This document shows positions 1 through 64,000 of a stretch of 64,000 bases of DNA, in pieces; within the stretch, counting starts at the first letter, position 1; each line of letters begins with the position of its first letter. The translations under genes were made by a program, and so were the position numbers. The notes below the pieces were generated by a model. It saw nothing but the letters and a program-made list of their open reading frames with translations, was not told the origin of the DNA and searched no databases. The stretch is taken from the NCBI GenBank assembly GCA_947623825.1, contig CANQHQ010000002.1:10124-74123 (forward strand). Direction: 5' to 3'. The stretch comes from an uncultured Bacilli bacterium (GTDB lineage Bacteria > Bacillota_I > Bacilli_A > RF39 > UBA660).

Positions 1-2
1 GA

Positions 3-275
3 CCTGGTGCGAGAAATGATTCTTTAGAGAACTATATCAAACGGTTAGAACAGTTAGAGTCTATTGGAAATGATATTCCAGGAGTAGACAAGACATTTGC
101 TGTTCAGGCTGGACGAGAATTACGTGTGATTGTCAAACCGGAAGAGGTAGATGATTTAACTTCTCATAAGATTGCTCGTGATATTAAAGAACAAATCGAA
201 TCGACGATGCAGTATCCTGGAACTATTAAAGTTACGGTCATTCGGGAAACAAGGGCACAAGAAGAAGCAAAATAG
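3..275 (+). CDS. rny: Ribonuclease Y, C-terminal fragment. The 5' end lies outside the window.
   Basis: Frame 3 translates to ...[34 protein letters not shown] with TAG at 273-275. This tail is typical of RNase Y C-termini. Confidence 0.75.
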
Positions 276-296
276 AGGTTGCTTCTTTTTTTTGTT
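262..296 (+). terminator. Rho-independent terminator after rny.
   Basis: Stem AGAAGCAA / TTGCTTCT with an 8-nt loop, followed by a T8 tract (286-293). Confidence 0.5.
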
Positions 297-324
297 GACT
301 TTTTGAGAGAAGTTCATATATACT
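295..324 (+). promoter_or_regulatory. Sigma-A type promoter of the first surface-protein gene: TTGACT, 18-nt spacer, TATACT.
   Basis: TTGACT at 295-300, an 18-nt spacer, then TATACT at 319-324. The same hexamers and spacing recur upstream of the paralog at 13205-13234. Confidence 0.5.
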
Positions 325-435
325 GTAGGCATAGGATAGGAACCGTAAATGCAATTTTTATAAATAGAATACGTGTTTCTTTTTCTTTTTTGGTAAAAAA
401 TAAGGTGCCCTTGTTTTTTAGATGGAGGAAAATTT

Positions 436-3400
436 ATGAACCGTTTTTTTTTAAAGATTCATAAGAATTTGAAATTTGTATCTCTTGGGTTACTAGGCTT
501 TTTTATGATTTGTATGGGGCTTTTGATAAACTCATATGCTTTAAGTGAACCAGTACCCAAGATTTCTTTTTCTTCAAAAACGTTAAGTTATGAAGAGAAG
601 GAACCAGGAAGTTGGCAGGTGGAAAAGAGTGCCGAATGGATTGGATTAGGAAAAGCCAGAATTACTTTTCAAGTCGATACGGTTTTGAAGAAAAAAAATC
701 CGAATACGGATGTTATTCTAGTTCTTGATGTTTCAGCGTCTATGTCAGGAAATAAATTGAATCGAGTGAAAGAAGATTCTATTGATTTAATAGATTCGTT
801 ACTCTCGGATCCTAACAATCATGCCGCATTGATTAGTTTTGATACGGATTCGAAATTGATATCGGATTTTACTAATGATAAAGATGGTTTAATAGAAAAA
901 GTTCGTCTTCTTTCTGAAGAAGGTAATACGAATTATTATCAACCTCTTGTAGATGCGGATGAAATCTTAAAAAAGTATCAAAAGAAAGAGGATACGGATT
1001 GTGTTCTCCTATTCTTGACTGATGGGTATCCTAATGTTGATGTTCCAAATCAAATCGGAGAATATTACTATTTGAAGACAGCTTACCCATGGTTAAATAT
1101 TCATGGAATTCAGTATGAAATGGGAAAAGAAATATTGGATCCAATTAAAGCAATTAGTGACAAACAATTCATTGCGGATATGATTACATTGAGAAATGCT
1201 TTAGTTGATGCCTCTGTTGTGCCGACTCTTTATGATAATTTTATATTAACGGATTGGATTAATAATGACTATTTTGATTTAAAAGATGTTTTGAATATTC
1301 AACCTTCTTTTGGAACAGTAAAATTAGAAGATGATAATGGAGTACCCAAAGTCACATGGGATTTGAGTGGTTTAGGATCAGGTCAGAAGGTTACTTTAAC
1401 GATAGATGTTGAATTAAAGGACAATTCTTATACGGGAAGTGAAATTAATCCAACGAATAAGAAGAGTAACGTCGTTTCTCAAATAGAAGAGGATGAAGAA
1501 GATACTACGGTAACCAACAGTCCAAGCTTAAAAACACATTATAAAGTAATTTATGATGGAAACGTACCAGATGGATGCCGTGTGGATAAGGTACCTGAAG
1601 TAAAAGAGTATGCTGTATATGAGACAGTTGGAAAACATGATGATGTTTTAACTTGTGAGGGATATCAATTCAAAGGTTGGAGAATTGCTACGGACGGGGT
1701 AGGAATTATTAATGATGATTATTTCAAAATGCCAGAGAAAGATGTGACGATTAAGGCAGAATGGGGAAAAATGGGTCTATCAAAAACTATGGATGGGACT
1801 GTTTATAGAGAAATTAGACCGATAATACAAAAAATAGGTGTTGATGGTTATGAAGGTGAGTTGTGGCAATATAAAGAATCTATTACAAAGATAGTAATCG
1901 AAGGAGAGCAAACAACGAAAGATGGTTCTACGGATGAACTTACCTGGGATATTTCGGAAGCCAAAGATGGTTCTGTTCGTGGATTATTGATACCGAATCC
2001 AGAAGACCCTTCTACTTATACTGCTTACATTCAAGGATTAGGTGGAAAAGTAATTGCAAATCCGAATAGTTCTTATTTGTTTGGCGGTGGAGATGGATAT
2101 TCTAATTCATTTTTAAAACTAACCACAATTGAGGGATTAGAATTATTAAATACTTCCCAAGTAACCAATATGAGTCATATGTTTTATAGTTGCGAACCCT
2201 TAATTAGTGTTGGAAATCTAAATGGCTGGGACACTAGTAAAGTAGTAAATATGGACTTTATGTTTCAAGGTTGTCATTCTTTAATAGATTTAAATTTTAT
2301 TAGTGAATGGAATACAAGTCAAGTAACGAATATGAGTCAGATGTTTGATGGTTGTCGTGCTTTGACAAGTTTGGAAGCTATTAGAGAATGGGATACGAGT
2401 CAGGTTACCGATATGAGTTATATGTTTGCTTACTGTTATGCTTTAACAAGTTTGGAAGCTATCAGTGAATGGGACACAAGTCAAGTAACTAATATGAGTA
2501 ATATGTTTTATAGCTGTGATTCTATTGAAAGTCTCGAAGGTATTAGCAAATGGGACACAAGACAAGTATTAGATATGAGTGGTATGTTTATTAACTGTAG
2601 TTTTGAAAGTCTTGAAAGTATTAGCGGATGGGACACAGCTCGAGTAACCAATATGAGTTATATGTTTTCTGGCTGTAATTTTATTGAGAGTCTTGAAAGT
2701 ATCAGCGGATGGGATACAAGTCAAGTAACCAATATGCAGAATATGTTTGAAGAATGTGGTTCTCTAACGGATTTGGAAGGTATCAAGGGATGGAATATGA
2801 GTCATGTAACGAATATGAGTTATATGTTTTCAAAGTGCTATTCCTTATTTGATGTAGATTTGAGTAACTGGAATACTCTCAGTGCGGTAAATATGAGTTA
2901 CTTGTTTTCTAATTGTAATTTTTTAAGAAACTTAAATTTGAGTGGATTGAAAACCGGTCAAGTAACCGATATGCGTTCTATGTTTGAAGAATGTAAAGCT
3001 TTGACTAGTTTGGATTTAAGTAGCTGGGATACAAGTAAAGTAGCCAATATGCGTTATATGTTTTCTGGTTGTAACACATTAACTAATTTAGATTTAAATG
3101 GATGGGACACTGGTCGAGTAACCAATATGGAAAGGATGTTTTATAATTGTATCGCCTTAATTAGTTTGGATTTGAGTGGTTGGGATATCAGTTCGGTATC
3201 AGATTGGGACTTTATGTTTTCTGGAACTACTGGTGAGTTAATCGTAAATAATTGGAAAGTTGGTTTGAGTTTAAATGAAGTTTTTTATAGTTTTAAGGGT
3301 ACCGAAATCAAGGGATTAGATACTTGGGATACAAGTCAGGTAACTGATATGAGCCAGATGTTTCTATTTTGTGATTCCTTGACTAGTATAGAGGGTTTGA

Positions 3401-6342
3401 GCGGATGGAACACAGGTCAAGTAACCAGTATGAGTCAGATGTTTTCTAGCTGTAAATCCTTAACCAGTGTGGGAGATTTAAGTCAATGGGATACGAGTCA
3501 TGTAACCAACATGTGGGAAATGTTTTCTTATTGTAAATCTATCAAATCTTTATCCTTAAGTGGTTGGAAAACAGATCAAGTAACCAGTATGGGTGATATG
3601 TTTGATAATTGTTCATCCTTAATCAGTTTAGATTTAAGCGGTTGGGACACAAGTCATGTAACCGATATGAGTAGTATGTTTATCAGTTGTGGAGCCTTGA
3701 CGAGTTTAGAAGGTATTAGTGATTGGGATACACGCCAGGTGAATAACATGCGCTCTGTTTTTTACGGTTGCCAATCCTTAGTGAAGTTAGATTTAAGTAG
3801 TTGGGATACTAGTGAAGTAACCGCCATGAATGGGATGTTTTCTGGATGTACGTCTTTAGAAAGTATCGGAAATATCGAGAGTTGGGATGTGGGTCGAGTA
3901 ACTGATATGAGTTCCATGTTTTCTGAGTGTCATTTTCTTACTACAACAATTAGTATTTTGAATCCGTTGGTAACTTCTTATTCTAAGATGTTTTATAATG
4001 CAGCGACAACCAATGGTGCCCGAATTATTGTTATTTATTCTAGCGGTTCTCTTGATTTAGTAGAGGAAATGATTGCAACTAAAAATAATGAAAACTCGAA
4101 TGTAATGAAAGGAAACCAACAAGAATATCAAAGTCATTCTATAACAATCCAGGGTAGAAATGACATTGTTTCTTCACAATCATCTGCATTCCCATATGTT
4201 GAAATTAAGTTAACGTCGAATCAGGATCATAAATTGATAACTTCCTTTGAGATGAATGGAACTCCAATGGAAGGAAATACTTTCAAGATGCCGAATAAAG
4301 ATGTGATTATTACCAATGTAACGGTTGTGGATGGATGGGAATCAGAACATAATCCGTATGGTGATAATTTGAATGAGGTCTATGAAGCAACGTTTGAAGG
4401 AGCCGGAAGTTTGACTATTATGTTACACTATTCTACAGATGAAGATTATATCTATCTATATGATCGTACTGGCAAACAATATGGGGAATATGAAGGATGG
4501 ATGAATGCGGGAGACATTATCATTATTCCGGGAGATTACGTAAAACTTAATTTTGTTACCAATGGAAGTTTCAATGAACTTTACGGTTTTCAGGCTATTA
4601 TTACTCCTAATGCACCTCATTCTGTTGAATTAAAATCTCCACCATATGATATTGGTTTGAGTAACGATTCGCCTGTATTAGGGGATACAGTGGAGTTAGT
4701 GTCACCTTCAGAAAATTATGTGGTGACATCGTTTAAAATGAATGGTACTTTGGTAGAGGGAGACTCCTTTGTGATGCCAGACGAGGATGTAGAGATTTCC
4801 GATATTATAGCAGTGAAAGGAAAAATTCTTGAGTCAGAGCATTATCCATATGGTGGTAATTTGAATGAAATCTATGAAGCAACATTGGATGGTGCGGGAA
4901 GTTTGACCGTTACTTTAGATTATCAACTCTATGGTTATGGCGATATTTATGGTGATAGTATTTATTTATATGATAAGTTAGATAACAGATATGATATAGA
5001 TGGAATTCATGACGGAACAAGTAACAGAAAAACGACAACGATCGTTATTCCAGGAGATTATGTAAAATTAAATTTTGTTACAGATGACGATTACAATAGT
5101 TATTATGGCTTTAGGGCAATTGTGATTTATAATGAATCTCATCCTATCACGGTAGAATCTCCACCGTATGATATTGTTGCTAATCAAACCTCGACTGGAT
5201 TAGGAGATACAGTGAAGTTGGTATCGCCATCTGGAAAATATGCCGTAACGTCATTTCGAATGAATGGTACTTTGGTAGAGGGAAATTCCTTTATAATGCC
5301 AGACGAACCGGTAACAATTTCAGATATTGAGGCGTTTGAAGGTGCAATTTTTGAATCGGATCATAATCCGTATAAAAATAATCTCAATGAATCATATGTG
5401 AAAAAATTTGCGGGAGCTTCTTCCTTAACAGTCACTCTAGAATACCAGACGGAAACGGACTTTGACTGGGTTTACTTATATGATAAATCCGGAGTGGAAC
5501 TTGGTAAGTATGGAGGTTCGACAAGAACAACGGAAACCATAGTGATTCCAGGAAACTATGTTAAGATTGTTTTTTATACTGATTCCGCCACGAATGCATA
5601 CTATGGATTTAAAGCGGTTATAACGGTTAATGAACCTCATTCTGTTACCCTAGAATCTTCGGTGTATGATATTGTTGCGAATAAGGAACAGACCTCATTA
5701 AAGGACACAGTAACACTGGTGTCGTCCTCTGGAAATTATAGAGTTGTATCGTTTAAAATGAATGGAAAAGAGATACAAGGAAATACGTTTGAAATGCCGG
5801 ATGAAGAAGCTAAAATTACAGATATTGTCGTAGAAAGTAGACATTCGATTGTGGTTACGGGAAATGAGGATATTGAAGCACATCCAGACTCTGCTTTTGT
5901 AGGAGATACTGTGACGTTATCATCTGTTTCTGGAAATAATCTAGTAACTTCGTTTGACATGAATGGAAGTAAGGTGGAAGGAAATTCCTTTGTGATGCCG
6001 GATGGATCCGTATCCATTTCTAACATTGTGGTAGTACAAGGCTTTGCTTTTGAATCTAGTCATAACTCCTATGACAATAATCTAAACGAAGAGTACGAAA
6101 AGACCTTTGCGGGGGCTACTTCTTTGACTGTTACCTTGGAGTATCAAACCGAAGGTATCAATTGGGATTATATTTGTTTATATGACAGAGTTGGAACAGA
6201 GCTTGGAAAGTACGGAGGACATATGAAGAAAACAGAAACGATAGTGATTCCTGGTGAATATGTGAAGATTTTATTCCATACGGATTCTTCTATCAATGAA
6301 TACTATGGCTTCAAAGCAACTATCGTTCCTAATTATGGATAA
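436..6342 (+). CDS. Giant surface protein of 1968 aa. It has an N-terminal signal-anchor TM, a vWA domain (DVILVLDVSASMSG, a DxSxS MIDAS motif), about 20 WDTSQVTNMSxMFxxC repeats (DUF285/BspA-like LRR) and four C-terminal CUB-like repeats.
   Basis: Long uninterrupted ORF with RBS GGAGG at 425-429. The MIDAS motif, the DUF285 repeat periodicity and the CUB-like repeat pattern (LNExYE..F.GA.SLT..L.YQTE...YLYD..G...G.YG.....TIVIPG.YVKL.F.TD....YGFKA) are read directly from the translation. Confidence 0.9.
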   Translation: MNRFFLKIHKNLKFVSLGLLGFFMICMGLLINSYALSEPVPKISFSSKTLSYEEKEPGSWQVEKSAEWIGLGKARITFQVDTVLKKKNPNTDVILVLDVSASMSGNKLNRVKEDSIDLIDSLLSDPNNHAALISFDTDSKLISDFTNDKDGLIEKVRLLSEEGNTNYYQPLVDADEILKKYQKKEDTDCVLLFLTDGYPNVDVPNQIGEYYYLKTAYPWLNIHGIQYEMGKEILDPIKAISDKQFIADMITLRNALVDASVVPTLYDNFILTDWINNDYFDLKDVLNIQPSFGTVKLEDDNGVPKVTWDLSGLGSGQKVTLTIDVELKDNSYTGSEINPTNKKSNVVSQIEEDEEDTTVTNSPSLKTHYKVIYDGNVPDGCRVDKVPEVKEYAVYETVGKHDDVLTCEGYQFKGWRIATDGVGIINDDYFKMPEKDVTIKAEWGKMGLSKTMDGTVYREIRPIIQKIGVDGYEGELWQYKESITKIVIEGEQTTKDGSTDELTWDISEAKDGSVRGLLIPNPEDPSTYTAYIQGLGGKVIANPNSSYLFGGGDGYSNSFLKLTTIEGLELLNTSQVTNMSHMFYSCEPLISVGNLNGWDTSKVVNMDFMFQGCHSLIDLNFISEWNTSQVTNMSQMFDGCRALTSLEAIREWDTSQVTDMSYMFAYCYALTSLEAISEWDTSQVTNMSNMFYSCDSIESLEGISKWDTRQVLDMSGMFINCSFESLESISGWDTARVTNMSYMFSGCNFIESLESISGWDTSQVTNMQNMFEECGSLTDLEGIKGWNMSHVTNMSYMFSKCYSLFDVDLSNWNTLSAVNMSYLFSNCNFLRNLNLSGLKTGQVTDMRSMFEECKALTSLDLSSWDTSKVANMRYMFSGCNTLTNLDLNGWDTGRVTNMERMFYNCIALISLDLSGWDISSVSDWDFMFSGTTGELIVNNWKVGLSLNEVFYSFKGTEIKGLDTWDTSQVTDMSQMFLFCDSLTSIEGLSGWNTGQVTSMSQMFSSCKSLTSVGDLSQWDTSHVTNMWEMFSYCKSIKSLSLSGWKTDQVTSMGDMFDNCSSLISLDLSGWDTSHVTDMSSMFISCGALTSLEGISDWDTRQVNNMRSVFYGCQSLVKLDLSSWDTSEVTAMNGMFSGCTSLESIGNIESWDVGRVTDMSSMFSECHFLTTTISILNPLVTSYSKMFYNAATTNGARIIVIYSSGSLDLVEEMIATKNNENSNVMKGNQQEYQSHSITIQGRNDIVSSQSSAFPYVEIKLTSNQDHKLITSFEMNGTPMEGNTFKMPNKDVIITNVTVVDGWESEHNPYGDNLNEVYEATFEGAGSLTIMLHYSTDEDYIYLYDRTGKQYGEYEGWMNAGDIIIIPGDYVKLNFVTNGSFNELYGFQAIITPNAPHSVELKSPPYDIGLSNDSPVLGDTVELVSPSENYVVTSFKMNGTLVEGDSFVMPDEDVEISDIIAVKGKILESEHYPYGGNLNEIYEATLDGAGSLTVTLDYQLYGYGDIYGDSIYLYDKLDNRYDIDGIHDGTSNRKTTTIVIPGDYVKLNFVTDDDYNSYYGFRAIVIYNESHPITVESPPYDIVANQTSTGLGDTVKLVSPSGKYAVTSFRMNGTLVEGNSFIMPDEPVTISDIEAFEGAIFESDHNPYKNNLNESYVKKFAGASSLTVTLEYQTETDFDWVYLYDKSGVELGKYGGSTRTTETIVIPGNYVKIVFYTDSATNAYYGFKAVITVNEPHSVTLESSVYDIVANKEQTSLKDTVTLVSSSGNYRVVSFKMNGKEIQGNTFEMPDEEAKITDIVVESRHSIVVTGNEDIEAHPDSAFVGDTVTLSSVSGNNLVTSFDMNGSKVEGNSFVMPDGSVSISNIVVVQGFAFESSHNSYDNNLNEEYEKTFAGATSLTVTLEYQTEGINWDYICLYDRVGTELGKYGGHMKKTETIVIPGEYVKILFHTDSSINEYYGFKATIVPNYG
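2158..4020 (+). repeat. Array of coding repeats, each about 72-75 bp (24-25 aa), inside gene 436-6342. They are DUF285/BspA-like leucine-rich repeats.
   Basis: The motif W[DN]TSQVT[ND]MSxMFxxCxSLxSLEGIS recurs about 20 times with similar codons. Confidence 0.7.
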
Positions 6343-6421
6343 GTTATCTAAAAAAACTTGCATGAACACTTTTTAAACTGTATACTGAAAGAAAGTAAAT
6401 AGATTCTATGGAGGTGGAAGA

Positions 6422-7033
6422 ATGAAAAAAATTCCAAAGAAAAATTTAATTATTATCGCAAGTATTTGTTTTGTATGTTCTATTATATTGTTTATTTCAG
6501 CATCTTATTCTTATACGGATGGACAACTTCCTACACCGATTAGTGATGATGGAAATGTCACTTATGAATTATGTAAAAAAGATGGAACTTGTATGCCAGA
6601 AGGAAGAGTTTATGTTGGTAGAGAAGTAGGAAATATTCAAAATCATTTAGATTATACAGCCACTTATGATAGTGAAATTTCTTATGATTACGACTATTAT
6701 GTAAAAGGAAAAATTGTTTATAAAGATGGAAATGGAAATGTCGTTCATGAGGAAGAAGAAATGCTAAATGATAGTCAAAAAGTTACTGGAACTGGTACTT
6801 CTTTTCAAATTCAAAGCGAGGTTACGGTTACTTATTCTGATTATTATGAAAAGGCCAATAATTCTCTTTCCAGTCATGGAGGAGTTACGGCAGACTTAGA
6901 AATTTCCTTGGTTTTGAAAAAACTTGATATGGAAGAAGTGGTGGCGACCGTTCGTTATCCTTTGAAAGAGGATATGTTTACCGTTACGAAAGAAGTTGTT
7001 TCGAGAAGAGTTGGACAGGAAGAAAAGAAATAG
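6422..7033 (+). CDS. Membrane-anchored hypothetical protein of 203 aa, with an N-terminal TM and an extracellular domain.
   Basis: RBS GGAGGTGGAAG then ATG. Hydrophobic N-terminus (IIIASICFVCSIILFISA). No recognisable motif. Confidence 0.65.
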   Translation: MKKIPKKNLIIIASICFVCSIILFISASYSYTDGQLPTPISDDGNVTYELCKKDGTCMPEGRVYVGREVGNIQNHLDYTATYDSEISYDYDYYVKGKIVYKDGNGNVVHEEEEMLNDSQKVTGTGTSFQIQSEVTVTYSDYYEKANNSLSSHGGVTADLEISLVLKKLDMEEVVATVRYPLKEDMFTVTKEVVSRRVGQEEKK

Positions 7034-7066
7034 AAGAAGGAGGAGGAACTCCTTCTTTTCTTTGAA
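7034..7066 (+). terminator. Rho-independent terminator.
   Basis: Stem GAAGAAGGAG / CTCCTTCTTC followed by a T-rich run. Confidence 0.5.
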
Positions 7067-7092
7067 ATCCTACTTGTAACTTTTTCTTTATT

Positions 7093-8037
7093 TTGATATA
7101 TTTATATAGAATAGAAAGGATGATTTCTATGTTTAGTGAAGATCAAGTCTTAGAAAAAGTTTCCAATAAAAAACAAAAACAAATTTTAATCTTTATTATC
7201 GCAATCTGCATCTTTCTTATTGTTGTTTTATTGGTATCTATGTATTTTTATATGGATAATCAACCTTTGATTAGTTTTCCTACTTATCAGTTATCCACAG
7301 AAGAGTGGACAACGGATAATGTGATGATTGAAATTACGAATGATAGTAAGAATATTCAATCTTATTCTTTTGATGGAGGAAAAACTTGGCAAACGAATTC
7401 TACTTATGAAGTAACAGAAAATGGAGAATATGAAATTCAAGTTATGGATATAAAGAATAAGTTAAGTAAGAAGAATCTTGTTGTTGTATCGAATATTGAC
7501 CGTACTCCTCCTACGATGGTGTTTGAAAGTTCTACGACGATACAAATGGGTTCTAATTTTACTCCTTCTTATGGCGTACAAGTATCTGATAAAGAATCGG
7601 GCTTAAGTAATAATTATACAGCAGTTCCTAGTTCGATTGATACCAGTGTCGAAGGAGAATATAAAATTACTTATTCGGCATTCGATCGTGCGGGAAACTT
7701 TGTAGAAAAAGAAAGAACCATTATCGTAAAAGATATTAAAGGTAGAACGTATTATCGTTATCGTGAAGGAACGATTGAGTCTTACGAGTGTGAACCGTAT
7801 CTTTGTCGTTGTGTTTCTTCGAATCTTGCTTCTTCTACAGGAACTTGTCCTACTGGATATACTTTAAATGATGAAGGTCAATGTTGTAACACTTGTTATA
7901 AGACTTGTACGAAAACCAATTGGGGAGAATGGAGTAAGTGGGATCAAAAAAAGGTGACTGCTACTCCTACTCGTGAAGTAGAAAGTATTCTTGTTGAGGA
8001 TGGACAAGAATTAGAAGGGGTGACGGATCAACGATGA
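7093..8037 (+). CDS. Membrane-anchored protein with an Ig-like (DUF5011-like) domain and a C-terminal Cys-rich module that ends in a WGEWSKW tryptophan motif. The start may instead be at 7120 or 7129.
   Basis: TM helix ILIFIIAICIFLIVVLLVSMYF. Segment NIDRTPPTMVFESST..YGVQVSD..SG..NYTA.PSSIDTSVEGEYKITYSAFDRAGN resembles bacterial Ig-like/DUF5011 domains. There are 11 Cys in the last 90 aa. It is paralogous to the next gene. Confidence 0.7.
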   Translation: MIYLYRIERMISMFSEDQVLEKVSNKKQKQILIFIIAICIFLIVVLLVSMYFYMDNQPLISFPTYQLSTEEWTTDNVMIEITNDSKNIQSYSFDGGKTWQTNSTYEVTENGEYEIQVMDIKNKLSKKNLVVVSNIDRTPPTMVFESSTTIQMGSNFTPSYGVQVSDKESGLSNNYTAVPSSIDTSVEGEYKITYSAFDRAGNFVEKERTIIVKDIKGRTYYRYREGTIESYECEPYLCRCVSSNLASSTGTCPTGYTLNDEGQCCNTCYKTCTKTNWGEWSKWDQKKVTATPTREVESILVEDGQELEGVTDQR

Positions 8038-8933
8038 AACAGAAAGTAACGTATCAGGGCCCTATTGATCAATATGGTCGCCCTCTAGAGAATAGGGGAA
8101 ACAAGAATGGCTTGGGAGAGAATCAGAGATTAGGAACCATGATCTTCACTGCTTTGGGTATCGCTCTTATTCTTATTGTAATTGGTTTATTTGTTTATAA
8201 TTATATTTCTCAGAATCGTTTGGAGATTCCAACGGCTTCTCTTTCTACGACAGAATGGACCAATGAGTCAGTGACAGTCACTGTAGATCAAAGTCGTGGA
8301 AAAGGAAACGAATATTCTTTTGATGATGGAAAAACTTGGCAAACGCAAAATACGTTTGTGGTAGATGAAAATCAAGAATTGGTGTTACGAGTACGTAATT
8401 CCAAAGGAAAAGTAAGTAAGCCAGCGACGGTTATTGTTTCAAATATTGATAAAGAGGATCCAGAACTTTATTTTATTTCTCCTTATTATATACAGGTAGG
8501 TTCTACCTTTGATGGAAAATTGAATGTTTCTGCAGATGATTTAGGTTCTGGTATTGAAACCTATACGATTGATACTTCTCGTTTGGATATGAATGTCCCA
8601 GGTACGTATGAAGTTTCTTATCTTCTTACGGATTTGGTTGGTAATACAACAAAGAAGGTCCGTACGGTTGTCGTTCATGAGGGTGAAAAGAATTATTTTT
8701 ATCGTTCTCGTTCTGTAGAATTTGGAGAATCCGATTGTCCTTATGAATGTGAATGTGTTCCTCCTACAGATGGGCTTTGTCCCGCAGGAAAACACGTTTC
8801 AGAAGATAAGACGCAATGTTGTGAAACTTGTACGGAAAAGTGTGAACAATTTACATATGGAAATTGGTCAGAATGGAGTAGTGTACGAATGATTCCATCT
8901 AGTCAATTAGAAGTAGAAATGCGTATGGAATAG
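8034..8933 (+). CDS. Paralog of the preceding gene: TM anchor, Ig-like (DUF5011-like) domain and a Cys-rich C-terminal module with a GNWSEWS motif.
   Basis: ATG overlaps the upstream stop (ATGA). Shares FDDGKTWQT, a VSNID..PP motif and the CP..C.C...C......CC.TC..C cysteine pattern with 7093-8037. Confidence 0.7.
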   Translation: MKQKVTYQGPIDQYGRPLENRGNKNGLGENQRLGTMIFTALGIALILIVIGLFVYNYISQNRLEIPTASLSTTEWTNESVTVTVDQSRGKGNEYSFDDGKTWQTQNTFVVDENQELVLRVRNSKGKVSKPATVIVSNIDKEDPELYFISPYYIQVGSTFDGKLNVSADDLGSGIETYTIDTSRLDMNVPGTYEVSYLLTDLVGNTTKKVRTVVVHEGEKNYFYRSRSVEFGESDCPYECECVPPTDGLCPAGKHVSEDKTQCCETCTEKCEQFTYGNWSEWSSVRMIPSSQLEVEMRME

Positions 8934-8975
8934 GGGTAATCCCTTTTTCTTTTTTTTGGTAGAAAGGAGGATTCT

Positions 8976-11327
8976 ATGGACGAGTACCGGAAAGTAATGC
9001 GAATTCGTTATCATCAAAAACTTTTTGATGTTTATGTCGACGATAGGCATCGTAAGACTTTTTTAGAAGTTCGAGACGATGAAAATTTCTGTCGAAGTCT
9101 TTATCCCTATTTGGATGATTATCTTTCATTGTACGTGAAAATGAATTTTCCTTCTCATATTCTTTATTCCAAAAAATTTCGCTTTCCTAAAAAAGTCTTT
9201 TTTCGAGAAGAAAAGAAACCTACACTACGAAAAGTGGCCGGAACTTTGGGAATGGTTTTATCTTTTGAAATTTTAGGAGCGATTCTCTGTCTCAATCCTA
9301 AATTTCAAAAAAGTATGATGTCTTTTGGAACGGTTTCTTCGTTGGATGAGGAAATAGATAGGGAAATTTCTTATGATACATATGATGGTTCTATTTTTCA
9401 TATCGATGAAATCGCTTCTCTTTCTGAATTTGGAATGGAACCGGTTTCTTTTTATGAAGTACGAAAGACATTAGAAGAAAATATCAACCTTTCTCCTCGT
9501 TTTAAGGAGGAAGCCCGTCTTTTCCTTGATCGATTAGAAGAACGATTCCCACAAGTGGATCTTCGTATTTTGAATCAAAATTTAAAAAAGATGTACGATG
9601 AAATCAATCCATCTTATCCATTGAAAAGAGGAGATGGATTGATGACTGGTTCGTTTTCTCCTTCCTTGGGAAAAGTTTCTTTAGAAGAAAATTATTCTGA
9701 AATGACTGCTTTTCATGAATTGTGTCACGCCTTAAATTCTTTTATTGGAGAAATTTCTTCTTCTAGTTCTTCGGATACGTATCAGATTCATTACTTTTTC
9801 CGAAAAGATTCCTATGGAGAAAGTTTTGTGGAAAGTATGAATACGATTTTAGCGGATTATCTTTTAGCGGAAGATTGGAAGAATTATTTTACTCCTACGG
9901 AAAGAACGTATTCTTCTTATCGTAGTATTTCTTATGAAACGTATCAATTATTGAAACTATTAAAAGGGTATTCTCTTACGGATTTTGTGAATCGAAATGT
10001 GTCTTACTTCGAAGAACAATTGAAAAAAGTTCATTTAGAAGAATATATCGATTATTTAGATACTTTTTATCGTGCGGAATATACCGATATGGAAGTAGTG
10101 GATACGAAGGATTCTTTGAAAGAGGAGTTACAGCATTCTCTTTTAAAGCAAAGAATTCTTGAAGAATGTGGTGATACCGTTACGCCAACGATGGTTTATC
10201 GAATGGCAGGAGCGATTCATCTATGTGAAGACCAAAAACTTGATATTTGTAATGAAATATTAGAGGAGGATGGGCAGGTTTGGTTATTCCGAACGCCTTC
10301 TTCGCCTTTTTATGATGAGGATTCCGATTCTTATGCTTATATTTATCAGGGGGAAGAAAAGATTTTTCAAGGAAAACAGAATGATATTTATATTTACAAA
10401 AGTGTAGAAGAGAATCATACGGTTTTTCATATGGCTTATTATGAGAATGAACAAAGAAAATATTATGATTTGGTAGAAAAAAAAGAGATTGATTTTCCTT
10501 CTTCGATTCTCTATCCGATTCCGTTAAATTCCGTTTGTGGATGGTTCCATATCGATGATTCTCATTTGGATTTTAGTATGGATGTGTTAAAGGAACCTTC
10601 TTTTATCAGTTATTTGAATTCTGAAACGAGAGAGGTACGGTTATATAATCAGGATTCTTTATTGTCACGAGAAAAAGTTGATTCTTTGTATTGGTATAAA
10701 AATTTTGATTCCAAGATGCCGTATTCTTTGACTTCCTATGATTCTTTGAATGATCTTTATTGTGATTATTTTACGAAGAAACCCATTGATTATAAAAAAC
10801 TAGGACCAGTTCGTTCTTTTTGGAATACGATTTATCAGTATACAAATTTTACTTTTGAAGAAGAGGGTACTTTTTCTTCTAGTGACTCGTCTAAAACTTT
10901 AATTCAAAAAGAAAAAAACAGTTACGATTTACGAGTAGATATTCAATTATTACAGGATGTGTCTTTTCTTCATTTTTTGGATCAATGTGCCCCTATTTCG
11001 ATTAATTTTTACGATGGAAAAGAAGTCAAATACTGTTTTGATATCAATCAGATTTTCTTGTATGATGCGTCTTTACAAGGACCATCTCAAATTCGATTTG
11101 GATACTACGATTATGAATCTACTTCTGATGTTGATTTTCTAACTGGAAAACCAGTCGATGTCGATTGCCTTGGTTCCATTAAATATTTTAATGAAATCGT
11201 CGATGCAGGTAGCGAAGATTTAGAGTTTGATTTATCTTCTCTTTCGCAATATCCATTATTGGAATATTACCATTCTTCGGTAGAGGATTTTTCTCTTTCT
11301 ATTCCTAAGATCAAACAAAAAGATTAG
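8976..11327 (+). CDS. Membrane-anchored 783-aa protein with an HExxH motif (FHELCH). It is a putative zinc metallopeptidase-like protein of an unrecognised family.
   Basis: RBS AGGAGG before ATG. Single TM at about aa 88-106 (VAGTLGMVLSFEILGAILCL). HELCH is encoded at 9714-9728. Confidence 0.7.
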   Translation: MDEYRKVMRIRYHQKLFDVYVDDRHRKTFLEVRDDENFCRSLYPYLDDYLSLYVKMNFPSHILYSKKFRFPKKVFFREEKKPTLRKVAGTLGMVLSFEILGAILCLNPKFQKSMMSFGTVSSLDEEIDREISYDTYDGSIFHIDEIASLSEFGMEPVSFYEVRKTLEENINLSPRFKEEARLFLDRLEERFPQVDLRILNQNLKKMYDEINPSYPLKRGDGLMTGSFSPSLGKVSLEENYSEMTAFHELCHALNSFIGEISSSSSSDTYQIHYFFRKDSYGESFVESMNTILADYLLAEDWKNYFTPTERTYSSYRSISYETYQLLKLLKGYSLTDFVNRNVSYFEEQLKKVHLEEYIDYLDTFYRAEYTDMEVVDTKDSLKEELQHSLLKQRILEECGDTVTPTMVYRMAGAIHLCEDQKLDICNEILEEDGQVWLFRTPSSPFYDEDSDSYAYIYQGEEKIFQGKQNDIYIYKSVEENHTVFHMAYYENEQRKYYDLVEKKEIDFPSSILYPIPLNSVCGWFHIDDSHLDFSMDVLKEPSFISYLNSETREVRLYNQDSLLSREKVDSLYWYKNFDSKMPYSLTSYDSLNDLYCDYFTKKPIDYKKLGPVRSFWNTIYQYTNFTFEEEGTFSSSDSSKTLIQKEKNSYDLRVDIQLLQDVSFLHFLDQCAPISINFYDGKEVKYCFDINQIFLYDASLQGPSQIRFGYYDYESTSDVDFLTGKPVDVDCLGSIKYFNEIVDAGSEDLEFDLSSLSQYPLLEYYHSSVEDFSLSIPKIKQKD

Positions 11328-11368
11328 ATGCTTTGGAAAACATCTAATCTTTCTTTATTGATCGATTT

Positions 11369-13051
11369 TTATTTTTTTATATCGATGATGACAGGAAGAA
11401 TAATTGGTCTTCGACCGGTGACCTCTTCCGTAAAGTTGATTAGTTCACTGATTAATTTACTTTTTAGTTCATTGATTTCGTCTTTTGTATTCGTTAGGAA
11501 ATCGTTGATGATTTCGGTAGCGGTTGTTTCAATTTGTTTAATTAATTCTTCGTTTTCGTTTACCAAAATAAATCCTCTCGTTGTAATATTTGGTTTAATG
11601 AGTAATTTTCTTTTTGAAAAATCAATATTTGCGATGACAACAAGGATTCCATCGTTAGACATCATCTTTCGATCACGAATGACAACGCCACCTACTTCTC
11701 CAATTCGATTTCCATCGACGTAGACATCTTCTCCTGATACTTTTTCTCTCGACTTGGTAATGACATGATCTTTTAATGTTAAGACATCTCCATTTTCGAG
11801 AACAAAAGTATTTTCTTTCGGAATTCCACAATCAATGGCGATATTGGCATGTTTTTTCAACATCCGGTAGTCTCCATGGAACGGCATCACATATTTTGGC
11901 ATAATCAGACGAATCATGAGTTTTAGTTCTTCTTCATTCGCATGCCCTGAAGTATGCAAATCCCCATCAAATGTACTATTTGTGAATACTTGAATTCCTT
12001 TTAAATATAATTTGTTGATTGTTTTGGCAATCGATAAGGCGTTTCCTGGAATAGGGGAAGAAGAGAAAATCACAATATCATCTGGTCTAAGTGATACTTG
12101 TTTGTGTGTTCCATCTGCAATTCTAGATAAAGCAGCCAAAGGTTCTCCTTGGGAACCGGTACATAAAACAGTAACTTCTCCTGGTTTCAATGTATTGGCT
12201 ACTTCTGGAGTGATGATTAATTCTTTATGATTGATATATCCTCCATTAATTGAAATTTGGATGTTGTTTTCCATACTTCTTCCGAAAATACAAATTTTAC
12301 GATTGTGTTTGTAACAAGTTTCAAAAATGTGTTTTAGGCGATAAATATTAGAGGCGAATGTGGCAATAATGATTCGACGATTTGGATACTGATTAAAAAT
12401 ATCCATCATTGTATCATCGACTTTGGATTCGCTAATCGACATTCCTTCATTGAGGGCATTGGTCGAGTCACTAATTAATAAATCTACTCCTCTTTTTCCT
12501 AACTCAGCCATTTTATGTAAATCAGCCATCGGTCCAATCGGAGTCAAATCAAATTTAAAGTCTCCGGTTGTGACAACACTTCCATTTGGTGTTTTTAGAT
12601 ATACACCATGAGAGTCTGGAATCGAGTGAGTGGTTCTAAAAAATTCAATTTCAAAATTCTTTAATTTAATTTTTGTTTTATCATCATACGCATAAAGATG
12701 GTCATAACGAATATTTCGGTCTTCTAATTTTAAAGCAATTAATTCCTTTGCTTGATTTGGTGCGTAAATCGCAGGGATTTCCACTGTTTGAAGTAAAAAA
12801 GGAATACTTCCGATATGATCTTCGTGACCGTGCGTAATGATTAAACATTTTATTTTGGATTGATTTTCTTTTAAAAAGGTAAAATCCGGTAGAACATAGT
12901 CAATTCCTAATAGTTCTCCTTCTGGGAAACTAATTCCCGCATCGATAATAACAATTTCGTCTCCATGCATTAAACAATACATGTTTTTTCCAACTTCGCC
13001 TAAACCACCTAAAACAATAATCTTTGTTTCAATTGGTTTATTAAACTTCAT
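11369..13051 (-). CDS. rnj: Ribonuclease J (metallo-beta-lactamase/beta-CASP RNase).
   Basis: Motif IITHGHEDHIGSIPFLL. 560 aa, which fits RNase J length. Conserved N-terminus MKFNKP..TKIIVLGGLGEVGKNMY. Confidence 0.9.
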   Translation of the reverse strand: MKFNKPIETKIIVLGGLGEVGKNMYCLMHGDEIVIIDAGISFPEGELLGIDYVLPDFTFLKENQSKIKCLIITHGHEDHIGSIPFLLQTVEIPAIYAPNQAKELIALKLEDRNIRYDHLYAYDDKTKIKLKNFEIEFFRTTHSIPDSHGVYLKTPNGSVVTTGDFKFDLTPIGPMADLHKMAELGKRGVDLLISDSTNALNEGMSISESKVDDTMMDIFNQYPNRRIIIATFASNIYRLKHIFETCYKHNRKICIFGRSMENNIQISINGGYINHKELIITPEVANTLKPGEVTVLCTGSQGEPLAALSRIADGTHKQVSLRPDDIVIFSSSPIPGNALSIAKTINKLYLKGIQVFTNSTFDGDLHTSGHANEEELKLMIRLIMPKYVMPFHGDYRMLKKHANIAIDCGIPKENTFVLENGDVLTLKDHVITKSREKVSGEDVYVDGNRIGEVGGVVIRDRKMMSNDGILVVIANIDFSKRKLLIKPNITTRGFILVNENEELIKQIETTATEIINDFLTNTKDEINELKSKLISELINFTEEVTGRRPIILPVIIDIKK

Positions 13052-13204
13052 AAAGTCTCCTTTCGTTTTCTATTTTTTTTGGGTCGGAAAGAACTAACCG
13101 ATATGATTATACTAAAAAATAGAGAATTTGTCTATTCTTTTCCTATGTTAATTCCTATTTGACATGATTTATCTTACTCCGCTTGCACCGTGATAAACTC
13201 TATG

Positions 13205-13234
13205 TTGACTTTTCAAGGCGGGGGGGGGTATACT
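13205..13234 (+). promoter_or_regulatory. Promoter of the paralogous surface-protein gene: TTGACT, an 18-nt spacer containing a G9 homopolymer, then TATACT.
   Basis: TTGACT at 13205-13210, spacer tttcaaggcGGGGGGGGG, TATACT at 13229-13234. Same hexamers and spacing as the promoter at 295-324, but with the poly-G inserted. Confidence 0.55.
13220..13228 (+). repeat. Homopolymeric G9 tract inside the promoter spacer.
   Basis: Nine consecutive G directly visible. This is extremely unusual in a sequence of about 33% GC. Confidence 0.9.
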
Positions 13235-13354
13235 AAGAATAGGAGAAAACTAGGAACCGTAAAGGATGGAAGATTTGTATATTTTCTCCTGAGCGTGTTC
13301 CTTTTTTGTAGAAAAAAATGCTCCTTGTTTTTATAATGGAAGGAAGAATGTTGA

Positions 13355-16297
13355 ATGAAAAAAACGTTTCTTTGGATTCATAAAAGAATTGGAGTTCTTA
13401 CGATTGGTTTATTGGCTGTTTTCATGATTGGAATAGGGCTTTTGATGAATTCTTATGCCTTAAATGAACCTGTACCCAAGATTATTTTTTCATCCCAAAC
13501 GTTAAGTTATGAAGAGAATGATTCAGGAAGTTGGAAAGTTGACAAGAGTGCCGAATGGATTGGCGAAGGAAAAGCGAGAATTACCTTTCAAGTTGATACG
13601 GTTTTAAGAACAGGAAATCCAAATACAGATGTCATTTTAGTTCTTGATATTTCAGGGTCTATGTCGGGAAATAAATTAGAGCGCGTGAAACAGGATTCTA
13701 TCAATTTATTAGATTCCTTATTATCGAATCCTAATAATCAAGCAGCATTGATTACATTCGATACAGGATCAGTATTGGTATCGGATTTTACTAATGATAA
13801 GGACAGTTTAATAGGAGAGATAAATCATTTAGAAGCTATAGGAACTACTAATTATTATCAACCGCTTGTCCATGTAGATGAGATTTTAAAAGACTATTCC
13901 AAGAAAGAAGATACAGAGTGTGTTGTTTTATTCTTAACGGATGGATATCCGAATGAGGATATTCCGAATCAGATAGGAGAATACAAATATTTAAAAAGTG
14001 AATATTCATGGTTAAATATTCATGGAGTACAGTACGAAATGGGAGAAGAGGTTCTAGATCCTATCAAAAAAGTTAGTGATAAGCAATTTATTGCGGATAT
14101 GACTACGTTGAACAATGTCTTGTTTGATGCTTCTGTTCTACCTATTCCTTATGACAAGTTTATATTAACGGATTGGATTCATAATGAATATTTTGATTTA
14201 AAGGAGATTTCGAATATCCAACCTTCTTTTGGGGAAGTAAAGTTGGAAGATGATAACGGAGTACCCAAAGTGACATGGGATTTAAGCGGTTTAGTGGCAG
14301 GACAAGGTGCCACGTTAACGATAGATATTGATTTAAAAGGAGATTCTTACACAGGAAGTGAAATTAATCCAACCAACAAGAGTAGTGAAGTGGTTTCTCA
14401 AATAGATGGGGATAAAGAAGATGTTACAACAAAGGAAAGTCCTAGTTTAAAAACACATTATAAAGTGATTTACGATGGAAATGCCCCAAGTGGATGTAGT
14501 GTAGGTGAGGTACCTGAAGCAAAAGATTATGCTGTATACGAAACAGTCGGAAAAAGTGATGCAGTTCCTATTTGTGAAGGTTATCAATTTAAAGGATGGG
14601 AAATTGTAACAGAAGAAGTGAAACAACTGAATGGTGACTATTTTCAAATGCCTGAGAAAGATGTAACATTACGAGCAGAATGGGGAAGAATGGGATTATC
14701 GAAGTCTGTGGAAGGAGAAGTTTATGTCCAAAAAGATCCAATTCTTCAAAAAATAGATTCTGATAGTTATAATAAAGAACTTTGGAAATATAAAAATTCT
14801 ATTACGAAGATAGTCTTTGAAGGGGAACAGACGTCAAAAACAGGTTCTACAGAGGAACTTACTTGGGATATTTCAGAAGCAAAAGATTGGTCGGTACGAG
14901 GATTATTGGTACCGAATTCAGATGATTCTTCGACTTATACTGCCTATATTCAAGGCTTGGAAGGAAGAGTGATTGCGAACTCAGATAGTTCTTACTTATT
15001 TGGTAGCAAAAGTTCTTCTACGTCATTTACAAAGTTAACGGCAATTGAGGGACTAAAGTTATTGGATACAAGTCAAGTAACCGATATGGCTTTTATGTTT
15101 TGCCATTGTGAATCCTTAACCAGTGTTGGAAATATAAGTGGCTGGGACGTGAGACAAGTAACCGATATGGCTTATATGTTTAGTTATTGTTATGCCTTAA
15201 CCAGTTTAGATTTAAGTGGCTGGAACACAAGTCGAGTAAAAGGTATGAGTTATATGTTTATGTATTGTAAAGTCTTAACCAGTGTTGGAGGTATAAGTGG
15301 CTGGGACACACGTCAAGTAACTGCTATGTATTTTTTGTTTGATGGTTGTAGCGCCTTAAAAAGTTTAGATTTAAGTGGTTGGAATACAAGTCTAGTAACC
15401 AATATGGGTGGTATGTTTTCCAGTTGTTCATCCTTAACTAGTGTAGGAGATTTAAGTGGTTGGGAAACCGGCCAAGTAACCAATATGAGTTTTATGTTTG
15501 ATGATTGTGAAGTCTTAACCAGTGTAGGAGATATAAGTGCCTGGGACACACGTCGAGTAACCAATATGAGTTCTATGTTTACTCGGTGTTACGTTTTAAC
15601 TACAACGATTAGTATTTTAAGTAATTCGGTGGCTAGTTATGATTTGATGTTCTATTCTGCTGCTACTAAAAATAATGCCAAGATTACCGTTAATTATTCT
15701 AGTGAATCAGAAGCATTAGTGAATCAAATGATTGCAACAAAGTCTGATGGTTGTAATGTGGTAAAAGCAAGTAGTCCGTATGTGGCACATTCCGTAACGA
15801 TTCAAGGTAGAAATGACATTATTGCGACTCCATCAAATGGAATGATGTTTACCAGAATTACGTTAACTCCAATCAATGAGGATTATATGGTTACTTCATT
15901 TGAAATGAATGGAACGAAAATAGAAGGTAATACCTTTGTTATGCCGAATGGGAATGCCATGATTACGAATGTAACTACTGGAGTGGGAACAGTGTTTGAG
16001 TCTAACCATAATCCATATGATAATAACCTAGATGATGAGTATGAACATACCTTTGAAGGCGCTACTTCTTTGACCGTTACGTTGGAGTATCAAACGGAAG
16101 AACCGGATGAATCGATGTATGATTGGATTGCCTTGTATGATAGAACTGGAAAAGAGTATGGTAAATATGGAAGAGAAACAAAAACAACAGAAACCATCGT
16201 CATCTCAGGAGATTACGTTAAACTTTTATTTCATACGGATGAGTTTGTAGATGGTTACTATGGATTCAAAGCCACTGTGGTCCCAAATTATGAATAA
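13355..16297 (+). CDS. Paralogous surface protein of 980 aa: signal anchor, vWA (DVILVLDISGSMSG), about 7 DUF285-type repeats and one C-terminal CUB-like domain.
   Basis: N-terminal 560 aa is about 75% identical to gene 436-6342. Same repeat motif WDTRQVTxMxxMF. C-terminus YGFKATVVPNYE matches the C-terminus of the first paralog. Confidence 0.9.
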   Translation: MKKTFLWIHKRIGVLTIGLLAVFMIGIGLLMNSYALNEPVPKIIFSSQTLSYEENDSGSWKVDKSAEWIGEGKARITFQVDTVLRTGNPNTDVILVLDISGSMSGNKLERVKQDSINLLDSLLSNPNNQAALITFDTGSVLVSDFTNDKDSLIGEINHLEAIGTTNYYQPLVHVDEILKDYSKKEDTECVVLFLTDGYPNEDIPNQIGEYKYLKSEYSWLNIHGVQYEMGEEVLDPIKKVSDKQFIADMTTLNNVLFDASVLPIPYDKFILTDWIHNEYFDLKEISNIQPSFGEVKLEDDNGVPKVTWDLSGLVAGQGATLTIDIDLKGDSYTGSEINPTNKSSEVVSQIDGDKEDVTTKESPSLKTHYKVIYDGNAPSGCSVGEVPEAKDYAVYETVGKSDAVPICEGYQFKGWEIVTEEVKQLNGDYFQMPEKDVTLRAEWGRMGLSKSVEGEVYVQKDPILQKIDSDSYNKELWKYKNSITKIVFEGEQTSKTGSTEELTWDISEAKDWSVRGLLVPNSDDSSTYTAYIQGLEGRVIANSDSSYLFGSKSSSTSFTKLTAIEGLKLLDTSQVTDMAFMFCHCESLTSVGNISGWDVRQVTDMAYMFSYCYALTSLDLSGWNTSRVKGMSYMFMYCKVLTSVGGISGWDTRQVTAMYFLFDGCSALKSLDLSGWNTSLVTNMGGMFSSCSSLTSVGDLSGWETGQVTNMSFMFDDCEVLTSVGDISAWDTRRVTNMSSMFTRCYVLTTTISILSNSVASYDLMFYSAATKNNAKITVNYSSESEALVNQMIATKSDGCNVVKASSPYVAHSVTIQGRNDIIATPSNGMMFTRITLTPINEDYMVTSFEMNGTKIEGNTFVMPNGNAMITNVTTGVGTVFESNHNPYDNNLDDEYEHTFEGATSLTVTLEYQTEEPDESMYDWIALYDRTGKEYGKYGRETKTTETIVISGDYVKLLFHTDEFVDGYYGFKATVVPNYE

Positions 16298-16298
16298 A

Positions 16299-16342
16299 AA
16301 AGAAGATGATTTTACTTGGATTTCATCTTCTTTCTTTTTTTT
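16299..16342 (+). terminator. Rho-independent terminator.
   Basis: Stem AAGAAGATGA / TCATCTTCTT with a 13-nt loop, followed by a T-rich tract. Confidence 0.6.
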
Positions 16343-16441
16343 CTTGTGGAATGAATTGATAAAATTCGCAGAAAATTCCTTTGGAAAGACTAGGAAATCC
16401 TCTTTTTTTTTGGTATACTTATCTATGATACAGGAGGATTT

Positions 16442-17527
16442 ATGGGACTATTTCAAAAGATTAAAGATATGTTTAAAGGAAATACTACTTCCTTTGATGA
16501 TAAAAATGAGATTCCAGTACAAGAAAAAGAAGAAGAAATAGGGGAAAACGAAGAAGAAAATGTCGAAATTGAGGAAGAACAGGAAACAGTTTCTCCTAAG
16601 AAGGAAGTCAAAATTTATGAGAAAGGACTTACGAAAAGTAGGAAGGGATTCGTTTCTAATTTAATGAGTTTAACGAGTCGCTATTCCAAGGTGAATGAGG
16701 AATATTTTGACGAGTTAGAAGAAATTTTGATTATGGCAGATATCGGAGTTCATACCGTGATGTCTTTTATGGATCGATTACGTGATAGGGTACGGAAGGA
16801 AAAAATAGAAAATCCGGAAGATTTGAGAGAAATCATTGTCGATGAATTATTCATTATTTATGTTGATGATTCTATTATGACAAACAAGATTCATTATGCG
16901 GAAAGTGGACCGACGGTTTTACTTTTTGTTGGAGTGAATGGAGTAGGGAAAACGACCACCATTGCCAAACTTGCATGGAAATTGAAAGAAGAAGGAAAAA
17001 AAGTTTTATTGGTAGCGGGGGATACCTTTCGTGCGGGTGCGACGAAACAATTAGAAGAGTGGAGTCAAAAAGTAGGGGTCGATTTCGTTGGAAAAGAAGA
17101 AGGTGCGGATCCGGCATCGGTTGTCTTTGATGGATTGAAGAAAGCTAAAGCAGAAGATTATGATGTCGTTTTTATCGATACAGCAGGTCGATTACAAAAC
17201 CGTGTGAATTTAATGAATGAACTAGAAAAAATCAATCGTGTGATTGCACGGGAAGTAGAGGGTGCTCCTCATGAAACGCTTTTGGTACTGGATGCCACAA
17301 CGGGACAAAATGGAATTAGTCAAGCGAAAAAGTTTAAAGAAATTACGAATGTTACTGGAATTGTCTTGACGAAGTTGGATGGTACTGCCAAAGGAGGAAT
17401 TGTGCTTGCGATTAAAGAAGAAGTACAACTTCCGGTTAAGTATATTGGTTTAGGAGAAAGAAAAGAAGATTTACAACCGTTTGATATAGAAAAGTATATT
17501 TATGGACTTTTTAAAGACATGATGTAG
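16442..17527 (+). CDS. ftsY: Signal recognition particle receptor FtsY.
   Basis: SRP GTPase motifs GVNGVGKTTTIAKLA and DTAGR. Acidic N-terminal region. RBS CAGGAGG. Confidence 0.9.
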   Translation: MGLFQKIKDMFKGNTTSFDDKNEIPVQEKEEEIGENEEENVEIEEEQETVSPKKEVKIYEKGLTKSRKGFVSNLMSLTSRYSKVNEEYFDELEEILIMADIGVHTVMSFMDRLRDRVRKEKIENPEDLREIIVDELFIIYVDDSIMTNKIHYAESGPTVLLFVGVNGVGKTTTIAKLAWKLKEEGKKVLLVAGDTFRAGATKQLEEWSQKVGVDFVGKEEGADPASVVFDGLKKAKAEDYDVVFIDTAGRLQNRVNLMNELEKINRVIAREVEGAPHETLLVLDATTGQNGISQAKKFKEITNVTGIVLTKLDGTAKGGIVLAIKEEVQLPVKYIGLGERKEDLQPFDIEKYIYGLFKDMM

Positions 17528-17535
17528 GTGAGATT

Positions 17536-17826
17536 GTGGATAGAAAATTTTATTATAACCAATTGTATGATTACTACGGCACTCTATTTACAGAGAAACA
17601 GAGAGCGTATTTTGAAGATTATTACTTTCGTGATTTATCTTTAGGAGAAATTGCCGAGAATAATGATGTTAGTCGAAATGCAGTTCATGGACAAATTAAA
17701 ATTGTGGAAGAAAAACTAGAATATTATGAGGAACATTTAAAACTCTGTGAAAAAGCAGAAAAAATCCGACATCTTCTTTCCTCTGTCGATGAAGATGTTC
17801 GTGAAAAAATAGAAGATTTACTTTAA
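17536..17826 (+). CDS. ylxM: YlxM/UPF0122 family putative DNA-binding protein, the SRP-operon HTH protein, with a GTG start.
   Basis: 96 aa. LF.EKQR.YFEDYYF.DLSLGEIAE...VSRNAV..QIK matches the YlxM consensus. It sits between ftsY and ffh as in Bacillus. Confidence 0.7.
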   Translation: MDRKFYYNQLYDYYGTLFTEKQRAYFEDYYFRDLSLGEIAENNDVSRNAVHGQIKIVEEKLEYYEEHLKLCEKAEKIRHLLSSVDEDVREKIEDLL

Positions 17827-17853
17827 TAAAAAAGAAGAAAAGGGGAAGGAAAT

Positions 17854-19704
17854 ATGTTTGAGAAAATCACATTTATTTCTGATAGTGGGGCTAATATTAA
17901 GATACGTGAAGGTGGAGAAGTGGTCGAAGACTTAATGAATCTCCATGTATTGTTTGAAGATTCAGATAAAAAGGTCGTTGCGGAAATTGAAAATATTAAT
18001 GATGGGATTGTCGGAACGAAATTTTTAGGTGAGATTGCTAATGGAAAGTTTGTGACCGGTATTATTCGAAAACCAGGACTCAATTCTACAGTACGGATTA
18101 TTACGCGAGAAGAGTTTGCGATGCTTGTGACACAAGATAGTGAAGAAGCTATTTTACTTGGGTATAGTCCTTTGTATAATAATTATCCTATTCGGGTAAA
18201 TGTCAACGATTTATTTAGTAACCACTTAGCGATTTTTGGAAATACCGGTAGTGGAAAAAGTTGTGGCGTTGCTAGTATTCTACAAAATTTATTTAATTGT
18301 CCAGGTTTTTTACCTTATAATGCCAACTTTATTATTTTTGATTCTACTGGTGAATATAAAAATGCTTTTTCTAAGATTAATACAGTCGATCCCAATTATC
18401 GGTATAACCTTTATTCTACTTCCGATGAAATCACGGATAAGGCTGAAAAACTACGTATTCCTTTATGGCTTTTGACGGTAGATGATTTTGCTTTGCTTTT
18501 ATCCGCCACTTCTCATACGCAAATTCCGATTATTGAACGAATGATTCAATTAGTGAATATTTTTCAATCTCCGGATATCAATGTGGAGGCTTTTAAAGAC
18601 CATTTGATTGCCAAAGCGATTATGAGTATTCTTTATTCCAACGAAACTTCCGCTAAAAAGAGGGATGATATTTTTTCTATTCTTATTTCTTGTTCGACCC
18701 ATAACTTTAGTTTAGAGTCAGAAATTATGGGAGTTGGATATAGTCGGAAATTCCGTGAATGCTTTGTCATCGATTCCTTAGGACAGTTTGCTGAAAGTGT
18801 GTTAATTACGAAGTATGTGGCTGATTTTATTAATGAAGATTTTGACGATTTGGTTATTACGAAGACAAATTATTTTACACTTGAAGATTTGGAAGTTGCG
18901 TTGAACTTTACATTAATTAGTGAGGGTTGGCTAAAGAATGAGAAAACTTATGGAGACGCTGTAACATTAAAAGTACGCTTACATACGTTGATTATTGGTG
19001 GATACTCTCGTTTCTTCAAACTCGATCGTTTTATTGACAAAAGAACGTATTTACATGACTTGTTATTTGACAATAATGGACGTAAATACCAAGTTATTAA
19101 CTTCAATTTGGAAGATGTCGATGATAATTTTGCGAAAGTACTGGCTAAGATTTTTTCTCGTATCGTATTTGATTTCGCTAAGAAATTGGAACAGAGGGCT
19201 TCCGTTCCGTTTAATATTATTTTGGAAGAAGCCCATCGATATATTCAAAATGATAATGACCAATTCCTCTTAGGATATAATATTTTTGATCGAATTTCTA
19301 AGGAAGGTCGTAAATATGGAGTCATGTTGACCTTAATTTCTCAAAGACCGGTAGAAATTAGTGATACGGTGATTTCTCAATGTAGTAATTTCTTAATTTT
19401 TAAAATGAATCACCCACGAGATGTGGATTATATTAAAAAGATGGTTCCCAATATTAATTCGGAAATTGTCGATAAACAAAAAGTGTTACAAGTAGGGCAC
19501 TGTGTCGGATTTGGACAAGCCTTTAAGGTTCCAACTATTATTCGGATGCAGTTACCGAATCCTTTACCACAAAGTACCAATGCCGATGTTTATGCTCGTT
19601 GGACCTATCGGCATAAACAGCAGGAAGAGGAACATCCTGGACAAAATCCTCTTCCTAATTTAAATATGCGTCCAGAAAATGCGGATTTAGCCAATCATTC
19701 TTAA
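17854..19704 (+). CDS. HerA/FtsK-superfamily P-loop ATPase (DUF87-like) of 616 aa, with an N-terminal HAS-barrel-like domain.
   Basis: Walker A IFGNTGSGKSCGV, Walker B-like ILEEAHRY and LISQRP...ISQCSNFLIFK, which corresponds to the HerA TQRP/arginine-finger region. RBS GGGGAAGG. Confidence 0.8.
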   Translation: MFEKITFISDSGANIKIREGGEVVEDLMNLHVLFEDSDKKVVAEIENINDGIVGTKFLGEIANGKFVTGIIRKPGLNSTVRIITREEFAMLVTQDSEEAILLGYSPLYNNYPIRVNVNDLFSNHLAIFGNTGSGKSCGVASILQNLFNCPGFLPYNANFIIFDSTGEYKNAFSKINTVDPNYRYNLYSTSDEITDKAEKLRIPLWLLTVDDFALLLSATSHTQIPIIERMIQLVNIFQSPDINVEAFKDHLIAKAIMSILYSNETSAKKRDDIFSILISCSTHNFSLESEIMGVGYSRKFRECFVIDSLGQFAESVLITKYVADFINEDFDDLVITKTNYFTLEDLEVALNFTLISEGWLKNEKTYGDAVTLKVRLHTLIIGGYSRFFKLDRFIDKRTYLHDLLFDNNGRKYQVINFNLEDVDDNFAKVLAKIFSRIVFDFAKKLEQRASVPFNIILEEAHRYIQNDNDQFLLGYNIFDRISKEGRKYGVMLTLISQRPVEISDTVISQCSNFLIFKMNHPRDVDYIKKMVPNINSEIVDKQKVLQVGHCVGFGQAFKVPTIIRMQLPNPLPQSTNADVYARWTYRHKQQEEEHPGQNPLPNLNMRPENADLANHS

Positions 19705-19719
19705 AGGAAGTGTATTGTT

Positions 19720-21474
19720 ATGTTTAGTAAGATTTTATATATTGGAGAACATGATGCTCAAATTCAATTGAAGGAAGATGCTTCTCTTGAAACCGATATC
19801 ATGAATATGCCACTTATTTTACAAGATAATGAAAAAACGATTTTGGCAGAAGTAAAGGATTTGTTGGATGGTTCTGTAAAAGTGAAACTTCTAGGAGAAA
19901 TCGAAGATGGAAAATTTGTCGGGGGAGTTCTTCGAAAACCAAGTTTAAATGCGGCTATTCGTCCTTTATCTGTCGAAGAGTTGACGTTGATTGTAGGAAC
20001 ACCGGCTTTTGGCTTTATGGAACTTGGAACGAGTCCGTTTTACTCTAATAAAAAAGTTTATGCGGATATGAATGAACTCTTTAGTTCTCATATGTGTATT
20101 TTTGGAAATACTGGTAGTGGAAAAAGTTGTGGAGTGGCTCGATTGATTCAAAATATTTTTTATAATCCACAATTTGTTCCCTATCGTTCGAATTTTTTGA
20201 TTTTTGATTCTTCGGGAGAGTACTATACGGCTTTTTCTAAAATGAATGAAATTAATCCGAATTATCATTATCGTTTTTTAACGACCAATGTAAATAGTAC
20301 CCATGAAGGGGAAATTCTTAATATTCCGATTTGGTTATTGAATGTCGAAGATATTGCCCTTTTGTTATCCGCTAAAACACATACGCAGTTATCTATCATT
20401 GAAAAAATGATGAAATTGGTGAAAATCTTTTCTCAATCTAGTTCGGATGCGACACAGTATAAAAATCATTTGATTGCGACGGCCATTATGACAATTATGT
20501 ATTCGAATCAAGGTTCTGCGAGTAAGAGAGATGAAATCTTTTCCATTTTGAATACTTGTCCTACGAATGAGTTTAATCTCAATGCCCCTGTGCAAGGAAT
20601 TGGGTATACGAGAAGATTACAGGAGTGCTTTTTAATTGATTCTTCTGATCAGTTTTCGGAACGTGTTTTATTAACAGAATATGTGAATCAATATATTGAT
20701 CCGGATTTAAATCAATATGAACCAAAAGAAGTTCAGTATTTCACTTTGGAAGATATGGAAAAAGCATTGAACTTTGCCTTGATTAGTGAAGGATGGTTAC
20801 GAAACGAAAATGTTTATGCTGATGCTGTATCTTTAAAGGTAAAATTACATGAACTTGTCATTGGTTCTTATGCAAAATATTTTAATTATAAACAATTTAT
20901 TTCTCTCGAACAGTACCTTAGCGGGTTGGTGATTCGGGATGGAAAGAAATATCAGATTGTAAATATTAATTTAGAGGATGTCGATGATGGGTTTGCGAAG
21001 TCGATTGTTAAGATTTTTACAAGATTGATTTTTGAAGTTTCTAGAAAGGTACAGAGGGGGAGTTTTCCATTTAATATTCTGTTAGAGGAAGCCCATCGTT
21101 ATGTTCAAAAAGATCAGGATGACTTCTTGTTCGGTTACAATATTTTTGATCGAGTTGCGAAAGAGGGAAGAAAGTATGGAGTCATTATGTCACTTATTTC
21201 TCAGAGACCAGTTGATTTAAGTGAAACGGTGATTTCTCAATGTAGTAATTTCTTTATTTTTAAGATGAGTCACCCTAGAGATATTGAGTATATTACGAAA
21301 ATGATTCCGAATATTACGGAAGATACGATTGAAAAGCAGAAATCTCTTCAAGTTGGAAATTGTCTTGCTTTTGGAGGTGCTTTTAAGATTCCTATTATTG
21401 TCAAATTGGATATGCCAAATCCGATGCCACAAAGTAGTAGTTGTAATGTTGTTGTTACTTGGACCAGTCATTAG
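19720..21474 (+). CDS. Second HerA/FtsK-superfamily P-loop ATPase of 584 aa, a tandem paralog of the previous gene.
   Basis: Walker A IFGNTGSGKSCGV, LLEEAHRY and LISQRP..SETVISQCSNFFIFK. Roughly 50% identical to the upstream gene over its full length. Confidence 0.8.
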   Translation: MFSKILYIGEHDAQIQLKEDASLETDIMNMPLILQDNEKTILAEVKDLLDGSVKVKLLGEIEDGKFVGGVLRKPSLNAAIRPLSVEELTLIVGTPAFGFMELGTSPFYSNKKVYADMNELFSSHMCIFGNTGSGKSCGVARLIQNIFYNPQFVPYRSNFLIFDSSGEYYTAFSKMNEINPNYHYRFLTTNVNSTHEGEILNIPIWLLNVEDIALLLSAKTHTQLSIIEKMMKLVKIFSQSSSDATQYKNHLIATAIMTIMYSNQGSASKRDEIFSILNTCPTNEFNLNAPVQGIGYTRRLQECFLIDSSDQFSERVLLTEYVNQYIDPDLNQYEPKEVQYFTLEDMEKALNFALISEGWLRNENVYADAVSLKVKLHELVIGSYAKYFNYKQFISLEQYLSGLVIRDGKKYQIVNINLEDVDDGFAKSIVKIFTRLIFEVSRKVQRGSFPFNILLEEAHRYVQKDQDDFLFGYNIFDRVAKEGRKYGVIMSLISQRPVDLSETVISQCSNFFIFKMSHPRDIEYITKMIPNITEDTIEKQKSLQVGNCLAFGGAFKIPIIVKLDMPNPMPQSSSCNVVVTWTSH

Positions 21475-21477
21475 GAG

Positions 21478-22995
21478 GTGTTTAGAATGGGAAAGATTTC
21501 TTCTACCATTTTATTGGTTTCTGGGTTATTTTTCATTATTGTGATTGCTTCTCTTTGGAAAATTTATAAGAAGGCTGAAAAACCTGGATGGGGTTCGTTG
21601 ATTCCTTTTTATAATTACTATTTATTATGTGATATTGTTTATCATAAAAAGATATTATTTCTTTTATTGTTTGTTCCTATTGTTGGTGAAATTTTTATGA
21701 TTGTTTTAATGTATCGTTTGGCTATGGCTTTTGGAAAAGGAACGGGGTTCGGTTTAGGAATTCTTTTCTTGCCATTTATTTTCCTTCCTATTTTGGCTTT
21801 TGGAAATGCCGAATATCAATTTAGAACGATTCAACATGTTTCGGTTGGAACGACTGTTCAGCCTGAGGGTTCTACTTCTGATTCTTCGGCTCCAGCGGAA
21901 GAAAAAAAGATAGATATTCCAGAAAATCCGATGTTAGATTCGCTTCTTCGACCGGTTCATGCACCACAGGTAGCAGAAGAACCAAAGCCAGTGGAGGGAA
22001 TGACGAATCCGCTTCCTTCGCAAAAGAGTACGGCGAGTATGATGGATGCGATTGCTTCAGTTGGATTTATTCCTTCAGAGACTCCTACCAGTCCTTCTCC
22101 TACGGCAGCTCCAGAAACTCCTGAATCTCAGATTTCTGAACCTCCCGTTTCTACTTTGGATTCTAATCCGGTGGTATCTTCGACTCCGAATGTTTCCAAT
22201 CCAGAACCTGTGGTAGGGGCTCCTGTAACGGAAAATTTGATGAATTCATCGGTAGGTTCTGTTCCTCTTCAAACTTCAACGATGGAAAATTCTGGAAATG
22301 GGAATGCGTCTTTTGATTTTATTTCTCCTCTTCCATCTACACCAGAGGCTTCGCCTTTTCAGATCCCTGAGATGACGCCAGTGGTTCCGCAAGTAGAACC
22401 TGTTTCTCCTGTTGCTGTCGTTCAGCAAGAAGAGAATTCTATGCCATCTCCTTCTATGGGAACAGAAAATGTGACTCTTGTTCCGCCTGTAGTGGCTCCT
22501 TCCGTTGTAGAGACCCCAGTGGTTGCAAGTCCGGAAGTAGCACCTGTTCCGGTTCCGCCTGTAGTGAATCTTTCTCCAGTTGTGGAAACTCCAGCGGTTG
22601 CAGCCCCAGAAGTGACTCCTGTTCCAGTTTCACCTGTAGCGACTCCTTCTCCAGTTGTGGAAACTCCAGCGGTTGCAGCCCCAGAAGCGGCGCCTGTTCC
22701 AGTTTCACCTGCAGTGACTCCTTCCGTTGTAGAGACTCCAGTAGTTGCGAGTCCAGAAGTAGCACCTGTACCGGTTCCACCTGTAGTGAATCCGTCCCCA
22801 GTTGTAGAAACTCCAGTTGTTGCAACTCCAGAAGTGGCACCTGTTCCGGTTCCACCTGTAGTGAATCCGTCTCCGGTTGTGGAAACTCCGGTGGTTGCGA
22901 GTCCAGAAGTGGCACCCGTTCCGGTTCCACCTGTGGTGAGTCCTTCTCCGGTTGCAGAAACTCCGGTGGTTGCAAGCCCAGAAAATCCGAACTAG
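21478..22995 (+). CDS. Membrane protein with a DUF5684-like N-terminal TM domain (KAEKPGWGSLIPFYNYYLL) and a long Pro/Val/Ala/Thr-rich low-complexity tail made of tandem repeats.
   Basis: Starts 4 nt after the upstream stop. Three or four TM helices in the first 115 aa, then about 390 aa of low-complexity sequence. Confidence 0.75.
   Translation: MFRMGKISSTILLVSGLFFIIVIASLWKIYKKAEKPGWGSLIPFYNYYLLCDIVYHKKILFLLLFVPIVGEIFMIVLMYRLAMAFGKGTGFGLGILFLPFIFLPILAFGNAEYQFRTIQHVSVGTTVQPEGSTSDSSAPAEEKKIDIPENPMLDSLLRPVHAPQVAEEPKPVEGMTNPLPSQKSTASMMDAIASVGFIPSETPTSPSPTAAPETPESQISEPPVSTLDSNPVVSSTPNVSNPEPVVGAPVTENLMNSSVGSVPLQTSTMENSGNGNASFDFISPLPSTPEASPFQIPEMTPVVPQVEPVSPVAVVQQEENSMPSPSMGTENVTLVPPVVAPSVVETPVVASPEVAPVPVPPVVNLSPVVETPAVAAPEVTPVPVSPVATPSPVVETPAVAAPEAAPVPVSPAVTPSVVETPVVASPEVAPVPVPPVVNPSPVVETPVVATPEVAPVPVPPVVNPSPVVETPVVASPEVAPVPVPPVVSPSPVAETPVVASPENPN
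22490..22980 (+). repeat. Tandem coding repeat of about 72 bp (unit PVVETPVVASPEVAPVPVPPVVNxS), roughly 6.5 copies.
   Basis: Near-identical 72/75-bp units are directly visible. Confidence 0.85.
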
Positions 22996-23075
22996 TAGAA
23001 GTGGTTTCACTTCTTTTTTCTTTGATAAATTTTCAGACTATAGTATAATACTAGTTGATACAAGGAGGGATAAAC

Positions 23076-24383
23076 ATGTTTGAAAGCCTAGGAGATCGAT
23101 TGCAGAGTGTAATGCATAAAATCAAAGGTTATGGAAAAATTACAGAAGAAAATATCAGTGATATGATGAAAGAAATTCGCCTTGCCTTATTGGAAGCGGA
23201 TGTGAATTATAAAGTAGTAAAAGAATTTACGAATGCAGTGAAAGAAAAAGCCTTAGGAGAAGAAGTTCAGAAAAGCATTCAACCGGGAGAATTATTTGTT
23301 AAAATCGTTAAGGACGAATTGACAGAATTATTAGGTGGGGAAAGTAAACCTCTCAATCTTTCAGGAAATCCTGCGATTTTGATGTTAGTAGGGTTACAGG
23401 GTTCTGGTAAGACGACGACCATTGGGAAATTGTCCAATTATCTTCAAAAAAAATGTGCGAAAAAGCCATTGATGGTTGCTTGTGATGTTTATCGTCCTGC
23501 CGCTATTGACCAATTAAAACAACTCGGAAAGCAATTAGGAATCGAAGTCTATGAAGAAGGAAAAAAAGATCCTGTAGAAATTTCTAAGAATGCGATTCAG
23601 TATGCGAAGGAACATCACTATGATTATGTTTTAATCGATACAGCTGGACGACTTCATATCGATGTTGAATTGATGCAGGAACTAAAAGATATTACAGAAA
23701 ATGTTCATCCACAGGAAACGTTACTTGTCATTGATTCGATGATGGGGCAAGATGCGATTCATGTGATTGAAGGATTCCATGAGTCCCTTTCTCTTACGGG
23801 AGTTATTTTGACAAAGTTGGATGGGGATACGCGTGGTGGTGTCGCTTTGTCCGTGCGTCATTTAACGAATGTTCCTATTAAGTTTGTTGGTACGAGTGAA
23901 AAATTAGATGGATTAGATTCTTTTGATCCAGAGCGGATGGCTGGAAGAATTCTTGGTATGGGAGATATTGTTTCCTTGGTAGAGAAGGCTACGGAGGCTA
24001 TCGATGAGAAAGAAGCCATGGATGCCGCTAAAAAGATGCAGTCAGGAAAATATGATTTGGAAGACTTTTTGAAACAGATGAAACAAATTCGAAAATTAGG
24101 ACCTCTTGAAAATCTTTTAAAATTATTGCCAGGTGCTAAGAAAATGAATTTAGATCAAGTAAAAATTGATCCGAAACAAATGGCTCATGTCGAAGCGATT
24201 GTTCTTTCTATGACTCCAAAAGAGAGACGGAATCCGGAAATCATTAAGGCTAGTCGTAAAACGAGAATTGCCAAGGGTTGTGGACGTTCTGTCCAAGAAG
24301 TAAATCAATTACTTTCTCAGTTTGAACAAATGAAAAAAATGATGAAGCAGATGATGAGTGGTAATATGAAATTACCATTTTAA
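23076..24383 (+). CDS. ffh: Signal recognition particle protein Ffh.
   Basis: Starts MFESLGDRLQ. GTPase motifs LVGLQGSGKTTT and DTAGR. Met-rich M domain (MKKMMKQMM). RBS AGGAGGG 8 nt upstream. Confidence 0.9.
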   Translation: MFESLGDRLQSVMHKIKGYGKITEENISDMMKEIRLALLEADVNYKVVKEFTNAVKEKALGEEVQKSIQPGELFVKIVKDELTELLGGESKPLNLSGNPAILMLVGLQGSGKTTTIGKLSNYLQKKCAKKPLMVACDVYRPAAIDQLKQLGKQLGIEVYEEGKKDPVEISKNAIQYAKEHHYDYVLIDTAGRLHIDVELMQELKDITENVHPQETLLVIDSMMGQDAIHVIEGFHESLSLTGVILTKLDGDTRGGVALSVRHLTNVPIKFVGTSEKLDGLDSFDPERMAGRILGMGDIVSLVEKATEAIDEKEAMDAAKKMQSGKYDLEDFLKQMKQIRKLGPLENLLKLLPGAKKMNLDQVKIDPKQMAHVEAIVLSMTPKERRNPEIIKASRKTRIAKGCGRSVQEVNQLLSQFEQMKKMMKQMMSGNMKLPF

Positions 24384-24488
24384 GACATGTCACTAAAAAA
24401 TTTAGGAAGAAAAAACAGATTTCTAGGCGAAGAAATTAGTATACTTTTTCTTATCTGAATATGATAAAGCAGATAGGAGGAATAAAAA

Positions 24489-24707
24489 ATGTTTAGAAAT
24501 GGTTGTTACGATCGTCAGAATGAAATGAATAACACCTTCAATATGAATGGAGATAACATGTCTGTCGATGTCGATGTTTCTATGAACAATAATGAAATGG
24601 CAGGTGCTGCTCCTATGCCAATGGGAACAGTTCAAGGACCTGTTATGGAACCTATGAGAGAAAGACAGGTACATCGTACGATTATGCATGAAGTACAACA
24701 AGTGTGA
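24489..24707 (+). CDS. Small Met/Asn-rich hypothetical protein of 72 aa.
   Basis: Strong RBS AGGAGG 8 nt upstream. Composition-biased sequence with no recognisable motif. Confidence 0.45.
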   Translation: MFRNGCYDRQNEMNNTFNMNGDNMSVDVDVSMNNNEMAGAAPMPMGTVQGPVMEPMRERQVHRTIMHEVQQV

Positions 24708-24919
24708 TAATTTATGATAGACTAAAATTTGAAGATGGATAAGTACAGACTAAAGATATTTTGGTAATCAATGTTAATTTGAAAGGATAATCTATGTGAG
24801 TAATAAATATGAATTTTTTATAGCCGGTAGAGTTAGGAATAAAGAAAATATTTTCAAATGAAACAGAATTAGAAGAGTTTTTAAAAGAGTATAATAAATA
24901 GAATAATAAAAGTTAGAAA

Positions 24920-25684
24920 GTGGGTGAATTTATGAGTATAAATAAAATAAAAAATGAATTAATTAAACAAAAACAATCTAAATTCAAGGGTAATATATAC
25001 CATTATTCACAAGTTAATTTTGCTTATAATTCAAATAAAATCGAAGGTAGTAGATTAACTAGTGAACAGACTGAGGCAATATTTGATACATCTTCTTTTA
25101 TTCCTAAAAGTAATGATTTAATTAAATTAGATGATTTAACTGAATCTAAAAATCATTTTAAACTATTTGATTATATGTTAGATAATGTAGATGAACTCTT
25201 AACTAAAGATATGATAATTGAAATGGATAAGATATTAAAACGAAATACTAGTGATGAAGAAAATCCTAGATATAATGTTGGTGGATTTAAAGTTGTTCCT
25301 AACATTATAGGTGTTGTTAATGTTATTAATACTACTGCACCAGATGATGTTGAAAAAGAAATAGAAAAATTATTAAAGGAATATAATTCTAAAAGCAGTA
25401 TTACTCTAGAAGATATAGTTGATTTTCATTTTAGATTTGAAAGAATTCATCCTTTTGGAGATGGAAATGGGCGTGTAGGCAGAATCATAATGTTTAAAGA
25501 ATGTTTAAAAAATAACATTATGCCATTTATTGTATTTGATGATGATAAACCCTATTACATGAGAGGTTTAAAAGAATATGAGCAGGATAAAATGTTTTTA
25601 ATTGATACTATAAAACATGAACAAGATTTGTTTGAAAAAACTTGTGAAGAACTATTAAATTTTGAAATAGAAGAAAATAAGTAG
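24920..25684 (+). CDS. Fic-family protein, a putative AMPylase/adenylyltransferase.
   Basis: Canonical Fic core motif HPFGDGNGRVGR (HxFx[DE]GNGRxxR) near the C-terminus. Confidence 0.75.
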   Translation: MGEFMSINKIKNELIKQKQSKFKGNIYHYSQVNFAYNSNKIEGSRLTSEQTEAIFDTSSFIPKSNDLIKLDDLTESKNHFKLFDYMLDNVDELLTKDMIIEMDKILKRNTSDEENPRYNVGGFKVVPNIIGVVNVINTTAPDDVEKEIEKLLKEYNSKSSITLEDIVDFHFRFERIHPFGDGNGRVGRIIMFKECLKNNIMPFIVFDDDKPYYMRGLKEYEQDKMFLIDTIKHEQDLFEKTCEELLNFEIEENK

Positions 25685-25691
25685 AAAAATT

Positions 25692-25742
25692 ATCATCCTA
25701 TAAATTGAAATTAAAATTTTAATATAGGATGATTTTTATTTT
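25692..25742 (+). terminator. Rho-independent terminator after the Fic gene.
   Basis: Perfect 11-bp inverted repeat ATCATCCTATA / TATAGGATGAT with a 20-nt loop, followed by TTTTATTTT. Confidence 0.55.
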
Positions 25743-25800
25743 ATTAAAATTGTAGTATTTCTTATGTTACTTCTTAATATCAATCTAGAAATTAGGATGA

Positions 25801-25872
25801 ATTTCGTAAGTACGAAATAAGAATGGTGTATACACGTGCCCTTATTATATAAGAAGAACGTGGATACACCAT
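25801..25872. repeat. Two adjacent palindromic elements: the perfect palindrome ATTTCGTAagTACGAAAT, and the imperfect inverted repeat ATGGTGTATACACG ... CGTGGATACACCAT.
   Basis: Directly visible between the Fic gene and the recombinase gene. Candidate recombinase or regulator binding sites. Confidence 0.5.
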
Positions 25873-26302
25873 CTTCTTATCCTGCTCTTTTATAAATTAA
25901 TATATATTAAGGATTTATAGGATACTAGATGAATTTTTCTATAGTTTAAGACTCGACTCTTTTTCTTAGTAGAGGTAATATGCATCACGAAAAGGATGAT
26001 ATTTATGATATATGAAAGTAAAGTGAATGTTTATAAGTAGTACTAAATTCATGTTTAATTTGATTCTTATACAATTTAGTATTACTAAAATCGATGATTT
26101 ATCCATAAGTTTAAGTGAGGTGCTTAAAATATATGGATAAGTACAAAATTAATTATATTTTCAGTGTAGAAAAGGATATTAATGATATTTTTATAAAAGT
26201 TTTAAATAAAGAACTAAAAAAATATATTTTAATGATTTGTAAAAATAAAAAATACGAGGTACCATCATCATGTACTTACTCATCTCTAGAAGGAGGTAGA
26301 AA

Positions 26303-27868
26303 TTGTTAGAGAGTTTCAATAAGATATATCATGTTGGTCTTTATATCAGATTATCTCGTGAAGATGATGATAAGGTATTGATGAGTGAAAGTATTATAAA
26401 TCAGAAAAGTTTATTACTTCAATATGTAAAAGAGAATCATTTGAGAGTTTACGATATTTATATTGATGATGGTTATTCTGGGACTAATTTTGATAGACCA
26501 GACTTTCATAGATTACTGAAAGATATTGAACTTGGAAAAGTAAATATGGTTATTACCAAGGATATGTCAAGACTTGGAAGGGATTATATTGGAACTGGTA
26601 ATTTTGTAGAAAAATATTTTCCAGAACACAATGTTAGATATATTGCTGTTACAGATAATATAGATACTTTTTTAGATAATTCAAATAATGATATTGCACC
26701 ATTTAAAGCTATAATGAATGACATGTATGCTAAAGATATTTCTAAAAAAATAAAGTCTAGTTTAAAAGCAAAAATGAAAGAAGGAAAATGGGTAGGTGGA
26801 AGATGTCCATTTGGATATAATCAAGATAAAAATGACAAAAATCACTTAGTAATAAATAAAGAACAAGCTGATATTGTAAAAAAAATATTTAATATGTGTT
26901 TAGAAGGTTTATCATTTTATAAAATAGCAAAACGGTTAACGGATGAAAAAATAAAGACTCCTGCAGAGTATTATAGTTTCGAATGGAAAAGTCATTATAA
27001 TTTAAAGTATGGAGAGTGGCATTCTAAGACAATTAGAGATATTTTAACGAACAGAATGTATATAGGTGATCTAGTACAAAACAAAAGAAGCAAGGTAAAT
27101 TATAAAGTTAAAAAGATTGTTAGGAATAATTCTAATGATTATATTGTTGTAGAAAATACCCATGAAGCAATTATTGATAAAGAAACATTTTATGAAGTTC
27201 AAAAAAGAATACCAAAAAATAAGGGAAGAAATGAAAAAAAAGAAAATCATTTACTAGATGGACTTTTGTATTGCGCAGATTGTGGACATCGGATATCAAT
27301 TACATCTAGAAGAAAAAAAGATAATAAATGTTATACTATTTGTAATTACTATCGAACTTATATGAGGCAAAGACTTTGCACAACTCATTCAAATAATTAT
27401 GATGAGTTAGAGAAAATAATTATTCATTCCTTGACTAAAATGTGTTTGAATTATATTAGCAAAGATAAAATTAAAAATGATGTTTTATCTAATTTAGATA
27501 AAATGAGTAAAGTTAATGATAAAAAAGAACTACAGACACTTAATAATGATATTAAACAAATTAACCATAATTTAGATGATATTTATATTGATAAGTTAAA
27601 TAAAAAAATTACTGAAGAACAATTTGAAAGAGTTAAATTAAAACTAGAAACTGAACTTTCTATAAAACAAAAAAAGTATCATGAATTAAATGATAATAGG
27701 AATGATACAATAAATGAAAAATCTAAAAATAAAATGATAACAGAATATATTAATGAATTTTTATCAATGAAAGAACCTCATAGAGAACTTATAATTAATC
27801 TAGTTGATAAAATAGAAATATTTGAAGATAAGAATATAAATATTCATGTTACTTTTAATAAAATCTAA
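26303..27868 (+). CDS. Large serine recombinase with a resolvase/invertase-type catalytic N-domain, a recombinase domain and a zinc ribbon. TTG start.
   Basis: YIRLSREDDD catalytic-serine motif, a DGYSGTNFDRP box, then a CxxC...C cluster (CADCGHRI). 521 aa. RBS GGAGG. Confidence 0.8.
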   Translation: MLESFNKIYHVGLYIRLSREDDDKVLMSESIINQKSLLLQYVKENHLRVYDIYIDDGYSGTNFDRPDFHRLLKDIELGKVNMVITKDMSRLGRDYIGTGNFVEKYFPEHNVRYIAVTDNIDTFLDNSNNDIAPFKAIMNDMYAKDISKKIKSSLKAKMKEGKWVGGRCPFGYNQDKNDKNHLVINKEQADIVKKIFNMCLEGLSFYKIAKRLTDEKIKTPAEYYSFEWKSHYNLKYGEWHSKTIRDILTNRMYIGDLVQNKRSKVNYKVKKIVRNNSNDYIVVENTHEAIIDKETFYEVQKRIPKNKGRNEKKENHLLDGLLYCADCGHRISITSRRKKDNKCYTICNYYRTYMRQRLCTTHSNNYDELEKIIIHSLTKMCLNYISKDKIKNDVLSNLDKMSKVNDKKELQTLNNDIKQINHNLDDIYIDKLNKKITEEQFERVKLKLETELSIKQKKYHELNDNRNDTINEKSKNKMITEYINEFLSMKEPHRELIINLVDKIEIFEDKNINIHVTFNKI

Positions 27869-28129
27869 CAAAAAAGGGCAGTCACATGTTTGTCCAATTC
27901 GTACACGTGTTATTAATCATCATGTATACCGTCATACATATCGTCCATCGTATTCTTGTTGTGAAGAGAATGTATGTAGTCAAATTCAATGTGGTTCTTG
28001 TTGTAATTTTAGATAAAAGTCGCAAGACTTTTTTCTTTTGCAGTTCTTTGTCAACTTTTGTCTAATTTCTGTAAATTACTTGTAATCTTGAAAGAATGAT
28101 TTTATTATTAAAATAGGGAAGGTGATACA

Positions 28130-28330
28130 GTGATTTATCCATCGATTGACAAAATTTTAAACATTATTGATTCTAAGTATGAGTTGGTTCATATCATCAG
28201 TAAACGTAGTAAACAAATGGCAGCGACGGGGCATTATCAAATGCCAGAGTATAAGTATGTTTCGAAAAAAAATCTAGGTAGAGCATTGGAAGAAGTGGCA
28301 GAAAATTTAATTCTTGTGAAGAAGGACTAA
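28130..28330 (+). CDS. rpoZ: DNA-directed RNA polymerase omega subunit, with a GTG start.
   Basis: 66 aa. MIYPSIDKILNIIDSKYELVHIISKRSKQM matches the RpoZ consensus (M.YPSID.LL...DSKY.LV...KRA.Q.). RBS AGGGAAGG. Confidence 0.7.
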   Translation: MIYPSIDKILNIIDSKYELVHIISKRSKQMAATGHYQMPEYKYVSKKNLGRALEEVAENLILVKKD

Positions 28331-28473
28331 GTGTCCTTTTTTCTTTGAATACAAAATGTTGAATTATAAGATTAAGTTTATTCTTTTTCATTATAATAGA
28401 TGGTCATAGGAAATAATTTTTTTCTGAATTGATAGACGAACAAATGTATTATGTTGTATAATAAAGATGATAG

Positions 28474-29226
28474 GTGGTTTGTATGAAAATAGTAAGATAT
28501 CAAAAAAAGAAAGATGGAAAATATCTTCTTCAACTAGAAAATGGAGTGGAAGTAGAGACGTACGAGGATTTAATTTTAAAATATGATTTGTTGATAAAGA
28601 AAGGAATTTCTTCTCAAGAGTTGACTAAAATTCAAGAAGAAAATCAGGAATATGAACTTTATTTTGTGGCTCTTCATTATTTAAAAGTGAAACCACGAAG
28701 TGTACGGGATACTGTTTCGTATCTTCAGAAAAAAGGTTCTTCTTTATTGGCGGATTCTGTCATTAAACGTCTTAAGAAACAAGGGTATCTCGATGATTAT
28801 CGCTATGCGTCTTCTTTGGTACATGAAAAAATTTTGACTACTTCTGAGGGACCTCTTAAAATTTTAGAGCATCTTCAATCTTTGGAAATTCAGGAAGAAG
28901 AGAAGGAAAAACTTCTGAAAGAATTTACTCCTTCTTTAGAGAAAGAACGCATCGAAAAAATCGTTTTAAAATTGGTTCGTTCTAATCATTCTAAAAGTAA
29001 CTATCTGTTACGGCAAAAAATTCGTCAGTATTTGATTCAACAGGGGTATCATGCAGAACAGATTGATGAAAAACTTTCTTTGGTCACGCAAGATGAGACG
29101 TCTATTTATCAAAAAGAGTATCAAAAACTTTATCGAAAATTATGTCGTAAGTATGAAGGAAAAGAGTTGGAGTATCAAATAAAGCAAAAATTATATCAGA
29201 AGGGGTTTCGGGGGGGATTGGAATGA
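28474..29226 (+). CDS. recX: Probable RecX-family regulatory protein.
   Basis: 250 aa, basic and helical repeat-rich. N-terminus KIVRYQKKKDGKYLLQLENGVEVETYEDLILKY resembles RecX. It follows rpoZ. Confidence 0.5.
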   Translation: MVCMKIVRYQKKKDGKYLLQLENGVEVETYEDLILKYDLLIKKGISSQELTKIQEENQEYELYFVALHYLKVKPRSVRDTVSYLQKKGSSLLADSVIKRLKKQGYLDDYRYASSLVHEKILTTSEGPLKILEHLQSLEIQEEEKEKLLKEFTPSLEKERIEKIVLKLVRSNHSKSNYLLRQKIRQYLIQQGYHAEQIDEKLSLVTQDETSIYQKEYQKLYRKLCRKYEGKELEYQIKQKLYQKGFRGGLE

Positions 29227-29525
29227 TTGATCAGGAATTTTTAAGAGTAAAGATGAGACAGAGAGGCATTCCTTCTATCAAAGCACTGGCAGACTGTACG
29301 GGAATTCCTTATACTACTTTAATTTATAATCTAGATAGTCAAAGTGTCCGTATTCAGATTGTTTCTGAATTGGCTCAGTTCTTTGGTGTGTCGTTAGAAA
29401 TGATGATTCAGAAGGAAAAGAGAACTTACATTTGTCTTTTGGAATGTGGAAAAAAAACGCAACGGTACTATCGTTATGACGGCGGAGATGTTCTCTCTTA
29501 TATGGGGTATTTGTTATTGGTGTAA
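29223..29525 (+). CDS. Small HTH-type DNA-binding protein (XRE-like), translationally coupled to the upstream gene.
   Basis: ATG overlaps the upstream stop (ATGA). IKALADCTGIPYTTLIYNL has helix-turn-helix character. Confidence 0.45.
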   Translation: MIDQEFLRVKMRQRGIPSIKALADCTGIPYTTLIYNLDSQSVRIQIVSELAQFFGVSLEMMIQKEKRTYICLLECGKKTQRYYRYDGGDVLSYMGYLLLV

Positions 29526-29591
29526 AAAAATGTTATTTGCTTGGTCTCTTTCCTGGATTATAGTATAATGAAAATAGAGGAGCGTATAAAA

Positions 29592-31688
29592 ATGAAGTAT
29601 CTAGACAACTTAAACGATAGACAGAAAGAGGCTGTGCTTACGACGGAAGGACCTCTTCTTATTTTGGCAGGAGCAGGTAGTGGGAAAACAAGAGTTTTAA
29701 CTACTAGAATTGCTTATTTGATTGAGGAAAAAGGAGTCAGTCCCTTTCAGATTTTAGCGATTACATTTACGAATAAAGCAGCCAAAGAAATGCAATCTCG
29801 GTTGATGCAGATGATTGGTGAAGAAGCGCAAGTCATCCAAGTTTCTACTTTCCATTCCTTTGGATTGAAATTGTTGCGCGAAAATTATCAAATCTTGGGA
29901 TATGAAAGAAATTTCGTGATTATGGATAGTGATGATTCTCTTACGGTTATTAAGAGAATTTTAAAGAGTATGGATTTGGATCCGAAGGAGTATAATCCTA
30001 CCGCGATTAAGAATAAAATTAGTGGTTGTAAGAACGAATTGATGACTCCTGGGATGTATGAGCGGTATGCGACTACGGAATTTGAGAAGGTCGTGTTACG
30101 AGTTTTTTCTGCCTATGAACAGAAATTAAAGGAAAACAATTCGGTGGATTTTGATGATTTATTGCTTTTACCGATTCGTTTATTCCAAGATTTTCCAGTT
30201 GTTTTGGATAAATATCAAGAACGATTTCAGTACATTTTAGTGGATGAGTATCAAGATACGAATGAGGCTCAGTATATTATGACTAAGATGTTGAGTTCCA
30301 AGTATCGGAATCTTTGTGTAGTGGGGGATGAAAATCAAAGTATTTATTCGTTCCGGGGAGCCAATTATCGAAACATTTTAAATTTTGAAAAAGATTATAA
30401 AGAAGCTGTCACGATTAAGTTGGAACAGAATTATCGTTCGACACAAACTATTTTGAATGCCGCGAATCAGGTTATTCGAAACAATCAAAGTCGAAAAGAT
30501 AAAAATCTATGGAGTAACCAAGGAGAAGGGGAAAAAATTACCTATTATCGAGCGTACGATGAAAAGGAAGAGGCTAAGTTTGTAACTTCAACGGTTCAAG
30601 AACTCATTACGACAGGAGTAGAACCGGAAGAGATAGCCGTTCTCTATCGGACTAATGCTCAATCCCGTACGTTAGAAGATTCGTTCTTAAAAGAAAATAT
30701 TCCTTATCGTGTCGTGGGAAGTTTCTACTTTTATGGACGAAAAGAAATTAAAGATTTGATTGCTTACTTACGATTGATTCATAATGAAAAAGATAATATT
30801 TCCTTATTACGTGTTATTAATTCACCAAAGAGAGGAATTGGGGCTAAATCGATTCAAAATTTATCGACCCTAGCAGATATTGAAGGAATGAGTATTTATG
30901 AAGTGATTCAATCTGGGAAAGAACTCGAATTTAAAAATATGATTGAAGATTTAAAAAAGGTAGCTGAAAATATCACTCTAACTGAATTGGTTGATAAAGT
31001 GTTAGATACGACAGGGCTTCGTAGGGAGTTAGAAGCAGAGAAGACGTTGGAGTCGGATATTCGTTTGGAAAACCTTGAGGAGTTTAAATCCATTACCAAA
31101 GCCTTTGAAGAGAGAGAAGGATTGATTTCTTTAGAGGATTTCTTGTTTGAAGTTAGTTTGGTCAGTGACCGAGAAGAGTACAAAGATGGAAGTCACAAAG
31201 TAAGTTTGATGACTGTTCATTCTGTCAAAGGATTGGAGTTTCGCCATGTTTTTGTCGTAGGGTTGGAAGAAGGAATTTTTCCTCATATGAACAGTTTGAT
31301 GGATAATCAAGAACTGGAGGAAGAAAGAAGACTTGCTTATGTTGCCATTACCCGAGCAAAAGAAAAACTTTATTTCGTGAATGCGAGAAAGCGAATGCTT
31401 TTTGGAAAGGATCAGGTCAATCCACCGAGTCGTTTCATTAATGAAATAGAAGATGATCTACTAGAAAAAACACGCGTGGAAAATAAAGAAATTGTCGTTC
31501 CAAAAGAAAAAGAAGAAAAGTTTTATTCGGAAGATGTGGATTGGAACGTTGGGGATTATGCTTACCATGAAGTGTTTGGCGCGGGACGTGTTGTGGAGGT
31601 GTCTAATACCCTTGTTAGTATTGCCTTTAAAATGCCGTATGGAATTAAGAAATTAATGAAAAATCATAAAAGTTTAAAAAAAGTGTAG
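29592..31688 (+). CDS. pcrA: ATP-dependent DNA helicase PcrA (UvrD family).
   Basis: LLILAGAGSGKTRVLTTRIAYL Walker A, VDEYQDTN, QNYRST and the other UvrD motifs. Start taken at MKYLDNLNDRQKEAV with RBS GAGGAG. The ORF-track N-extension is rejected. Confidence 0.9.
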   Translation: MKYLDNLNDRQKEAVLTTEGPLLILAGAGSGKTRVLTTRIAYLIEEKGVSPFQILAITFTNKAAKEMQSRLMQMIGEEAQVIQVSTFHSFGLKLLRENYQILGYERNFVIMDSDDSLTVIKRILKSMDLDPKEYNPTAIKNKISGCKNELMTPGMYERYATTEFEKVVLRVFSAYEQKLKENNSVDFDDLLLLPIRLFQDFPVVLDKYQERFQYILVDEYQDTNEAQYIMTKMLSSKYRNLCVVGDENQSIYSFRGANYRNILNFEKDYKEAVTIKLEQNYRSTQTILNAANQVIRNNQSRKDKNLWSNQGEGEKITYYRAYDEKEEAKFVTSTVQELITTGVEPEEIAVLYRTNAQSRTLEDSFLKENIPYRVVGSFYFYGRKEIKDLIAYLRLIHNEKDNISLLRVINSPKRGIGAKSIQNLSTLADIEGMSIYEVIQSGKELEFKNMIEDLKKVAENITLTELVDKVLDTTGLRRELEAEKTLESDIRLENLEEFKSITKAFEEREGLISLEDFLFEVSLVSDREEYKDGSHKVSLMTVHSVKGLEFRHVFVVGLEEGIFPHMNSLMDNQELEEERRLAYVAITRAKEKLYFVNARKRMLFGKDQVNPPSRFINEIEDDLLEKTRVENKEIVVPKEKEEKFYSEDVDWNVGDYAYHEVFGAGRVVEVSNTLVSIAFKMPYGIKKLMKNHKSLKKV

Positions 31689-31700
31689 TAGGAGTAGGTT

Positions 31701-32129
31701 ATGATTAAATTTGAAGAAGCAGTGCAATCTTTGTCCGGTGAAAATGTAGTAGTTGTGTATTACAACAAAGAAAACGATAGGTATCAGAGTGGTTTGATTC
31801 GGTACGATGGGATGATTCCTCGTGATGTAATCGAAGTCGAATTAGGAAAGAGTATGGAATTGTTTCCAGATATTTGTGCGCAAGTTAAGGAAGGAAATTA
31901 TTTTCAAGTTTCCTATTCTTCTCATTTGGCTGTTTATCAAGTAGCCATTATGGAAGTAGTGAAGAAAGCCGATTATGGTTCTACGGATGACTATGAGGTT
32001 GTCGGTAATTTAATGATAGAGGATTCGAATTGTTCCAGTGCTTTGGTGGAACTAGAGTGCCGAACTAAACAATATGATTCCCAACAGGTAAAACCCATAC
32101 AAAAACGATTATCTTGGGTCTTAGCGTGA
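31701..32129 (+). CDS. Hypothetical protein of 142 aa.
   Basis: RBS GGAGTAGG then ATG. No recognisable motif. Confidence 0.5.
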   Translation: MIKFEEAVQSLSGENVVVVYYNKENDRYQSGLIRYDGMIPRDVIEVELGKSMELFPDICAQVKEGNYFQVSYSSHLAVYQVAIMEVVKKADYGSTDDYEVVGNLMIEDSNCSSALVELECRTKQYDSQQVKPIQKRLSWVLA

Positions 32130-32197
32130 AAAAGGTTTTCTTTTTTCAAGTAGGATAGTATACTATAAATAAACAACGGAATAATAAAGGAGAATTT

Positions 32198-33118
32198 ATG
32201 AAACAAGAGTTAACCTTATTGATTTTAGCGGCCGGGATGGGAAGTCGATTTGGTGGTTTAAAACAAATTGAGCCCTTTGGTCCACACGGTGAATTTTTAA
32301 CGGATTTTTCTATTTATGATGCCATTCAAGCCGGATTTACAAAAGTGGTATTTATGATTAAAGAGGAACATCTTCAAGACTTTCAAGATACCATTGGGAA
32401 AAGAATCGAAAACTTTATTCCTGTGGAATATGCCTTTCAAAAAATGGAAGATATTCCTGTCGATATTGCCATTCCTTCTTCAAGAAAAAAGCCTTGGGGA
32501 ACAGCGCATGCGATTTATTGTGCGAGAAACCATATTCAGGGAAATTTTGTCATGATTAATGCCGATGATTTCTATGGACGAGATGCCTTTATGCAGATTG
32601 CTTCCTTCATGAGAAATGCCAAGGCTTCTAACGGGGTACAACCTTATGGTATGGTAGGGTATTTGGTTGAAAATACGCTTACTGATTATGGAACGGTCAA
32701 AAGAGGAGTTTGCGAAGTACAAGATGGATACTTACATTCGATGATTGAAAGTAGTATTGAAAGAAAAGATGGAGAGATTGTTGCGTCTCCTTTAGATGGA
32801 CGCCCTTCTTTTGTTATCCAAAAAGAAGATTATGTGTCTATGAATTTGTCAGGTTTTACGGATACGATTTTTCATTACATTGAAGAAGATATGACTTCTT
32901 TTTTCGAAAAGAATCGTGATTCTCTTGATACTTGTGAGTTTTTGATACCAGATGTGTTGCAGAAAGCAATCAACGAAAAGAAGGCAACCGTTCGTGTATT
33001 AAGGACGACAGCTAAGTGGATTGGCGTAACCTATAAAGAGGATTCTGAGAATGTGATTCATTCTCTTCAAAAAATGATTCAGGAAGGAGTATATCCAGAG
33101 AATTTATGGGAAAAATAA
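32198..33118 (+). CDS. Sugar-phosphate nucleotidyltransferase-family protein.
   Basis: N-terminal LLILAAGMGSRFGGLKQ is a nucleotidyltransferase G-loop. RBS AAAGGAG. Confidence 0.6.
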   Translation: MKQELTLLILAAGMGSRFGGLKQIEPFGPHGEFLTDFSIYDAIQAGFTKVVFMIKEEHLQDFQDTIGKRIENFIPVEYAFQKMEDIPVDIAIPSSRKKPWGTAHAIYCARNHIQGNFVMINADDFYGRDAFMQIASFMRNAKASNGVQPYGMVGYLVENTLTDYGTVKRGVCEVQDGYLHSMIESSIERKDGEIVASPLDGRPSFVIQKEDYVSMNLSGFTDTIFHYIEEDMTSFFEKNRDSLDTCEFLIPDVLQKAINEKKATVRVLRTTAKWIGVTYKEDSENVIHSLQKMIQEGVYPENLWEK

Positions 33119-33528
33119 AATATTGTATTTTAGGAATTGTTGTATTAAGTCTTACCGTAGGTTGTAGTTTATTTACAAAGACTTGGGTTTATCGGGAACT
33201 ACCGAATGATTACGTGATTCAAAAAGTGAGTGACACTAAAATGATTGTCGGAAAAGATGATGGGAAAAAGACTATCATTACTTCTGGTGAGAAAACGATT
33301 GGCTTTGAATCGTATGTTTCCGAATTTCAAAAAGGAGAGCGGTTTGTTGGATTGAAATGTGCTGCTTCGGGAGATAGTGGACTTGCTTTTCAATTTTATA
33401 TTTTGGATACTAAGTACGAGTATGTTCATGGTCCTTATGATTATGAGTCTACTTATGAGACTGTAAAAAATAGTATTGTTGACGAAGACTTAGGAGAGTG
33501 GATTCCAACTTCTTCCATTGAGTCTTAG
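33106..33528 (+). CDS. Putative lipoprotein.
   Basis: Signal peptide with lipobox LTVGC. 140 aa. Confidence 0.5.
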   Translation: MGKIKYCILGIVVLSLTVGCSLFTKTWVYRELPNDYVIQKVSDTKMIVGKDDGKKTIITSGEKTIGFESYVSEFQKGERFVGLKCAASGDSGLAFQFYILDTKYEYVHGPYDYESTYETVKNSIVDEDLGEWIPTSSIES

Positions 33529-33548
33529 TTGACTTTCTTTTTTTGTAA

Positions 33549-35555
<2,007 letters not shown>

Positions 35556-35697
35556 GAGAGACTTTCTCTCTTTTTGTTTGGATTCCTTTTTCTCCATAAG
35601 AAAAGAGATTCTATAAAAAGAAATTCCAAATAAGAGAAGTCGTGGTATAATTATAAATAGTTATTTGTGGGTGTTTCCATGGAAGGGAGAATAGAGA

Positions 35698-35994
35698 ATG
35701 GAAGATAAATTAGATATTTCTGTCGTAGAACATGTTATGGATCTTGCCAGAATTGAACTTACAGATGAAGAAAAAGAACAGTTTGCCTACGATTTAAAGA
35801 AATTATTTGATGATGTAGATAAAATTACGACGATTAAAAACTATGATGAAGAGAGAATGACATCTCCAGTATCTCATAATGCGGAAGTGCGAGATGATGT
35901 ATGTAAGGAAGAAATCTCGTTTGAAGAAGTAAAGAAGAATGCACCTAGAACGAGTGCAAATTTTGTGGAAGTGCCGGTGGTTATTCATGAGTAA
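35698..35994 (+). CDS. gatC: Glutamyl-tRNA(Gln)/aspartyl-tRNA(Asn) amidotransferase subunit C.
   Basis: 98 aa. ISVVEHVMDLARIELTDEEKEQF is typical of GatC. It precedes gatA and gatB. Confidence 0.85.
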   Translation: MEDKLDISVVEHVMDLARIELTDEEKEQFAYDLKKLFDDVDKITTIKNYDEERMTSPVSHNAEVRDDVCKEEISFEEVKKNAPRTSANFVEVPVVIHE

Positions 35995-37447
35995 ATATTT
36001 AGATCAAAGTATTTTGGAACTTCACGAACAATTAAAAAAGAAAGAAATTCGACCGATCGACTTGGTGGAAGAAGCTTTTGAAAGAATCGAAGCCAATTCC
36101 GATTTGAATTGTTTTATTACTTTGAATAAAGAAGAGGCTATTCGTCAGGCTAAAGCTTTGGAAGAGAAAGAAGTGGATCAACCTCTTTTTGGAATTCCGA
36201 TTGCGATTAAAGACAATATTTCAACGAAAGGGCTTCGGACTACTTGTGCTTCTAAGATGCTTGAGAACTATGTTCCTATTTTCGATGCGACCGTAATAGA
36301 AAAAATCAAAGAAAAGAATATGATTATCATAGGAAAAACCAATATGGATGAATTTGCGATGGGTTCTACGAGTCGGACGAGTTATTTTGGGGCACCAAAA
36401 AATCCTTGGAATCGTTCTCGGATTACGGGTGGTTCTTCTGGAGGAAGTGCTGCGTGTGTTTCTGCGCGATTGGTTCCACTTGCGTTAGGAAGTGATACGG
36501 GTGGTTCCATCCGTCAACCGGCTGGTTATACAGGAATTGTGGGAATGAAGCCGACTTATGGGAGAATTTCTCGTCATGGGTTAGTTGCGTTTGCCTCTAG
36601 TTTGGATCAAATTGGAACTTTTTCTAGAGACACGTATGAGAATGCACTTTTACTTAATATTCTCGTTGGAAAAGATGAGCGAGATTTAACGAGTGCCGAT
36701 CGAGTAGAAGAAGATTTTACGAGGGAAGTTGGAAAAGATATTCAGGGAATGAAGATTGGTATTCCTAACTATTTTGTGAGTGATATTGTGGCGCCTGAGA
36801 TTCGGGAAAAATTTGATGAAGTAGTAGAAATGTTGAAACAACAGGGTGCAACCATCGACTATATCGATATCGATTATATTGAGAACGCTGTTACTTTGTA
36901 TCAGATTATTGCGATGGGAGAGGCCAGCAGTAATTTGGCGCGATTTGATGGGGTTCGATATGGATATTCTTACCCTCATCCAGAATCCATTGAAGATTTG
37001 TATCGTAAAACAAGAAAAGAAGGATTTGGGAAAGAAGTCAAACGTCGAATTATGGTTGGTTCTTATTTACTTAGTGGAGATAATGCGAAAATCTATTGTG
37101 ATAAGGCTTTTCAAATTCGGGATGATATCTTGAAGAGTTTCAAAAAGGCTTTTGAAACGTACGATTTGATTATCGGTCCAACGACGACGACGGTGGCTTA
37201 TTCTCTTGAAGAAAATTTGGACGACCCATTAAAATCTTTTATGGATGATGTGTTGGTTATTCCTGTCAATATGGCAGGACTTCCAGGAATGAATGTTCCG
37301 ATTGGATTTAATTCGGATCATATGCCAATTGGAATGCATATTATTGGAAATCTTTTTGATGAAGCGAAAATGTATCGATTATCTAGTTTTATTGAGAAGC
37401 AATTACAGCTTTCTCTCGTACCGGAAGAAGGTGGAAACAATGAGTGA
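35987..37447 (+). CDS. gatA: Glutamyl-tRNA(Gln) amidotransferase subunit A (amidase).
   Basis: Amidase signature GGSSGGSAA and GSDTGGSIRQPA. Start at MSKYLDQ overlaps the gatC stop. Confidence 0.9.
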   Translation: MSKYLDQSILELHEQLKKKEIRPIDLVEEAFERIEANSDLNCFITLNKEEAIRQAKALEEKEVDQPLFGIPIAIKDNISTKGLRTTCASKMLENYVPIFDATVIEKIKEKNMIIIGKTNMDEFAMGSTSRTSYFGAPKNPWNRSRITGGSSGGSAACVSARLVPLALGSDTGGSIRQPAGYTGIVGMKPTYGRISRHGLVAFASSLDQIGTFSRDTYENALLLNILVGKDERDLTSADRVEEDFTREVGKDIQGMKIGIPNYFVSDIVAPEIREKFDEVVEMLKQQGATIDYIDIDYIENAVTLYQIIAMGEASSNLARFDGVRYGYSYPHPESIEDLYRKTRKEGFGKEVKRRIMVGSYLLSGDNAKIYCDKAFQIRDDILKSFKKAFETYDLIIGPTTTTVAYSLEENLDDPLKSFMDDVLVIPVNMAGLPGMNVPIGFNSDHMPIGMHIIGNLFDEAKMYRLSSFIEKQLQLSLVPEEGGNNE

Positions 37448-38855
37448 GTATCAGATTACTGCTGGAACGGAAGTTCATTGTGAATTAAAAAGTAATACGA
37501 AAATGTTTTCTGATTCTTATAATCGTTTTGGAACATTAGCGAATACGAATATCAATGCGATTGATTTGGCCTATCCAGGAACGCTTCCTACGATTAATCG
37601 TTATGCCGTAGAACTTGCCTTGAAGGCTTGTTTGGCTTTCCATTGTACCATTCATAAAGAAATGTATTTTGATCGTAAAAATTATTTTTATCCAGATTTA
37701 CCAAAAGGATATCAAATTACCCAAGCGAGAACGCCAATTGGAGTCAATGGATACGTCGAAATTGAAGTGGGTGGGGTCAAAAAGAAAATTGGAATTCATG
37801 ATATTCATATCGAAGAAGACACTTGTAAAAGTACCCATTTTAAGAATCAAACTTATCTAGATTTTAATCGTTGTGGGGTTCCATTAATCGAGATTGTATC
37901 AGAACCAGATATGAAAAGCGATCAAGAAGTGATTTTGTATTTGGAAAAATTAAGAGAGATTCTCTTCTATACCAATGTATCGGATTGTAAGATTGAAGAA
38001 GGAAGTATGCGTTGTGATGTCAATGTATCCGTTTCGAAGACGGAGAAATTAGGAACGCGTACCGAAACGAAGAATTTAGGTTCGATTCATAGTTGTGGTG
38101 CCGTAGTTTTGGCAGAAGCCAAAAGACAGATTGAACTTTTGGAACAAGGAAAAGAAATTCATGAAGAAACGCGTCGTTATGATGAAAAAAAGAATGAAAC
38201 CGTGTTGATGCGTGTCAAAGAAACCGGAAATGATTATCGTTATTTTCCAGAACCAAATATTCCACCTTTGGTCCTAACGGATGCTTATATTGAAGAAGTG
38301 CGTTCCAAGATGGAACTTTTACCGGATGAGAGAAGACGTCTTTATTTGGAAAAAGGAGTTTCTCCTGTTCATGCCGATAAAATCATTCAAAATAAACCTC
38401 TCAGTGATTTCCTCATTGGTCTTGAGGATATCGATTTGGTAATCGCTAGTAATTTATTACTTGGAGATATTTCTTCTTATTTAAATAAAACAGAAAAGCA
38501 ACTTTCTGATACCAAGATTACACAGGAAAGATTTCGTGTTTTAGTGAATAAACTAGCTATGAAGGAAATTACAAACAAAGTATTTAAAGATATTTTGATT
38601 GATTTGATGGAGACCGATGCCGATATCGATGCGATTATCCAAGCAAAGGGAATTGAAACCATTAGTGATGAATCTTCTTTATTAGAAGTGATTCGTCAAG
38701 TAATTGCCGATCATTTTGAAAGCGTAGATGATTTTAAAGCCGGAAAAGATCGGGCAGTGAAGTTTCTCATGGGACAAATCATGAAAGAAACAAATGGAAA
38801 AGCGAATCCAAGTTTGGCGAACGAATTATTACTAAAAGAATTATCTCAACGATAA
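37440..38855 (+). CDS. gatB: Glutamyl-tRNA(Gln) amidotransferase subunit B.
   Basis: MSEYQITAGTEVHCELKS...GYQITQ....IHIEEDT are GatB motifs. Start overlaps the gatA stop. Confidence 0.9.
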   Translation: MSEYQITAGTEVHCELKSNTKMFSDSYNRFGTLANTNINAIDLAYPGTLPTINRYAVELALKACLAFHCTIHKEMYFDRKNYFYPDLPKGYQITQARTPIGVNGYVEIEVGGVKKKIGIHDIHIEEDTCKSTHFKNQTYLDFNRCGVPLIEIVSEPDMKSDQEVILYLEKLREILFYTNVSDCKIEEGSMRCDVNVSVSKTEKLGTRTETKNLGSIHSCGAVVLAEAKRQIELLEQGKEIHEETRRYDEKKNETVLMRVKETGNDYRYFPEPNIPPLVLTDAYIEEVRSKMELLPDERRRLYLEKGVSPVHADKIIQNKPLSDFLIGLEDIDLVIASNLLLGDISSYLNKTEKQLSDTKITQERFRVLVNKLAMKEITNKVFKDILIDLMETDADIDAIIQAKGIETISDESSLLEVIRQVIADHFESVDDFKAGKDRAVKFLMGQIMKETNGKANPSLANELLLKELSQR

Positions 38856-38905
38856 CTGATTGCGAAAGTAAAAAAGATATTGTATAATTTACTATATTAA
38901 AGGAG

Positions 38906-39388
38906 TTGGATGCTATGATGAAACTTGTGAAAAAATATAAATTTACTATCATTGCCGTCGTTCTATTTATTATTTTAATGTTTGGAGTTTATCAATTAAA
39001 AGAGTGGTTTTTCCCGAATGAAGGAAAAGCGATTTATGGAGAACGTTTGGTTGGAAAGGTAGAAGTTTCAGAAGAAACTTACCAACAAGTAAAAGAAACT
39101 TTGAATGCCAAAGAAAAGGTTCAAAGTGCAGAGGTTCGTGAGAATGGTCGATTAATTAATATCACGGTTATGGTTCAGAATGATACTTCTTTGGAAGAAG
39201 CAAAAGCTTTACCCTCTGGACTTTTAGACTTGTTTACGGATAGTCAAAAAGGATATTATGATTTTCAAATCTTTGTGAAAAAAGAAGATCCAGCAGAGAA
39301 TAATTTTCCAATCATAGGATATCGTCATCATAACAATACTGAATTTGTTTGGACAAAAGATCGTGAAAAAACAGATATCAGTAATTAG
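38906..39388 (+). CDS. Small membrane-anchored hypothetical protein.
   Basis: N-terminal TM (FTIIAVVLFIILMFGVY). RBS AGGAG. Confidence 0.5.
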   Translation: MDAMMKLVKKYKFTIIAVVLFIILMFGVYQLKEWFFPNEGKAIYGERLVGKVEVSEETYQQVKETLNAKEKVQSAEVRENGRLINITVMVQNDTSLEEAKALPSGLLDLFTDSQKGYYDFQIFVKKEDPAENNFPIIGYRHHNNTEFVWTKDREKTDISN

Positions 39389-39399
39389 GAGAGTAAAAA

Positions 39400-41433
39400 A
39401 TGAAGAAAAAAGTATTTATCATTGCACCTATAGCGATTGCGCTAGTGGTGTTTCTTGGAGTCTATTTCTTTTTCAATTATAAAGATGAAAAGACCAATTT
39501 AACGATTAGTGAAAAGCGATGGATTCAGGCTAATTTAGAGAAAAAATTTGATTTTGAGATTATCAATGATATTCCCGTCTATTCGATGGATGGTTCCGGA
39601 GTGATTTTTGATTTTGTCGGAAGTTTTGAAGTCGATACGGGACTCGAATTTAATAAAATTCCTTATTTAAAGAATGGACAACCTACGGGAACAGGACTTC
39701 GTTTTCGTCTATTGAATAACGATACCAAATTATCTAATAAGGATTTACTGATCTTTGAGGATGGATATGTTGCTGTTAGTAAGGAAGCGATTCGTTTTGA
39801 TGATGTTTCCGAAATTCATGATAAAACTATTGGAGTCTTTTCAGAGGATGTAGGGGAGCTCAGTTATTATTTAAAAAATGCATCAGGAGTAACTTATAAG
39901 ACTTTTGATGATATCGATACCATGATGGCTGATTTTGATGCAGATACAGTTCAAATGATTGTTGTTCCACAAATTTTATATCTTGATCAAACGATTCTTA
40001 GTGATACGTATCATGTGAATTATTATTTTACAGAGTTATCAAAAAAATTGGTTTTGACTTTGTCCGATAATAATGCAGAGTTGAATAATGTCGTTCGTAA
40101 GTACTATGAGAAATGGAAACAAGATAATTATGTCGTGAACTATAATCAAAAATATTTAGATTACTATGCTTCTAAAAATGGAATGACGGATAAGACGAAA
40201 GCAGACTTGGTTTCAAAATCTTACGTGTATGGTTACGTTGAAAATGCTCCTTTTGAAGTAAATGTTGGAGGTATTCCCAATGGAATCGCTAGTGAGTATG
40301 TGGCACGTATGGAACGTCTTACGAGAATCGATTTTACTTATGAAAAGTATGATTCTTTAGAGGATTTGAAAAAAGCCATCGATGCCCAAGAAGTAGATAT
40401 TTATTTCAACTATTTTGGATATGATACATCGAATTATCAAAGAACCAATTCTCCTTATATCGAAGAGTATGTAGTTCTTGGTGTTTCTGGAGAAGGCAAT
40501 GTGATTTCTACTTTTGAAAGTTTAAAGAATAAAGATGTTCGTATGATGAAGGACACCTTGTTAACGAAGTATTTTAGTGAAAATAGTAAAGCGAATATTA
40601 CGGTTGTTGGTACTGTGGATGATCTTACGAAAGATTCCGGATTAATCATTGTAGATAAAGAGGTATATACATATTATCGTAATAGTAAGTTTAAAAACTA
40701 TGAGGTTCTCTATACAGGAAAACAAAATAATGACTACGCTTTTATGGTAGCGAAGGAAGATGGAGAATTCTATCAGTTATTCGATTATATTATTACGACG
40801 AATTCTTATTATAATTATCGAACCAATGGGTTAAATGCGTTGAATTTGTCTTTGGTAGAACGTAGTAGCTTTGAAGAATTGTATTTTATTGCTTTAGGAC
40901 TTGTTTTACTTCCGATTCTAGTGATTCTTGCTTTCTTGATTTTCTTCCGTAAAAAGAAAAAAATTAATGAAGTAAAGAAAGAAGATCGTCGTAAGTATAC
41001 GGATATTTTAACTTCGTTGAAGAACCGTAATTATTTGAATTTAAATATGGAACTTTGGGAAGAGAGTAAGGTTTATCCGCAATCTGTGATTGTTGTCGAT
41101 TTGAATAATGTAAAATACGTCAATGATAATTATGGTCATGAAGCAGGAGATCAGTTGATTGTTTCGGCCGCTTCGATTCTTGTCAATACGCAACTTGAAA
41201 ATAGTGAAATCATTCGAACGGATGGAAATGAATTCTTGATTTACCTCGTTGGATATAGTGAGAAACAAATTGATACGTACTGTAAGAAATTGACAAAAGA
41301 AATGAAAGAATTACCTCATGGATTTGGGGCAGCGATTGGATACAGTATGATTGTCGATGATATTAAGACGATTGATGATGCGATTAATGAAGCTACTTTA
41401 GCGATGAGGACCGTGAAGGAAAAAGTAAAATAA
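39400..41433 (+). CDS. Membrane sensor protein with an extracytoplasmic solute-binding-like domain and a C-terminal degenerate GGDEF domain (RTDGNEF).
   Basis: N-terminal TM, a second TM at about aa 495-515, then VIVVDLNNVKYVNDNYGHEAGDQLI...RTDGNEFLIYL, which aligns to GGDEF with GG[DE]EF replaced by DGNEF. Confidence 0.65.
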   Translation: MKKKVFIIAPIAIALVVFLGVYFFFNYKDEKTNLTISEKRWIQANLEKKFDFEIINDIPVYSMDGSGVIFDFVGSFEVDTGLEFNKIPYLKNGQPTGTGLRFRLLNNDTKLSNKDLLIFEDGYVAVSKEAIRFDDVSEIHDKTIGVFSEDVGELSYYLKNASGVTYKTFDDIDTMMADFDADTVQMIVVPQILYLDQTILSDTYHVNYYFTELSKKLVLTLSDNNAELNNVVRKYYEKWKQDNYVVNYNQKYLDYYASKNGMTDKTKADLVSKSYVYGYVENAPFEVNVGGIPNGIASEYVARMERLTRIDFTYEKYDSLEDLKKAIDAQEVDIYFNYFGYDTSNYQRTNSPYIEEYVVLGVSGEGNVISTFESLKNKDVRMMKDTLLTKYFSENSKANITVVGTVDDLTKDSGLIIVDKEVYTYYRNSKFKNYEVLYTGKQNNDYAFMVAKEDGEFYQLFDYIITTNSYYNYRTNGLNALNLSLVERSSFEELYFIALGLVLLPILVILAFLIFFRKKKKINEVKKEDRRKYTDILTSLKNRNYLNLNMELWEESKVYPQSVIVVDLNNVKYVNDNYGHEAGDQLIVSAASILVNTQLENSEIIRTDGNEFLIYLVGYSEKQIDTYCKKLTKEMKELPHGFGAAIGYSMIVDDIKTIDDAINEATLAMRTVKEKVK

Positions 41434-41449
41434 TAGGAGAAAGAGATGA

Positions 41450-42274
41450 ATGAAAAAGAGATTCCAACGCTTTTTTCGTAAAGTATCAAAAACTATTAAA
41501 AAGCCAGAAATGCGAATTTTACCAGGACAACTGGCTTTTTTTCTTGTGCTTTCTGTCATTCCCTTATTGGCTTTGTTGGCTTCGATTGCTGGACAGTTTT
41601 CGATTTCCGTCGATTTTTTAATGGGAGTCATTGAAGAAAACATTCCTCATGAGGCGGCGACGGTGATTAACCAAGTTTTGGGTGGGAAAGATTTGAACTT
41701 GCATATGAGTATTTTCTATGTTTCCGCTTTTGTTTTGGCGTCGAATGGACCTCATTCGATGATTATCGCGTCGAATCTTTTGTATAAAATCAAGGATAAA
41801 GACTTTTTATCGAGAAGAATTAAGGCTTTACTAATGACAGTCATCTTGGTCGTTTTGCTTGTGTTTTTGTTTGCGGTTCCTGCCTATGGAGATATGATTC
41901 TTTCTCTTATTACGAGTTTTATTTCTTCGGAAACGATTTCTAGTAGTATTCATTTGATTTATTCTATTTTAAAATACCCAATCTCTTTATTTTTAATCTT
42001 TTTCTGTGTAAAACTCTTGTATACGATGGCACCGGATAAAACGATTCCTTCTAGTTCGACTACGTATGGGGCTATGTTTACGACAGTGAGTTGGATTTTA
42101 TCAACGGAAGTTTATTCATTCTATGTCGAACAATTCACGCGATATAATTTATTGTATGGAAGTATCGCTAATATCTTGATTTTCCTATTGTGGATTTATC
42201 TCTTATCGTATATTTTTGTTTTAGGAATGGCTTTTAATGCAAATACGGAGGGAGCGGAAGAGGTCGAAGAATAG
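41450..42274 (+). CDS. YihY/BrkB-family membrane protein.
   Basis: LPGQLAFFLVLSVIPLLALLASIAG N-terminal signature, about 6 TM helices, 274 aa. Confidence 0.65.
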   Translation: MKKRFQRFFRKVSKTIKKPEMRILPGQLAFFLVLSVIPLLALLASIAGQFSISVDFLMGVIEENIPHEAATVINQVLGGKDLNLHMSIFYVSAFVLASNGPHSMIIASNLLYKIKDKDFLSRRIKALLMTVILVVLLVFLFAVPAYGDMILSLITSFISSETISSSIHLIYSILKYPISLFLIFFCVKLLYTMAPDKTIPSSSTTYGAMFTTVSWILSTEVYSFYVEQFTRYNLLYGSIANILIFLLWIYLLSYIFVLGMAFNANTEGAEEVEE

Positions 42275-42432
42275 CGCTTTCTTTTGATGGAAGGCTTTTG
42301 AAAGAAGAAACTTTCTTTTTAGTTTCTTCTTTTTCTTTTGTCAATGTTACAAATTTGTCCTATTTTTGTTGATTATTTGCGTTGTTATTTCATTTTTATA
42401 GTGTTATAATGGTGGGAGAAAGGGTTGTGCTG

Positions 42433-44571
42433 ATGAAAAAAGTAAAGAAACAGTTCAAAAAGTTTTGGGAAAAAACAAAAAAAGTGGTGACGACTATCGT
42501 TTTAAATCCAAAGCGTTCTCTTATTTTTTTGATGAATAGTTTTGTGGAAATGATTAGTCAAAATGTATTATTTTTTGTATATTTAATTGTCAATTTGTTT
42601 GTGACAATCTTATTGAGGTATTTTACCATTCATACGTGGGAAAATGTTTTAAATATTCCTCCTATTTTGGCTGATTTAGCGATTATTACTTTATTGGGAT
42701 CTTTTTGCTTTTTCATGAAGCGGAAACACCAATTTGCTTATTTATTTACTGTAACGATGGTGTTGAGTACCATCTGTCTCATCAATTCTTTGTATTATAC
42801 TTTTTATACTTCTTATGTTTCGGTTTCCTTAATCAATACAGTTAAATATTTGTTTGATGTCAGTGATTCGGTAACGGAGAATGTTTTTCAAACAAAAGAT
42901 TTGTTATACTTTTTTGCGCCAGTTGCCTTGCTTTTGGTTCACTTACGTTTAAAGAAAAAAGCAATGATTGAACCGGAAAAGAGGGAACGACCAAAGGCAA
43001 TTGTGGCACTTTCTAGTGCGGGTGTTCTTGCGTTGGTTTTTGTTTCTTTGTTGGAACCTGTAGATTTTGGAAGACTTGCGAAACAATGGAATCGAGAATA
43101 CGTAGTCATGCAGTTTGGAATTTATACCTATCATGTCAATGACTTTATTAAGAGTTTGCAACCGAAATTTACGAGTATGTTCGGTTATGATAAAGCGATG
43201 AAATCTTTCCGGGAATATTTTCAAGATGTTCCTGATATTCAAACCGCAACCAATGAATATACGGGTATTTTTGAAGGAAAAAATATTATTGTCATTCATG
43301 CGGAAAGTATGCAGGCGATTAACTTAGATTTGAGTTTCAATGGAGAAGAGTTAACGCCTAACTTGAATCGTTTAAGAGAAAAATCGATCTATTTCAATAA
43401 TTTCTATACGCAAGTTAGTTCCGGAACTTCTAGTGATAGTGAATTTACTTTCAATACTTCATTGATGCCAACCAATATTGGAACTGCTTTCGTTAGTTAT
43501 TTCAATCGTGAATATGTATCGATTCCGAAATTGTTGAAACAAAAAGGATATTATACTTTTAGTATGCATGCCAACAATGGGGCTTTTTGGAATCGTAGTG
43601 TGATGCATAAATCTTTAGGATATGATAAATTCTATAGTAAATCCGATTATGATATTGATGAAATTATCGGGTTAGGATTGTCTGATAAATCTTTCTTCCG
43701 TCAATCTATTGAGAAAATCAAAGAGATTAACGAAAAAGGACAACCTTATTATGGAACGGTCATTATGCTTAGTAATCATACTCCTTTTGCGGATGTGGAT
43801 AAATATGGAGATTTTCCAGTCGATATCAAAGAGGATATGTTAGATGAGGAAGGAAATCCTGTTTTAGATGAAGAAACGGGAGAAGTAAAACAAGTAGTTT
43901 ATCCATATATGGAAGGAACATCTTTAGGAAATTATTTCAAATCAGTTCACTATGCGGATGAGGCCCTTGGTGAATTTATGGATGGGTTAGAAGAGGCAGG
44001 ACTTATGGATAATACGGTTCTTGTCCTTTATGGAGATCATGATGCGAGATTACCAAAGGCAGATTATCGAAGATTATTTAATTATGTTAAAGAAACGGAT
44101 AGTGTATTGCCAAAAGATGATCCAAATTATAAAAAAGTCGATTATTTCGAGTATGAATTATTAAGAAAAGTTCCTTTCTTAATCTACAGTAAAGAAACAG
44201 AAGAGAGTTTGCATACAGAAGTATCCAATGTGATGGGAATGTATGATGTTATGCCAACACTTGGAAATATGTTTGGTTTTTATAATAAATATCAATTAGG
44301 AAAAGATATTTTTAGTACGACAGATGATAATATTGTCGTATTCCCAAATGGAAACTGGATGACGAATAAGATTTATTATAATACGCAAAAAGGAACGTTC
44401 TTCCCATTGAAAGAAGAGGAAATTCCAGAAGGATATATTGAAGAATGTCAAGCATACTCAGAAAATTTATTAGAAGCGTCTAATTCATTGATTGTATATG
44501 ATTTAATCAAGAAAGAGAGGGAAATGATAGAGTCAGATTCTGATTATATCGAGGAAAAGGTAGAAGAATAA
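42433..44571 (+). CDS. ltaS: LTA synthase family protein: a polytopic N-domain plus an extracellular sulfatase-like domain.
   Basis: Five TM helices, then IIVIHAESMQA...NNFYTQVSSGTSSDSEFTFNTSLMP...FSMHANNG, typical of LtaS. Start taken at MKKVKKQ. Confidence 0.8.
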   Translation: MKKVKKQFKKFWEKTKKVVTTIVLNPKRSLIFLMNSFVEMISQNVLFFVYLIVNLFVTILLRYFTIHTWENVLNIPPILADLAIITLLGSFCFFMKRKHQFAYLFTVTMVLSTICLINSLYYTFYTSYVSVSLINTVKYLFDVSDSVTENVFQTKDLLYFFAPVALLLVHLRLKKKAMIEPEKRERPKAIVALSSAGVLALVFVSLLEPVDFGRLAKQWNREYVVMQFGIYTYHVNDFIKSLQPKFTSMFGYDKAMKSFREYFQDVPDIQTATNEYTGIFEGKNIIVIHAESMQAINLDLSFNGEELTPNLNRLREKSIYFNNFYTQVSSGTSSDSEFTFNTSLMPTNIGTAFVSYFNREYVSIPKLLKQKGYYTFSMHANNGAFWNRSVMHKSLGYDKFYSKSDYDIDEIIGLGLSDKSFFRQSIEKIKEINEKGQPYYGTVIMLSNHTPFADVDKYGDFPVDIKEDMLDEEGNPVLDEETGEVKQVVYPYMEGTSLGNYFKSVHYADEALGEFMDGLEEAGLMDNTVLVLYGDHDARLPKADYRRLFNYVKETDSVLPKDDPNYKKVDYFEYELLRKVPFLIYSKETEESLHTEVSNVMGMYDVMPTLGNMFGFYNKYQLGKDIFSTTDDNIVVFPNGNWMTNKIYYNTQKGTFFPLKEEEIPEGYIEECQAYSENLLEASNSLIVYDLIKKEREMIESDSDYIEEKVEE

Positions 44572-45215
44572 TGGAAAAGAAAACAAATACGAAACGGAAA
44601 AAGAAAAAGAATCGTAGTTTTGTAGTTTGGTTGATTGCCTTTTTAGTTGTTTTGGTTGTAGGAATTGGCTATTATTGTTATCGAGAGTTTTTCAGTCATG
44701 CGGGGCAGGCGGTAACGGTGGTATCGCAGATGGAAGACTATCCCTATTATTTAAATAGTAATGCGACAAGGATTTATAAAAAGTATTACAAAGAGTTAGA
44801 AAAAGAATTAGAGGATAAAAGAATCGATGAAAAGAATTATGTTTCTCTTCTTGCGAGGCTTTTCGCTATTGATTTTTATACTTTAAGTAATAAAGTTTCG
44901 AATCAAGATGTAGGGGGAGTTCAGTTTGTAGCGTCGAGTCTTGTCGATCGGTTTCGGGCAGAAGCTTCGGATGGATTTTATAAGTACATTGAGAATAATT
45001 TCAATGGAAAAAGAAAACAAGATCTTCCCGAAATCAAACAAGTAGATATTTCGGATGTAAAAATGACTTCCTATGAAAAAGGAGAATTCCAAGATTCTAG
45101 TGCTTATCAGGTTATGGTTTCTCTTACTTATGTAGAAGATTTGGATTATCCGGAAACCGTTACTTTGACGTTTGTTCATCAGAATTCTCTTCTTGTTTTG
45201 GTAAAAGTCGATTAA
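44571..45215 (+). CDS. Membrane-anchored hypothetical protein.
   Basis: ATG overlaps the ltaS stop. N-terminal TM FVVWLIAFLVVLVVGIGYY. Confidence 0.5.
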   Translation: MEKKTNTKRKKKKNRSFVVWLIAFLVVLVVGIGYYCYREFFSHAGQAVTVVSQMEDYPYYLNSNATRIYKKYYKELEKELEDKRIDEKNYVSLLARLFAIDFYTLSNKVSNQDVGGVQFVASSLVDRFRAEASDGFYKYIENNFNGKRKQDLPEIKQVDISDVKMTSYEKGEFQDSSAYQVMVSLTYVEDLDYPETVTLTFVHQNSLLVLVKVD

Positions 45216-45278
45216 ACTTTAAGAAGTATGTGGGGATTAGAATTTCTATTTTAATCCTTTTTTTATCCATTCTTTTTT

Positions 45279-45320
45279 ATTTAAATTTATCTATTCTTTA
45301 TTTAAATTTATCTATTCTTT
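45279..45320. repeat. Tandem direct repeat, two copies of ATTTAAATTTATCTATTCTTT.
   Basis: Directly visible in the convergent intergenic region. Confidence 0.7.
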
Positions 45321-45332
45321 TTTATTTAAAAA

Positions 45333-45362
45333 ATCCAGGAGTTTTGTTGTTCCTGGACTTTT
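45333..45362. terminator. Bidirectional rho-independent terminator between convergent genes.
   Basis: Stem TCCAGGA / TCCTGGA with a 10-nt loop, flanked by A-rich and T-rich runs. Confidence 0.55.
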
Positions 45363-45364
45363 CT

Positions 45365-46894
45365 TTATGGTTCGAAATGGAATGTTTTTATGTATTCTGG
45401 TTCTTTTAATTTCAAATTAATCTTCATTTCATCTGTTACTTCTTTTACACTTTTTTCATCTAAGACATAATTCCATAATTTCATTTTTAGATTATCGTAA
45501 TAGATCATTTTTCCTTGTCCTGATAGACTTAATTGTTTGATATTTAATACATTATCACTTTGGTAACTGTTGGAAGAAATAATTTGTTTAAAAATATTAT
45601 AGAAGGATAAAATTTCATCGGTTGTGAGATTGGTATCTAGGTTATTGGATACCGTATCTAGAAGATCTAGTAGAGTATTGACATCTCTTACCGAGGTTAA
45701 TTTTGTAATCATCGCCCGAACGATTGTCTGTTGATTGTAGCCTCTATCGATGTCTCCTCGTGCCAAATCATATCGATTTCTTGCGAAGACTAAGGCTTGT
45801 TCTCCATTTAATGTTTGCCATCCCTTTTCGATACAGATTTCTCCTTCTCGATTCGAATTATCCGTACAGAGTCTTTTTGGTACTTCGACATCGATTCCGT
45901 GAAGGGCTTCCACTAACCCTACGACTCCTTTAAAGTTAATTTTTACGTAGTAGTTAATGTCAATATCGAAAGCATTTTCAATCGAGTCCATCATACAGTC
46001 CGTTCCATACCATCCTGCTTGGGTTAGTTTCATTTTTTTATTCTTTTTACAAGCAATCGGTAGGTAACTATCTCTCGGAATCGACATCATCGTTGTATTG
46101 AGTGTTTCTGGATTAAAAGTAATTAAAATTAAAGCATCTCCATTGGCATAAGCGTTTTTCTTCAATCCTTCTTTTTCACTATCGACTCCCATTAAAAGAA
46201 CGGTAAATGGTTTTTCCACAGAACTGTTATGATCGACCGCCTCTACTTGATTTTTTTCCACTGTTTTATCTTTCGCAAAGATGACTTTGACTTCGGATTC
46301 TACATTTTCAAATCCTTCAGTGGTTTGAAACATTTCTTTATAATTACTGGAAATCAACATCGCATCAATTTTTTCATCATATAAATCCTGTAACATGACA
46401 TCGACATCTTCATATTCTACGAGTTCATTGTCTTTTTCTAAAGAATGTTCTTCGACTATTTCTCTCGCAATTACATAATTATCTATGGAGAGAGTATTAT
46501 TTAATATTCCAATTTTTAAAGCCGTCACGTCATCGATTGTTTCTATGGTACTACTTTTTTTGGTAATTAAACTAGAAGAGTAGACTGTCTTACTTTTGTT
46601 CATTGAATCAATAGAGGCGTAGGCTTCTCCAATAAAATTTGTGATACACAGATTGATTCCAATGAACGCAATCATTCCGAGGAGTGCCGTTACCTTTTTT
46701 AAACTTTTTTTGTAGTAAAAGAAAAGAAAATCGATTCCTAATAAAAGGAGGACTACCGTGAAGCGAATGAATGGTTCAATCGGTCCTAATTGACTGATTC
46801 TATAGATTAAAAATCCACTCGTGATAATCGAAAGCAGGATGAGTAGATTATTTAGTTTTAATTTGCATTTTTTCTTCTTTTTTGTTTTTTTCAT
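45365..46894 (-). CDS. LCP (LytR-CpsA-Psr) family cell-wall glycopolymer transferase.
   Basis: LCP domain LLMGVDSE...GDALILITFNP......MMSIPRDSY....INYYVKINFKGVVGLVEALHGIDV. Start taken at MKKTKKKKK (ATG at 46894). The ORF-track N-extension is rejected. Confidence 0.8.
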   Translation of the reverse strand: MKKTKKKKKCKLKLNNLLILLSIITSGFLIYRISQLGPIEPFIRFTVVLLLLGIDFLFFYYKKSLKKVTALLGMIAFIGINLCITNFIGEAYASIDSMNKSKTVYSSSLITKKSSTIETIDDVTALKIGILNNTLSIDNYVIAREIVEEHSLEKDNELVEYEDVDVMLQDLYDEKIDAMLISSNYKEMFQTTEGFENVESEVKVIFAKDKTVEKNQVEAVDHNSSVEKPFTVLLMGVDSEKEGLKKNAYANGDALILITFNPETLNTTMMSIPRDSYLPIACKKNKKMKLTQAGWYGTDCMMDSIENAFDIDINYYVKINFKGVVGLVEALHGIDVEVPKRLCTDNSNREGEICIEKGWQTLNGEQALVFARNRYDLARGDIDRGYNQQTIVRAMITKLTSVRDVNTLLDLLDTVSNNLDTNLTTDEILSFYNIFKQIISSNSYQSDNVLNIKQLSLSGQGKMIYYDNLKMKLWNYVLDEKSVKEVTDEMKINLKLKEPEYIKTFHFEP

Positions 46895-47085
46895 AGTACC
46901 ATCTCTAGATTTATTATATCCAAAAAAATTTTGAAAATGAAAAAAAGAGGGAAAAGAAATCTTAGTTGACATAAATTTGTTGGAAAGATTGTCAACTAGG
47001 AAGAAGAAAAAGCCGAAATTTGTAGTTTTATTTTTATATTTGATATAATATAATTGAAGAACTTTAGAAAGGGAGATGGTGAGAG

Positions 47086-49137
47086 ATGAAAAAAGCATGG
47101 GTATGTTTTCTCTTTTGTGTCGCCCTTTTTCCTTTTGTTTCTGTTCAGGCGATGGATGCATGGCAGGTTCGTCAAAGAGGAAGCGATTGTCCGAATATCG
47201 AACTTGCGATAGCGAAAGCAGACGGTAGTTTAGAAAAAGTGGCTTGTTATGATCAGTATACAGATGCGAAGTTAGCGATGGATGCGACCGCGAACGATGA
47301 TTTGGTTCTTCTTCAAGGTGGAATGATTATCGATGCGAAATATGCCTTGATTGATTATGACCAATCGACGAGTATTGGATATACCCGTGTTTATAATAAC
47401 GTTCAGTTATCTACGGAAATTACCTATATCCGTGGAGGAGATAGTGATGATGCCGTCTATTTGGGAATGGATCCTAATACAGGAAGAATTCGTATTAAGG
47501 TAAGCGGTGTCGATGGGTATATTGCCCGATATGAAAACGAAGGTCAAAGACTCAATCAATTATACGATATTGTTCCTCTTGCATGGGTAAAAAGTCCTAG
47601 TTATTATGAAATTACCGATGATACGATTATTCATCATTTACCAGCGAATGTTTACGCTACGAAAGGAGAGTATTCAATTCGCATTGGACGAAAACCTGAG
47701 ATGATGTCACCAGGTAATTATTATAGTTATGATGGAATTTATTTTTATCAAGATATGAAAACGATGATGAACGATTATAAGAATGGAGTTTCGACAGGAG
47801 CTGTTAATGCGAGTCAACCTTTTTATAATTATTACCAATATTTATCTTTCCGTACGAAAACAACTTATAATTCTGCGAACTTAGATCAATTTATCGCCAG
47901 TCGTGTCGGAAGTAGTTCTTCTGTAATGCTTAATACAGGTGCTTCTTTCATCGATGCCCAAGAAAAATACGGAATCAATGCCGCTATGATGTTGGCGATT
48001 GGGGCCAATGAATCCGATTTTGGAACGAGTAGTATCGCGCGGGCGAAGAATAATTTATTTGGACTTAGTGCGGTCGATGCTTCTCCAGGACAGAGTGCCA
48101 GTGTTTATGCTTCTCCAGCTGCTTGTATTGAAAGTTATGCCTATAGTTGGTTGGCTTATGGATACGTTCAACCAGGAGATTATCGTTTCCATGGCGCCCA
48201 ATTCGGTAATAAACAAATTGGTCTTAATATTAAATATGCATCGGACCCTTATTGGGGAGAGAAAGCTGCCCAATATTATTACGCTTTGGATCGGTTCTTT
48301 GGATTCCAAGACTATAATTCTTATACAATTGCCATTTTAAATAATAATTATAATGGGGAAGTATACCCTAAAAAAACACCGGATGGATTCCGTGTTTCTA
48401 GTAGTTTTTATCAATATAAAGATAAAAATAGTTCTGTTGTTGTCTTAGGGGAAGTCAGTGGTCCAGAGGTTGGTGGAAGTACCGTTTGGTACAAAATTAT
48501 GAGTGATCCTACGTTGGATGATACGATGGAGTATTATGGAGATTCTAAATCGAATCCAAGAGTTCTTTATCGTTGGCATCAAAGGGTGTATGTACCTTCG
48601 GTTTACTTTACAAAGATTAATACAGGAACGCTTACCGATATTCCGAATGTAACACCTCCAGTAGAGCCAACTCCTAGTACGACTCCAGAAGAGACGCCTC
48701 CTGCCCAAAAGGAAGAGACAGTGCCGGATAAGCCGATTTCTCAAATCGTGACGGAAGCGGGGTATCGTTATGAAAATGGTTACATTTTGGGAGTAAGTTC
48801 CGGAATGACGATGGATGCGATGGTTCAAAAGTTAACCGCTGCGGGTGGAAGTGTATCGACTTCTTCTACGACGGTGGGTACTGGTACCGTTCTTTCTATT
48901 ACTTCTGGAAAACTTCAAGAAACATTGACGATTTTGATTTATGGTGATGTCGATGGAGACGGTTCGATTTCGGCTGTCGATTATGTACGAGTCAAAAATC
49001 ATATTATGGGAACTTCTATTTTGTCTGGCGCCAATCAACTTGCGGCGGATGTCAATAAAGATGTTTCTATTTCCGCTGTGGATTATGTCAATATTAAAAA
49101 TTATATTATGGGAAATGCCAATGTCATTCAAAATTAA
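47086..49137 (+). CDS. Secreted cell-wall hydrolase with a glucosaminidase (LytD-type) domain and a C-terminal dockerin-type double repeat.
   Basis: Signal peptide MKKAWVCFLFCVALFPFVSVQA. INAAMMLAIGANESDFGTSSIARAKNNLFGL matches the glucosaminidase family. C-terminal repeats are GDVDGDGSISAVDYVRVKNHIMG and ADVNKDVSISAVDYVNIKNYIMG. Confidence 0.75.
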   Translation: MKKAWVCFLFCVALFPFVSVQAMDAWQVRQRGSDCPNIELAIAKADGSLEKVACYDQYTDAKLAMDATANDDLVLLQGGMIIDAKYALIDYDQSTSIGYTRVYNNVQLSTEITYIRGGDSDDAVYLGMDPNTGRIRIKVSGVDGYIARYENEGQRLNQLYDIVPLAWVKSPSYYEITDDTIIHHLPANVYATKGEYSIRIGRKPEMMSPGNYYSYDGIYFYQDMKTMMNDYKNGVSTGAVNASQPFYNYYQYLSFRTKTTYNSANLDQFIASRVGSSSSVMLNTGASFIDAQEKYGINAAMMLAIGANESDFGTSSIARAKNNLFGLSAVDASPGQSASVYASPAACIESYAYSWLAYGYVQPGDYRFHGAQFGNKQIGLNIKYASDPYWGEKAAQYYYALDRFFGFQDYNSYTIAILNNNYNGEVYPKKTPDGFRVSSSFYQYKDKNSSVVVLGEVSGPEVGGSTVWYKIMSDPTLDDTMEYYGDSKSNPRVLYRWHQRVYVPSVYFTKINTGTLTDIPNVTPPVEPTPSTTPEETPPAQKEETVPDKPISQIVTEAGYRYENGYILGVSSGMTMDAMVQKLTAAGGSVSTSSTTVGTGTVLSITSGKLQETLTILIYGDVDGDGSISAVDYVRVKNHIMGTSILSGANQLAADVNKDVSISAVDYVNIKNYIMGNANVIQN

Positions 49138-49150
49138 AAGGGGTATGTGA

Positions 49151-50527
49151 ATGAAAAAAGTTTTTAATTTCTTTGTCGTTGCTTTTGTTTTATTTCTAAT
49201 TTCTCCTACTGTCTATGCGGGAAGTTTAAATATTAGTGCTTCTAGTAAAACGGTTACGCAAGGAGGAAGTGTCAACATTACCGTTTCCGCTTCTGGGCTT
49301 GCGGGAAAGTTTTCTATTTCGAGTTCGAATGGCAACGTTCTTTCTGGTGGGGCTTCCAATGAGTGGTTAGAAAATGAATCGAAAACGTATCGATTTACCG
49401 CTAAGTCTACCGGAAGTGCGACGATTACGGTAACAGCTCTTGATGCGGCCGATAGTTCTTCGAATAGTAAATTTACAGGAAGTCGTTCTGTGACCATTCA
49501 GGTCGTAAAACCGCGAGAAAAATCGAATAATAATTACTTGTCGAATTTATGGGTTGATGGATTTTCGTTGAATCCCGAATTTTCTAAGGATCAAGGTGAA
49601 TATCAATTAGAAGTACCTGCTGAAACAGAAAAGATTCATATTCAGGCTTCTAAAGAAGATTCGTATGCTTCGGTAGAAGGAACAGGGGAATTTGAAGTCA
49701 GTGAAGGAGACCAACGCTTTGAAATTAAAGTTACCTCTGAGACCGGAAAAGAACGGGTCTATGCCATTGTCGTATCCGTAAAGGATGAGAATCCCATTGT
49801 CGTAGAGATGGATGGTGCGTCTTATACGGTTGTGAAGCGCGCTAGTTCTTTGGAATGTCCTTCCTTATTCGAAGAGACGAAAGTAACCATTCAAGATATC
49901 GAAGTACCTGGTTTTTACAATTCCACTTCGGATTTAACACTGGTCGGGTTACGAGGAGAAGAGGGAAACATCTTCTTGGCTATGTACGATTCGAAGGCGA
50001 ATACTTATATGAAATATCAGCCTGTTGTGGCTCCCGCCTTTTCTATCGTTTCTCTTCCGGAAAAACCATGGAAAGATTTCTCTAAAGTGACTTTTCAAAT
50101 AGGAGAAGAAACATATGAAGGATATCAACTTCATGCGAAAAGTTCGTTCGTTTATCTTTATGGTTTGCGAATAGATACAGGAGAAAAAGCATGGTACGTT
50201 TACGATAAAGAAGAGGGAACGCTTCAGAGATATCAAGATGAAGAATTACAGGATGCGAAAGAAACGTACGAAAAGAAATTGGAAGAGAATAAAAAAGTCA
50301 TCTTGTTATTAGGAGGTACTTCTATCTTTTTACTCCTTGTGGTACTTCTTTTAGTATTTACGAGAAAACCTCATTCTAAGAAGAGAAAACGTTCTACTCC
50401 TGTGGTAGAACCTGAGGAAAAGAAGAAAGAAGAGAAAGAAGAAGTCGAGGAGAAAGACGAGGAAGCGTCGACGGAACAGAAAGAAAAAGAGGAGAAAAAG
50501 AAATCTTCTAAGAAAAAGAAAGACTAA
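49151..50527 (+). CDS. Surface protein with a signal peptide, a cadherin-like beta-sandwich domain, a C-terminal TM and a highly charged K/E-rich cytoplasmic tail.
   Basis: NNYLSNLWVDGFSLNPEFSKDQGEYQLEVP...IHIQA resembles the cadherin-like beta-sandwich family. TM ILLLGGTSIFLLLVVLLLVF is followed by a KKRKR...EEKKKEEKEE tail. Confidence 0.6.
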   Translation: MKKVFNFFVVAFVLFLISPTVYAGSLNISASSKTVTQGGSVNITVSASGLAGKFSISSSNGNVLSGGASNEWLENESKTYRFTAKSTGSATITVTALDAADSSSNSKFTGSRSVTIQVVKPREKSNNNYLSNLWVDGFSLNPEFSKDQGEYQLEVPAETEKIHIQASKEDSYASVEGTGEFEVSEGDQRFEIKVTSETGKERVYAIVVSVKDENPIVVEMDGASYTVVKRASSLECPSLFEETKVTIQDIEVPGFYNSTSDLTLVGLRGEEGNIFLAMYDSKANTYMKYQPVVAPAFSIVSLPEKPWKDFSKVTFQIGEETYEGYQLHAKSSFVYLYGLRIDTGEKAWYVYDKEEGTLQRYQDEELQDAKETYEKKLEENKKVILLLGGTSIFLLLVVLLLVFTRKPHSKKRKRSTPVVEPEEKKKEEKEEVEEKDEEASTEQKEKEEKKKSSKKKKD

Positions 50528-50580
50528 AAAAAGAAGTAGGTTTTGGTAAACTTACTTCTTTTATTGTGACATGGAATCGT

Positions 50581-52188
50581 TTAATTTCCTTTGCTGACAG
50601 TTAACGTTATCGTCGTCTGTGTTGGTACTTCGCTTCCTTTTCGCATGGATTGCTTGATGATTCGATCTTTTTCTACGGTTTGACTAGTTTCGTAAGTATA
50701 TTCACAAATGAGATTTGCCTTTTTACAAGCAGTTTCTGCTTCTTTTTTTGTCATGTTACTAAAATCTGGAACGGAAACGGTACTTCCTTGGGATACGACA
50801 ATTTGTACTGTATCTGTATTTTTTATTTTTTGATTTTCTTTATGTGAAGAGGAAATTAATTCACCGATAGGAACGGTTGTACTGAATTCGTATTGAATCG
50901 TATAGGCTATTCCCATTTCTTCTGCCCAAGCCCTAAAGTCTTCAGCGGAAGTGAATTTTATCATGTATACTTGTCCTTTGGAAAGAATTACTTCAATTAA
51001 TTCTCCGACTTCTACGGTTTCTCCTTTTTGTTTTGAAGAAGAAATAACTTTTCCTTTGGCAATCGTATCATCGGCTTCTTCTTTGAAGGTGATTTTTACC
51101 TTGTTTTCTGCACCCCAACTGGTAATTTCGGTCGCGGACATTTCTTTGAAGTTCGGTACGGTAATTTCATGATTTCTGGCGATGGTGATTATCATTGGTT
51201 TTTGGTTTTCTAGATTGACAATTTTTCCTGCTTTGACGCTTTGTTTGCTGATTTTTCCTTCTTCTATTTCTTCACTATAGCCATACTGAATTTCGTATTC
51301 TAAATAGTTTCTTCGTAACCATACACTCGCATGAAATTCATCCATTCCGACGAGGTCTTTCATCGTGACGTACTTGAGTTTTCTTTCTTTTCCTAACGAT
51401 ACTTTGAGTTCAATTTTTTCATTTCGCTTCATGGTACTTTCTAGATTTTGAGAGAAGATGATATCTTTTTCGTAGTCTTCGCGAAATTCGAAGTCGATTG
51501 TGATATTACTTAAATAGTTTTCATCGATGTAATTTAAGGCCTTGTCTAAGTTCCATCCAATCATATTTGGAACGACTGTTTCTTTTTCTGGATTGGGTCC
51601 GTCGGATACGACAACGGTCATACTGTCGATTCCTTTTATAGAAGTTCCTGGGGTGATACTTTGACTGATTACTTTGTATTTTTCGATGGTATCACTATAT
51701 TCGTAAACCTGTTCCATGAGGATATCGTGTTCTTCTGCCCAAGCGACGACTTCCGTTATTTCTTTTCCATAGAAATTTTCTACCAATACCTCTTCCTTTT
51801 TTCCTATCCCACTATTGGAAATGAGATTCCAACTGGCATAAAGAATTAGTAGAAGAGAAGCAATGATGACAAAGATTCTTCCTTTTTTATTATCTGCGAA
51901 TAGGCTGGTGAATAAGAAAAAAACGGTGAAAATACTAAGAAGGAAGGTACTGATAATCGTTGTGGATTGTGACCATACATTTTCACTTTTCATCACTACT
52001 TGAATTGATAAGGCAATCATCAAAACTAAGGCGAGTGAGAGAAGGAGATACGTGATGATTTTGGCAATTCGATTTTTAGGAGTAAAATCATCGATGATTT
52101 TTTCTTCTAGTTTTTCTTTCTTTAATTCTTCGATTTCTTGTAGTCGTTTTTCTTTTTCTTCGGGACTGAGTCCGTTTTGTCTATCCAT
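50581..52188 (-). CDS. Membrane protein with five extracellular PASTA domains and no kinase or transpeptidase domain.
   Basis: Repeated VP[ND][FM]xGxxxxEAxxxxxx......Y....S........VI.QS...G......I.L.VS.G modules. N-terminal coiled-coil region and TM helices. Start taken at the ATG after RBS AGAGGTGA. Confidence 0.75.
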   Translation of the reverse strand: MDRQNGLSPEEKEKRLQEIEELKKEKLEEKIIDDFTPKNRIAKIITYLLLSLALVLMIALSIQVVMKSENVWSQSTTIISTFLLSIFTVFFLFTSLFADNKKGRIFVIIASLLLILYASWNLISNSGIGKKEEVLVENFYGKEITEVVAWAEEHDILMEQVYEYSDTIEKYKVISQSITPGTSIKGIDSMTVVVSDGPNPEKETVVPNMIGWNLDKALNYIDENYLSNITIDFEFREDYEKDIIFSQNLESTMKRNEKIELKVSLGKERKLKYVTMKDLVGMDEFHASVWLRRNYLEYEIQYGYSEEIEEGKISKQSVKAGKIVNLENQKPMIITIARNHEITVPNFKEMSATEITSWGAENKVKITFKEEADDTIAKGKVISSSKQKGETVEVGELIEVILSKGQVYMIKFTSAEDFRAWAEEMGIAYTIQYEFSTTVPIGELISSSHKENQKIKNTDTVQIVVSQGSTVSVPDFSNMTKKEAETACKKANLICEYTYETSQTVEKDRIIKQSMRKGSEVPTQTTITLTVSKGN

Positions 52189-52316
52189 TCGGTTCACCTC
52201 TTATTTTCATTATATAATAGAAATGGTGGAAAAAGAAAAGAAATGCGAGAATTTGACTTGGAAAAGTGTCGAATTTTCAGGAAATATGTTATACTTTTTT
52301 TATCAGGGGTGATACT

Positions 52317-53042
52317 ATGAAAGGAAATTCCAATCCACGGGAAATTCATCTTACGAAGAACTTTGCCCAAAAAGCCGTATCGATGATTTGTGTTTTTCTT
52401 TCCTTTTTTCTTTTAAATTTTTATTTTGTTTCCTTGGTCGGATTTTCTTTTTTTGATCGTTCTTCGTGGGTGACCAATCAATTTTTTACTTTGAGTTGGA
52501 TTCTTTTATTGATTGGAATCATTTATTCTTTTCGTGGTATTTTTCGGACGATTTCTTTTTGTATTTTGTATGTTCTTTTTGTAGTTGTGGCTCATTTAGA
52601 ATCCATTTCTTTCCTTGCGAAAGGGGAATTTTTCCATTTATTTGATGGTTTTTCGGTTCCTTATTCTCAATGGTCTTTTTATACAGGAGAGAATTTTATT
52701 CTTTTTTTGTTTCTTAGTCTTTTCTTTGTGATTCTTGCTTGTTATTTTTTTCATCATGGACATGTTCTTCCTTCTACAGGGTATTCCAAAGCCTTTTTCT
52801 ATTTAGGAATCTTCTGTTCGTTTCTTCTTTGTCGGGGGATTGCTTATTATTCTTTAGGACCCCAAATTATTTATACGAGTGGGAAAGAATCCAATGATTT
52901 TAAGACCATTTATTTAAATTATCAAAAGGAAACAGAAAATTTTAAGATTTCAGGATTATATGATTTTACATTACGTGGATGTTATTACCAAGTGATACAA
53001 CAGTGGGAAGAAACAGATCGCTATCTAAGAAAGGGAGAGTGA
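52317..53042 (+). CDS. Polytopic membrane protein, hypothetical.
   Basis: Multiple hydrophobic segments. Start at MKGNSNP after RBS AGGGGTGA. Confidence 0.45.
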   Translation: MKGNSNPREIHLTKNFAQKAVSMICVFLSFFLLNFYFVSLVGFSFFDRSSWVTNQFFTLSWILLLIGIIYSFRGIFRTISFCILYVLFVVVAHLESISFLAKGEFFHLFDGFSVPYSQWSFYTGENFILFLFLSLFFVILACYFFHHGHVLPSTGYSKAFFYLGIFCSFLLCRGIAYYSLGPQIIYTSGKESNDFKTIYLNYQKETENFKISGLYDFTLRGCYYQVIQQWEETDRYLRKGE

Positions 53043-53046
53043 TAGG

Positions 53047-54705
53047 ATGAAATATTTCAAAGAGAGTAGCTTCCTTCTTTTCTTTTATCTTGTGTTGTTG
53101 TTTATTGGACCGAGTTGTTTGTTCTTTTTGAGAGTACCAATTTTACCAATTAATGCGGTCATGTATTTTCTTCTTGCGGGTCTCGTTTATCATTTTTTTA
53201 CGATCGTTTTAAGAAAGAAAAATCTTCCTTTTTCTCAGTTTCTTCGTGTTTTAGGGCTTTCTTGTGGGGTGGTTCTTTTTTCTCTTGTTCTTTCTTGTTT
53301 TCTTTTTGATCGATCGAGTGATGGAGATACGTATCATAAAGATGCGATTGGAATTTTAAAAGAAGGATGGAATCCGATTTACCAATCGAGTGAAACGTTT
53401 ATTGAAAATCGCTTCGATGATAGTAAAAACTTGGTGACTTACAGTATTTGGGCAGATCATTATGCGAAAGCCAATTGGATTATTTCCGCCAATTTTTATT
53501 CCTTTACTGGGAATATTGAGTCTGGGAAAGCAATCAACTTTTTAAGTCTTTACCTTCTTTTTGGACTTGTTTTCTCTTTCTTTGTGGAAAAATGGGGATG
53601 GGTTCGTTCTCTCTTGTTTTCTGTTGTCGTTACGATGAATCCTATTACGGCGAGTCAACTTTATACTTTCTATAATGATTCTCTTGTTTGTATTTGGTTA
53701 TTTCTTTCTATTTTTCTTCTTTTATTATTAGATCAGAAAGAATCCAAAGCTTTATGGTTCTGTTATGGATGTGCATTTTTTGTTTTATCCAATTTGAAAT
53801 TTAATGGATTAGGTTATCTTCTTGTTTTTAGTTTCTTCTTTATGTGTCGTAAACTCTATTTTGCTTACAAGAACCATTCCTTTATGCCTAAGTTTCGACA
53901 GTTAGTCTTTTTCTTTGTTCCTTTGTTTATCCTTTCGCTTCTTGTTTTTGGTTATCCTACGTATGTGAAAAATACGCTAGAACATCATACGCCTTTCTTT
54001 CCTCTTTATGGAGAAGGGAAAGAAGATATTATGACGGCACAGGAACCAGAGGCTTTTTTGACGATGTCTCCGATTCAAAAACTTTTTTCTTCTACTTTTT
54101 CTAAAGTGAATAATTTAAGAGAAAAAAATGAAACAGAGTGGAAGATTCCTTTTACTGTTTCCAAAGATGAAATCGTACCAGCCACTTCTTACGATTTAAG
54201 AATCAGTGGTTTTGGAGTTTTCTTCAGTGGTTTGTTGTGTATCAGTCTTTTCTTATTGGTTTATTATTATCCTAAATATAAAAAGGATTCTAGAATTTTA
54301 TTTACTCTTTTTATTACGACTCTTTTATTGTTGGTCATGAATGAGAGTTGGTGGGCTAGATACACGCCACATTTTTATTTGTTTGTTGTTTTTGCGGTTT
54401 ATTGTCTTTTCGAATATGGAAGAAAGAAGACATCTATTTTTTCTCTATTCTTCTTTCTCCTTTTACTAGCGAATGTGGCTCTTCCATTCTTCGGAAATAG
54501 TTATTACGTTCTTTCGAATAGTGGAAAAATACATAGTGAGTTATCTTCTTTACGCGGAAAGAATGTAGAACTAAATGTGGGCCCTTATTATGGAATTGTT
54601 TATAATTTTAAAGATTATGGAATTACGTATCAATTGAAGGAGGAAGTTTTGAAAGAGGGTATTTTTTATGATATGGTTTCTTACCAGGTGATCGATGATG
54701 AATAA
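53047..54705 (+). CDS. Large polytopic membrane protein, possibly a GT-C-like glycosyltransferase or polymerase of a cell-surface glycopolymer pathway.
   Basis: More than 10 predicted TM segments. It lies in a cluster with a GT2 gene and an LCP gene. Confidence 0.45.
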   Translation: MKYFKESSFLLFFYLVLLFIGPSCLFFLRVPILPINAVMYFLLAGLVYHFFTIVLRKKNLPFSQFLRVLGLSCGVVLFSLVLSCFLFDRSSDGDTYHKDAIGILKEGWNPIYQSSETFIENRFDDSKNLVTYSIWADHYAKANWIISANFYSFTGNIESGKAINFLSLYLLFGLVFSFFVEKWGWVRSLLFSVVVTMNPITASQLYTFYNDSLVCIWLFLSIFLLLLLDQKESKALWFCYGCAFFVLSNLKFNGLGYLLVFSFFFMCRKLYFAYKNHSFMPKFRQLVFFFVPLFILSLLVFGYPTYVKNTLEHHTPFFPLYGEGKEDIMTAQEPEAFLTMSPIQKLFSSTFSKVNNLREKNETEWKIPFTVSKDEIVPATSYDLRISGFGVFFSGLLCISLFLLVYYYPKYKKDSRILFTLFITTLLLLVMNESWWARYTPHFYLFVVFAVYCLFEYGRKKTSIFSLFFFLLLLANVALPFFGNSYYVLSNSGKIHSELSSLRGKNVELNVGPYYGIVYNFKDYGITYQLKEEVLKEGIFYDMVSYQVIDDE

Positions 54706-55942
54706 GGTTTTTGCTTTTTTTCAAAGTCGAAAAGCAATCGATTGGTTTTATTTCTTTTTACTTTTGGGTCCGTTTCTTGATGTCGCTAGTTATTTAGGAA
54801 TCGGTGGGACTTTTTCTCTTAGTATTCTGGTGCGTACCTTTTATTTAGGGGTATTATTTGTTTTGTTTTTACGAAAGAAGAAAGATCTTGGCTATTTCTT
54901 TTGTTTTACAGGTATCGGCATTCTTTTGTTTTGTTTTTCCGTCTTTTATTTAAAACATTCTTTTTTTGAGAGTGTTTCTTCGACTTTAAAAATCTTATTT
55001 TTACCGCTATCTCTTTTATATTTTCGAGATGTTTCTTATGATGAGAAGCGAGATCGAGTCTTAGAAATGGTTCTTTTTACGTATCTATTGATATTTGTGT
55101 TTTCTTATCTTTTGGGAATTGGTGCGGATGTTTACTTAGAAAGTGATGGAAAATCTGGATTTAAAGGATTATTTTATTCTATTAATGAATTTAGTGCGAT
55201 TGTGGTATCTTTATTCTTTTATGTTTCTTGTCAATTAAAAAAATCTCGCCATTATGGGAGACTAGGCCTTTTGTTTTTCCTTACGATTGTTACAAGTTTG
55301 TTAATTGGAACCAAAGTGTTATTTGGGGGAATTCTTTTTACTGTTTTTTATCTTCTTTACTTAGAACGAGACTTTTTGTTTTTCCAACGAACCAAAATAG
55401 AGAAATTAGGAATCGTAATAGGAATGTGTTTGATTCTTTTTCTTGGGTGTTTCTTCTTTTCAAAGACAAGAATTTATGAAAATATGAAAGTTCAACAAGA
55501 ATTTTTTCAAGTAAATCACGTCTTCTCTTATGATTTTCTTAATCGCGTTATTTTTAATGATCGTCTTACGTTTGTCGGTAGAAATTATGATTATTTTATG
55601 AAACAGCCTCTTCTTTCGCAGTGTTTCGGAATAGGACTTGGAGAAACAGATGTAAAATTGGTGGAATTAGATGGTTTTGATCTTTTGTTCCGCTATGGAA
55701 TTGTTGGGTTTGTTTTCTTTGCTTTTGCACTCGTTCGTTTGATTCCGTGGCAAAGACTAGAACTGGAAGCAGGAATATCGATTGGTTTATTGCTTCTCAT
55801 TTCTTGTCTAAGTGGGCACGTCTTGTTTTATCCAGCGGTCGCTATTTATTTCGTTCCTTTTTCTCTTTGTGCGCCGGTGGTTTCCAAAAAGAGGCAACGC
55901 CCTCGTAAAAAGAAAATTCGTGATTCGAAAGGTTTCTTTTGA
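54695..55942 (+). CDS. Polytopic membrane protein, possibly O-antigen ligase/polymerase-like.
   Basis: About 10 TM segments. Overlaps the upstream gene by 11 nt. The family was not confirmed. Confidence 0.45.
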   Translation: MMNKVFAFFQSRKAIDWFYFFLLLGPFLDVASYLGIGGTFSLSILVRTFYLGVLFVLFLRKKKDLGYFFCFTGIGILLFCFSVFYLKHSFFESVSSTLKILFLPLSLLYFRDVSYDEKRDRVLEMVLFTYLLIFVFSYLLGIGADVYLESDGKSGFKGLFYSINEFSAIVVSLFFYVSCQLKKSRHYGRLGLLFFLTIVTSLLIGTKVLFGGILFTVFYLLYLERDFLFFQRTKIEKLGIVIGMCLILFLGCFFFSKTRIYENMKVQQEFFQVNHVFSYDFLNRVIFNDRLTFVGRNYDYFMKQPLLSQCFGIGLGETDVKLVELDGFDLLFRYGIVGFVFFAFALVRLIPWQRLELEAGISIGLLLLISCLSGHVLFYPAVAIYFVPFSLCAPVVSKKRQRPRKKKIRDSKGFF

Positions 55943-56012
55943 GACCTTTTTTCTTTTGAAACACTTTTTCTTTGGACTAGGAATCTTTTCTATTTTATGG
56001 TAAAATAACGGT

Positions 56013-56882
56013 GTGATTAATATGAAAACGGGAATGTTAATAATTAATTATAATGATTATGAATCAACGAAACATTTACTAAATCAGGTTCGTTCTTATT
56101 CTTATATCGATGCCGTTGTGGTTGTGGATAACTGTTCTACAGATGATTCGGTTCGTTCTTTAAAGCGAATCAAGATGGACCGGTTAACGATTTTACCGAT
56201 GGAAAAGAATGAAGGATATTCGAAAGCCATTAATGAGGGAAGTCGTTATTTGATTCAAAAGTTGGGACCATGTAATCTTATTATTTCGAATGCTGATATC
56301 GTTTTGTGTGAAGAAGATACTTTACAAGAGATGCTTCTTCTTTTAAAGAAGAAAAAGGTGGGAGCAGTTGGACCAACCGTTTTAGAACATGGTGTGATGA
56401 ATCATGGATGGAAAAATCCTTCTCCTTGGTTGGATTGTCTTATGAATTTACCTTATATTCATCGTTTCATTCGGGAGAAATTTATTTTTTATCCGACCAG
56501 TCATTATGATCAAGATACTTCTCAAGTAGAGGTATTATCCGGTTGTTTTTTTGCGATTTCATCGAAGACTTTTGAAACGATTCATTTTTTAGATGAGAAT
56601 CTTTTCTTGTATTATGAAGAGAATGTGTTAGCTAAAAAACTAGAAGAGAAGAACTTGATTTCTCTTATTGATAATCGTGCCGTGGTCATTCATAATCATT
56701 CTGTTTCCATCGATAAAAATATGAAAAAGATTAAGAAGTATCGTGCCCAGAAGGAAAGTCAATATTATTTTCAAACGACTTATCAACATGCCAATGGATT
56801 TCAACGGGGTATGTTGAAGTTGACTTCTTCTTGTTCTGCTGTTGTCTTATCTATTTATTATTTTTTTAAAGATTTATTTTAG
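56013..56882 (+). CDS. Family 2 glycosyltransferase.
   Basis: N-terminal GMLIINYNDYESTKHLLNQV....IDAVVVVDNCSTDDS is a GT-A/GT2 signature. Confidence 0.7.
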   Translation: MINMKTGMLIINYNDYESTKHLLNQVRSYSYIDAVVVVDNCSTDDSVRSLKRIKMDRLTILPMEKNEGYSKAINEGSRYLIQKLGPCNLIISNADIVLCEEDTLQEMLLLLKKKKVGAVGPTVLEHGVMNHGWKNPSPWLDCLMNLPYIHRFIREKFIFYPTSHYDQDTSQVEVLSGCFFAISSKTFETIHFLDENLFLYYEENVLAKKLEEKNLISLIDNRAVVIHNHSVSIDKNMKKIKKYRAQKESQYYFQTTYQHANGFQRGMLKLTSSCSAVVLSIYYFFKDLF

Positions 56883-56912
56883 AAAATGTATCTTTTAAAG
56901 GAGGAAAGATGT

Positions 56913-57548
56913 ATGATTACCGTCAATGAACAAAGTAGTATTCAATTTCGAATGGAAAAAACGATTTATGTGGATCCTTTTCATTTGAAGGAAGCTCTTC
57001 ACGATGCTGATTTTATTTTTATTACGCATCCTCATTATGATCATTTTTGTATGGAGGATATTTTAAAGTGTCGGAAAGAGGATACGGTCGTTTTTACTGT
57101 TTCTGATACTTATGACTCTCTTCTTTCTTCTTTTTCTCCTGAACAGATTCATATTGTTCATCCAGGAGAATCTTTTTCCCTAGGGGATATTTCTGTAGAG
57201 ACGGTTCCTGCTTATAATTTACATCAACCTTTTCATCCCAAAGAAAAAGGGTGGGTAGGTTATTTGTTTACAATCGACGGGTGTACATATTATGTCATGG
57301 GTGATACAGATGTTCTTCCCTTTATGGAGACTGTTTCTTGTGATACGTTATTTATTCCGATTGGTGGAACTTATACGATGACGATGGAAGAAGCCCTTTC
57401 TCTTGTTCGGAAGATGAAGCCTCGTATGGTGGTTCCCATTCATTATGGGACGATTGTTGGAACTCCGTCCTTAGGAGAACAATTCCTTTCTTCTCTTCCT
57501 AAAGGAGTCGAAGGAAAAAATTTGCTTTCTTTTCCTTCTCATTCTTAA
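56913..57548 (+). CDS. MBL-fold metallo-hydrolase.
   Basis: ADFIFITHPHYDHF matches the HxHxDH motif. RBS AGGAGG 8 nt upstream of the ATG at 56913. Confidence 0.65.
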   Translation: MITVNEQSSIQFRMEKTIYVDPFHLKEALHDADFIFITHPHYDHFCMEDILKCRKEDTVVFTVSDTYDSLLSSFSPEQIHIVHPGESFSLGDISVETVPAYNLHQPFHPKEKGWVGYLFTIDGCTYYVMGDTDVLPFMETVSCDTLFIPIGGTYTMTMEEALSLVRKMKPRMVVPIHYGTIVGTPSLGEQFLSSLPKGVEGKNLLSFPSHS

Positions 57549-57676
57549 TCTCTGTCAATTTTTTACTTTTTCTCTTGTCAATTTACGTGTCTAATTTTGT
57601 CATTTCTTTGTCAAATGATTCGGAAGGAGTAGAGAAACTTCTTTGAGTTATGATACGATAATTCTAGGTGAATCAT

Positions 57677-58243
57677 ATGAGTGACGTAATGGATGAATTA
57701 ATCGATATATTGGCAGAGGATGGTACTCCTACGGGACAGGCCGCTACCAAGTATGAGATTTATCAACATGGCTATTGGCATCGTTCTGTTCATGTGTGGA
57801 TTATCAATGAACATCAGGAATTATTGGTTCAAAAAAGAAATCCTCATAAGAAGACTTATCCCAATTTGTGGGCGATTTCTTCGGCGGGGCATGTTCTTAC
57901 TGGAGAAACGAGTGCACAGGCCGCAGTGCGAGAGTTAAAAGAAGAGTTAGATATCGATGTGTCCGAGGGGGAACTCGAATTTTTGTTTACAGTAAAACGA
58001 GAACAGGAGGCTGGCGAATCTCACCTTCGTGTGATTGATGATGTGTACCTTCTTCATCGAAATTTGGATGTAGACCAAACCAAAGTACAAGTAGAGGAAT
58101 TGACGGATGTCAAATATGTATATTACGAATATTTAGAATCTATTTTTAAAAATGGCGATCCTTCCTACGTACCTTACTGTGAAGAGCATAAGAAATTATT
58201 TCGTTTATTAGAAGATCGTTATCATCCGATTGAAATTATTTAA
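57677..58243 (+). CDS. NUDIX hydrolase.
   Basis: Nudix box GHVLTGETSAQAAVRELKEELDI (Gx5Ex7REUxEExGU). Confidence 0.7.
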   Translation: MSDVMDELIDILAEDGTPTGQAATKYEIYQHGYWHRSVHVWIINEHQELLVQKRNPHKKTYPNLWAISSAGHVLTGETSAQAAVRELKEELDIDVSEGELEFLFTVKREQEAGESHLRVIDDVYLLHRNLDVDQTKVQVEELTDVKYVYYEYLESIFKNGDPSYVPYCEEHKKLFRLLEDRYHPIEII

Positions 58244-58467
58244 TCTCATCCGTAGATGGGATTTTTTTATGGAAGTTAATTTTCTTTGTAGAGGAGGTTC
58301 GTGTAAAGGGTTTTGGGGAAAATGAAATTTGGAGAAAGTGAAATTTATAATAAATTTTCTTTTCTTTTTTTATTACAAATAAGATTTATAAAGTGATTAA
58401 GAACCCGGTTTTTTTTGACAAATGAAGAAAAATATGATAAAATAAGCGACGGAAATGAGGGAGAGGT

Positions 58468-59331
58468 ATGGAAAAAGTGACACATTTACAAATCTTTTCC
58501 AGTACAATTCTCGATGGAAATATGAATACGAATGCGAAGTTTTTTGAACCAGGGTTAACCAAAGAACAGATTCGAGCGCAATTTAACCAACACCGAATTC
58601 AATTGGGAAAGCAATATGGGTTTGATGGGATGCATATTTTGACACCGATTCAAAAAGTTCTTCCTTCTTTGGATGGTCTTTCTAAAGAAGCAGCGGAACA
58701 GGCGATGAAAACATACGAGTCTATGTATCCAGATGGTTCTTATGTCCGTATTACAAGGGAAAGATTGGAACAGGTTACTGATCTTTACGATTTGGATATT
58801 TATTCTGATATCTTGATGATTGGGAAAGAGTTACCTGGTATCGTTCTTGCTTATCCAGTAGCGGATTGTCCTGTTGTTTTGGTGGAGGATACCAAACAAG
58901 GTGTCGTTTCGATGGCTCATTGTGGTGCAGAATACATTGATCGTGGACTTCCTGGACAGATGGTCGATTCTTTAAGGGAAGAAGTGGATAGTAAACCATG
59001 TGACATTCGGGTTTTTATTGGACCTCATATCCAAAAAGAAAGTTATATCTATGATGGGTTTCCTAAATTTATTCGTCATCCCGATGCTTGGGGTTCATGT
59101 ATTACGGAATTTCGCGGAATGATTCATATTGATATGACCAGTGCCATTCTAAAACAAATGGCTCTTCGGGGGATTTCAATGGAGAAAATCGAATGTTCTT
59201 CTATTGATACGTATCGTGATGCGAGATACTATTCTCATCGGGCTTCTTCGGTTCTTCAGGAGCCGGAAGGAAGATTTTATACAGGATGTTTTTATCAGGA
59301 AGAAGAAAAAGTGATGTGTAAGAATCGATAA
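58468..59331 (+). CDS. YfiH/PgeF-like (DUF152, laccase-domain) protein.
   Basis: YPVADCPVVLVED....VSMAHCGAEY resembles the DUF152 His/Cys/His motifs. Confidence 0.45.
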   Translation: MEKVTHLQIFSSTILDGNMNTNAKFFEPGLTKEQIRAQFNQHRIQLGKQYGFDGMHILTPIQKVLPSLDGLSKEAAEQAMKTYESMYPDGSYVRITRERLEQVTDLYDLDIYSDILMIGKELPGIVLAYPVADCPVVLVEDTKQGVVSMAHCGAEYIDRGLPGQMVDSLREEVDSKPCDIRVFIGPHIQKESYIYDGFPKFIRHPDAWGSCITEFRGMIHIDMTSAILKQMALRGISMEKIECSSIDTYRDARYYSHRASSVLQEPEGRFYTGCFYQEEEKVMCKNR

Positions 59332-59499
59332 CAATATTGATTTTTTCAGAAACTTACCGATAAATAAAAAGTAAATAAAAAAATTTCGTAAGATGATTTT
59401 TGAAAATGAACGCAATTCTCTTCCACAAACTGTGGTTGAATATTGATAATTTGTGTTTTATATAATATAATGTAATGAGAAATGGTGCATTATTCTAGT

Positions 59500-60020
59500 C
59501 GATAACAATTATTACGAAGACGAGGGTAAAATATCGTTAAAGAGCATATCTGTGAAACATTTGGTGCTTGCTTAGTACGCCCAGTATTGGGTGAGTGCTG
59601 GATGGTAGAAATTATGGGCGCCCATAATGGCATGTGGACCCGACCCATTCTTTCGTGGAGACCTATTCTTGTGGAAATTTTTTTCTACAACTTAGGCTTG
59701 AACCTACTTTGTGGCGAACAGCTATGGGTAGTGTAGCTTGACTTGCGTGATTTGTGGGGATGAAGACAACTTTACTTCAGGTGTACATCTGAGATAAAGT
59801 ATTGCTAACTGAAACATGGATTGCAAAAAAGTATTAGTAATACTTCTGTGTCGCATGAGGAAAACTCCTAGGGTGATATTGATATAGGATTGCAGTGTAT
59901 TCTAAGTGGTAATCAAGTCATAGAATTGGTGACAATCTATTGCTCTCTTTCAAGGGGAACCGCTTACTGGTAACGGTGAGTAGGGAGTAGGGAAATCCAA
60001 CTTGACCTAAGGTACAAAGT
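59500..60020 (+). ncRNA. Candidate structured RNA or long regulatory leader: a GC-enriched, ORF-free segment upstream of the gene at 60065. Its class is not recognised.
   Basis: About 500 nt with clearly higher GC than its surroundings, no ORF of 61 aa or more on either strand, and local hairpins and palindromes (e.g. ATTATGGGCGCCCATAAT at 59611-59628). It does not match the RNase P, tmRNA, SRP RNA or TPP riboswitch consensus sequences I can recall. Confidence 0.25.
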
Positions 60021-60064
60021 TTACTATATGAATTACCATTTCTTATTTTTTATTGGGGTGAAAA

Positions 60065-60661
60065 ATGAAGTCGAAGACTTATAAAGAGAAATATGCCAAA
60101 AAAGCCAAAAAGAAACCAGTAGTGAATCGTAAATTTCGGGATTATCATTGGATTTTTATCGTTACGATTTCTGCTTTTTTTATTTCTTTGTTCTTTTCTT
60201 TTATATCAGAATTAACAATTCCTAATGCGAGTAGTATTCTGGCAACTTTGATTATCATTTGTTTTATTGGAATTGGTATTATTTTTGATATGATTGGAAT
60301 CAGTGTTACCGTCGCTGATCTTCAAACTTTTAATTCTATGGCAACTAAGAAAATACGTGGTGCGCGTCTTGCGGTTCAATTGATTCATCATGCTTCTAGA
60401 ACGTCTAGTTTTTGTAATGATGTAATCGGAGATATTTGTGGAATTATCAGTGGTTCTGCTGGGGTGGCTTTGGCAACCATTCTGTCAAGTACCTTCGGAT
60501 GGAATTTATTTGTTACTTCTCTTTTGATTACAGCCTTGATTGCTGCTTTTACGATTGGAGGGAAGGCTTTAGGAAAGAGTACAGCGATGAATCGAAGTAC
60601 CTATATTTTATATGAATTTTGTAAAGTTGTTTCTCTTTTTTACAGGAAAGACAAGTATTAA
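60065..60661 (+). CDS. Polytopic membrane protein, hypothetical.
   Basis: Basic N-terminus, then 4-5 hydrophobic helices. RBS GGGGTGA. Confidence 0.5.
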   Translation: MKSKTYKEKYAKKAKKKPVVNRKFRDYHWIFIVTISAFFISLFFSFISELTIPNASSILATLIIICFIGIGIIFDMIGISVTVADLQTFNSMATKKIRGARLAVQLIHHASRTSSFCNDVIGDICGIISGSAGVALATILSSTFGWNLFVTSLLITALIAAFTIGGKALGKSTAMNRSTYILYEFCKVVSLFYRKDKY

Positions 60662-60733
60662 AGAAAGGAAAGGATAGTCCTTTACTTCTATTTTAAATTT
60701 TGTTATAATCGATAATAGTTAGGAGAATGAAAC

Positions 60734-61303
60734 ATGAGTAATAAGAGTGTGAAAATTATATTATGTATCGTACTTGGTTTGGTCTTAATTGTATCAGGTA
60801 TCGGTGTATCTGTAGCGATGACTGTGAAAGAAGATCGTCAACAATTACAAGACTTACAAAATGATATTCAAGATAAATATAAAGGATTTAAGAAGGAAGC
60901 GGATTTATTTCCGGAGGCAAGAAAAAATTATCAGACGAATGTAGTGGAAAATTTATATATTGAGGCTGTCACTGAAGAGTATGCAGGTTGGATAGAAGCG
61001 ATAGACGCTTATCGAAAAATAGTGGATGCTGTTCTTGCTGAGGCAGAGCCATTAAAAGATTTATGTATCGAGAAAATTTATCCGGATGTAACAACCAAAA
61101 ATGATTGTGAAGCCTATACCATTAATTATGAAACTGTGATGAATTATTTTGTCAAAGATGTAGAAGCATTCAATGAATTCATGCAGAAATATTATGATGA
61201 ATACGAAGGGGATTCTGAAACATATCCTTTATACCAATTAGAAAAGGAAAAATATCAGTATATTGATATTAATGATGATGGAAAATATATAGGAAAAGAT
61301 TGA
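60734..61303 (+). CDS. Membrane-anchored hypothetical protein.
   Basis: N-terminal TM IILCIVLGLVLIVSGIGVSVAM. RBS AGGAGAA. Confidence 0.5.
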   Translation: MSNKSVKIILCIVLGLVLIVSGIGVSVAMTVKEDRQQLQDLQNDIQDKYKGFKKEADLFPEARKNYQTNVVENLYIEAVTEEYAGWIEAIDAYRKIVDAVLAEAEPLKDLCIEKIYPDVTTKNDCEAYTINYETVMNYFVKDVEAFNEFMQKYYDEYEGDSETYPLYQLEKEKYQYIDINDDGKYIGKD

Positions 61304-61311
61304 GGTAGTGT

Positions 61312-62370
61312 ATGGCAAGTGTGAAAAAGAAAAAGAGATTAAAGGTTAATATTCAAGTAAAAAGAGTTTTTTTACTTCTTTTTTCGTTGTTAATTATGGG
61401 ACTTTCTGCTTCTGCGTTTCTTCTTTATGGACCATGGTCTTGGGTGAGGGAACGTTTGATTACAACGGCGATGACGACGATGTCGCATCAATATTTAGCT
61501 ACGATTTTCTTTGATCAAGATACGATTAATGAAGTGTTAGCGAATAATAAAGTCATTGAAGTCGATGAAGATACGAATCCCGATTTGATTCAACTAGAGG
61601 ATGGACCTACAGGTACCAAATATGCTTCTAAGTATGAGAGAGATATCTTAGAAAGAGAAAATGAGGGAGATTTGTTTAAAGTCATTCGTATTGATGAAAT
61701 GACGTATAAAGGTTACTTAGTAGCGATTTATGATCCTTCCAAAGTAAAACTTGGAGTTACTTCCCGTTTAGGAACGACGGGACAATCGGTTCGTGTAATT
61801 GCGAGAAATAATCAGGCACGTGTCGCAATCAATGCTGGTGGATTCTATGATCCAGATTGGAATAGTAATGGTGCGATTGCCCATGGTACGGTAATTAAAG
61901 ATAGTAAAATTATTTGGGACTACGAAGATGCCAAAGTGGGTGGTGGATTCGTTGGTTTCAATCAAGATAATGTGTTAGTGTTAGCGCGTACAGATAAGTA
62001 TTCTGCTCTTAATAAATATCATCTTCGTGATGCGATTGAATTTGGACCGTTCTTAATTGTAAATGGAAAGGCTTCCTTTGTAAAAGGTGATGGTGGATGG
62101 GGAATCGCTCCTCGTACTGCCATCGGTCAAAGAGCGGACGGAATTGTTTTATTCCTTGTTATCGATGGACGTGGTCACGGTGGAAGTGTTGGTTGTGGAA
62201 TGGTTGAGTTAACGGAAATTATGCAACGTTACGGCGCTGTCAATGCAGCCAATATGGATGGTGGTTCTTCTAGTGGACTCATCATTGATGATGAAATTAT
62301 TAATCACCCAACTGCCGGAGGAGACAATGGTCTTCGTAACCTTCCAACTGCTTGGATTGTTACTGATTAA
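61312..62370 (+). CDS. Phosphodiester glycosidase-family (NAGPA-like) protein with an N-terminal signal anchor.
   Basis: INAGGFYD....AIEFGPFLIVNG....PRTAIGQRADG.VLFLVIDGRG...GM.L.E.......GAVNAANMDGGSSSGL matches the NAGPA/phosphodiester glycosidase family. Confidence 0.65.
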   Translation: MASVKKKKRLKVNIQVKRVFLLLFSLLIMGLSASAFLLYGPWSWVRERLITTAMTTMSHQYLATIFFDQDTINEVLANNKVIEVDEDTNPDLIQLEDGPTGTKYASKYERDILERENEGDLFKVIRIDEMTYKGYLVAIYDPSKVKLGVTSRLGTTGQSVRVIARNNQARVAINAGGFYDPDWNSNGAIAHGTVIKDSKIIWDYEDAKVGGGFVGFNQDNVLVLARTDKYSALNKYHLRDAIEFGPFLIVNGKASFVKGDGGWGIAPRTAIGQRADGIVLFLVIDGRGHGGSVGCGMVELTEIMQRYGAVNAANMDGGSSSGLIIDDEIINHPTAGGDNGLRNLPTAWIVTD

Positions 62371-62501
62371 TTTACAAAAAATGTCGAAATTTCTTTTTTG
62401 ACAAATATAGATAGTAAGAAAAGAAAATATTGGGAAAAGGGGAGACCTTTTTCTTTTTTTTTGACGGGAACTAGGATATAATGAAGTAGAAGGAATGTGA
62501 T

Positions 62502-64000
62502 ATGATGACCTATAGAATTATGGATGGGAATGAGGCTTGTGCAACTGTTTCCTATCAATTTACAGAAGTAGCAGGTATTTACCCCATTACCCCCGCTTCT
62601 CCTATGTCTGAACTTACGGATACTTGGAGTGGGGAGGGCAGAAAGAATTATTTTGGTTCTCCTGTCAAAGTCGTAGAGATGCAATCGGAGGCTGGTGCTG
62701 CAGGAATGGTTCATGGATCATTACAGGCAGGATGTTTGACGACGACCTATACGGCGAGTCAAGGTCTTCTTTTGATGATTCCTAATATGTATAAAATTGC
62801 CGGAGAACTATTGCCTTGTGTGATTCACGTGGCTGCCCGTAGTTTGTCGAGTCATGCTTTATCCATTTTTGGAGATCATCAGGATATTTATGCAGCGCGC
62901 ATGACTGGTTTTGCGATGTTGGCATCTAGTTCTGTTCAACAAGTAATGGATTTGACCGCAGTGGCTCATTTGGCGACGGTTCGAGGACGAGTTCCTTTTC
63001 TTCATTTTTTTGATGGATTTCGTACGAGTCATGAATTAGATAAAGTTCGTGTCATCGATTTAGATGCTTTAAAAGGAATGATAGATGAGAAAGCTTTGGA
63101 GGAATTTCGTGAGCGAAGTTTGAATCCAAGTCATCCTGTCACAAGAGGAACGGCGCAGAATGATGATATTTATTTTCAATCAGTAGAGGTTAGAAATCAG
63201 TATTACGACCAGTTACCTGATGTCGTAATGGACTATATGAAACAAATCAATGAAATAACGGGAGAGGATTATCGTCCCTTTAATTATTATGGAGCCAAAG
63301 ATGCGACGAATGTGATTGTGGCGATGGGTTCCGTATGTGAAACGATTAAAGAAACGATTGATTTTTTGTTAGATCAAGGAGAAAAGGTTGGCTTGATTGA
63401 AGTTCATTTGTATCGTCCTTTCTCTATGAAATATTTTTTAGATGTTCTTCCTGATACCGTTGAAAAAATAGCTGTTTTGGATCGGACCAAGGAATCTGGT
63501 AGTGCCGGAGAACCTTTGTACTTAGATGTCGTTGGGATTATCAATCAAAGTCGGAAGAATATTCAAGTTTTTGGTGGACGTTATGGACTATCTAGTAAGA
63601 ATACCGCTCCGAGAGATATTGCGGGTGTGTATGAATTTTTGAAGAAGAAACCATTCCATAATTTTACGATTGGTATTGTGGATGATGTGACGCATTTGAG
63701 TGTTTCTCCTAAAGAAGTGGAGATGGAAGCAGCGAATGCGGAATTCTTGATTTATGGATATGGTTCGGATGGTATGGTTAGCGCTTGTAAGGATCTCATG
63801 AAAATTACGGGAAATTATAGTAATGCCTATGTTCAAGGATATTTTCAATACGATTCGAAAAAGAGTGGGGGCGTAACGAAATCACATCTTCGCTTTTCGA
63901 AACATCCGATTCGGAGTGCTTATTATGTGGAACATCCTAGTTTGGTTATGTGTACGAAAGAATCTTACTTAGCGAAATATAAGATGTTAGAAGGGATTCG
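62502..64000 (+). CDS. nifJ: Pyruvate:ferredoxin (flavodoxin) oxidoreductase, N-terminal part. It continues beyond the window.
   Basis: MMTYRIMDGNEACATVSYQFTEVAGIYPITPASPMSE..........VVEMQSEAGAAGMVHGSLQAG.LTTTYTASQGLLLMIPNMYKIAGELLP.VIHVAARS is the highly conserved PFOR domain I. The ORF is open to the window end. Confidence 0.85.
   Translation, partial: MMTYRIMDGNEACATVSYQFTEVAGIYPITPASPMSELTDTWSGEGRKNYFGSPVKVVEMQSEAGAAGMVHGSLQAGCLTTTYTASQGLLLMIPNMYKIAGELLPCVIHVAARSLSSHALSIFGDHQDIYAARMTGFAMLASSSVQQVMDLTAVAHLATVRGRVPFLHFFDGFRTSHELDKVRVIDLDALKGMIDEKALEEFRERSLNPSHPVTRGTAQNDDIYFQSVEVRNQYYDQLPDVVMDYMKQINEITGEDYRPFNYYGAKDATNVIVAMGSVCETIKETIDFLLDQGEKVGLIEVHLYRPFSMKYFLDVLPDTVEKIAVLDRTKESGSAGEPLYLDVVGIINQSRKNIQVFGGRYGLSSKNTAPRDIAGVYEFLKKKPFHNFTIGIVDDVTHLSVSPKEVEMEAANAEFLIYGYGSDGMVSACKDLMKITGNYSNAYVQGYFQYDSKKSGGVTKSHLRFSKHPIRSAYYVEHPSLVMCTKESYLAKYKMLEGI

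Follow-up and report, generated by a model that had tools for sequence, protein, structure and literature searches.

An effector-less HerA-family ATPase as a candidate housekeeping gene of the ftsY-ylxM-ffh operon in uncultured gut Bacilli

Gene order and divergence among relatives indicate that, in a large lineage of uncultured gut Bacilli, the placement of a HerA-family ATPase gene directly after ylxM is ancestral and does not stem from a recent insertion. To our knowledge, bacterial HerA ATPases are now studied nearly always as the motors of two-component antiphage systems. The explanation that we put forward, and on which we are evenly balanced, is that HerA in this lineage would be a vertically inherited, effector-less and constitutive hexameric DNA motor that turned into a housekeeping gene, with the membrane protein gene next to it in the genome studied here (gene 3) as an add-on. 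In the window, which is the whole stretch of 64,000 nucleotides that was analysed, an ORF scan placed ftsY, ylxM, two HerA genes, gene 3 and ffh on the + strand in that order, with the following features:

16442-17527, + strand: ftsY (SRP receptor), first in the transcription unit; Pfam SRP54 (E=3.3e-79) and SRP54_N
17536-17826, + strand: ylxM (UPF0122 HTH protein); Pfam PF04297 (E=2.9e-26)
17854-19704, + strand: HerA-A, putative HerA-family ring ATPase, 616 aa; Pfam DUF87, PADLOC HerA, AF2/Foldseek
19720-21474, + strand: HerA-B, HerA-A paralog, 584 aa, catalytic motifs all intact; Pfam and PADLOC HerA matches
21478-22995, + strand: gene 3, DUF5684 membrane domain and Pro-rich tail, 505 aa; Pfam PF18936
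22480-22983, + strand: tandem repeat array within gene 3; Tandem Repeats Finder
22997-23024, + strand: intrinsic-terminator-like hairpin (22997-23014) and T run; consensus scan, pattern match only
23022-23049, + strand: sigma-70-type promoter-like site before ffh (TTGATA-16-TATAAT); pattern match only
23055-24383, + strand: ffh (SRP54 homolog) ORF; Pfam SRP54, SRP_SPB and SRP54_N

The location of both ATPases and gene 3 between ylxM and ffh, as given in the original prediction, is confirmed by the ORF scan and Pfam, and the ORF coordinates reproduce the gaps of 27, 15 and 3 nt between ylxM, HerA-A, HerA-B and gene 3. The predicted 80-nt gap before ffh is correct with ATG 23076 as the start codon, which is the probable one and lies behind the RBS AGGAGGG, while the 3-nt gap before gene 3 is that of the ORF and more likely measures 12 nt, given a likelier start at ATG 21487, 8 nt past GGAGG. 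Right after the stop of gene 3, a consensus scan found a hairpin with a 7-bp stem, a 4-nt loop and a TTTTTCTTTG tail, and the promoter-like sequence before ffh (11/12 match) is the best in 16200-24600. Since a terminator-like hairpin and a promoter match precede it, ffh in this genome probably has its own promoter, the site being a pattern match only.

Both sequence profiles and a predicted structure indicate that HerA-A and HerA-B are genuine HerA-type ring ATPases. The Pfam DUF87 profile (HerA central domain, PF01935) matches HerA-A with E=3.9e-23 and HerA-B with 1.3e-22, at 83.1 and 81.4 bits against a gathering cutoff of 23.2, and the PADLOC HerA profile PDLC04102 covers HerA-A over its full length (E=1.7e-114), HerA-B also being matched by PADLOC HerA profiles. 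The AF2 model of HerA-A, predicted as a monomer (pLDDT 81.9), has beta-strands in residues 2-116 and a helical insertion at ~209-404, giving a layout of a HAS barrel (~1-116), a RecA-like core, a helix-bundle insertion (~209-404) and a disordered stretch of the last ~40 aa. The top 50 Foldseek matches of this model were all HerA (full-length, TM 0.6-0.76), and a PDB sequence search returned HerA chains, the best being 9c1m (E=1.7e-46). The two proteins are 53% identical across their full length and both contain GNTGSGKS, (I/L)LEEAHRY and SQRP...SQCSNF; the key residues of HerA-A are K135 of Walker A, E458/E459 and R498, and an alignment shows K135, E459 and R498 to be retained in 165 of 166 family members. 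The HerA-class identity, HAS barrel and intact motifs that had been claimed for both ATPases are thus borne out, and so is the claim that they carry no fused effector, as profile and homology searches found no nuclease or SIR2 domain in either. Hydropathy showed no membrane segment in HerA-A or HerA-B, and the Pfam FtsK_SpoIIIE profile (PF01580) matches the ATPases at the P-loop only, over 26-43 residues.

Eighty species-level genome loci of uncultured gut Bacilli, all of them HerA-positive, were sampled, and 55 have the order ftsY-ylxM-HerA. In these SRP-linked loci, ylxM always lies directly 5' of HerA (median gap 25 nt). Faecenecus (61% identical) has the order ftsY-ylxM-HerA-ffh, and the same arrangement occurs in relatives with HerA 73%, 78%, 88% and 93% identical. 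The divergence of HerA tracks that of FtsY (Mantel r=0.53, 0/999 permutations as high) and of Ffh (r=0.66). The ancestral position proposed above follows from the gene order in 55/80 loci together with this co-divergence, and the "three-gene insertion" of the original prediction does not agree with either. Compared with the 93% relative, dN/dS is ~0.03 for HerA-A and ~0.06 for HerA-B, next to 0.04-0.05 for ftsY and ffh, which indicates that the constraint on HerA is comparable to that on the SRP genes. A single copy is the rule; a second copy is confined to the genus-level clade of the window, and the HerA-B copies from five genomes group as a separate clade, indicating that HerA was duplicated within this clade and that the single copy is ancestral. 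Comparison of the ylxM-ffh junction, which had been suggested as a check, thus revealed HerA at this site across the lineage; a known housekeeping annotation for HerA was not found there.

Gene 3 behaves differently. As predicted, it encodes a DUF5684-like membrane protein with a Pro-rich tail: Pfam DUF5684 (PF18936) matches residues 38-114 (E=1.5e-20, 74 bits against a cutoff of 27.4), hydropathy gives three hydrophobic segments within residues ~5-110, and the ~385-aa tail is rich in P, V and S along its whole length (22% P, 20% V). The "~390 aa of PVVETP-type repeats" hold for the length and composition of this tail but not for the repeats, which are restricted to the final ~170 aa, where a 75-nt (25-aa) unit is present in 6.8 copies (83% matches, score 589, Tandem Repeats Finder). 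DUF5684 homologs that are 45-66% identical stand alone in unrelated contexts and are mostly 110-135 aa long (maximum ~213 aa among those listed), and the tail lies outside the DUF5684 family. Two HerA proteins anchored to the membrane via gene 3, inserted as a module of three genes for defence, DNA transport or secretion, would agree with the tight packing, the co-orientation, the apparently single terminator after gene 3 and the presence of the trio in the 93% relative (L091). However, L091 is the only other locus with gene 3; in the 88% relative, an unrelated protein of 472 aa occupies the slot after HerA, gene 3 is missing from both the 78% and the 73% relative, and elsewhere the slot between HerA and ffh is empty or filled by unrelated genes. 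The gene 3 product is 65% identical to its L091 ortholog, where HerA-A is 93% identical, its non-synonymous rate is ~5x that of HerA-A, and the repeats are missing from the ortholog's tail. Because gene 3 occurs only in the closest relative and its slot is empty or otherwise filled elsewhere, and with a single HerA as the ancestral state, the comparative data largely refute a coherent "paired HerA plus membrane anchor" module, which we consider very improbable. Instead, gene 3 is, as far as these genomes indicate, a species-level add-on in a variable slot and not a conserved partner of HerA.

By sequence and fold, the closest characterised relatives are the HerA proteins of SIR2-HerA and DUF4297-HerA, and PADLOC recognises HerA of the window with its HerA profiles (E=1e-114). 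The HerA of SIR2-HerA (Nezha) shares the fold (HAS barrel, RecA-like core and helix-bundle insertion) and the same Walker A/B and arginine-finger motifs; the nearest outgroup, at ~35% identity over the full length, is a SIR2_2+HerA pair in variable islands. DUF4297-HerA (PDB 9c1m, 8xau, 8ziq) gives the best PDB sequence match and is among the top structural matches, and its HerA is a hexameric ATPase that threads dsDNA (PMC12198126). HerA of the window may thus still be antiphage, either as a SIR2-less HerA with its effector elsewhere or unrecognised or by degrading or ejecting phage DNA alone, and be parked in a stable operon. In contrast to SIR2-HerA, which has SIR2 and is found in variable islands, HerA here has no nearby SIR2: tblastn with the Veillonella SIR2 found none in the window or in any of the 166 related loci, nor did any recurring effector lie beside HerA among these 166 loci. 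DUF4297-HerA has a Cap4-like nuclease gene, whereas HerA here adjoins ylxM, ffh or ordinary housekeeping genes, and PADLOC and Pfam detected no DUF4297 (Cap4-like nuclease) among the neighbours in the window or the 10 downstream genes of relatives. In the PADLOC check, the HerA profile matched (E=1.7e-114) but there were no credible defence matches among the genes downstream of HerA in relatives. The NCBIfam HerA_antiphage models, with cutoffs of 850 and 800 bits, score only 178.6 and 169.1, while the HerA repair equivalogs give 98-124 bits against 800-970. Viral contigs contain only distant HerA, 22-33% identical over full-length matches, apart from one partial match of 40% in its best segment. 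The distribution does not look patchy or island-like among the loci sampled: the core position is syntenic in 55 of the 80 positive loci sampled, HerA co-diverges with FtsY and Ffh under a constraint equal to that of the SRP genes, and in many species ylxM and ffh alone flank HerA. The absence of an effector, the syntenic core site and the lack of close relatives on viral contigs weaken the defence reading, which we think unlikely. A match to a HerA profile should thus be taken with caution as a sign of a defence system.

A conjugative role likewise finds no support: TrwB_AAD_bind, AAA_10 and CD1110, considered for a conjugative T4SS ATPase (VirB4 or coupling protein), scored below cutoff, and the HerA operon contains no relaxase, mating-pair or other transfer genes. 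HerA-NurA of the archaeal and Deinococcus type (4d2i and 9x1m among the matches) has the same family and fold and is a constitutive housekeeping hexamer acting on chromosomal DNA, a use that may by analogy apply to HerA here. HerA-NurA differs in having NurA, Mre11 and Rad50, none of which were found in the loci examined, where the flanking genes are SRP or other housekeeping genes.

The constant neighbourhood of ylxM raises the alternative that HerA cooperates with YlxM or the SRP pathway, perhaps by powering or regulating membrane-protein targeting or secretion in analogy to EssC/EccC and VirB4. This would agree with the adjacency of ylxM and HerA, invariant in the 55 species loci and kept even where ffh has relocated. 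When ffh is inside the retrieved flank, it starts at most 105 nt past the HerA stop in 16/28 loci, and such distances leave no room for a promoter of its own. A small membrane ORF between ftsY and ylxM, seen in at least 27 of the 55 SRP-linked loci, would also be in line with SRP coupling. On the other side, the subfamily is found away from every SRP gene in 25/80 genome loci and in 80/80 deeper metagenome loci, HerA here lacks a membrane segment, and the operon link may be mere synteny inherited in one clade. All characterised HerA proteins known to us act on DNA, and we regard a role in the SRP pathway as rather improbable.

Away from SRP genes, the subfamily occurs as HerA-sepF-divIVA-ileS in 40/80 deeper loci; further contexts are HerA-dnaA-dnaN-recF and gatCAB-HerA-ThiF-rarA-xerC/D-type recombinase. 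All of these are core contexts, and several have to do with DNA or division. Genes 3' of HerA in relatives are argS, ldh, priA, fmt, a dacA-like gene and adhesins. The commonest context of HerA, SRP, is not a DNA context, which counts against a DNA motor. HerA shares a superfamily of ring DNA pumps with FtsK/SpoIIIE, and the contexts with sepF-divIVA, an xerC/D-type recombinase and dnaA could suggest that, in this reduced-genome lineage, HerA has taken over division-coupled chromosome pumping from an FtsK/SpoIIIE that was lost; the membrane-plus-linker gene beside the motor in the window loosely recalls FtsK architecture. However, FtsK has alpha and gamma domains and an N-terminal membrane domain, which HerA here lacks, and a complete FtsK (alpha, motor and gamma domains) is encoded within a few genes of HerA in seven deep-clade loci (L130, L135, L141, L142, L144, L145, L156), so that the two coexist and such a substitution is hardly credible. 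A precedent for an extra housekeeping pump besides FtsK is Streptomyces CmdB, a non-mobile chromosomal member of the FtsK-HerA ATPase superfamily that is encoded together with membrane proteins, and loss of CmdB (cmdABCDEF) disturbs chromosome segregation and septation (PMC2782261). CmdB is VirB4-like and has five conserved membrane-protein partners, whereas HerA here is of the HerA type and its membrane gene is not conserved.

A HerA that is mainly an ATP-binding ring scaffold or switch, its low-complexity tails recruiting other factors, is in our view about as improbable as a role in the SRP pathway. It would be consistent with long disordered tails of 68-423 aa on 18 SRP-linked HerA proteins and the representatives P0121, P0122 and P0125, but these are variable and missing from most members of the family. 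In the P0128-type lineage (L254/L255), the sole-copy HerA at the SRP position has lost the catalytic Glu and the arginine finger while its P-loop is kept and its ORF is intact in several samples, and there a scaffold or ATP-binding role fits better than a motor. Defence HerA on its own has low ATPase activity and needs its partner for a planar active ring (PMC12198126), and an active motor without a partner is thus not guaranteed. Against a scaffold, hydrolysis seems to matter, as every hydrolysis residue is complete in all members but one.

For the domesticated DNA motor, we infer the cellular role from family membership and about five independent gene contexts, each inherited within a clade. 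HerA would be a fixed core gene of a large gut Bacilli clade (Faecenecus, Onthousia and CAG:988/CAG:605-type MAGs), located right after ylxM in the majority of its genomes and co-expressed with the ftsY-ylxM(-ffh) operon. It would form a hexamer, in this genus perhaps a mixed A/B ring, which hydrolyses ATP and, like characterised HerA proteins, threads or unwinds dsDNA through its central pore. Its role would be constitutive chromosome handling (segregation, repair, or processing linked to replication or division) and not an inducible antiphage response. Gene 3, a small DUF5684 membrane protein, would have gained a disordered, Pro-rich tail that evolves fast, and come to lie in a rearrangement-prone slot between HerA and ffh. 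More tentatively, and probably going too far, this clade, sister to the SIR2-HerA ATPases, may have been domesticated as an essential housekeeping motor coupled to the YlxM/SRP operon or to the divisome (sepF-divIVA, FtsK).

HerA proteins of this type, without effector, under housekeeping-level constraint and in essential operons (SRP, the end of the division cluster and the replication origin), are found in an abundant uncultured gut lineage, across hundreds of its species-level genomes. If they are constitutive DNA motors, they would point to an exchange between defence and core cell biology, in either direction, and to an unrecognised chromosome-handling component in bacteria with reduced genomes. 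A functional tie to YlxM would provide a route to studying this conserved protein of unclear role. Should the domesticated motor prove true, it would represent a new chromosome- or membrane-linked bacterial machine without a described counterpart, and YlxM would gain a DNA-motor partner.

The genes of the signal recognition particle (SRP) operon in the window are listed here with the families that they match; open reading frames and Pfam bear out the gene layout, order and gaps that were originally described.

Genes of the SRP operon in the window
16442-17527, + strand, ftsY (Pfam SRP54 domains)
17536-17826, + strand, ylxM (Pfam UPF0122)
17854-19704, + strand, HerA-A, a HerA-family ATPase, 616 aa (Pfam HerA central domain, DUF87)
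19720-21474, + strand, HerA-B, its paralog, 584 aa (Pfam HerA central domain, DUF87)
21478-22995, + strand, gene 3, a membrane protein with a Pro-rich tail, 505 aa (Pfam DUF5684 on residues 38-114)
from 23055, + strand, ffh open reading frame (Pfam SRP54 domains)

The gaps that separate ylxM, HerA-A, HerA-B and gene 3 measure 27, 15 and 3 nt, and ffh follows after 80 nt if it starts at ATG 23076, the likely start, which is preceded by AGGAGGG. For gene 3, ATG 21487, just 3' of GGAGG, is probably the start and is favoured over 21478. Pattern matching placed a terminator-like hairpin immediately 3' of the gene 3 stop codon and, downstream of it in the gene 3-ffh spacer, TTGATA-16-TATAAT, the best sigma-70-type match of the region. 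The unit ftsY-ylxM-herA-herA-gene 3 thus probably ends before ffh in this genome, and ffh would have its own promoter. An RNA element in the operon spacers was rejected, since an Rfam search of the operon, including the spacers, matched none and the ftsY-ylxM spacer of relatives holds a small membrane ORF. Elsewhere in the window, a full-length OLE (ornate large extremophilic) RNA lies at 59466-60055 (+) (Rfam RF01071, 370 bits, E=3e-105), and the short ORFs 3' of it, at 60065-61303, could encode the usual OLE protein partners.

HerA-A and HerA-B are full-length HerA proteins, in which every testable defining feature of HerA was found. They are 53% identical end to end, and both carry GNTGSGKS, (I/L)LEEAHRY and SQRP...SQCSNF. 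The PADLOC HerA profile matched residues 56-592 (E=1.7e-114), and the PDB sequence matches are HerA chains from DUF4297-HerA, SIR2-HerA and archaeal HerA. In an AlphaFold2 model (pLDDT 81.9, pTM 0.79), a beta-barrel at the N terminus accompanies a RecA-like core and a helical insertion; when the PDB was searched with the model by Foldseek, the 50 best matches were without exception HerA structures. The original prediction that both ATPases are HerA-like and carry these motifs is borne out. Against the NCBIfam equivalogs of antiphage and repair HerA, the proteins scored 98-179 bits, far under the cutoffs of 800-970. Conjugation and FtsK models matched the P-loop only, with scores that barely reach the cutoff or fall short of it. 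The subfamily is narrow: when 1.84 billion cluster representatives were searched exhaustively, only about 20 clusters (50% identity level) aligned full-length without a break, at 31-58% identity, and HerA proteins farther away aligned over the N- and C-terminal core alone.

The ylxM-ffh junction was compared across relatives, and HerA is present there at every identity level listed.

Relatives with HerA at the ylxM-ffh junction (identity to HerA-A)
93%, L091: ftsY-ylxM-HerA-HerA-DUF5684-ffh
88%, L005/L006: HerA-HerA-(unrelated 472-aa protein without Pfam match)-ffh
78%, L092: HerA-HerA-ffh
73%, L004: HerA-HerA-ffh
61%, L002/L003, Candidatus Faecenecus: ftsY-ylxM-HerA-ffh, one HerA copy

The idea of a three-gene insertion that splits the operon was thus not borne out, since HerA stands between ylxM and ffh down to the 61% relative. 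The A copies and B copies of the window, L091, L005, L092 and L004 form separate clades, which points to a single duplication in the ancestor of a genus-level group; in L039, the sole HerA copy is B-type. In a scan of one genome per species, at least 573 genomes had a relative, and the best 80, all uncultured Bacilli that records label Tenericutes or Erysipelotrichaceae, were analysed. In 55 of these 80 species loci, ftsY-ylxM-HerA lie on a single strand with a median ylxM-HerA gap of 25 nt. The distance to ffh varies: no more than 105 nt separate it from the true HerA stop in 16 loci, it lies 0.4-6.2 kb from HerA in 12, and it was not found in the flank of at least 7 kb examined in 11. The invariant pair is thus ylxM-HerA, and the site prone to breakpoints is 3' of HerA.

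HerA pairwise identities track those of FtsY (Mantel r=0.53, reached by 0 of 999 permutations) and Ffh (r=0.66). Against the 93% relative, dN/dS is about 0.03 for HerA-A, 0.06 for HerA-B, 0.05 for ftsY and 0.04 for ffh, ratios that are rough and approximate only since synonymous sites are saturated (dS about 1.4-4). The Walker A lysine, catalytic glutamate and arginine finger are retained in 165 of 166 collected family members. Together, these data argue that HerA is inherited vertically under constraint of housekeeping level. A recent or mobile insertion was rejected because synteny is kept, the genes co-diverge, close relatives on viral contigs are lacking and GC is otherwise unremarkable. 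Viral contigs hold only distant HerA, at 22-33% identity full-length and up to 40% over the best segment of one partial match, and GC is anomalous nowhere but in the Pro/Val/Ala-rich repeat. This rise, to 0.50 over the gene 3 tail, is expected from Pro/Val/Ala codons and alone is no sign of foreign DNA.

The first ~110 residues of gene 3 contain three hydrophobic segments, and the tail behind them is 22% Pro, 20% Val and 12% Ser. The DUF5684 domain and Pro-rich tail had been correctly described; the tandem repeats (75 nt x 6.8 copies) are confined to 22480-22983, i.e., the last ~170 aa, and not ~390. The gene was seen in the window and L091 only, where the membrane domains are 65% identical and HerA-A is 93% identical (dN 0.26 vs 0.05), and the tail in L091 is S/N/P/T-rich without PVVETP repeats. 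Its homologs, one of which adjoins pheST and murT-gatD, are nearly all stand-alone membrane proteins of 110-135 aa from many phyla. With this restriction to two loci, the diverged domain and tail, and the stand-alone homologs, gene 3 is not a conserved partner of HerA. The original reading of the HerA pair and a membrane anchor as a three-gene module was rejected, since gene 3 is missing or replaced in relatives at or below 88% HerA identity and DUF5684 homologs are small and stand-alone. Other species carry fmt, priA, argS, ldh, glycerophosphodiesterase, a DacA-type peptidase, pilin-like adhesins or an ABC transporter in the slot between HerA and ffh, and among these genes neither a recurrent family nor a credible PADLOC match was found. 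A conserved HerA with swappable effectors before ffh was therefore also rejected, the cargo of the slot being ordinary.

Between ffh and recX (24920-27868, +), the window carries a Fic-domain gene and a large serine recombinase. The GC of this stretch is 0.24-0.27 vs ~0.34 nearby, relatives have rpoZ-recX there, and L005/L006 have a similar pair upstream of ftsY, so that it looks like a small mobile element shifting around the SRP operon. Just upstream of the operon, an RNase J gene is flanked by two very large surface-type proteins (1968 aa, 436-6342; 980 aa, 13355-16297; both +), each with an N-terminal VWA domain and multiple DUF285 repeats (Mycoplasma-type leucine-rich repeats).

The nearest outgroup, at about 35% identity, comprises Veillonella, Anaerovibrio and Prevotella proteins. 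In the Veillonella and Anaerovibrio loci inspected, HerA is directly 3' of a SIR2_2 gene in variable islands beside guaA, which is the classical SIR2-HerA system. No SIR2 was found in the window or the 166 related loci of the present clade, and, unlike SIR2-HerA, HerA here is not island-like and falls under the equivalog cutoff. It also differs from DUF4297-HerA in having no nuclease neighbour, from HerA-NurA in having no NurA at the loci examined, from FtsK in lacking alpha, gamma and membrane domains, and from conjugative ATPases in lacking transfer genes. For an additional chromosomal pump, the nearest precedent in function is Streptomyces CmdB, a member of the superfamily that affects segregation and septation, although it is VirB4-like and not a family-level homolog of HerA (PMC2782261). 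The literature searched contained no report tying HerA to ylxM/ffh or to sepF-divIVA, no account of a housekeeping bacterial HerA in division clusters, and nothing on DUF5684.

HerA is not SRP-linked, i.e., not in the ftsY-ylxM(-ffh) operon, in 25 of the 80 genome loci, whose neighbours were confirmed by Pfam. It lies immediately upstream of dnaA-dnaN-(x)-recF in four (L068, L073, L081, L083); in most others it is 3' of aspS-gatCAB and followed by a ThiF-family gene, rarA/mgsA and a xerC/D-type recombinase. HerA is just 3' of gatCAB in 12 of the 25, and local rearrangement may link the SRP and gatCAB contexts. The window has gatA and gatB at 35939-38855 (+), ~13 kb 3' of the SRP operon. A metagenome scan seeded with 40-44% members added 80 further loci, at 39-49% identity to the window proteins. 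In 40 of these, sepF comes a median of 78 nt after HerA, then divIVA (median gap 25 nt) and, farther on, ileS, the genes with which the Firmicute division cluster ends; at others HerA is 3' of yqeG-yqeH. FtsK, complete with alpha, motor and gamma domains, is encoded within a few genes of HerA at seven loci of the deep clade (more distant subfamily members), and HerA as a stand-in for lost FtsK was rejected for this clade. At five deep-clade loci (L095, L097, L102, L111, L113), an EssC-like type VII secretion ATPase of the FtsK family, with the P-loop HGPHGLIAGxTGSGKSE and two FtsK_SpoIIIE domains (Pfam), is beside or near HerA on the opposite strand, which may be coincidental synteny. All HerA contexts are core and co-directional, and several are around replication, recombination or division. 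They point to these processes in a suggestive, not a statistical, way, because the independent arrangements number only about five and each was passed down within one clade.

Proteins of the HerA family form hexamers that, powered by ATP, pass dsDNA through their central pore (PMC12198126; also PDB entries). By analogy, HerA-A and HerA-B would assemble into hexameric rings, in this genus possibly with A and B subunits in one ring. The rings may have a constitutive function on the chromosome, be it segregation, repair or a processing step coupled to replication and division. What the analysis shows directly is the HerA fold, the intact and conserved hydrolysis residues, core vertical inheritance, the absence of an effector and the operon-like packing with ftsY-ylxM. 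The exception among the 166 members is the P0128 type (L254 406-3237; L255 8001-10832), the sole copy at the ylxM-ffh position and an intact 943-aa ORF in several samples, in which the catalytic Glu is gone (DN in place of EE), as is the arginine finger (GEVS in place of SQRP). Its intact frame hints that, in this lineage, forming a ring or binding ATP may be enough, or that a second copy is elsewhere in the genome. Tails of low complexity, 68-423 aa long and rich in N/S/T/P/Q/I, mostly C-terminal and once N-terminal, occur in 18 SRP-linked HerA proteins and the representatives P0121, P0122 and P0125, and differ in length and composition among close species (3' ends in L008, L009, L011, L014-L017, L019, L033, L036, L038, L043, L051, L062). 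It is possible that HerA is functionally tied to YlxM or the membrane. Across loci it is HerA, not ffh, that ylxM accompanies, and at least 27 SRP-linked relatives carry between ftsY and ylxM a small membrane ORF (~76-115 aa, three hydrophobic segments; L009 5339-5641, also L008, L011, L014, L019, L036, L044 and ~20 more loci) that overlaps the ftsY stop and ylxM start codons. This ORF, which the window lacks, matched no significant Pfam family. HerA rings of defence systems, when isolated, are reported to have low ATPase activity until they are flattened by a partner (PMC12198126).

It is highly probable that HerA here is a core, vertically inherited, effector-less protein and not part of a three-gene module. 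A specific role in DNA housekeeping is a tentative proposal, somewhat short of even odds, and with both estimates weighed we regard the combined reading as evenly balanced. The evolutionary observation itself is clear and well supported, and it revises the earlier view of these genes as a three-gene module.

What the first reader, a model, noticed from the sequence alone, without database searches (positions are those of the whole stretch)
24710..28110. An AT-rich islet encoding a Fic-motif protein and a large serine recombinase is inserted between ffh and rpoZ.
GC drops sharply across about 3.4 kb, and rpoZ is separated from its usual upstream neighbourhood. The islet encodes a protein with the exact Fic catalytic motif HPFGDGNGRVGR. 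Fic proteins are AMPylating toxins or regulators and are often mobile. It also encodes a 521-aa serine recombinase with a zinc ribbon, the type that mobilises integrative elements and phages. No flanking direct repeats were found by eye, so the boundaries are approximate.
Basis: partly seen in the sequence, partly recalled or inferred. Interest (0 to 1): 0.55.

Follow-up and report, generated by a model that had tools for sequence, protein, structure and literature searches.

The report
Mini mobile element splitting a spore-coat gene
The AT-rich islet is a 3.2-kb mobile element that sits inside a small CotD-like spore-coat gene rather than between genes; it carries its own serine recombinase and one Fic gene resembling anti-phage defence candidates, so it looks like a miniature relative of the elements that spore-formers cut out of sporulation genes.

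Summary
A 3,186-bp segment (24701-27886, 23.9% GC against 35.2%) encodes a Fic protein and a 521-aa large serine recombinase (LSR).

The interpretation needs one correction. The islet is not intergenic. It splits a 113-codon CotD-like gene at a CA dinucleotide (24699-24700 and 27885-27886). Joining the two halves gives an ORF 92-93% identical to uninterrupted genes. In 25 related species the order is ffh-cotD-rpoZ with an empty site. Six or seven species carry an element at the same CA.

The promoter-less 3' halves of 12 split alleles are all intact, and their pN/pS is the same as for uninterrupted genes. A sigmaK-like -10 motif precedes cotD in 32 of 32 loci.

Besides fic, the element holds a conserved module:
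- a hairpin cluster ending in TATCCTGC, the MOBP nick consensus (candidate oriT);
- a sigmaA-like promoter, a small upstream ORF and an RBS hairpin;
- a 58-aa ORF overlapping the LSR start (candidate directionality factor).

Sister elements swap Fic for other defence-type genes.

Best reading: a skin/gin-type sporulation-gene intervening element that is very small, carries a defence-like gene and may be mobilisable. Excision timing, spore formation by the host and the oriT function are inferred, not shown.

The parts
24458..24466 (+). sigmaK-like -10 element (AATATGATA) of the cotD-like gene; a TAGGC motif lies upstream at 24423-24432
   Evidence: [C/A]ATAnnnTA lies 24-33 nt upstream of the ATG in 32 of 32 distinct cotD upstream regions. 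Shuffles give 3.9 of 32 (maximum 10 in 500). The match to the sigmaK consensus CATAnnnTA rests on established B. subtilis knowledge.
24489..24700 (+). 5' part of the split CotD-like spore-coat gene (codons 1-70 plus 2 nt). In the integrated state it runs on to a TGA at 24705-24707.
24699..24700 (+). attL crossover dinucleotide CA (shared core ACA 24698-24700)
   Evidence: attL, attR and the attB of L081 were aligned. The same CA is used in all elements, and the reconstructed attP is symmetric about it.
24701..27886 (+). the inserted element, 3,186 bp, 23.9% GC
24735..24750 (+). partial duplicate of the start of the 58-aa ORF (ATGGATAAGTACAGAC), conserved near the left end of sister elements
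24932..25684 (+). fic cargo gene (250 aa from the ATG with an SD sequence). It has HPFGDGNGRVGR and the inhibitory motif SNKIEG.
   Evidence: Pfam Fic. Clostridium difficile Fic, PDB 4x2e, E 6e-33. PADLOC PDC-S04 E 9e-100 and SoFic E 6e-20. The gene caller gives 250 aa.
25692..25745 (+). conserved terminator-like hairpin ATCATCCTATA...TATAGGATGAT followed by a T run; it marks the 5' border of the recombination module
   Evidence: It is conserved upstream of the module even where the cargo differs. Coordinates. The simple terminator scan misses it because the stem has too few G-C pairs.
25784..25885 (+). conserved cluster of hairpins ending in the invariant CTTCTTATCCTGC (TATCCTGC at 25878-25885); candidate origin of transfer, or else a structured RNA
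   Evidence: Found in 50 loci, 38 distinct copies. 95.4% of cells are paired against 35-48% when partners are slid; 14 of 27 pairs show compensatory changes; 0 of 500 shuffles reach this. Fold z = -4.7. No Rfam family. The MOBP nick consensus (C/T)ATCCTG(C/T), with an inverted repeat just 5' of it, is taken from PMC3772185.
25953..25981 (+). sigmaA-like promoter (TCGACT-17-TAATAT; TTGACT-17-TATCAT in relatives) for the uORF-orf58-recombinase unit
   Evidence: Present at the same position in 17 of 70 distinct upstream regions against 2.1 expected.
25996..26040 (+). small upstream ORF (14 codons); its stop codon lies in the 5' arm of the long hairpin
   Evidence: Read from the alignments; coordinates. 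This is an inference.
26036..26086 (+). long inverted repeat AGTAGTACTAAATT...AATTTAGTATTACT; the structure is kept although the sequence differs in distant elements
26099..26140 (+). hairpin TTATCCATAA...TTATGGATAA with the SD sequence in the loop and the orf58 start codon in the stem (CCATAG/CTATGG in distant elements)
26133..26309 (+). 58-aa ORF overlapping the recombinase start by 7 nt; candidate recombination directionality factor
   Evidence: Conserved directly upstream of the recombinase down to 53% recombinase identity. 295 clusters of about 58 aa, none named, no Pfam domain. Predicted as a single helix, residues 3-38, pLDDT 65. No PDB or PHROG hit. The arrangement mirrors skr-spoIVCA and sprB-sprA (PMC6957869).
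26303..27868 (+). large serine recombinase, 521 aa, TTG start preceded by AGGAGG
   Evidence: Pfam Resolvase, Recombinase and Zn_ribbon_recom. PHROG integrase E 4e-111. TnpX and SprA (YokA) in the PDB. TndX 36% identical.
27885..27886 (+). attR crossover dinucleotide CA (shared core ACA 27884-27886). The conserved attP left arm ATCTAACAAAAAAGGGCAGTCA lies just 5' of it.
27887..28016 (+). 3' part of the split CotD-like gene (codons 71-113 and stop); it has no promoter or start codon of its own
28015..28039 (+). terminator hairpin of the cotD-like gene (AAAGTC-GCAA-GACTTT followed by a T run)
   Evidence: Read from the sequence. A chance ctRNA hit marks the hairpin. Coordinates.

Best explanation
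The islet is a 3,186-bp integrative element. Its large serine recombinase (LSR) inserted it at one CA dinucleotide inside a 113-codon CotD-like spore-coat gene. That gene normally lies between ffh and rpoZ.

In order, the element contains:
1. one cargo gene, a class-II Fic protein of a family listed as a phage-defence candidate;
2. a terminator-like hairpin;
3. a conserved hairpin cluster ending in TATCCTGC, most likely an origin of transfer used in trans by a MOBP relaxase;
4. a sigmaA-like promoter, a short leader ORF and an RBS-sequestering hairpin;
5. a 58-aa ORF that overlaps the LSR start and is the likely directionality factor;
6. the LSR itself.

Proposed working. Recombination of attL with attR by the LSR, helped by the 58-aa protein, removes the element as a circle and restores the cotD reading frame exactly. 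This most likely happens in the mother cell late in sporulation, where cotD is read from a sigmaK-type promoter. The forespore keeps the element, as with skin, SPbeta and gin. Spread between species is by integration of the circle into empty cotD sites, possibly after conjugative mobilisation.

Shown by computation: the insertion, its exact junction, the empty sites, site specificity, the integrity of the split halves, and the conserved module.

Inferred: when and in which cell excision happens, the directionality-factor role, the oriT role, the defence role of Fic, and that the host makes spores.
For: Split gene and junction.
- 390 full-length homologues of the joined protein exist. The best is 92% identical and also 113 aa.
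- L081 and 25 GTDB species have an uninterrupted ffh-cotD-rpoZ-recX.
- Joining at the CA gives a 342-nt ORF. Against L081, dN/dS is 0.08 overall and 0.03 for the 3' half.

Site specificity.
- Every related recombinase (66% identity or more) with enough flank sits at the same CA in cotD.
- Two more distant recombinases (55-58%) use the same CA.
- The reconstructed attP is an imperfect inverted repeat about the CA: 13 of 24 in the window, 16 of 24 in L111, 21 of 24 in L160. Random pairs average 7.5.

Selection on the split gene.
- All 12 complete 3' halves of split alleles are intact.
- Their pN/pS is 0.33, against 0.29 for uninterrupted genes.
- Cargo decays in some elements (Fic remnants in L085-87, L091-92 and L096) while orf58 and the recombinase persist.

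Sporulation link.
- 39 of 42 family members match Pfam CotD.
- [C/A]ATAnnnTA lies 24-33 nt upstream of the start in 32 of 32 loci, against 3.9 expected.

Horizontal spread.
- The element occurs in 6-7 of about 32 species, in a patchy pattern.
- Fic is 91% and the recombinase 81% identical in a host whose Ffh is only 69% identical.

Module.
- orf58 is conserved next to the recombinase over wide divergence. It overlaps the recombinase start as skr overlaps spoIVCA.
- The hairpin cluster shows strong covariation. Its TATCCTGC matches the MOBP nick consensus.

Cargo.
- Fic matches PADLOC PDC-S04 at E 9e-100.
- Other elements carry GmrSD, NERD, PDC-S13, HNH, PHP or reverse transcriptase genes.
Against: - No sigmaE- or sigmaK-type promoter is conserved in front of orf58 or the recombinase. 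The conserved promoter there looks sigmaA-like. Nothing therefore supports mother-cell timing.
- No sporulation gene other than the cotD-like one lies in the 64-kb window. The host is an uncultured, small-genome member of Bacilli. That group contains both predicted spore-formers and non-spore-formers (PMC10868615).
- The window's own joined protein scores below the Pfam CotD threshold (18.2 bits against 22). NCBIfam does not recognise the family.
- No attP junction (excised circle) was found in the held loci or in IMG/VR. The exact joined protein is not in the protein collection.
- orf58 resembles no known directionality factor, and its model is of modest confidence.
- The element has no relaxase. 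The hairpin cluster is missing from 22 of 70 related modules and from L002.
- Intact halves could also reflect recent insertions. The dN/dS values mix time before and after insertion.
Confidence: 0.6

Rival explanations
1. Plain disruptive insertion. The LSR element simply landed in cotD and inactivated it. The host tolerates the loss, because CotD is dispensable or the lineage no longer sporulates. Excision is rare, unprogrammed and serves only transfer.
For: The promoter in front of orf58 and the recombinase is sigmaA-like, not sporulation-specific. No other sporulation gene lies in the window. Related uncultured Bacilli include predicted non-spore-formers. No excision products were found. 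Relatives of the recombinase module also split a non-cotD gene, a GH25-LysM hydrolase.
Against: All 12 complete promoter-less 3' halves are intact, and their pN/pS equals that of uninterrupted genes. Elements with decayed cargo still keep orf58, the recombinase and both cotD halves. The sigmaK-like promoter and RBS are retained in front of truncated 5' halves.
Confidence: 0.25
2. Reversible or signal-controlled switch. Excision and reintegration occur in growing cells under a post-transcriptional signal (leader ORF, RBS hairpin). Populations then mix cotD-ON/element-free cells with cotD-OFF/Fic-carrying cells. There is no mother-cell restriction.
For: The sigmaA-like promoter is followed by a conserved upstream ORF and a hairpin that sequesters the orf58 ribosome-binding site, with compensatory changes. 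The C. botulinum yin element shows growth-phase-dependent mixed states (PMC10747680).
Against: There is no evidence of circles or of mixed alleles for this strain. An excised 3.2-kb circle has no recognisable replication function and would be lost.
Confidence: 0.1
3. One reading: an intergenic AT-rich islet between ffh and rpoZ whose Fic protein is an AMPylating toxin or addiction module, with no link to a host gene.
For: The Fic motif and the mobility of the islet are real.
Against: The insertion is inside a conserved ORF. The Fic protein carries its own inhibitory motif and has no partner antitoxin gene. Fic is replaceable cargo.
Confidence: 0.03

Closest known systems
skin (sigK-intervening element) of Bacillus subtilis and Clostridioides difficile
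   Same: An element with a large serine recombinase at one end splits a mother-cell sporulation gene, and precise excision restores the ORF. In B. subtilis the directionality factor gene skr overlaps the 5' end of spoIVCA (PMC6957869). Here orf58 overlaps the recombinase start in the same way.
   Different: skin is 48 kb (14.6 kb in C. difficile; sizes from my own knowledge), is prophage-derived and targets sigK. This element is 3.2 kb, has no phage genes and targets a CotD-like coat gene. Its recombinase unit has a sigmaA-like rather than a sigmaE-dependent promoter. Excision has not been demonstrated.
gin element in gerE of Bacillus cereus ATCC 10987 (GirC and the 42-aa GirX; PMC5595907)
   Same: A non-prophage intervening element in a very small sporulation gene (225 bp there, 342 bp here). 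It has an LSR and a tiny directionality factor with no recognisable motif. Its attP is an imperfect inverted repeat around a central dinucleotide. The authors suspected spread by conjugative mobilisation.
   Different: gin is 28.6 kb, has three recombinases and a 9-bp shared core. Here there is one recombinase, a 3-bp shared core, a single cargo gene and a recognisable oriT-like site.
SPbeta SprA/SprB in spsM
   Same: SprA (YokA) is a detectable homologue of the recombinase (PDB 9dxh, E 1e-23). The sprB-sprA unit has the same gene order.
   Different: SPbeta is an active 134-kb phage. sprB is driven by stress and sigmaE/K promoters. orf58 shows no sequence similarity to SprB.
Relaxase-less integrative mobilisable elements of gut Firmicutes, and Tn1549-type MOBP ICEs (PMC12084326)
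   Same: Small elements with a serine or tyrosine recombinase, cargo genes, no conjugation genes and a sequence resembling a MOBP oriT. Here TATCCTGC follows an inverted repeat.
   Different: Those elements were not reported inside sporulation genes. The oriT function here rests only on the motif, the hairpins and covariation.
Tn4451/Tn5397 recombinases TnpX and TndX
   Same: They are the closest characterised LSRs by sequence: the TnpX catalytic domain at E 1e-26 and TndX at 36% identity.
   Different: Those are resistance transposons with their own Mob or conjugation functions, and they use GA-dinucleotide targets (my own knowledge). Identity to them is low.
Clostridium difficile Fic (PDB 4x2c/4x2e), and the SoFic and PDC-S04 defence candidates
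   Same: A class-II Fic fold with the SxxxEG inhibitory motif and the HPFxDGNGRxGR active site. The match to PADLOC PDC-S04 covers the full length.
   Different: No target or activity is known for this protein. PDC-S04 is a candidate, not a validated defence system.

Membership tests
Sporulation-gene intervening element (skin/SPbeta/gin type) | Interrupts the coding sequence of a sporulation gene expressed in the mother cell | tested here: inconclusive
   Interruption of a conserved 113-codon ORF is shown. The CotD family link is consistent but weak: 39 of 42 relatives match PF11122, while the window protein scores 18.2 bits against a cut-off of 22. A sigmaK-like -10 is present in 32 of 32 loci. 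Mother-cell expression is inferred.
Sporulation-gene intervening element (skin/SPbeta/gin type) | Carries a site-specific recombinase whose att sites flank the element, so that precise excision restores the ORF | tested here: met
   The LSR lies at the right end. Joining in silico at the CA gives the intact ORF. attP is symmetric about the CA. Empty sites show the same sequence.
Sporulation-gene intervening element (skin/SPbeta/gin type) | A cognate recombination directionality factor | tested here: inconclusive
   The 58-aa ORF is conserved and overlaps the recombinase start. No homology to known factors was found. Directionality factors have no common motif (PMC12286644).
Sporulation-gene intervening element (skin/SPbeta/gin type) | Excision during sporulation, confined to the mother cell | not testable with these tools
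   No sporulation promoter was seen at the recombinase unit; a sigmaA-like one is conserved. No circles were found.
Sporulation-gene intervening element (skin/SPbeta/gin type) | The host is an endospore former | tested here: inconclusive
   No other sporulation gene lies in the window. The clade is uncultured Bacilli, with mixed predictions in the literature.
Large serine recombinase | N-terminal resolvase catalytic domain with the serine nucleophile, a recombinase domain, a zinc ribbon and a C-terminal coiled-coil region | tested here: met
   Pfam PF00239, PF07508 and PF13408. The R16-x-S18-R19 motif is invariant in alignment A1. Homologues are TnpX and SprA.
Fic (AMPylase) family, class II | Active-site motif HxFx(D/E)GNGRxxR, plus the inhibitory motif (S/T)xxxE(G/N) on the N-terminal side in the same chain | tested here: met
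   HPFGDGNGRVGR and SNKIEG are present. They align with C. difficile Fic, PDB 4x2e. Activity was not tested.
Anti-phage defence gene (PADLOC PDC-S04 / SoFic) | Match to the family model; protection against phage | tested here: inconclusive
   The model match is strong (E 9e-100, full length; SoFic E 6e-20). PDC-S04 is only a candidate family, and protection cannot be tested here.
MOBP-type origin of transfer / integrative mobilisable element | Nick sequence (C/T)ATCCTG(C/T) with an inverted repeat immediately 5' of it | tested here: met
   TATCCTGC lies at 25878-25885. It is invariant or nearly so in 38 copies. The hairpins just 5' of it carry compensatory changes. The consensus is from PMC3772185.
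MOBP-type origin of transfer / integrative mobilisable element | A cognate relaxase (in cis or in trans) that nicks the site; demonstrated mobilisation | not testable with these tools
   There is no relaxase in the element. No similar DNA was found in PLSDB plasmids.
Rfam RNA families | Match to a curated covariance model | tested here: not met
   No credible hit was found in 24300-28400 at E up to 5.

The most novel reading that the evidence does not exclude
The conserved non-coding part of the recombination module may be a new regulatory system. That part comprises the covarying hairpin cluster with its invariant CTTCTTATCCTG, the short leader ORF whose stop lies in a long hairpin, and the hairpin that hides the ribosome-binding site of the 58-aa ORF. 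Such a system, RNA-based or attenuator-like, would gate production of a new family of directionality factors. It would thereby decide when hundreds of small defence-gene cassettes in gut Firmicutes leave and rejoin host genes (cotD here, a GH25-LysM hydrolase gene elsewhere). On this reading the hairpin cluster is a structured RNA, not an oriT.
Probability: 0.2. Interest if true: 0.75.

Novelty: new variant of a known kind. Interest (0 to 1): 0.55.

Why it matters
It would extend programmed rearrangement of sporulation genes in four ways:
- to a new target, a CotD-like coat gene;
- to a barely studied, uncultured, small-genome branch of gut Bacilli;
- to a much smaller element than those characterised so far: one cargo gene plus a recombination module, 3.2 kb against the 14.6-134 kb elements compared above (skin sizes from my own knowledge);
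- to cargo that looks like single-gene anti-phage defence.

It also yields a compact, natural set of parts for testing. These are an LSR with defined attB and attP of about 46-50 bp and a CA crossover, a conserved 58-aa candidate directionality factor (295 sequence clusters), and a candidate MOBP-type oriT.

If the oriT reading holds, it gives a concrete transfer route for non-phage intervening elements. The gin study left that route open.

Tried and rejected
- Rfam scan of 24300-28400 at E up to 5: only chance hits, nothing on the hairpin cluster.
- BLASTN of 25680-26310 against PLSDB plasmids: no match.
- tblastn of the recombinase against plasmids: best hit only 36-37% identical (TndX-like).
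- Search for the attP junction in all held loci and in IMG/VR: none.
- Exact look-up of the joined CotD protein: not in the collection. Near-identical uninterrupted alleles P0001 and P0242 are.
- NCBIfam on 42 CotD-like proteins: no family. Profile search against the PDB: nothing.
- NCBIfam on 30 window ORFs to find sporulation genes: only housekeeping and surface-protein genes.
- Extending the contig through exact-protein look-ups: nothing useful.
- orf58 against PDB, PHROGs and Pfam: nothing beyond a sub-threshold FlaG hit. The AlphaFold model is a single helix of modest confidence, so no fold search was run.
- An outer stem pairing AGGATGA with TCTTATCCT was rejected. The 5' side varies (AGGTTGA) with no compensating change on the invariant 3' side.
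- A sigmaE-like motif in the loop of the long hairpin (TTCATGTT-12-TATACAAT) was rejected as a conserved promoter. It is absent from distant elements.
- My first joined protein had Q71 (joined after GTG). It was corrected to H71 once the attB of L081 showed the true crossover.
- IMG/VR contigs carrying the module were checked for phage genes: none convincing, and one carries a reverse transcriptase as cargo.

Full report
**1. What is there**

GC content falls from about 0.34 to 0.19-0.28 across roughly 24.6-28.2 kb. A Fic protein contains HPFGDGNGRVGR (Pfam Fic, E 5e-14). A 521-aa protein has resolvase, recombinase and zinc-ribbon domains. ffh (23055-24383) and rpoZ (28130-28330) flank the region. 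With the exact boundaries found below, the element is 23.9% GC against 35.2% for the rest of the window. It is the lowest 3.2-kb stretch in the whole 64 kb.

**2. The islet is inside a gene**

A 72-codon ORF ends at 24707, exactly where the AT-rich DNA begins. Just after the recombinase stop, an open frame reads ...HVCPIRTRVINHHVYRHTYRPSYSCCEENVCSQIQCGSCCNFR*.

A joined protein finds 390 uninterrupted homologues of about 105-120 aa. The best, P0001, is 113 aa and 92% identical. P0001 lies on contig L081, where the order is ffh-cotD-rpoZ-recX-pcrA with no insertion. L081 is a different species: ffh is 81% identical at the nucleotide level.

Aligning the attB of L081 with the window's two junctions places the crossover in a shared ACA (24698-24700 and 27884-27886). 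Joining after the CA gives a 342-nt ORF, MFRNGCYD...HEVQHVCPIRT...CCNFR. Against L081 its dN/dS is 0.08, and 0.03 for the 3' half.

Of 42 family members, 39 match Pfam CotD (PF11122), the best at E 8.6e-7. The window's own protein scores 18.2 bits, below the cut-off of 22. One homologue is named 'CotD family spore coat protein' by NCBI. NCBIfam gives nothing. I therefore call the gene CotD-like rather than cotD.

**3. Presence and absence in relatives**

A scan of one genome per GTDB species with Ffh returned 52 loci from the same clade of uncultured Bacilli (Ffh 66-87% identical). Their records are variously labelled Bacilli, Tenericutes or Erysipelotrichaceae.

- 25 loci have an uninterrupted cotD between ffh and rpoZ.
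- L013, L030 and L042 have the gene split at the same codon by a Fic-plus-recombinase element of 3.1-4.9 kb.
- L002, L039 and L051 show the attL junction.
- The L029 contig ends 5 nt past the junction.

The distribution is patchy. The closest relative by Ffh, L001, is empty, while the next, L002, is occupied. In L042 Ffh is 69% identical to the window's, yet Fic is 91% and the recombinase 81% identical. That points to horizontal movement.

A metagenome scan with a recombinase alignment added 80 loci. Of the 29 with a recombinase 66% or more identical, 21 have the cotD 3' half downstream and 3 (L085-87) show only the attL junction in cotD. The other five contigs end within or just after the recombinase gene.

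**4. att sites**

The attP left arm (ATCTAyCAAAAAAGGGCA...) and right arm (...GTGATAATTTATGATAGAC) are conserved between elements. The reconstructed attP is an imperfect inverted repeat centred on the CA: 13 of 24 positions in the window and 12-14 in close relatives. Random pairs average 7.5, and P(13 or more) is 0.017.

Two more distant recombinases (55-58% identical, L111 and L160) use the same CA in cotD. Their attP sites match at 16 of 24 and 21 of 24 positions. CA is not palindromic, as a serine-recombinase crossover requires. This explains why no direct repeats were visible by eye.

**5. Is the split gene still under selection?**

All 12 complete 3' halves from split alleles run to the normal stop with every conserved Cys and His in place. 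Their pairwise pN/pS is 0.33, against 0.29 for 26 uninterrupted genes.

These halves have no promoter or start codon of their own. Constraint on them makes sense only if they are rejoined. Several elements carry decayed cargo (Fic fragments in L085-87, L091-92 and L096) while keeping orf58, the recombinase and the cotD halves. That argues for residence times long enough for decay to show.

One caveat applies. Divergence between alleles includes time before insertion, so this evidence is supportive, not decisive.

**6. Link to sporulation**

Upstream of cotD, all 32 distinct loci have [C/A]ATAnnnTA 24-33 nt before the ATG. Shuffles give 3.9 of 32, with a maximum of 10 in 500. This matches the sigmaK -10 consensus CATAnnnTA known from B. 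subtilis. The two-block sigmaK promoter structure is described in PMC517825. In the window the motif is AATATGATA at 24458-24466.

The rest of the window holds only housekeeping and surface-protein genes. The literature predicts both spore-forming and non-spore-forming lineages among these uncultured orders (PMC10868615). Spore formation by this host therefore remains an inference.

**7. The recombination module**

A 58-aa ORF (26133-26309) overlaps the TTG start of the recombinase by 7 nt. It is conserved in that position even next to recombinases only 53-56% identical. It forms 295 clusters of about 58 aa. None is named and none has a Pfam domain. There is no PDB or PHROG match. The model is a single helix, residues 3-38, with mean pLDDT 65.

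Known directionality factors are small and share no motif: GirX is 42 aa, and PMC12286644 reports the same. In skin, skr overlaps the 5' end of spoIVCA (PMC6957869). By position and size, orf58 is the obvious candidate, but that is all the evidence there is.

Upstream of orf58 lie three features:
- a sigmaA-like promoter (TCGACT-17-TAATAT at 25953-25981; TTGACT-17-TATCAT in relatives). It sits at the same position in 17 of 70 distinct regions, against 2.1 expected;
- a 14-codon ORF (25996-26040) whose stop lies in the 5' arm of a long hairpin (26036-26086);
- a hairpin (26099-26140) with the SD sequence in its loop and the orf58 start codon in its stem.

Both hairpins keep their structure through sequence changes in distant elements. 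No conserved sigmaE or sigmaK promoter was found there. This is the main weakness of the mother-cell model.

The recombinase itself is related to TnpX and SprA. It is 36% identical to TndX.

**8. The hairpin cluster**

Between a conserved terminator-like hairpin (25692-25745) and the sigmaA-like promoter lies a roughly 100-nt element (25784-25885). It occurs in 50 loci, always on the recombinase strand.

- On 38 distinct copies, 95.4% of cells are paired, against 35-48% when partners are slid.
- 14 of 27 pairs show compensatory changes, and 0 of 500 shuffles reach the observed values.
- The window copy folds with z = -4.7.
- It matches no Rfam family.

Its 3' flank, CTTCTTATCCTGC, is almost invariant. 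TATCCTGC fits the MOBP nick consensus (C/T)ATCCTG(C/T), which follows an inverted repeat in RP4 and in H. pylori tfs4 (PMC3772185).

Three further points bear on its nature. The element lies upstream of the module's promoter. It is absent from 22 of 70 modules and from L002. Relaxase-less serine-recombinase elements with MOBP-like oriT sequences have been described in gut Firmicutes (PMC12084326).

I therefore favour an origin of transfer used in trans (about 0.55-0.6). A separately transcribed structured RNA is the main alternative. G-T pairs on the + strand outnumber A-C pairs about 53 to 22. That fits single-stranded folding of the + strand under either reading.

**9. The cargo**

The Fic protein is closest to Clostridium difficile Fic (PDB 4x2e, E 6e-33). 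It has the N-terminal inhibitory motif SNKIEG. It matches PADLOC's phage-defence candidate PDC-S04 over its full length (E 9e-100) and also SoFic (E 6e-20).

Sister elements carry other cargo, in place of Fic or alongside it:
- a split GmrSD-type restriction enzyme;
- a NERD nuclease;
- a Bro-N protein matching PDC-S13 (E 6e-113);
- an HNH protein;
- a PHP-domain protein;
- a reverse transcriptase.

Fic is thus interchangeable, defence-flavoured cargo, not part of the recombination machinery. Defence activity is untested.

**10. Verdict**

The thing is best described as a miniature, non-phage, cotD-intervening element of the skin/SPbeta/gin kind, with a single defence-type cargo gene and a probable oriT.

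The insertion, junction, site specificity and module conservation are shown by computation. Programmed excision in the mother cell, the directionality-factor role, the oriT role and the defence role are inferences. I put the full model at about 0.6.

The main rival is a plain disruptive insertion with no programmed excision, at about 0.25.

Noticed in passing
window 25784-25885 (and 50 related loci, e.g. L122 5276-5390): A roughly 100-nt cluster of hairpins with strong compensatory variation and an almost invariant 3' flank, CTTCTTATCCTGC. It lies upstream of this recombinase family and matches no Rfam family. It is a candidate MOBP-type oriT or a new structured RNA.
   Followed up: partly
window 25953-26140: A sigmaA-like promoter, a 14-codon upstream ORF ending inside a long hairpin, and a hairpin that sequesters the SD sequence and start codon of the 58-aa ORF. 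The structures persist although the sequences differ in distant elements. This suggests translational control of the recombinase unit.
   Followed up: partly
window 24735-24750: The left end of the element holds a partial copy of the start of the 58-aa ORF (ATGGATAAGTACAGAC..., MDKYRLKIFW*). The motif ATAAGTACAAA is conserved at the same place in sister elements. It may be a relic of a minimal attP-orf58-recombinase unit, or a binding site.
   Followed up: no
L122 3700-7680 (also L114-L158): Recombinases 53-56% identical, with the same hairpin cluster and 58-aa ORF, sit in AT-rich elements of about 3.8 kb. In L122 the cargo is an HNH protein. That element splits a GH25-LysM cell-wall hydrolase gene inside a LysM repeat in a high-GC Clostridia-like host. 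There attL and attR share 13 bp (GGCGACACGCTTT).
   Followed up: partly
L111 788-4689; L160 5825-13436: Two other recombinase lineages (55-58% identical) are inserted at exactly the same CA of cotD. Their attP arms are different and much more symmetric (16 of 24 and 21 of 24). The site is a shared hotspot. L160 carries a two-gene GmrSD-type restriction system and an 874-aa protein.
   Followed up: partly
L029 (contig end at 11581): The contig of this GTDB genome stops 5 nt after the cotD junction codon. That is what an assembly break at an element present in only part of the population, or in several copies, would look like.
   Followed up: no
L171 2911-5080: A related module (recombinase 77% identical), on a contig that IMG/VR calls viral, has a reverse transcriptase (PHROG 1423, E 3e-99) and a Fic-like protein as cargo. 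No phage structural genes were seen near the modules on the two viral-labelled contigs examined (L171, L172).
   Followed up: partly
window 21478-22995: A DUF5684 membrane protein has a long C-terminal Pro/Val/Glu-rich repeat region (PVVETPVVASPEVAPVPVPPVV...). It raises local GC to 0.45-0.55, the opposite compositional outlier to the islet.
   Followed up: no
window 17854-21474: Two adjacent HerA/FtsK-like ATPase genes (616 and 584 aa) lie between ftsY and ffh. The arrangement is conserved in relatives. The first has sub-threshold similarity to anti-phage-associated HerA.
   Followed up: no
window 436-6342 and 13355-16297: Two very large surface proteins (1,968 and 980 aa) combine a VWA domain with many PARCEL repeats, a repeat type known from Mollicutes and Listeria. 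This fits a host on the Bacilli branch near the Mycoplasma-like lineages.
   Followed up: no
window 27846-28016: An ATG inside the last codons of the recombinase gene is in frame with the cotD 3' half, giving a 56-aa ORF. It has no SD sequence and is not conserved in sister elements, so it is probably meaningless.
   Followed up: no
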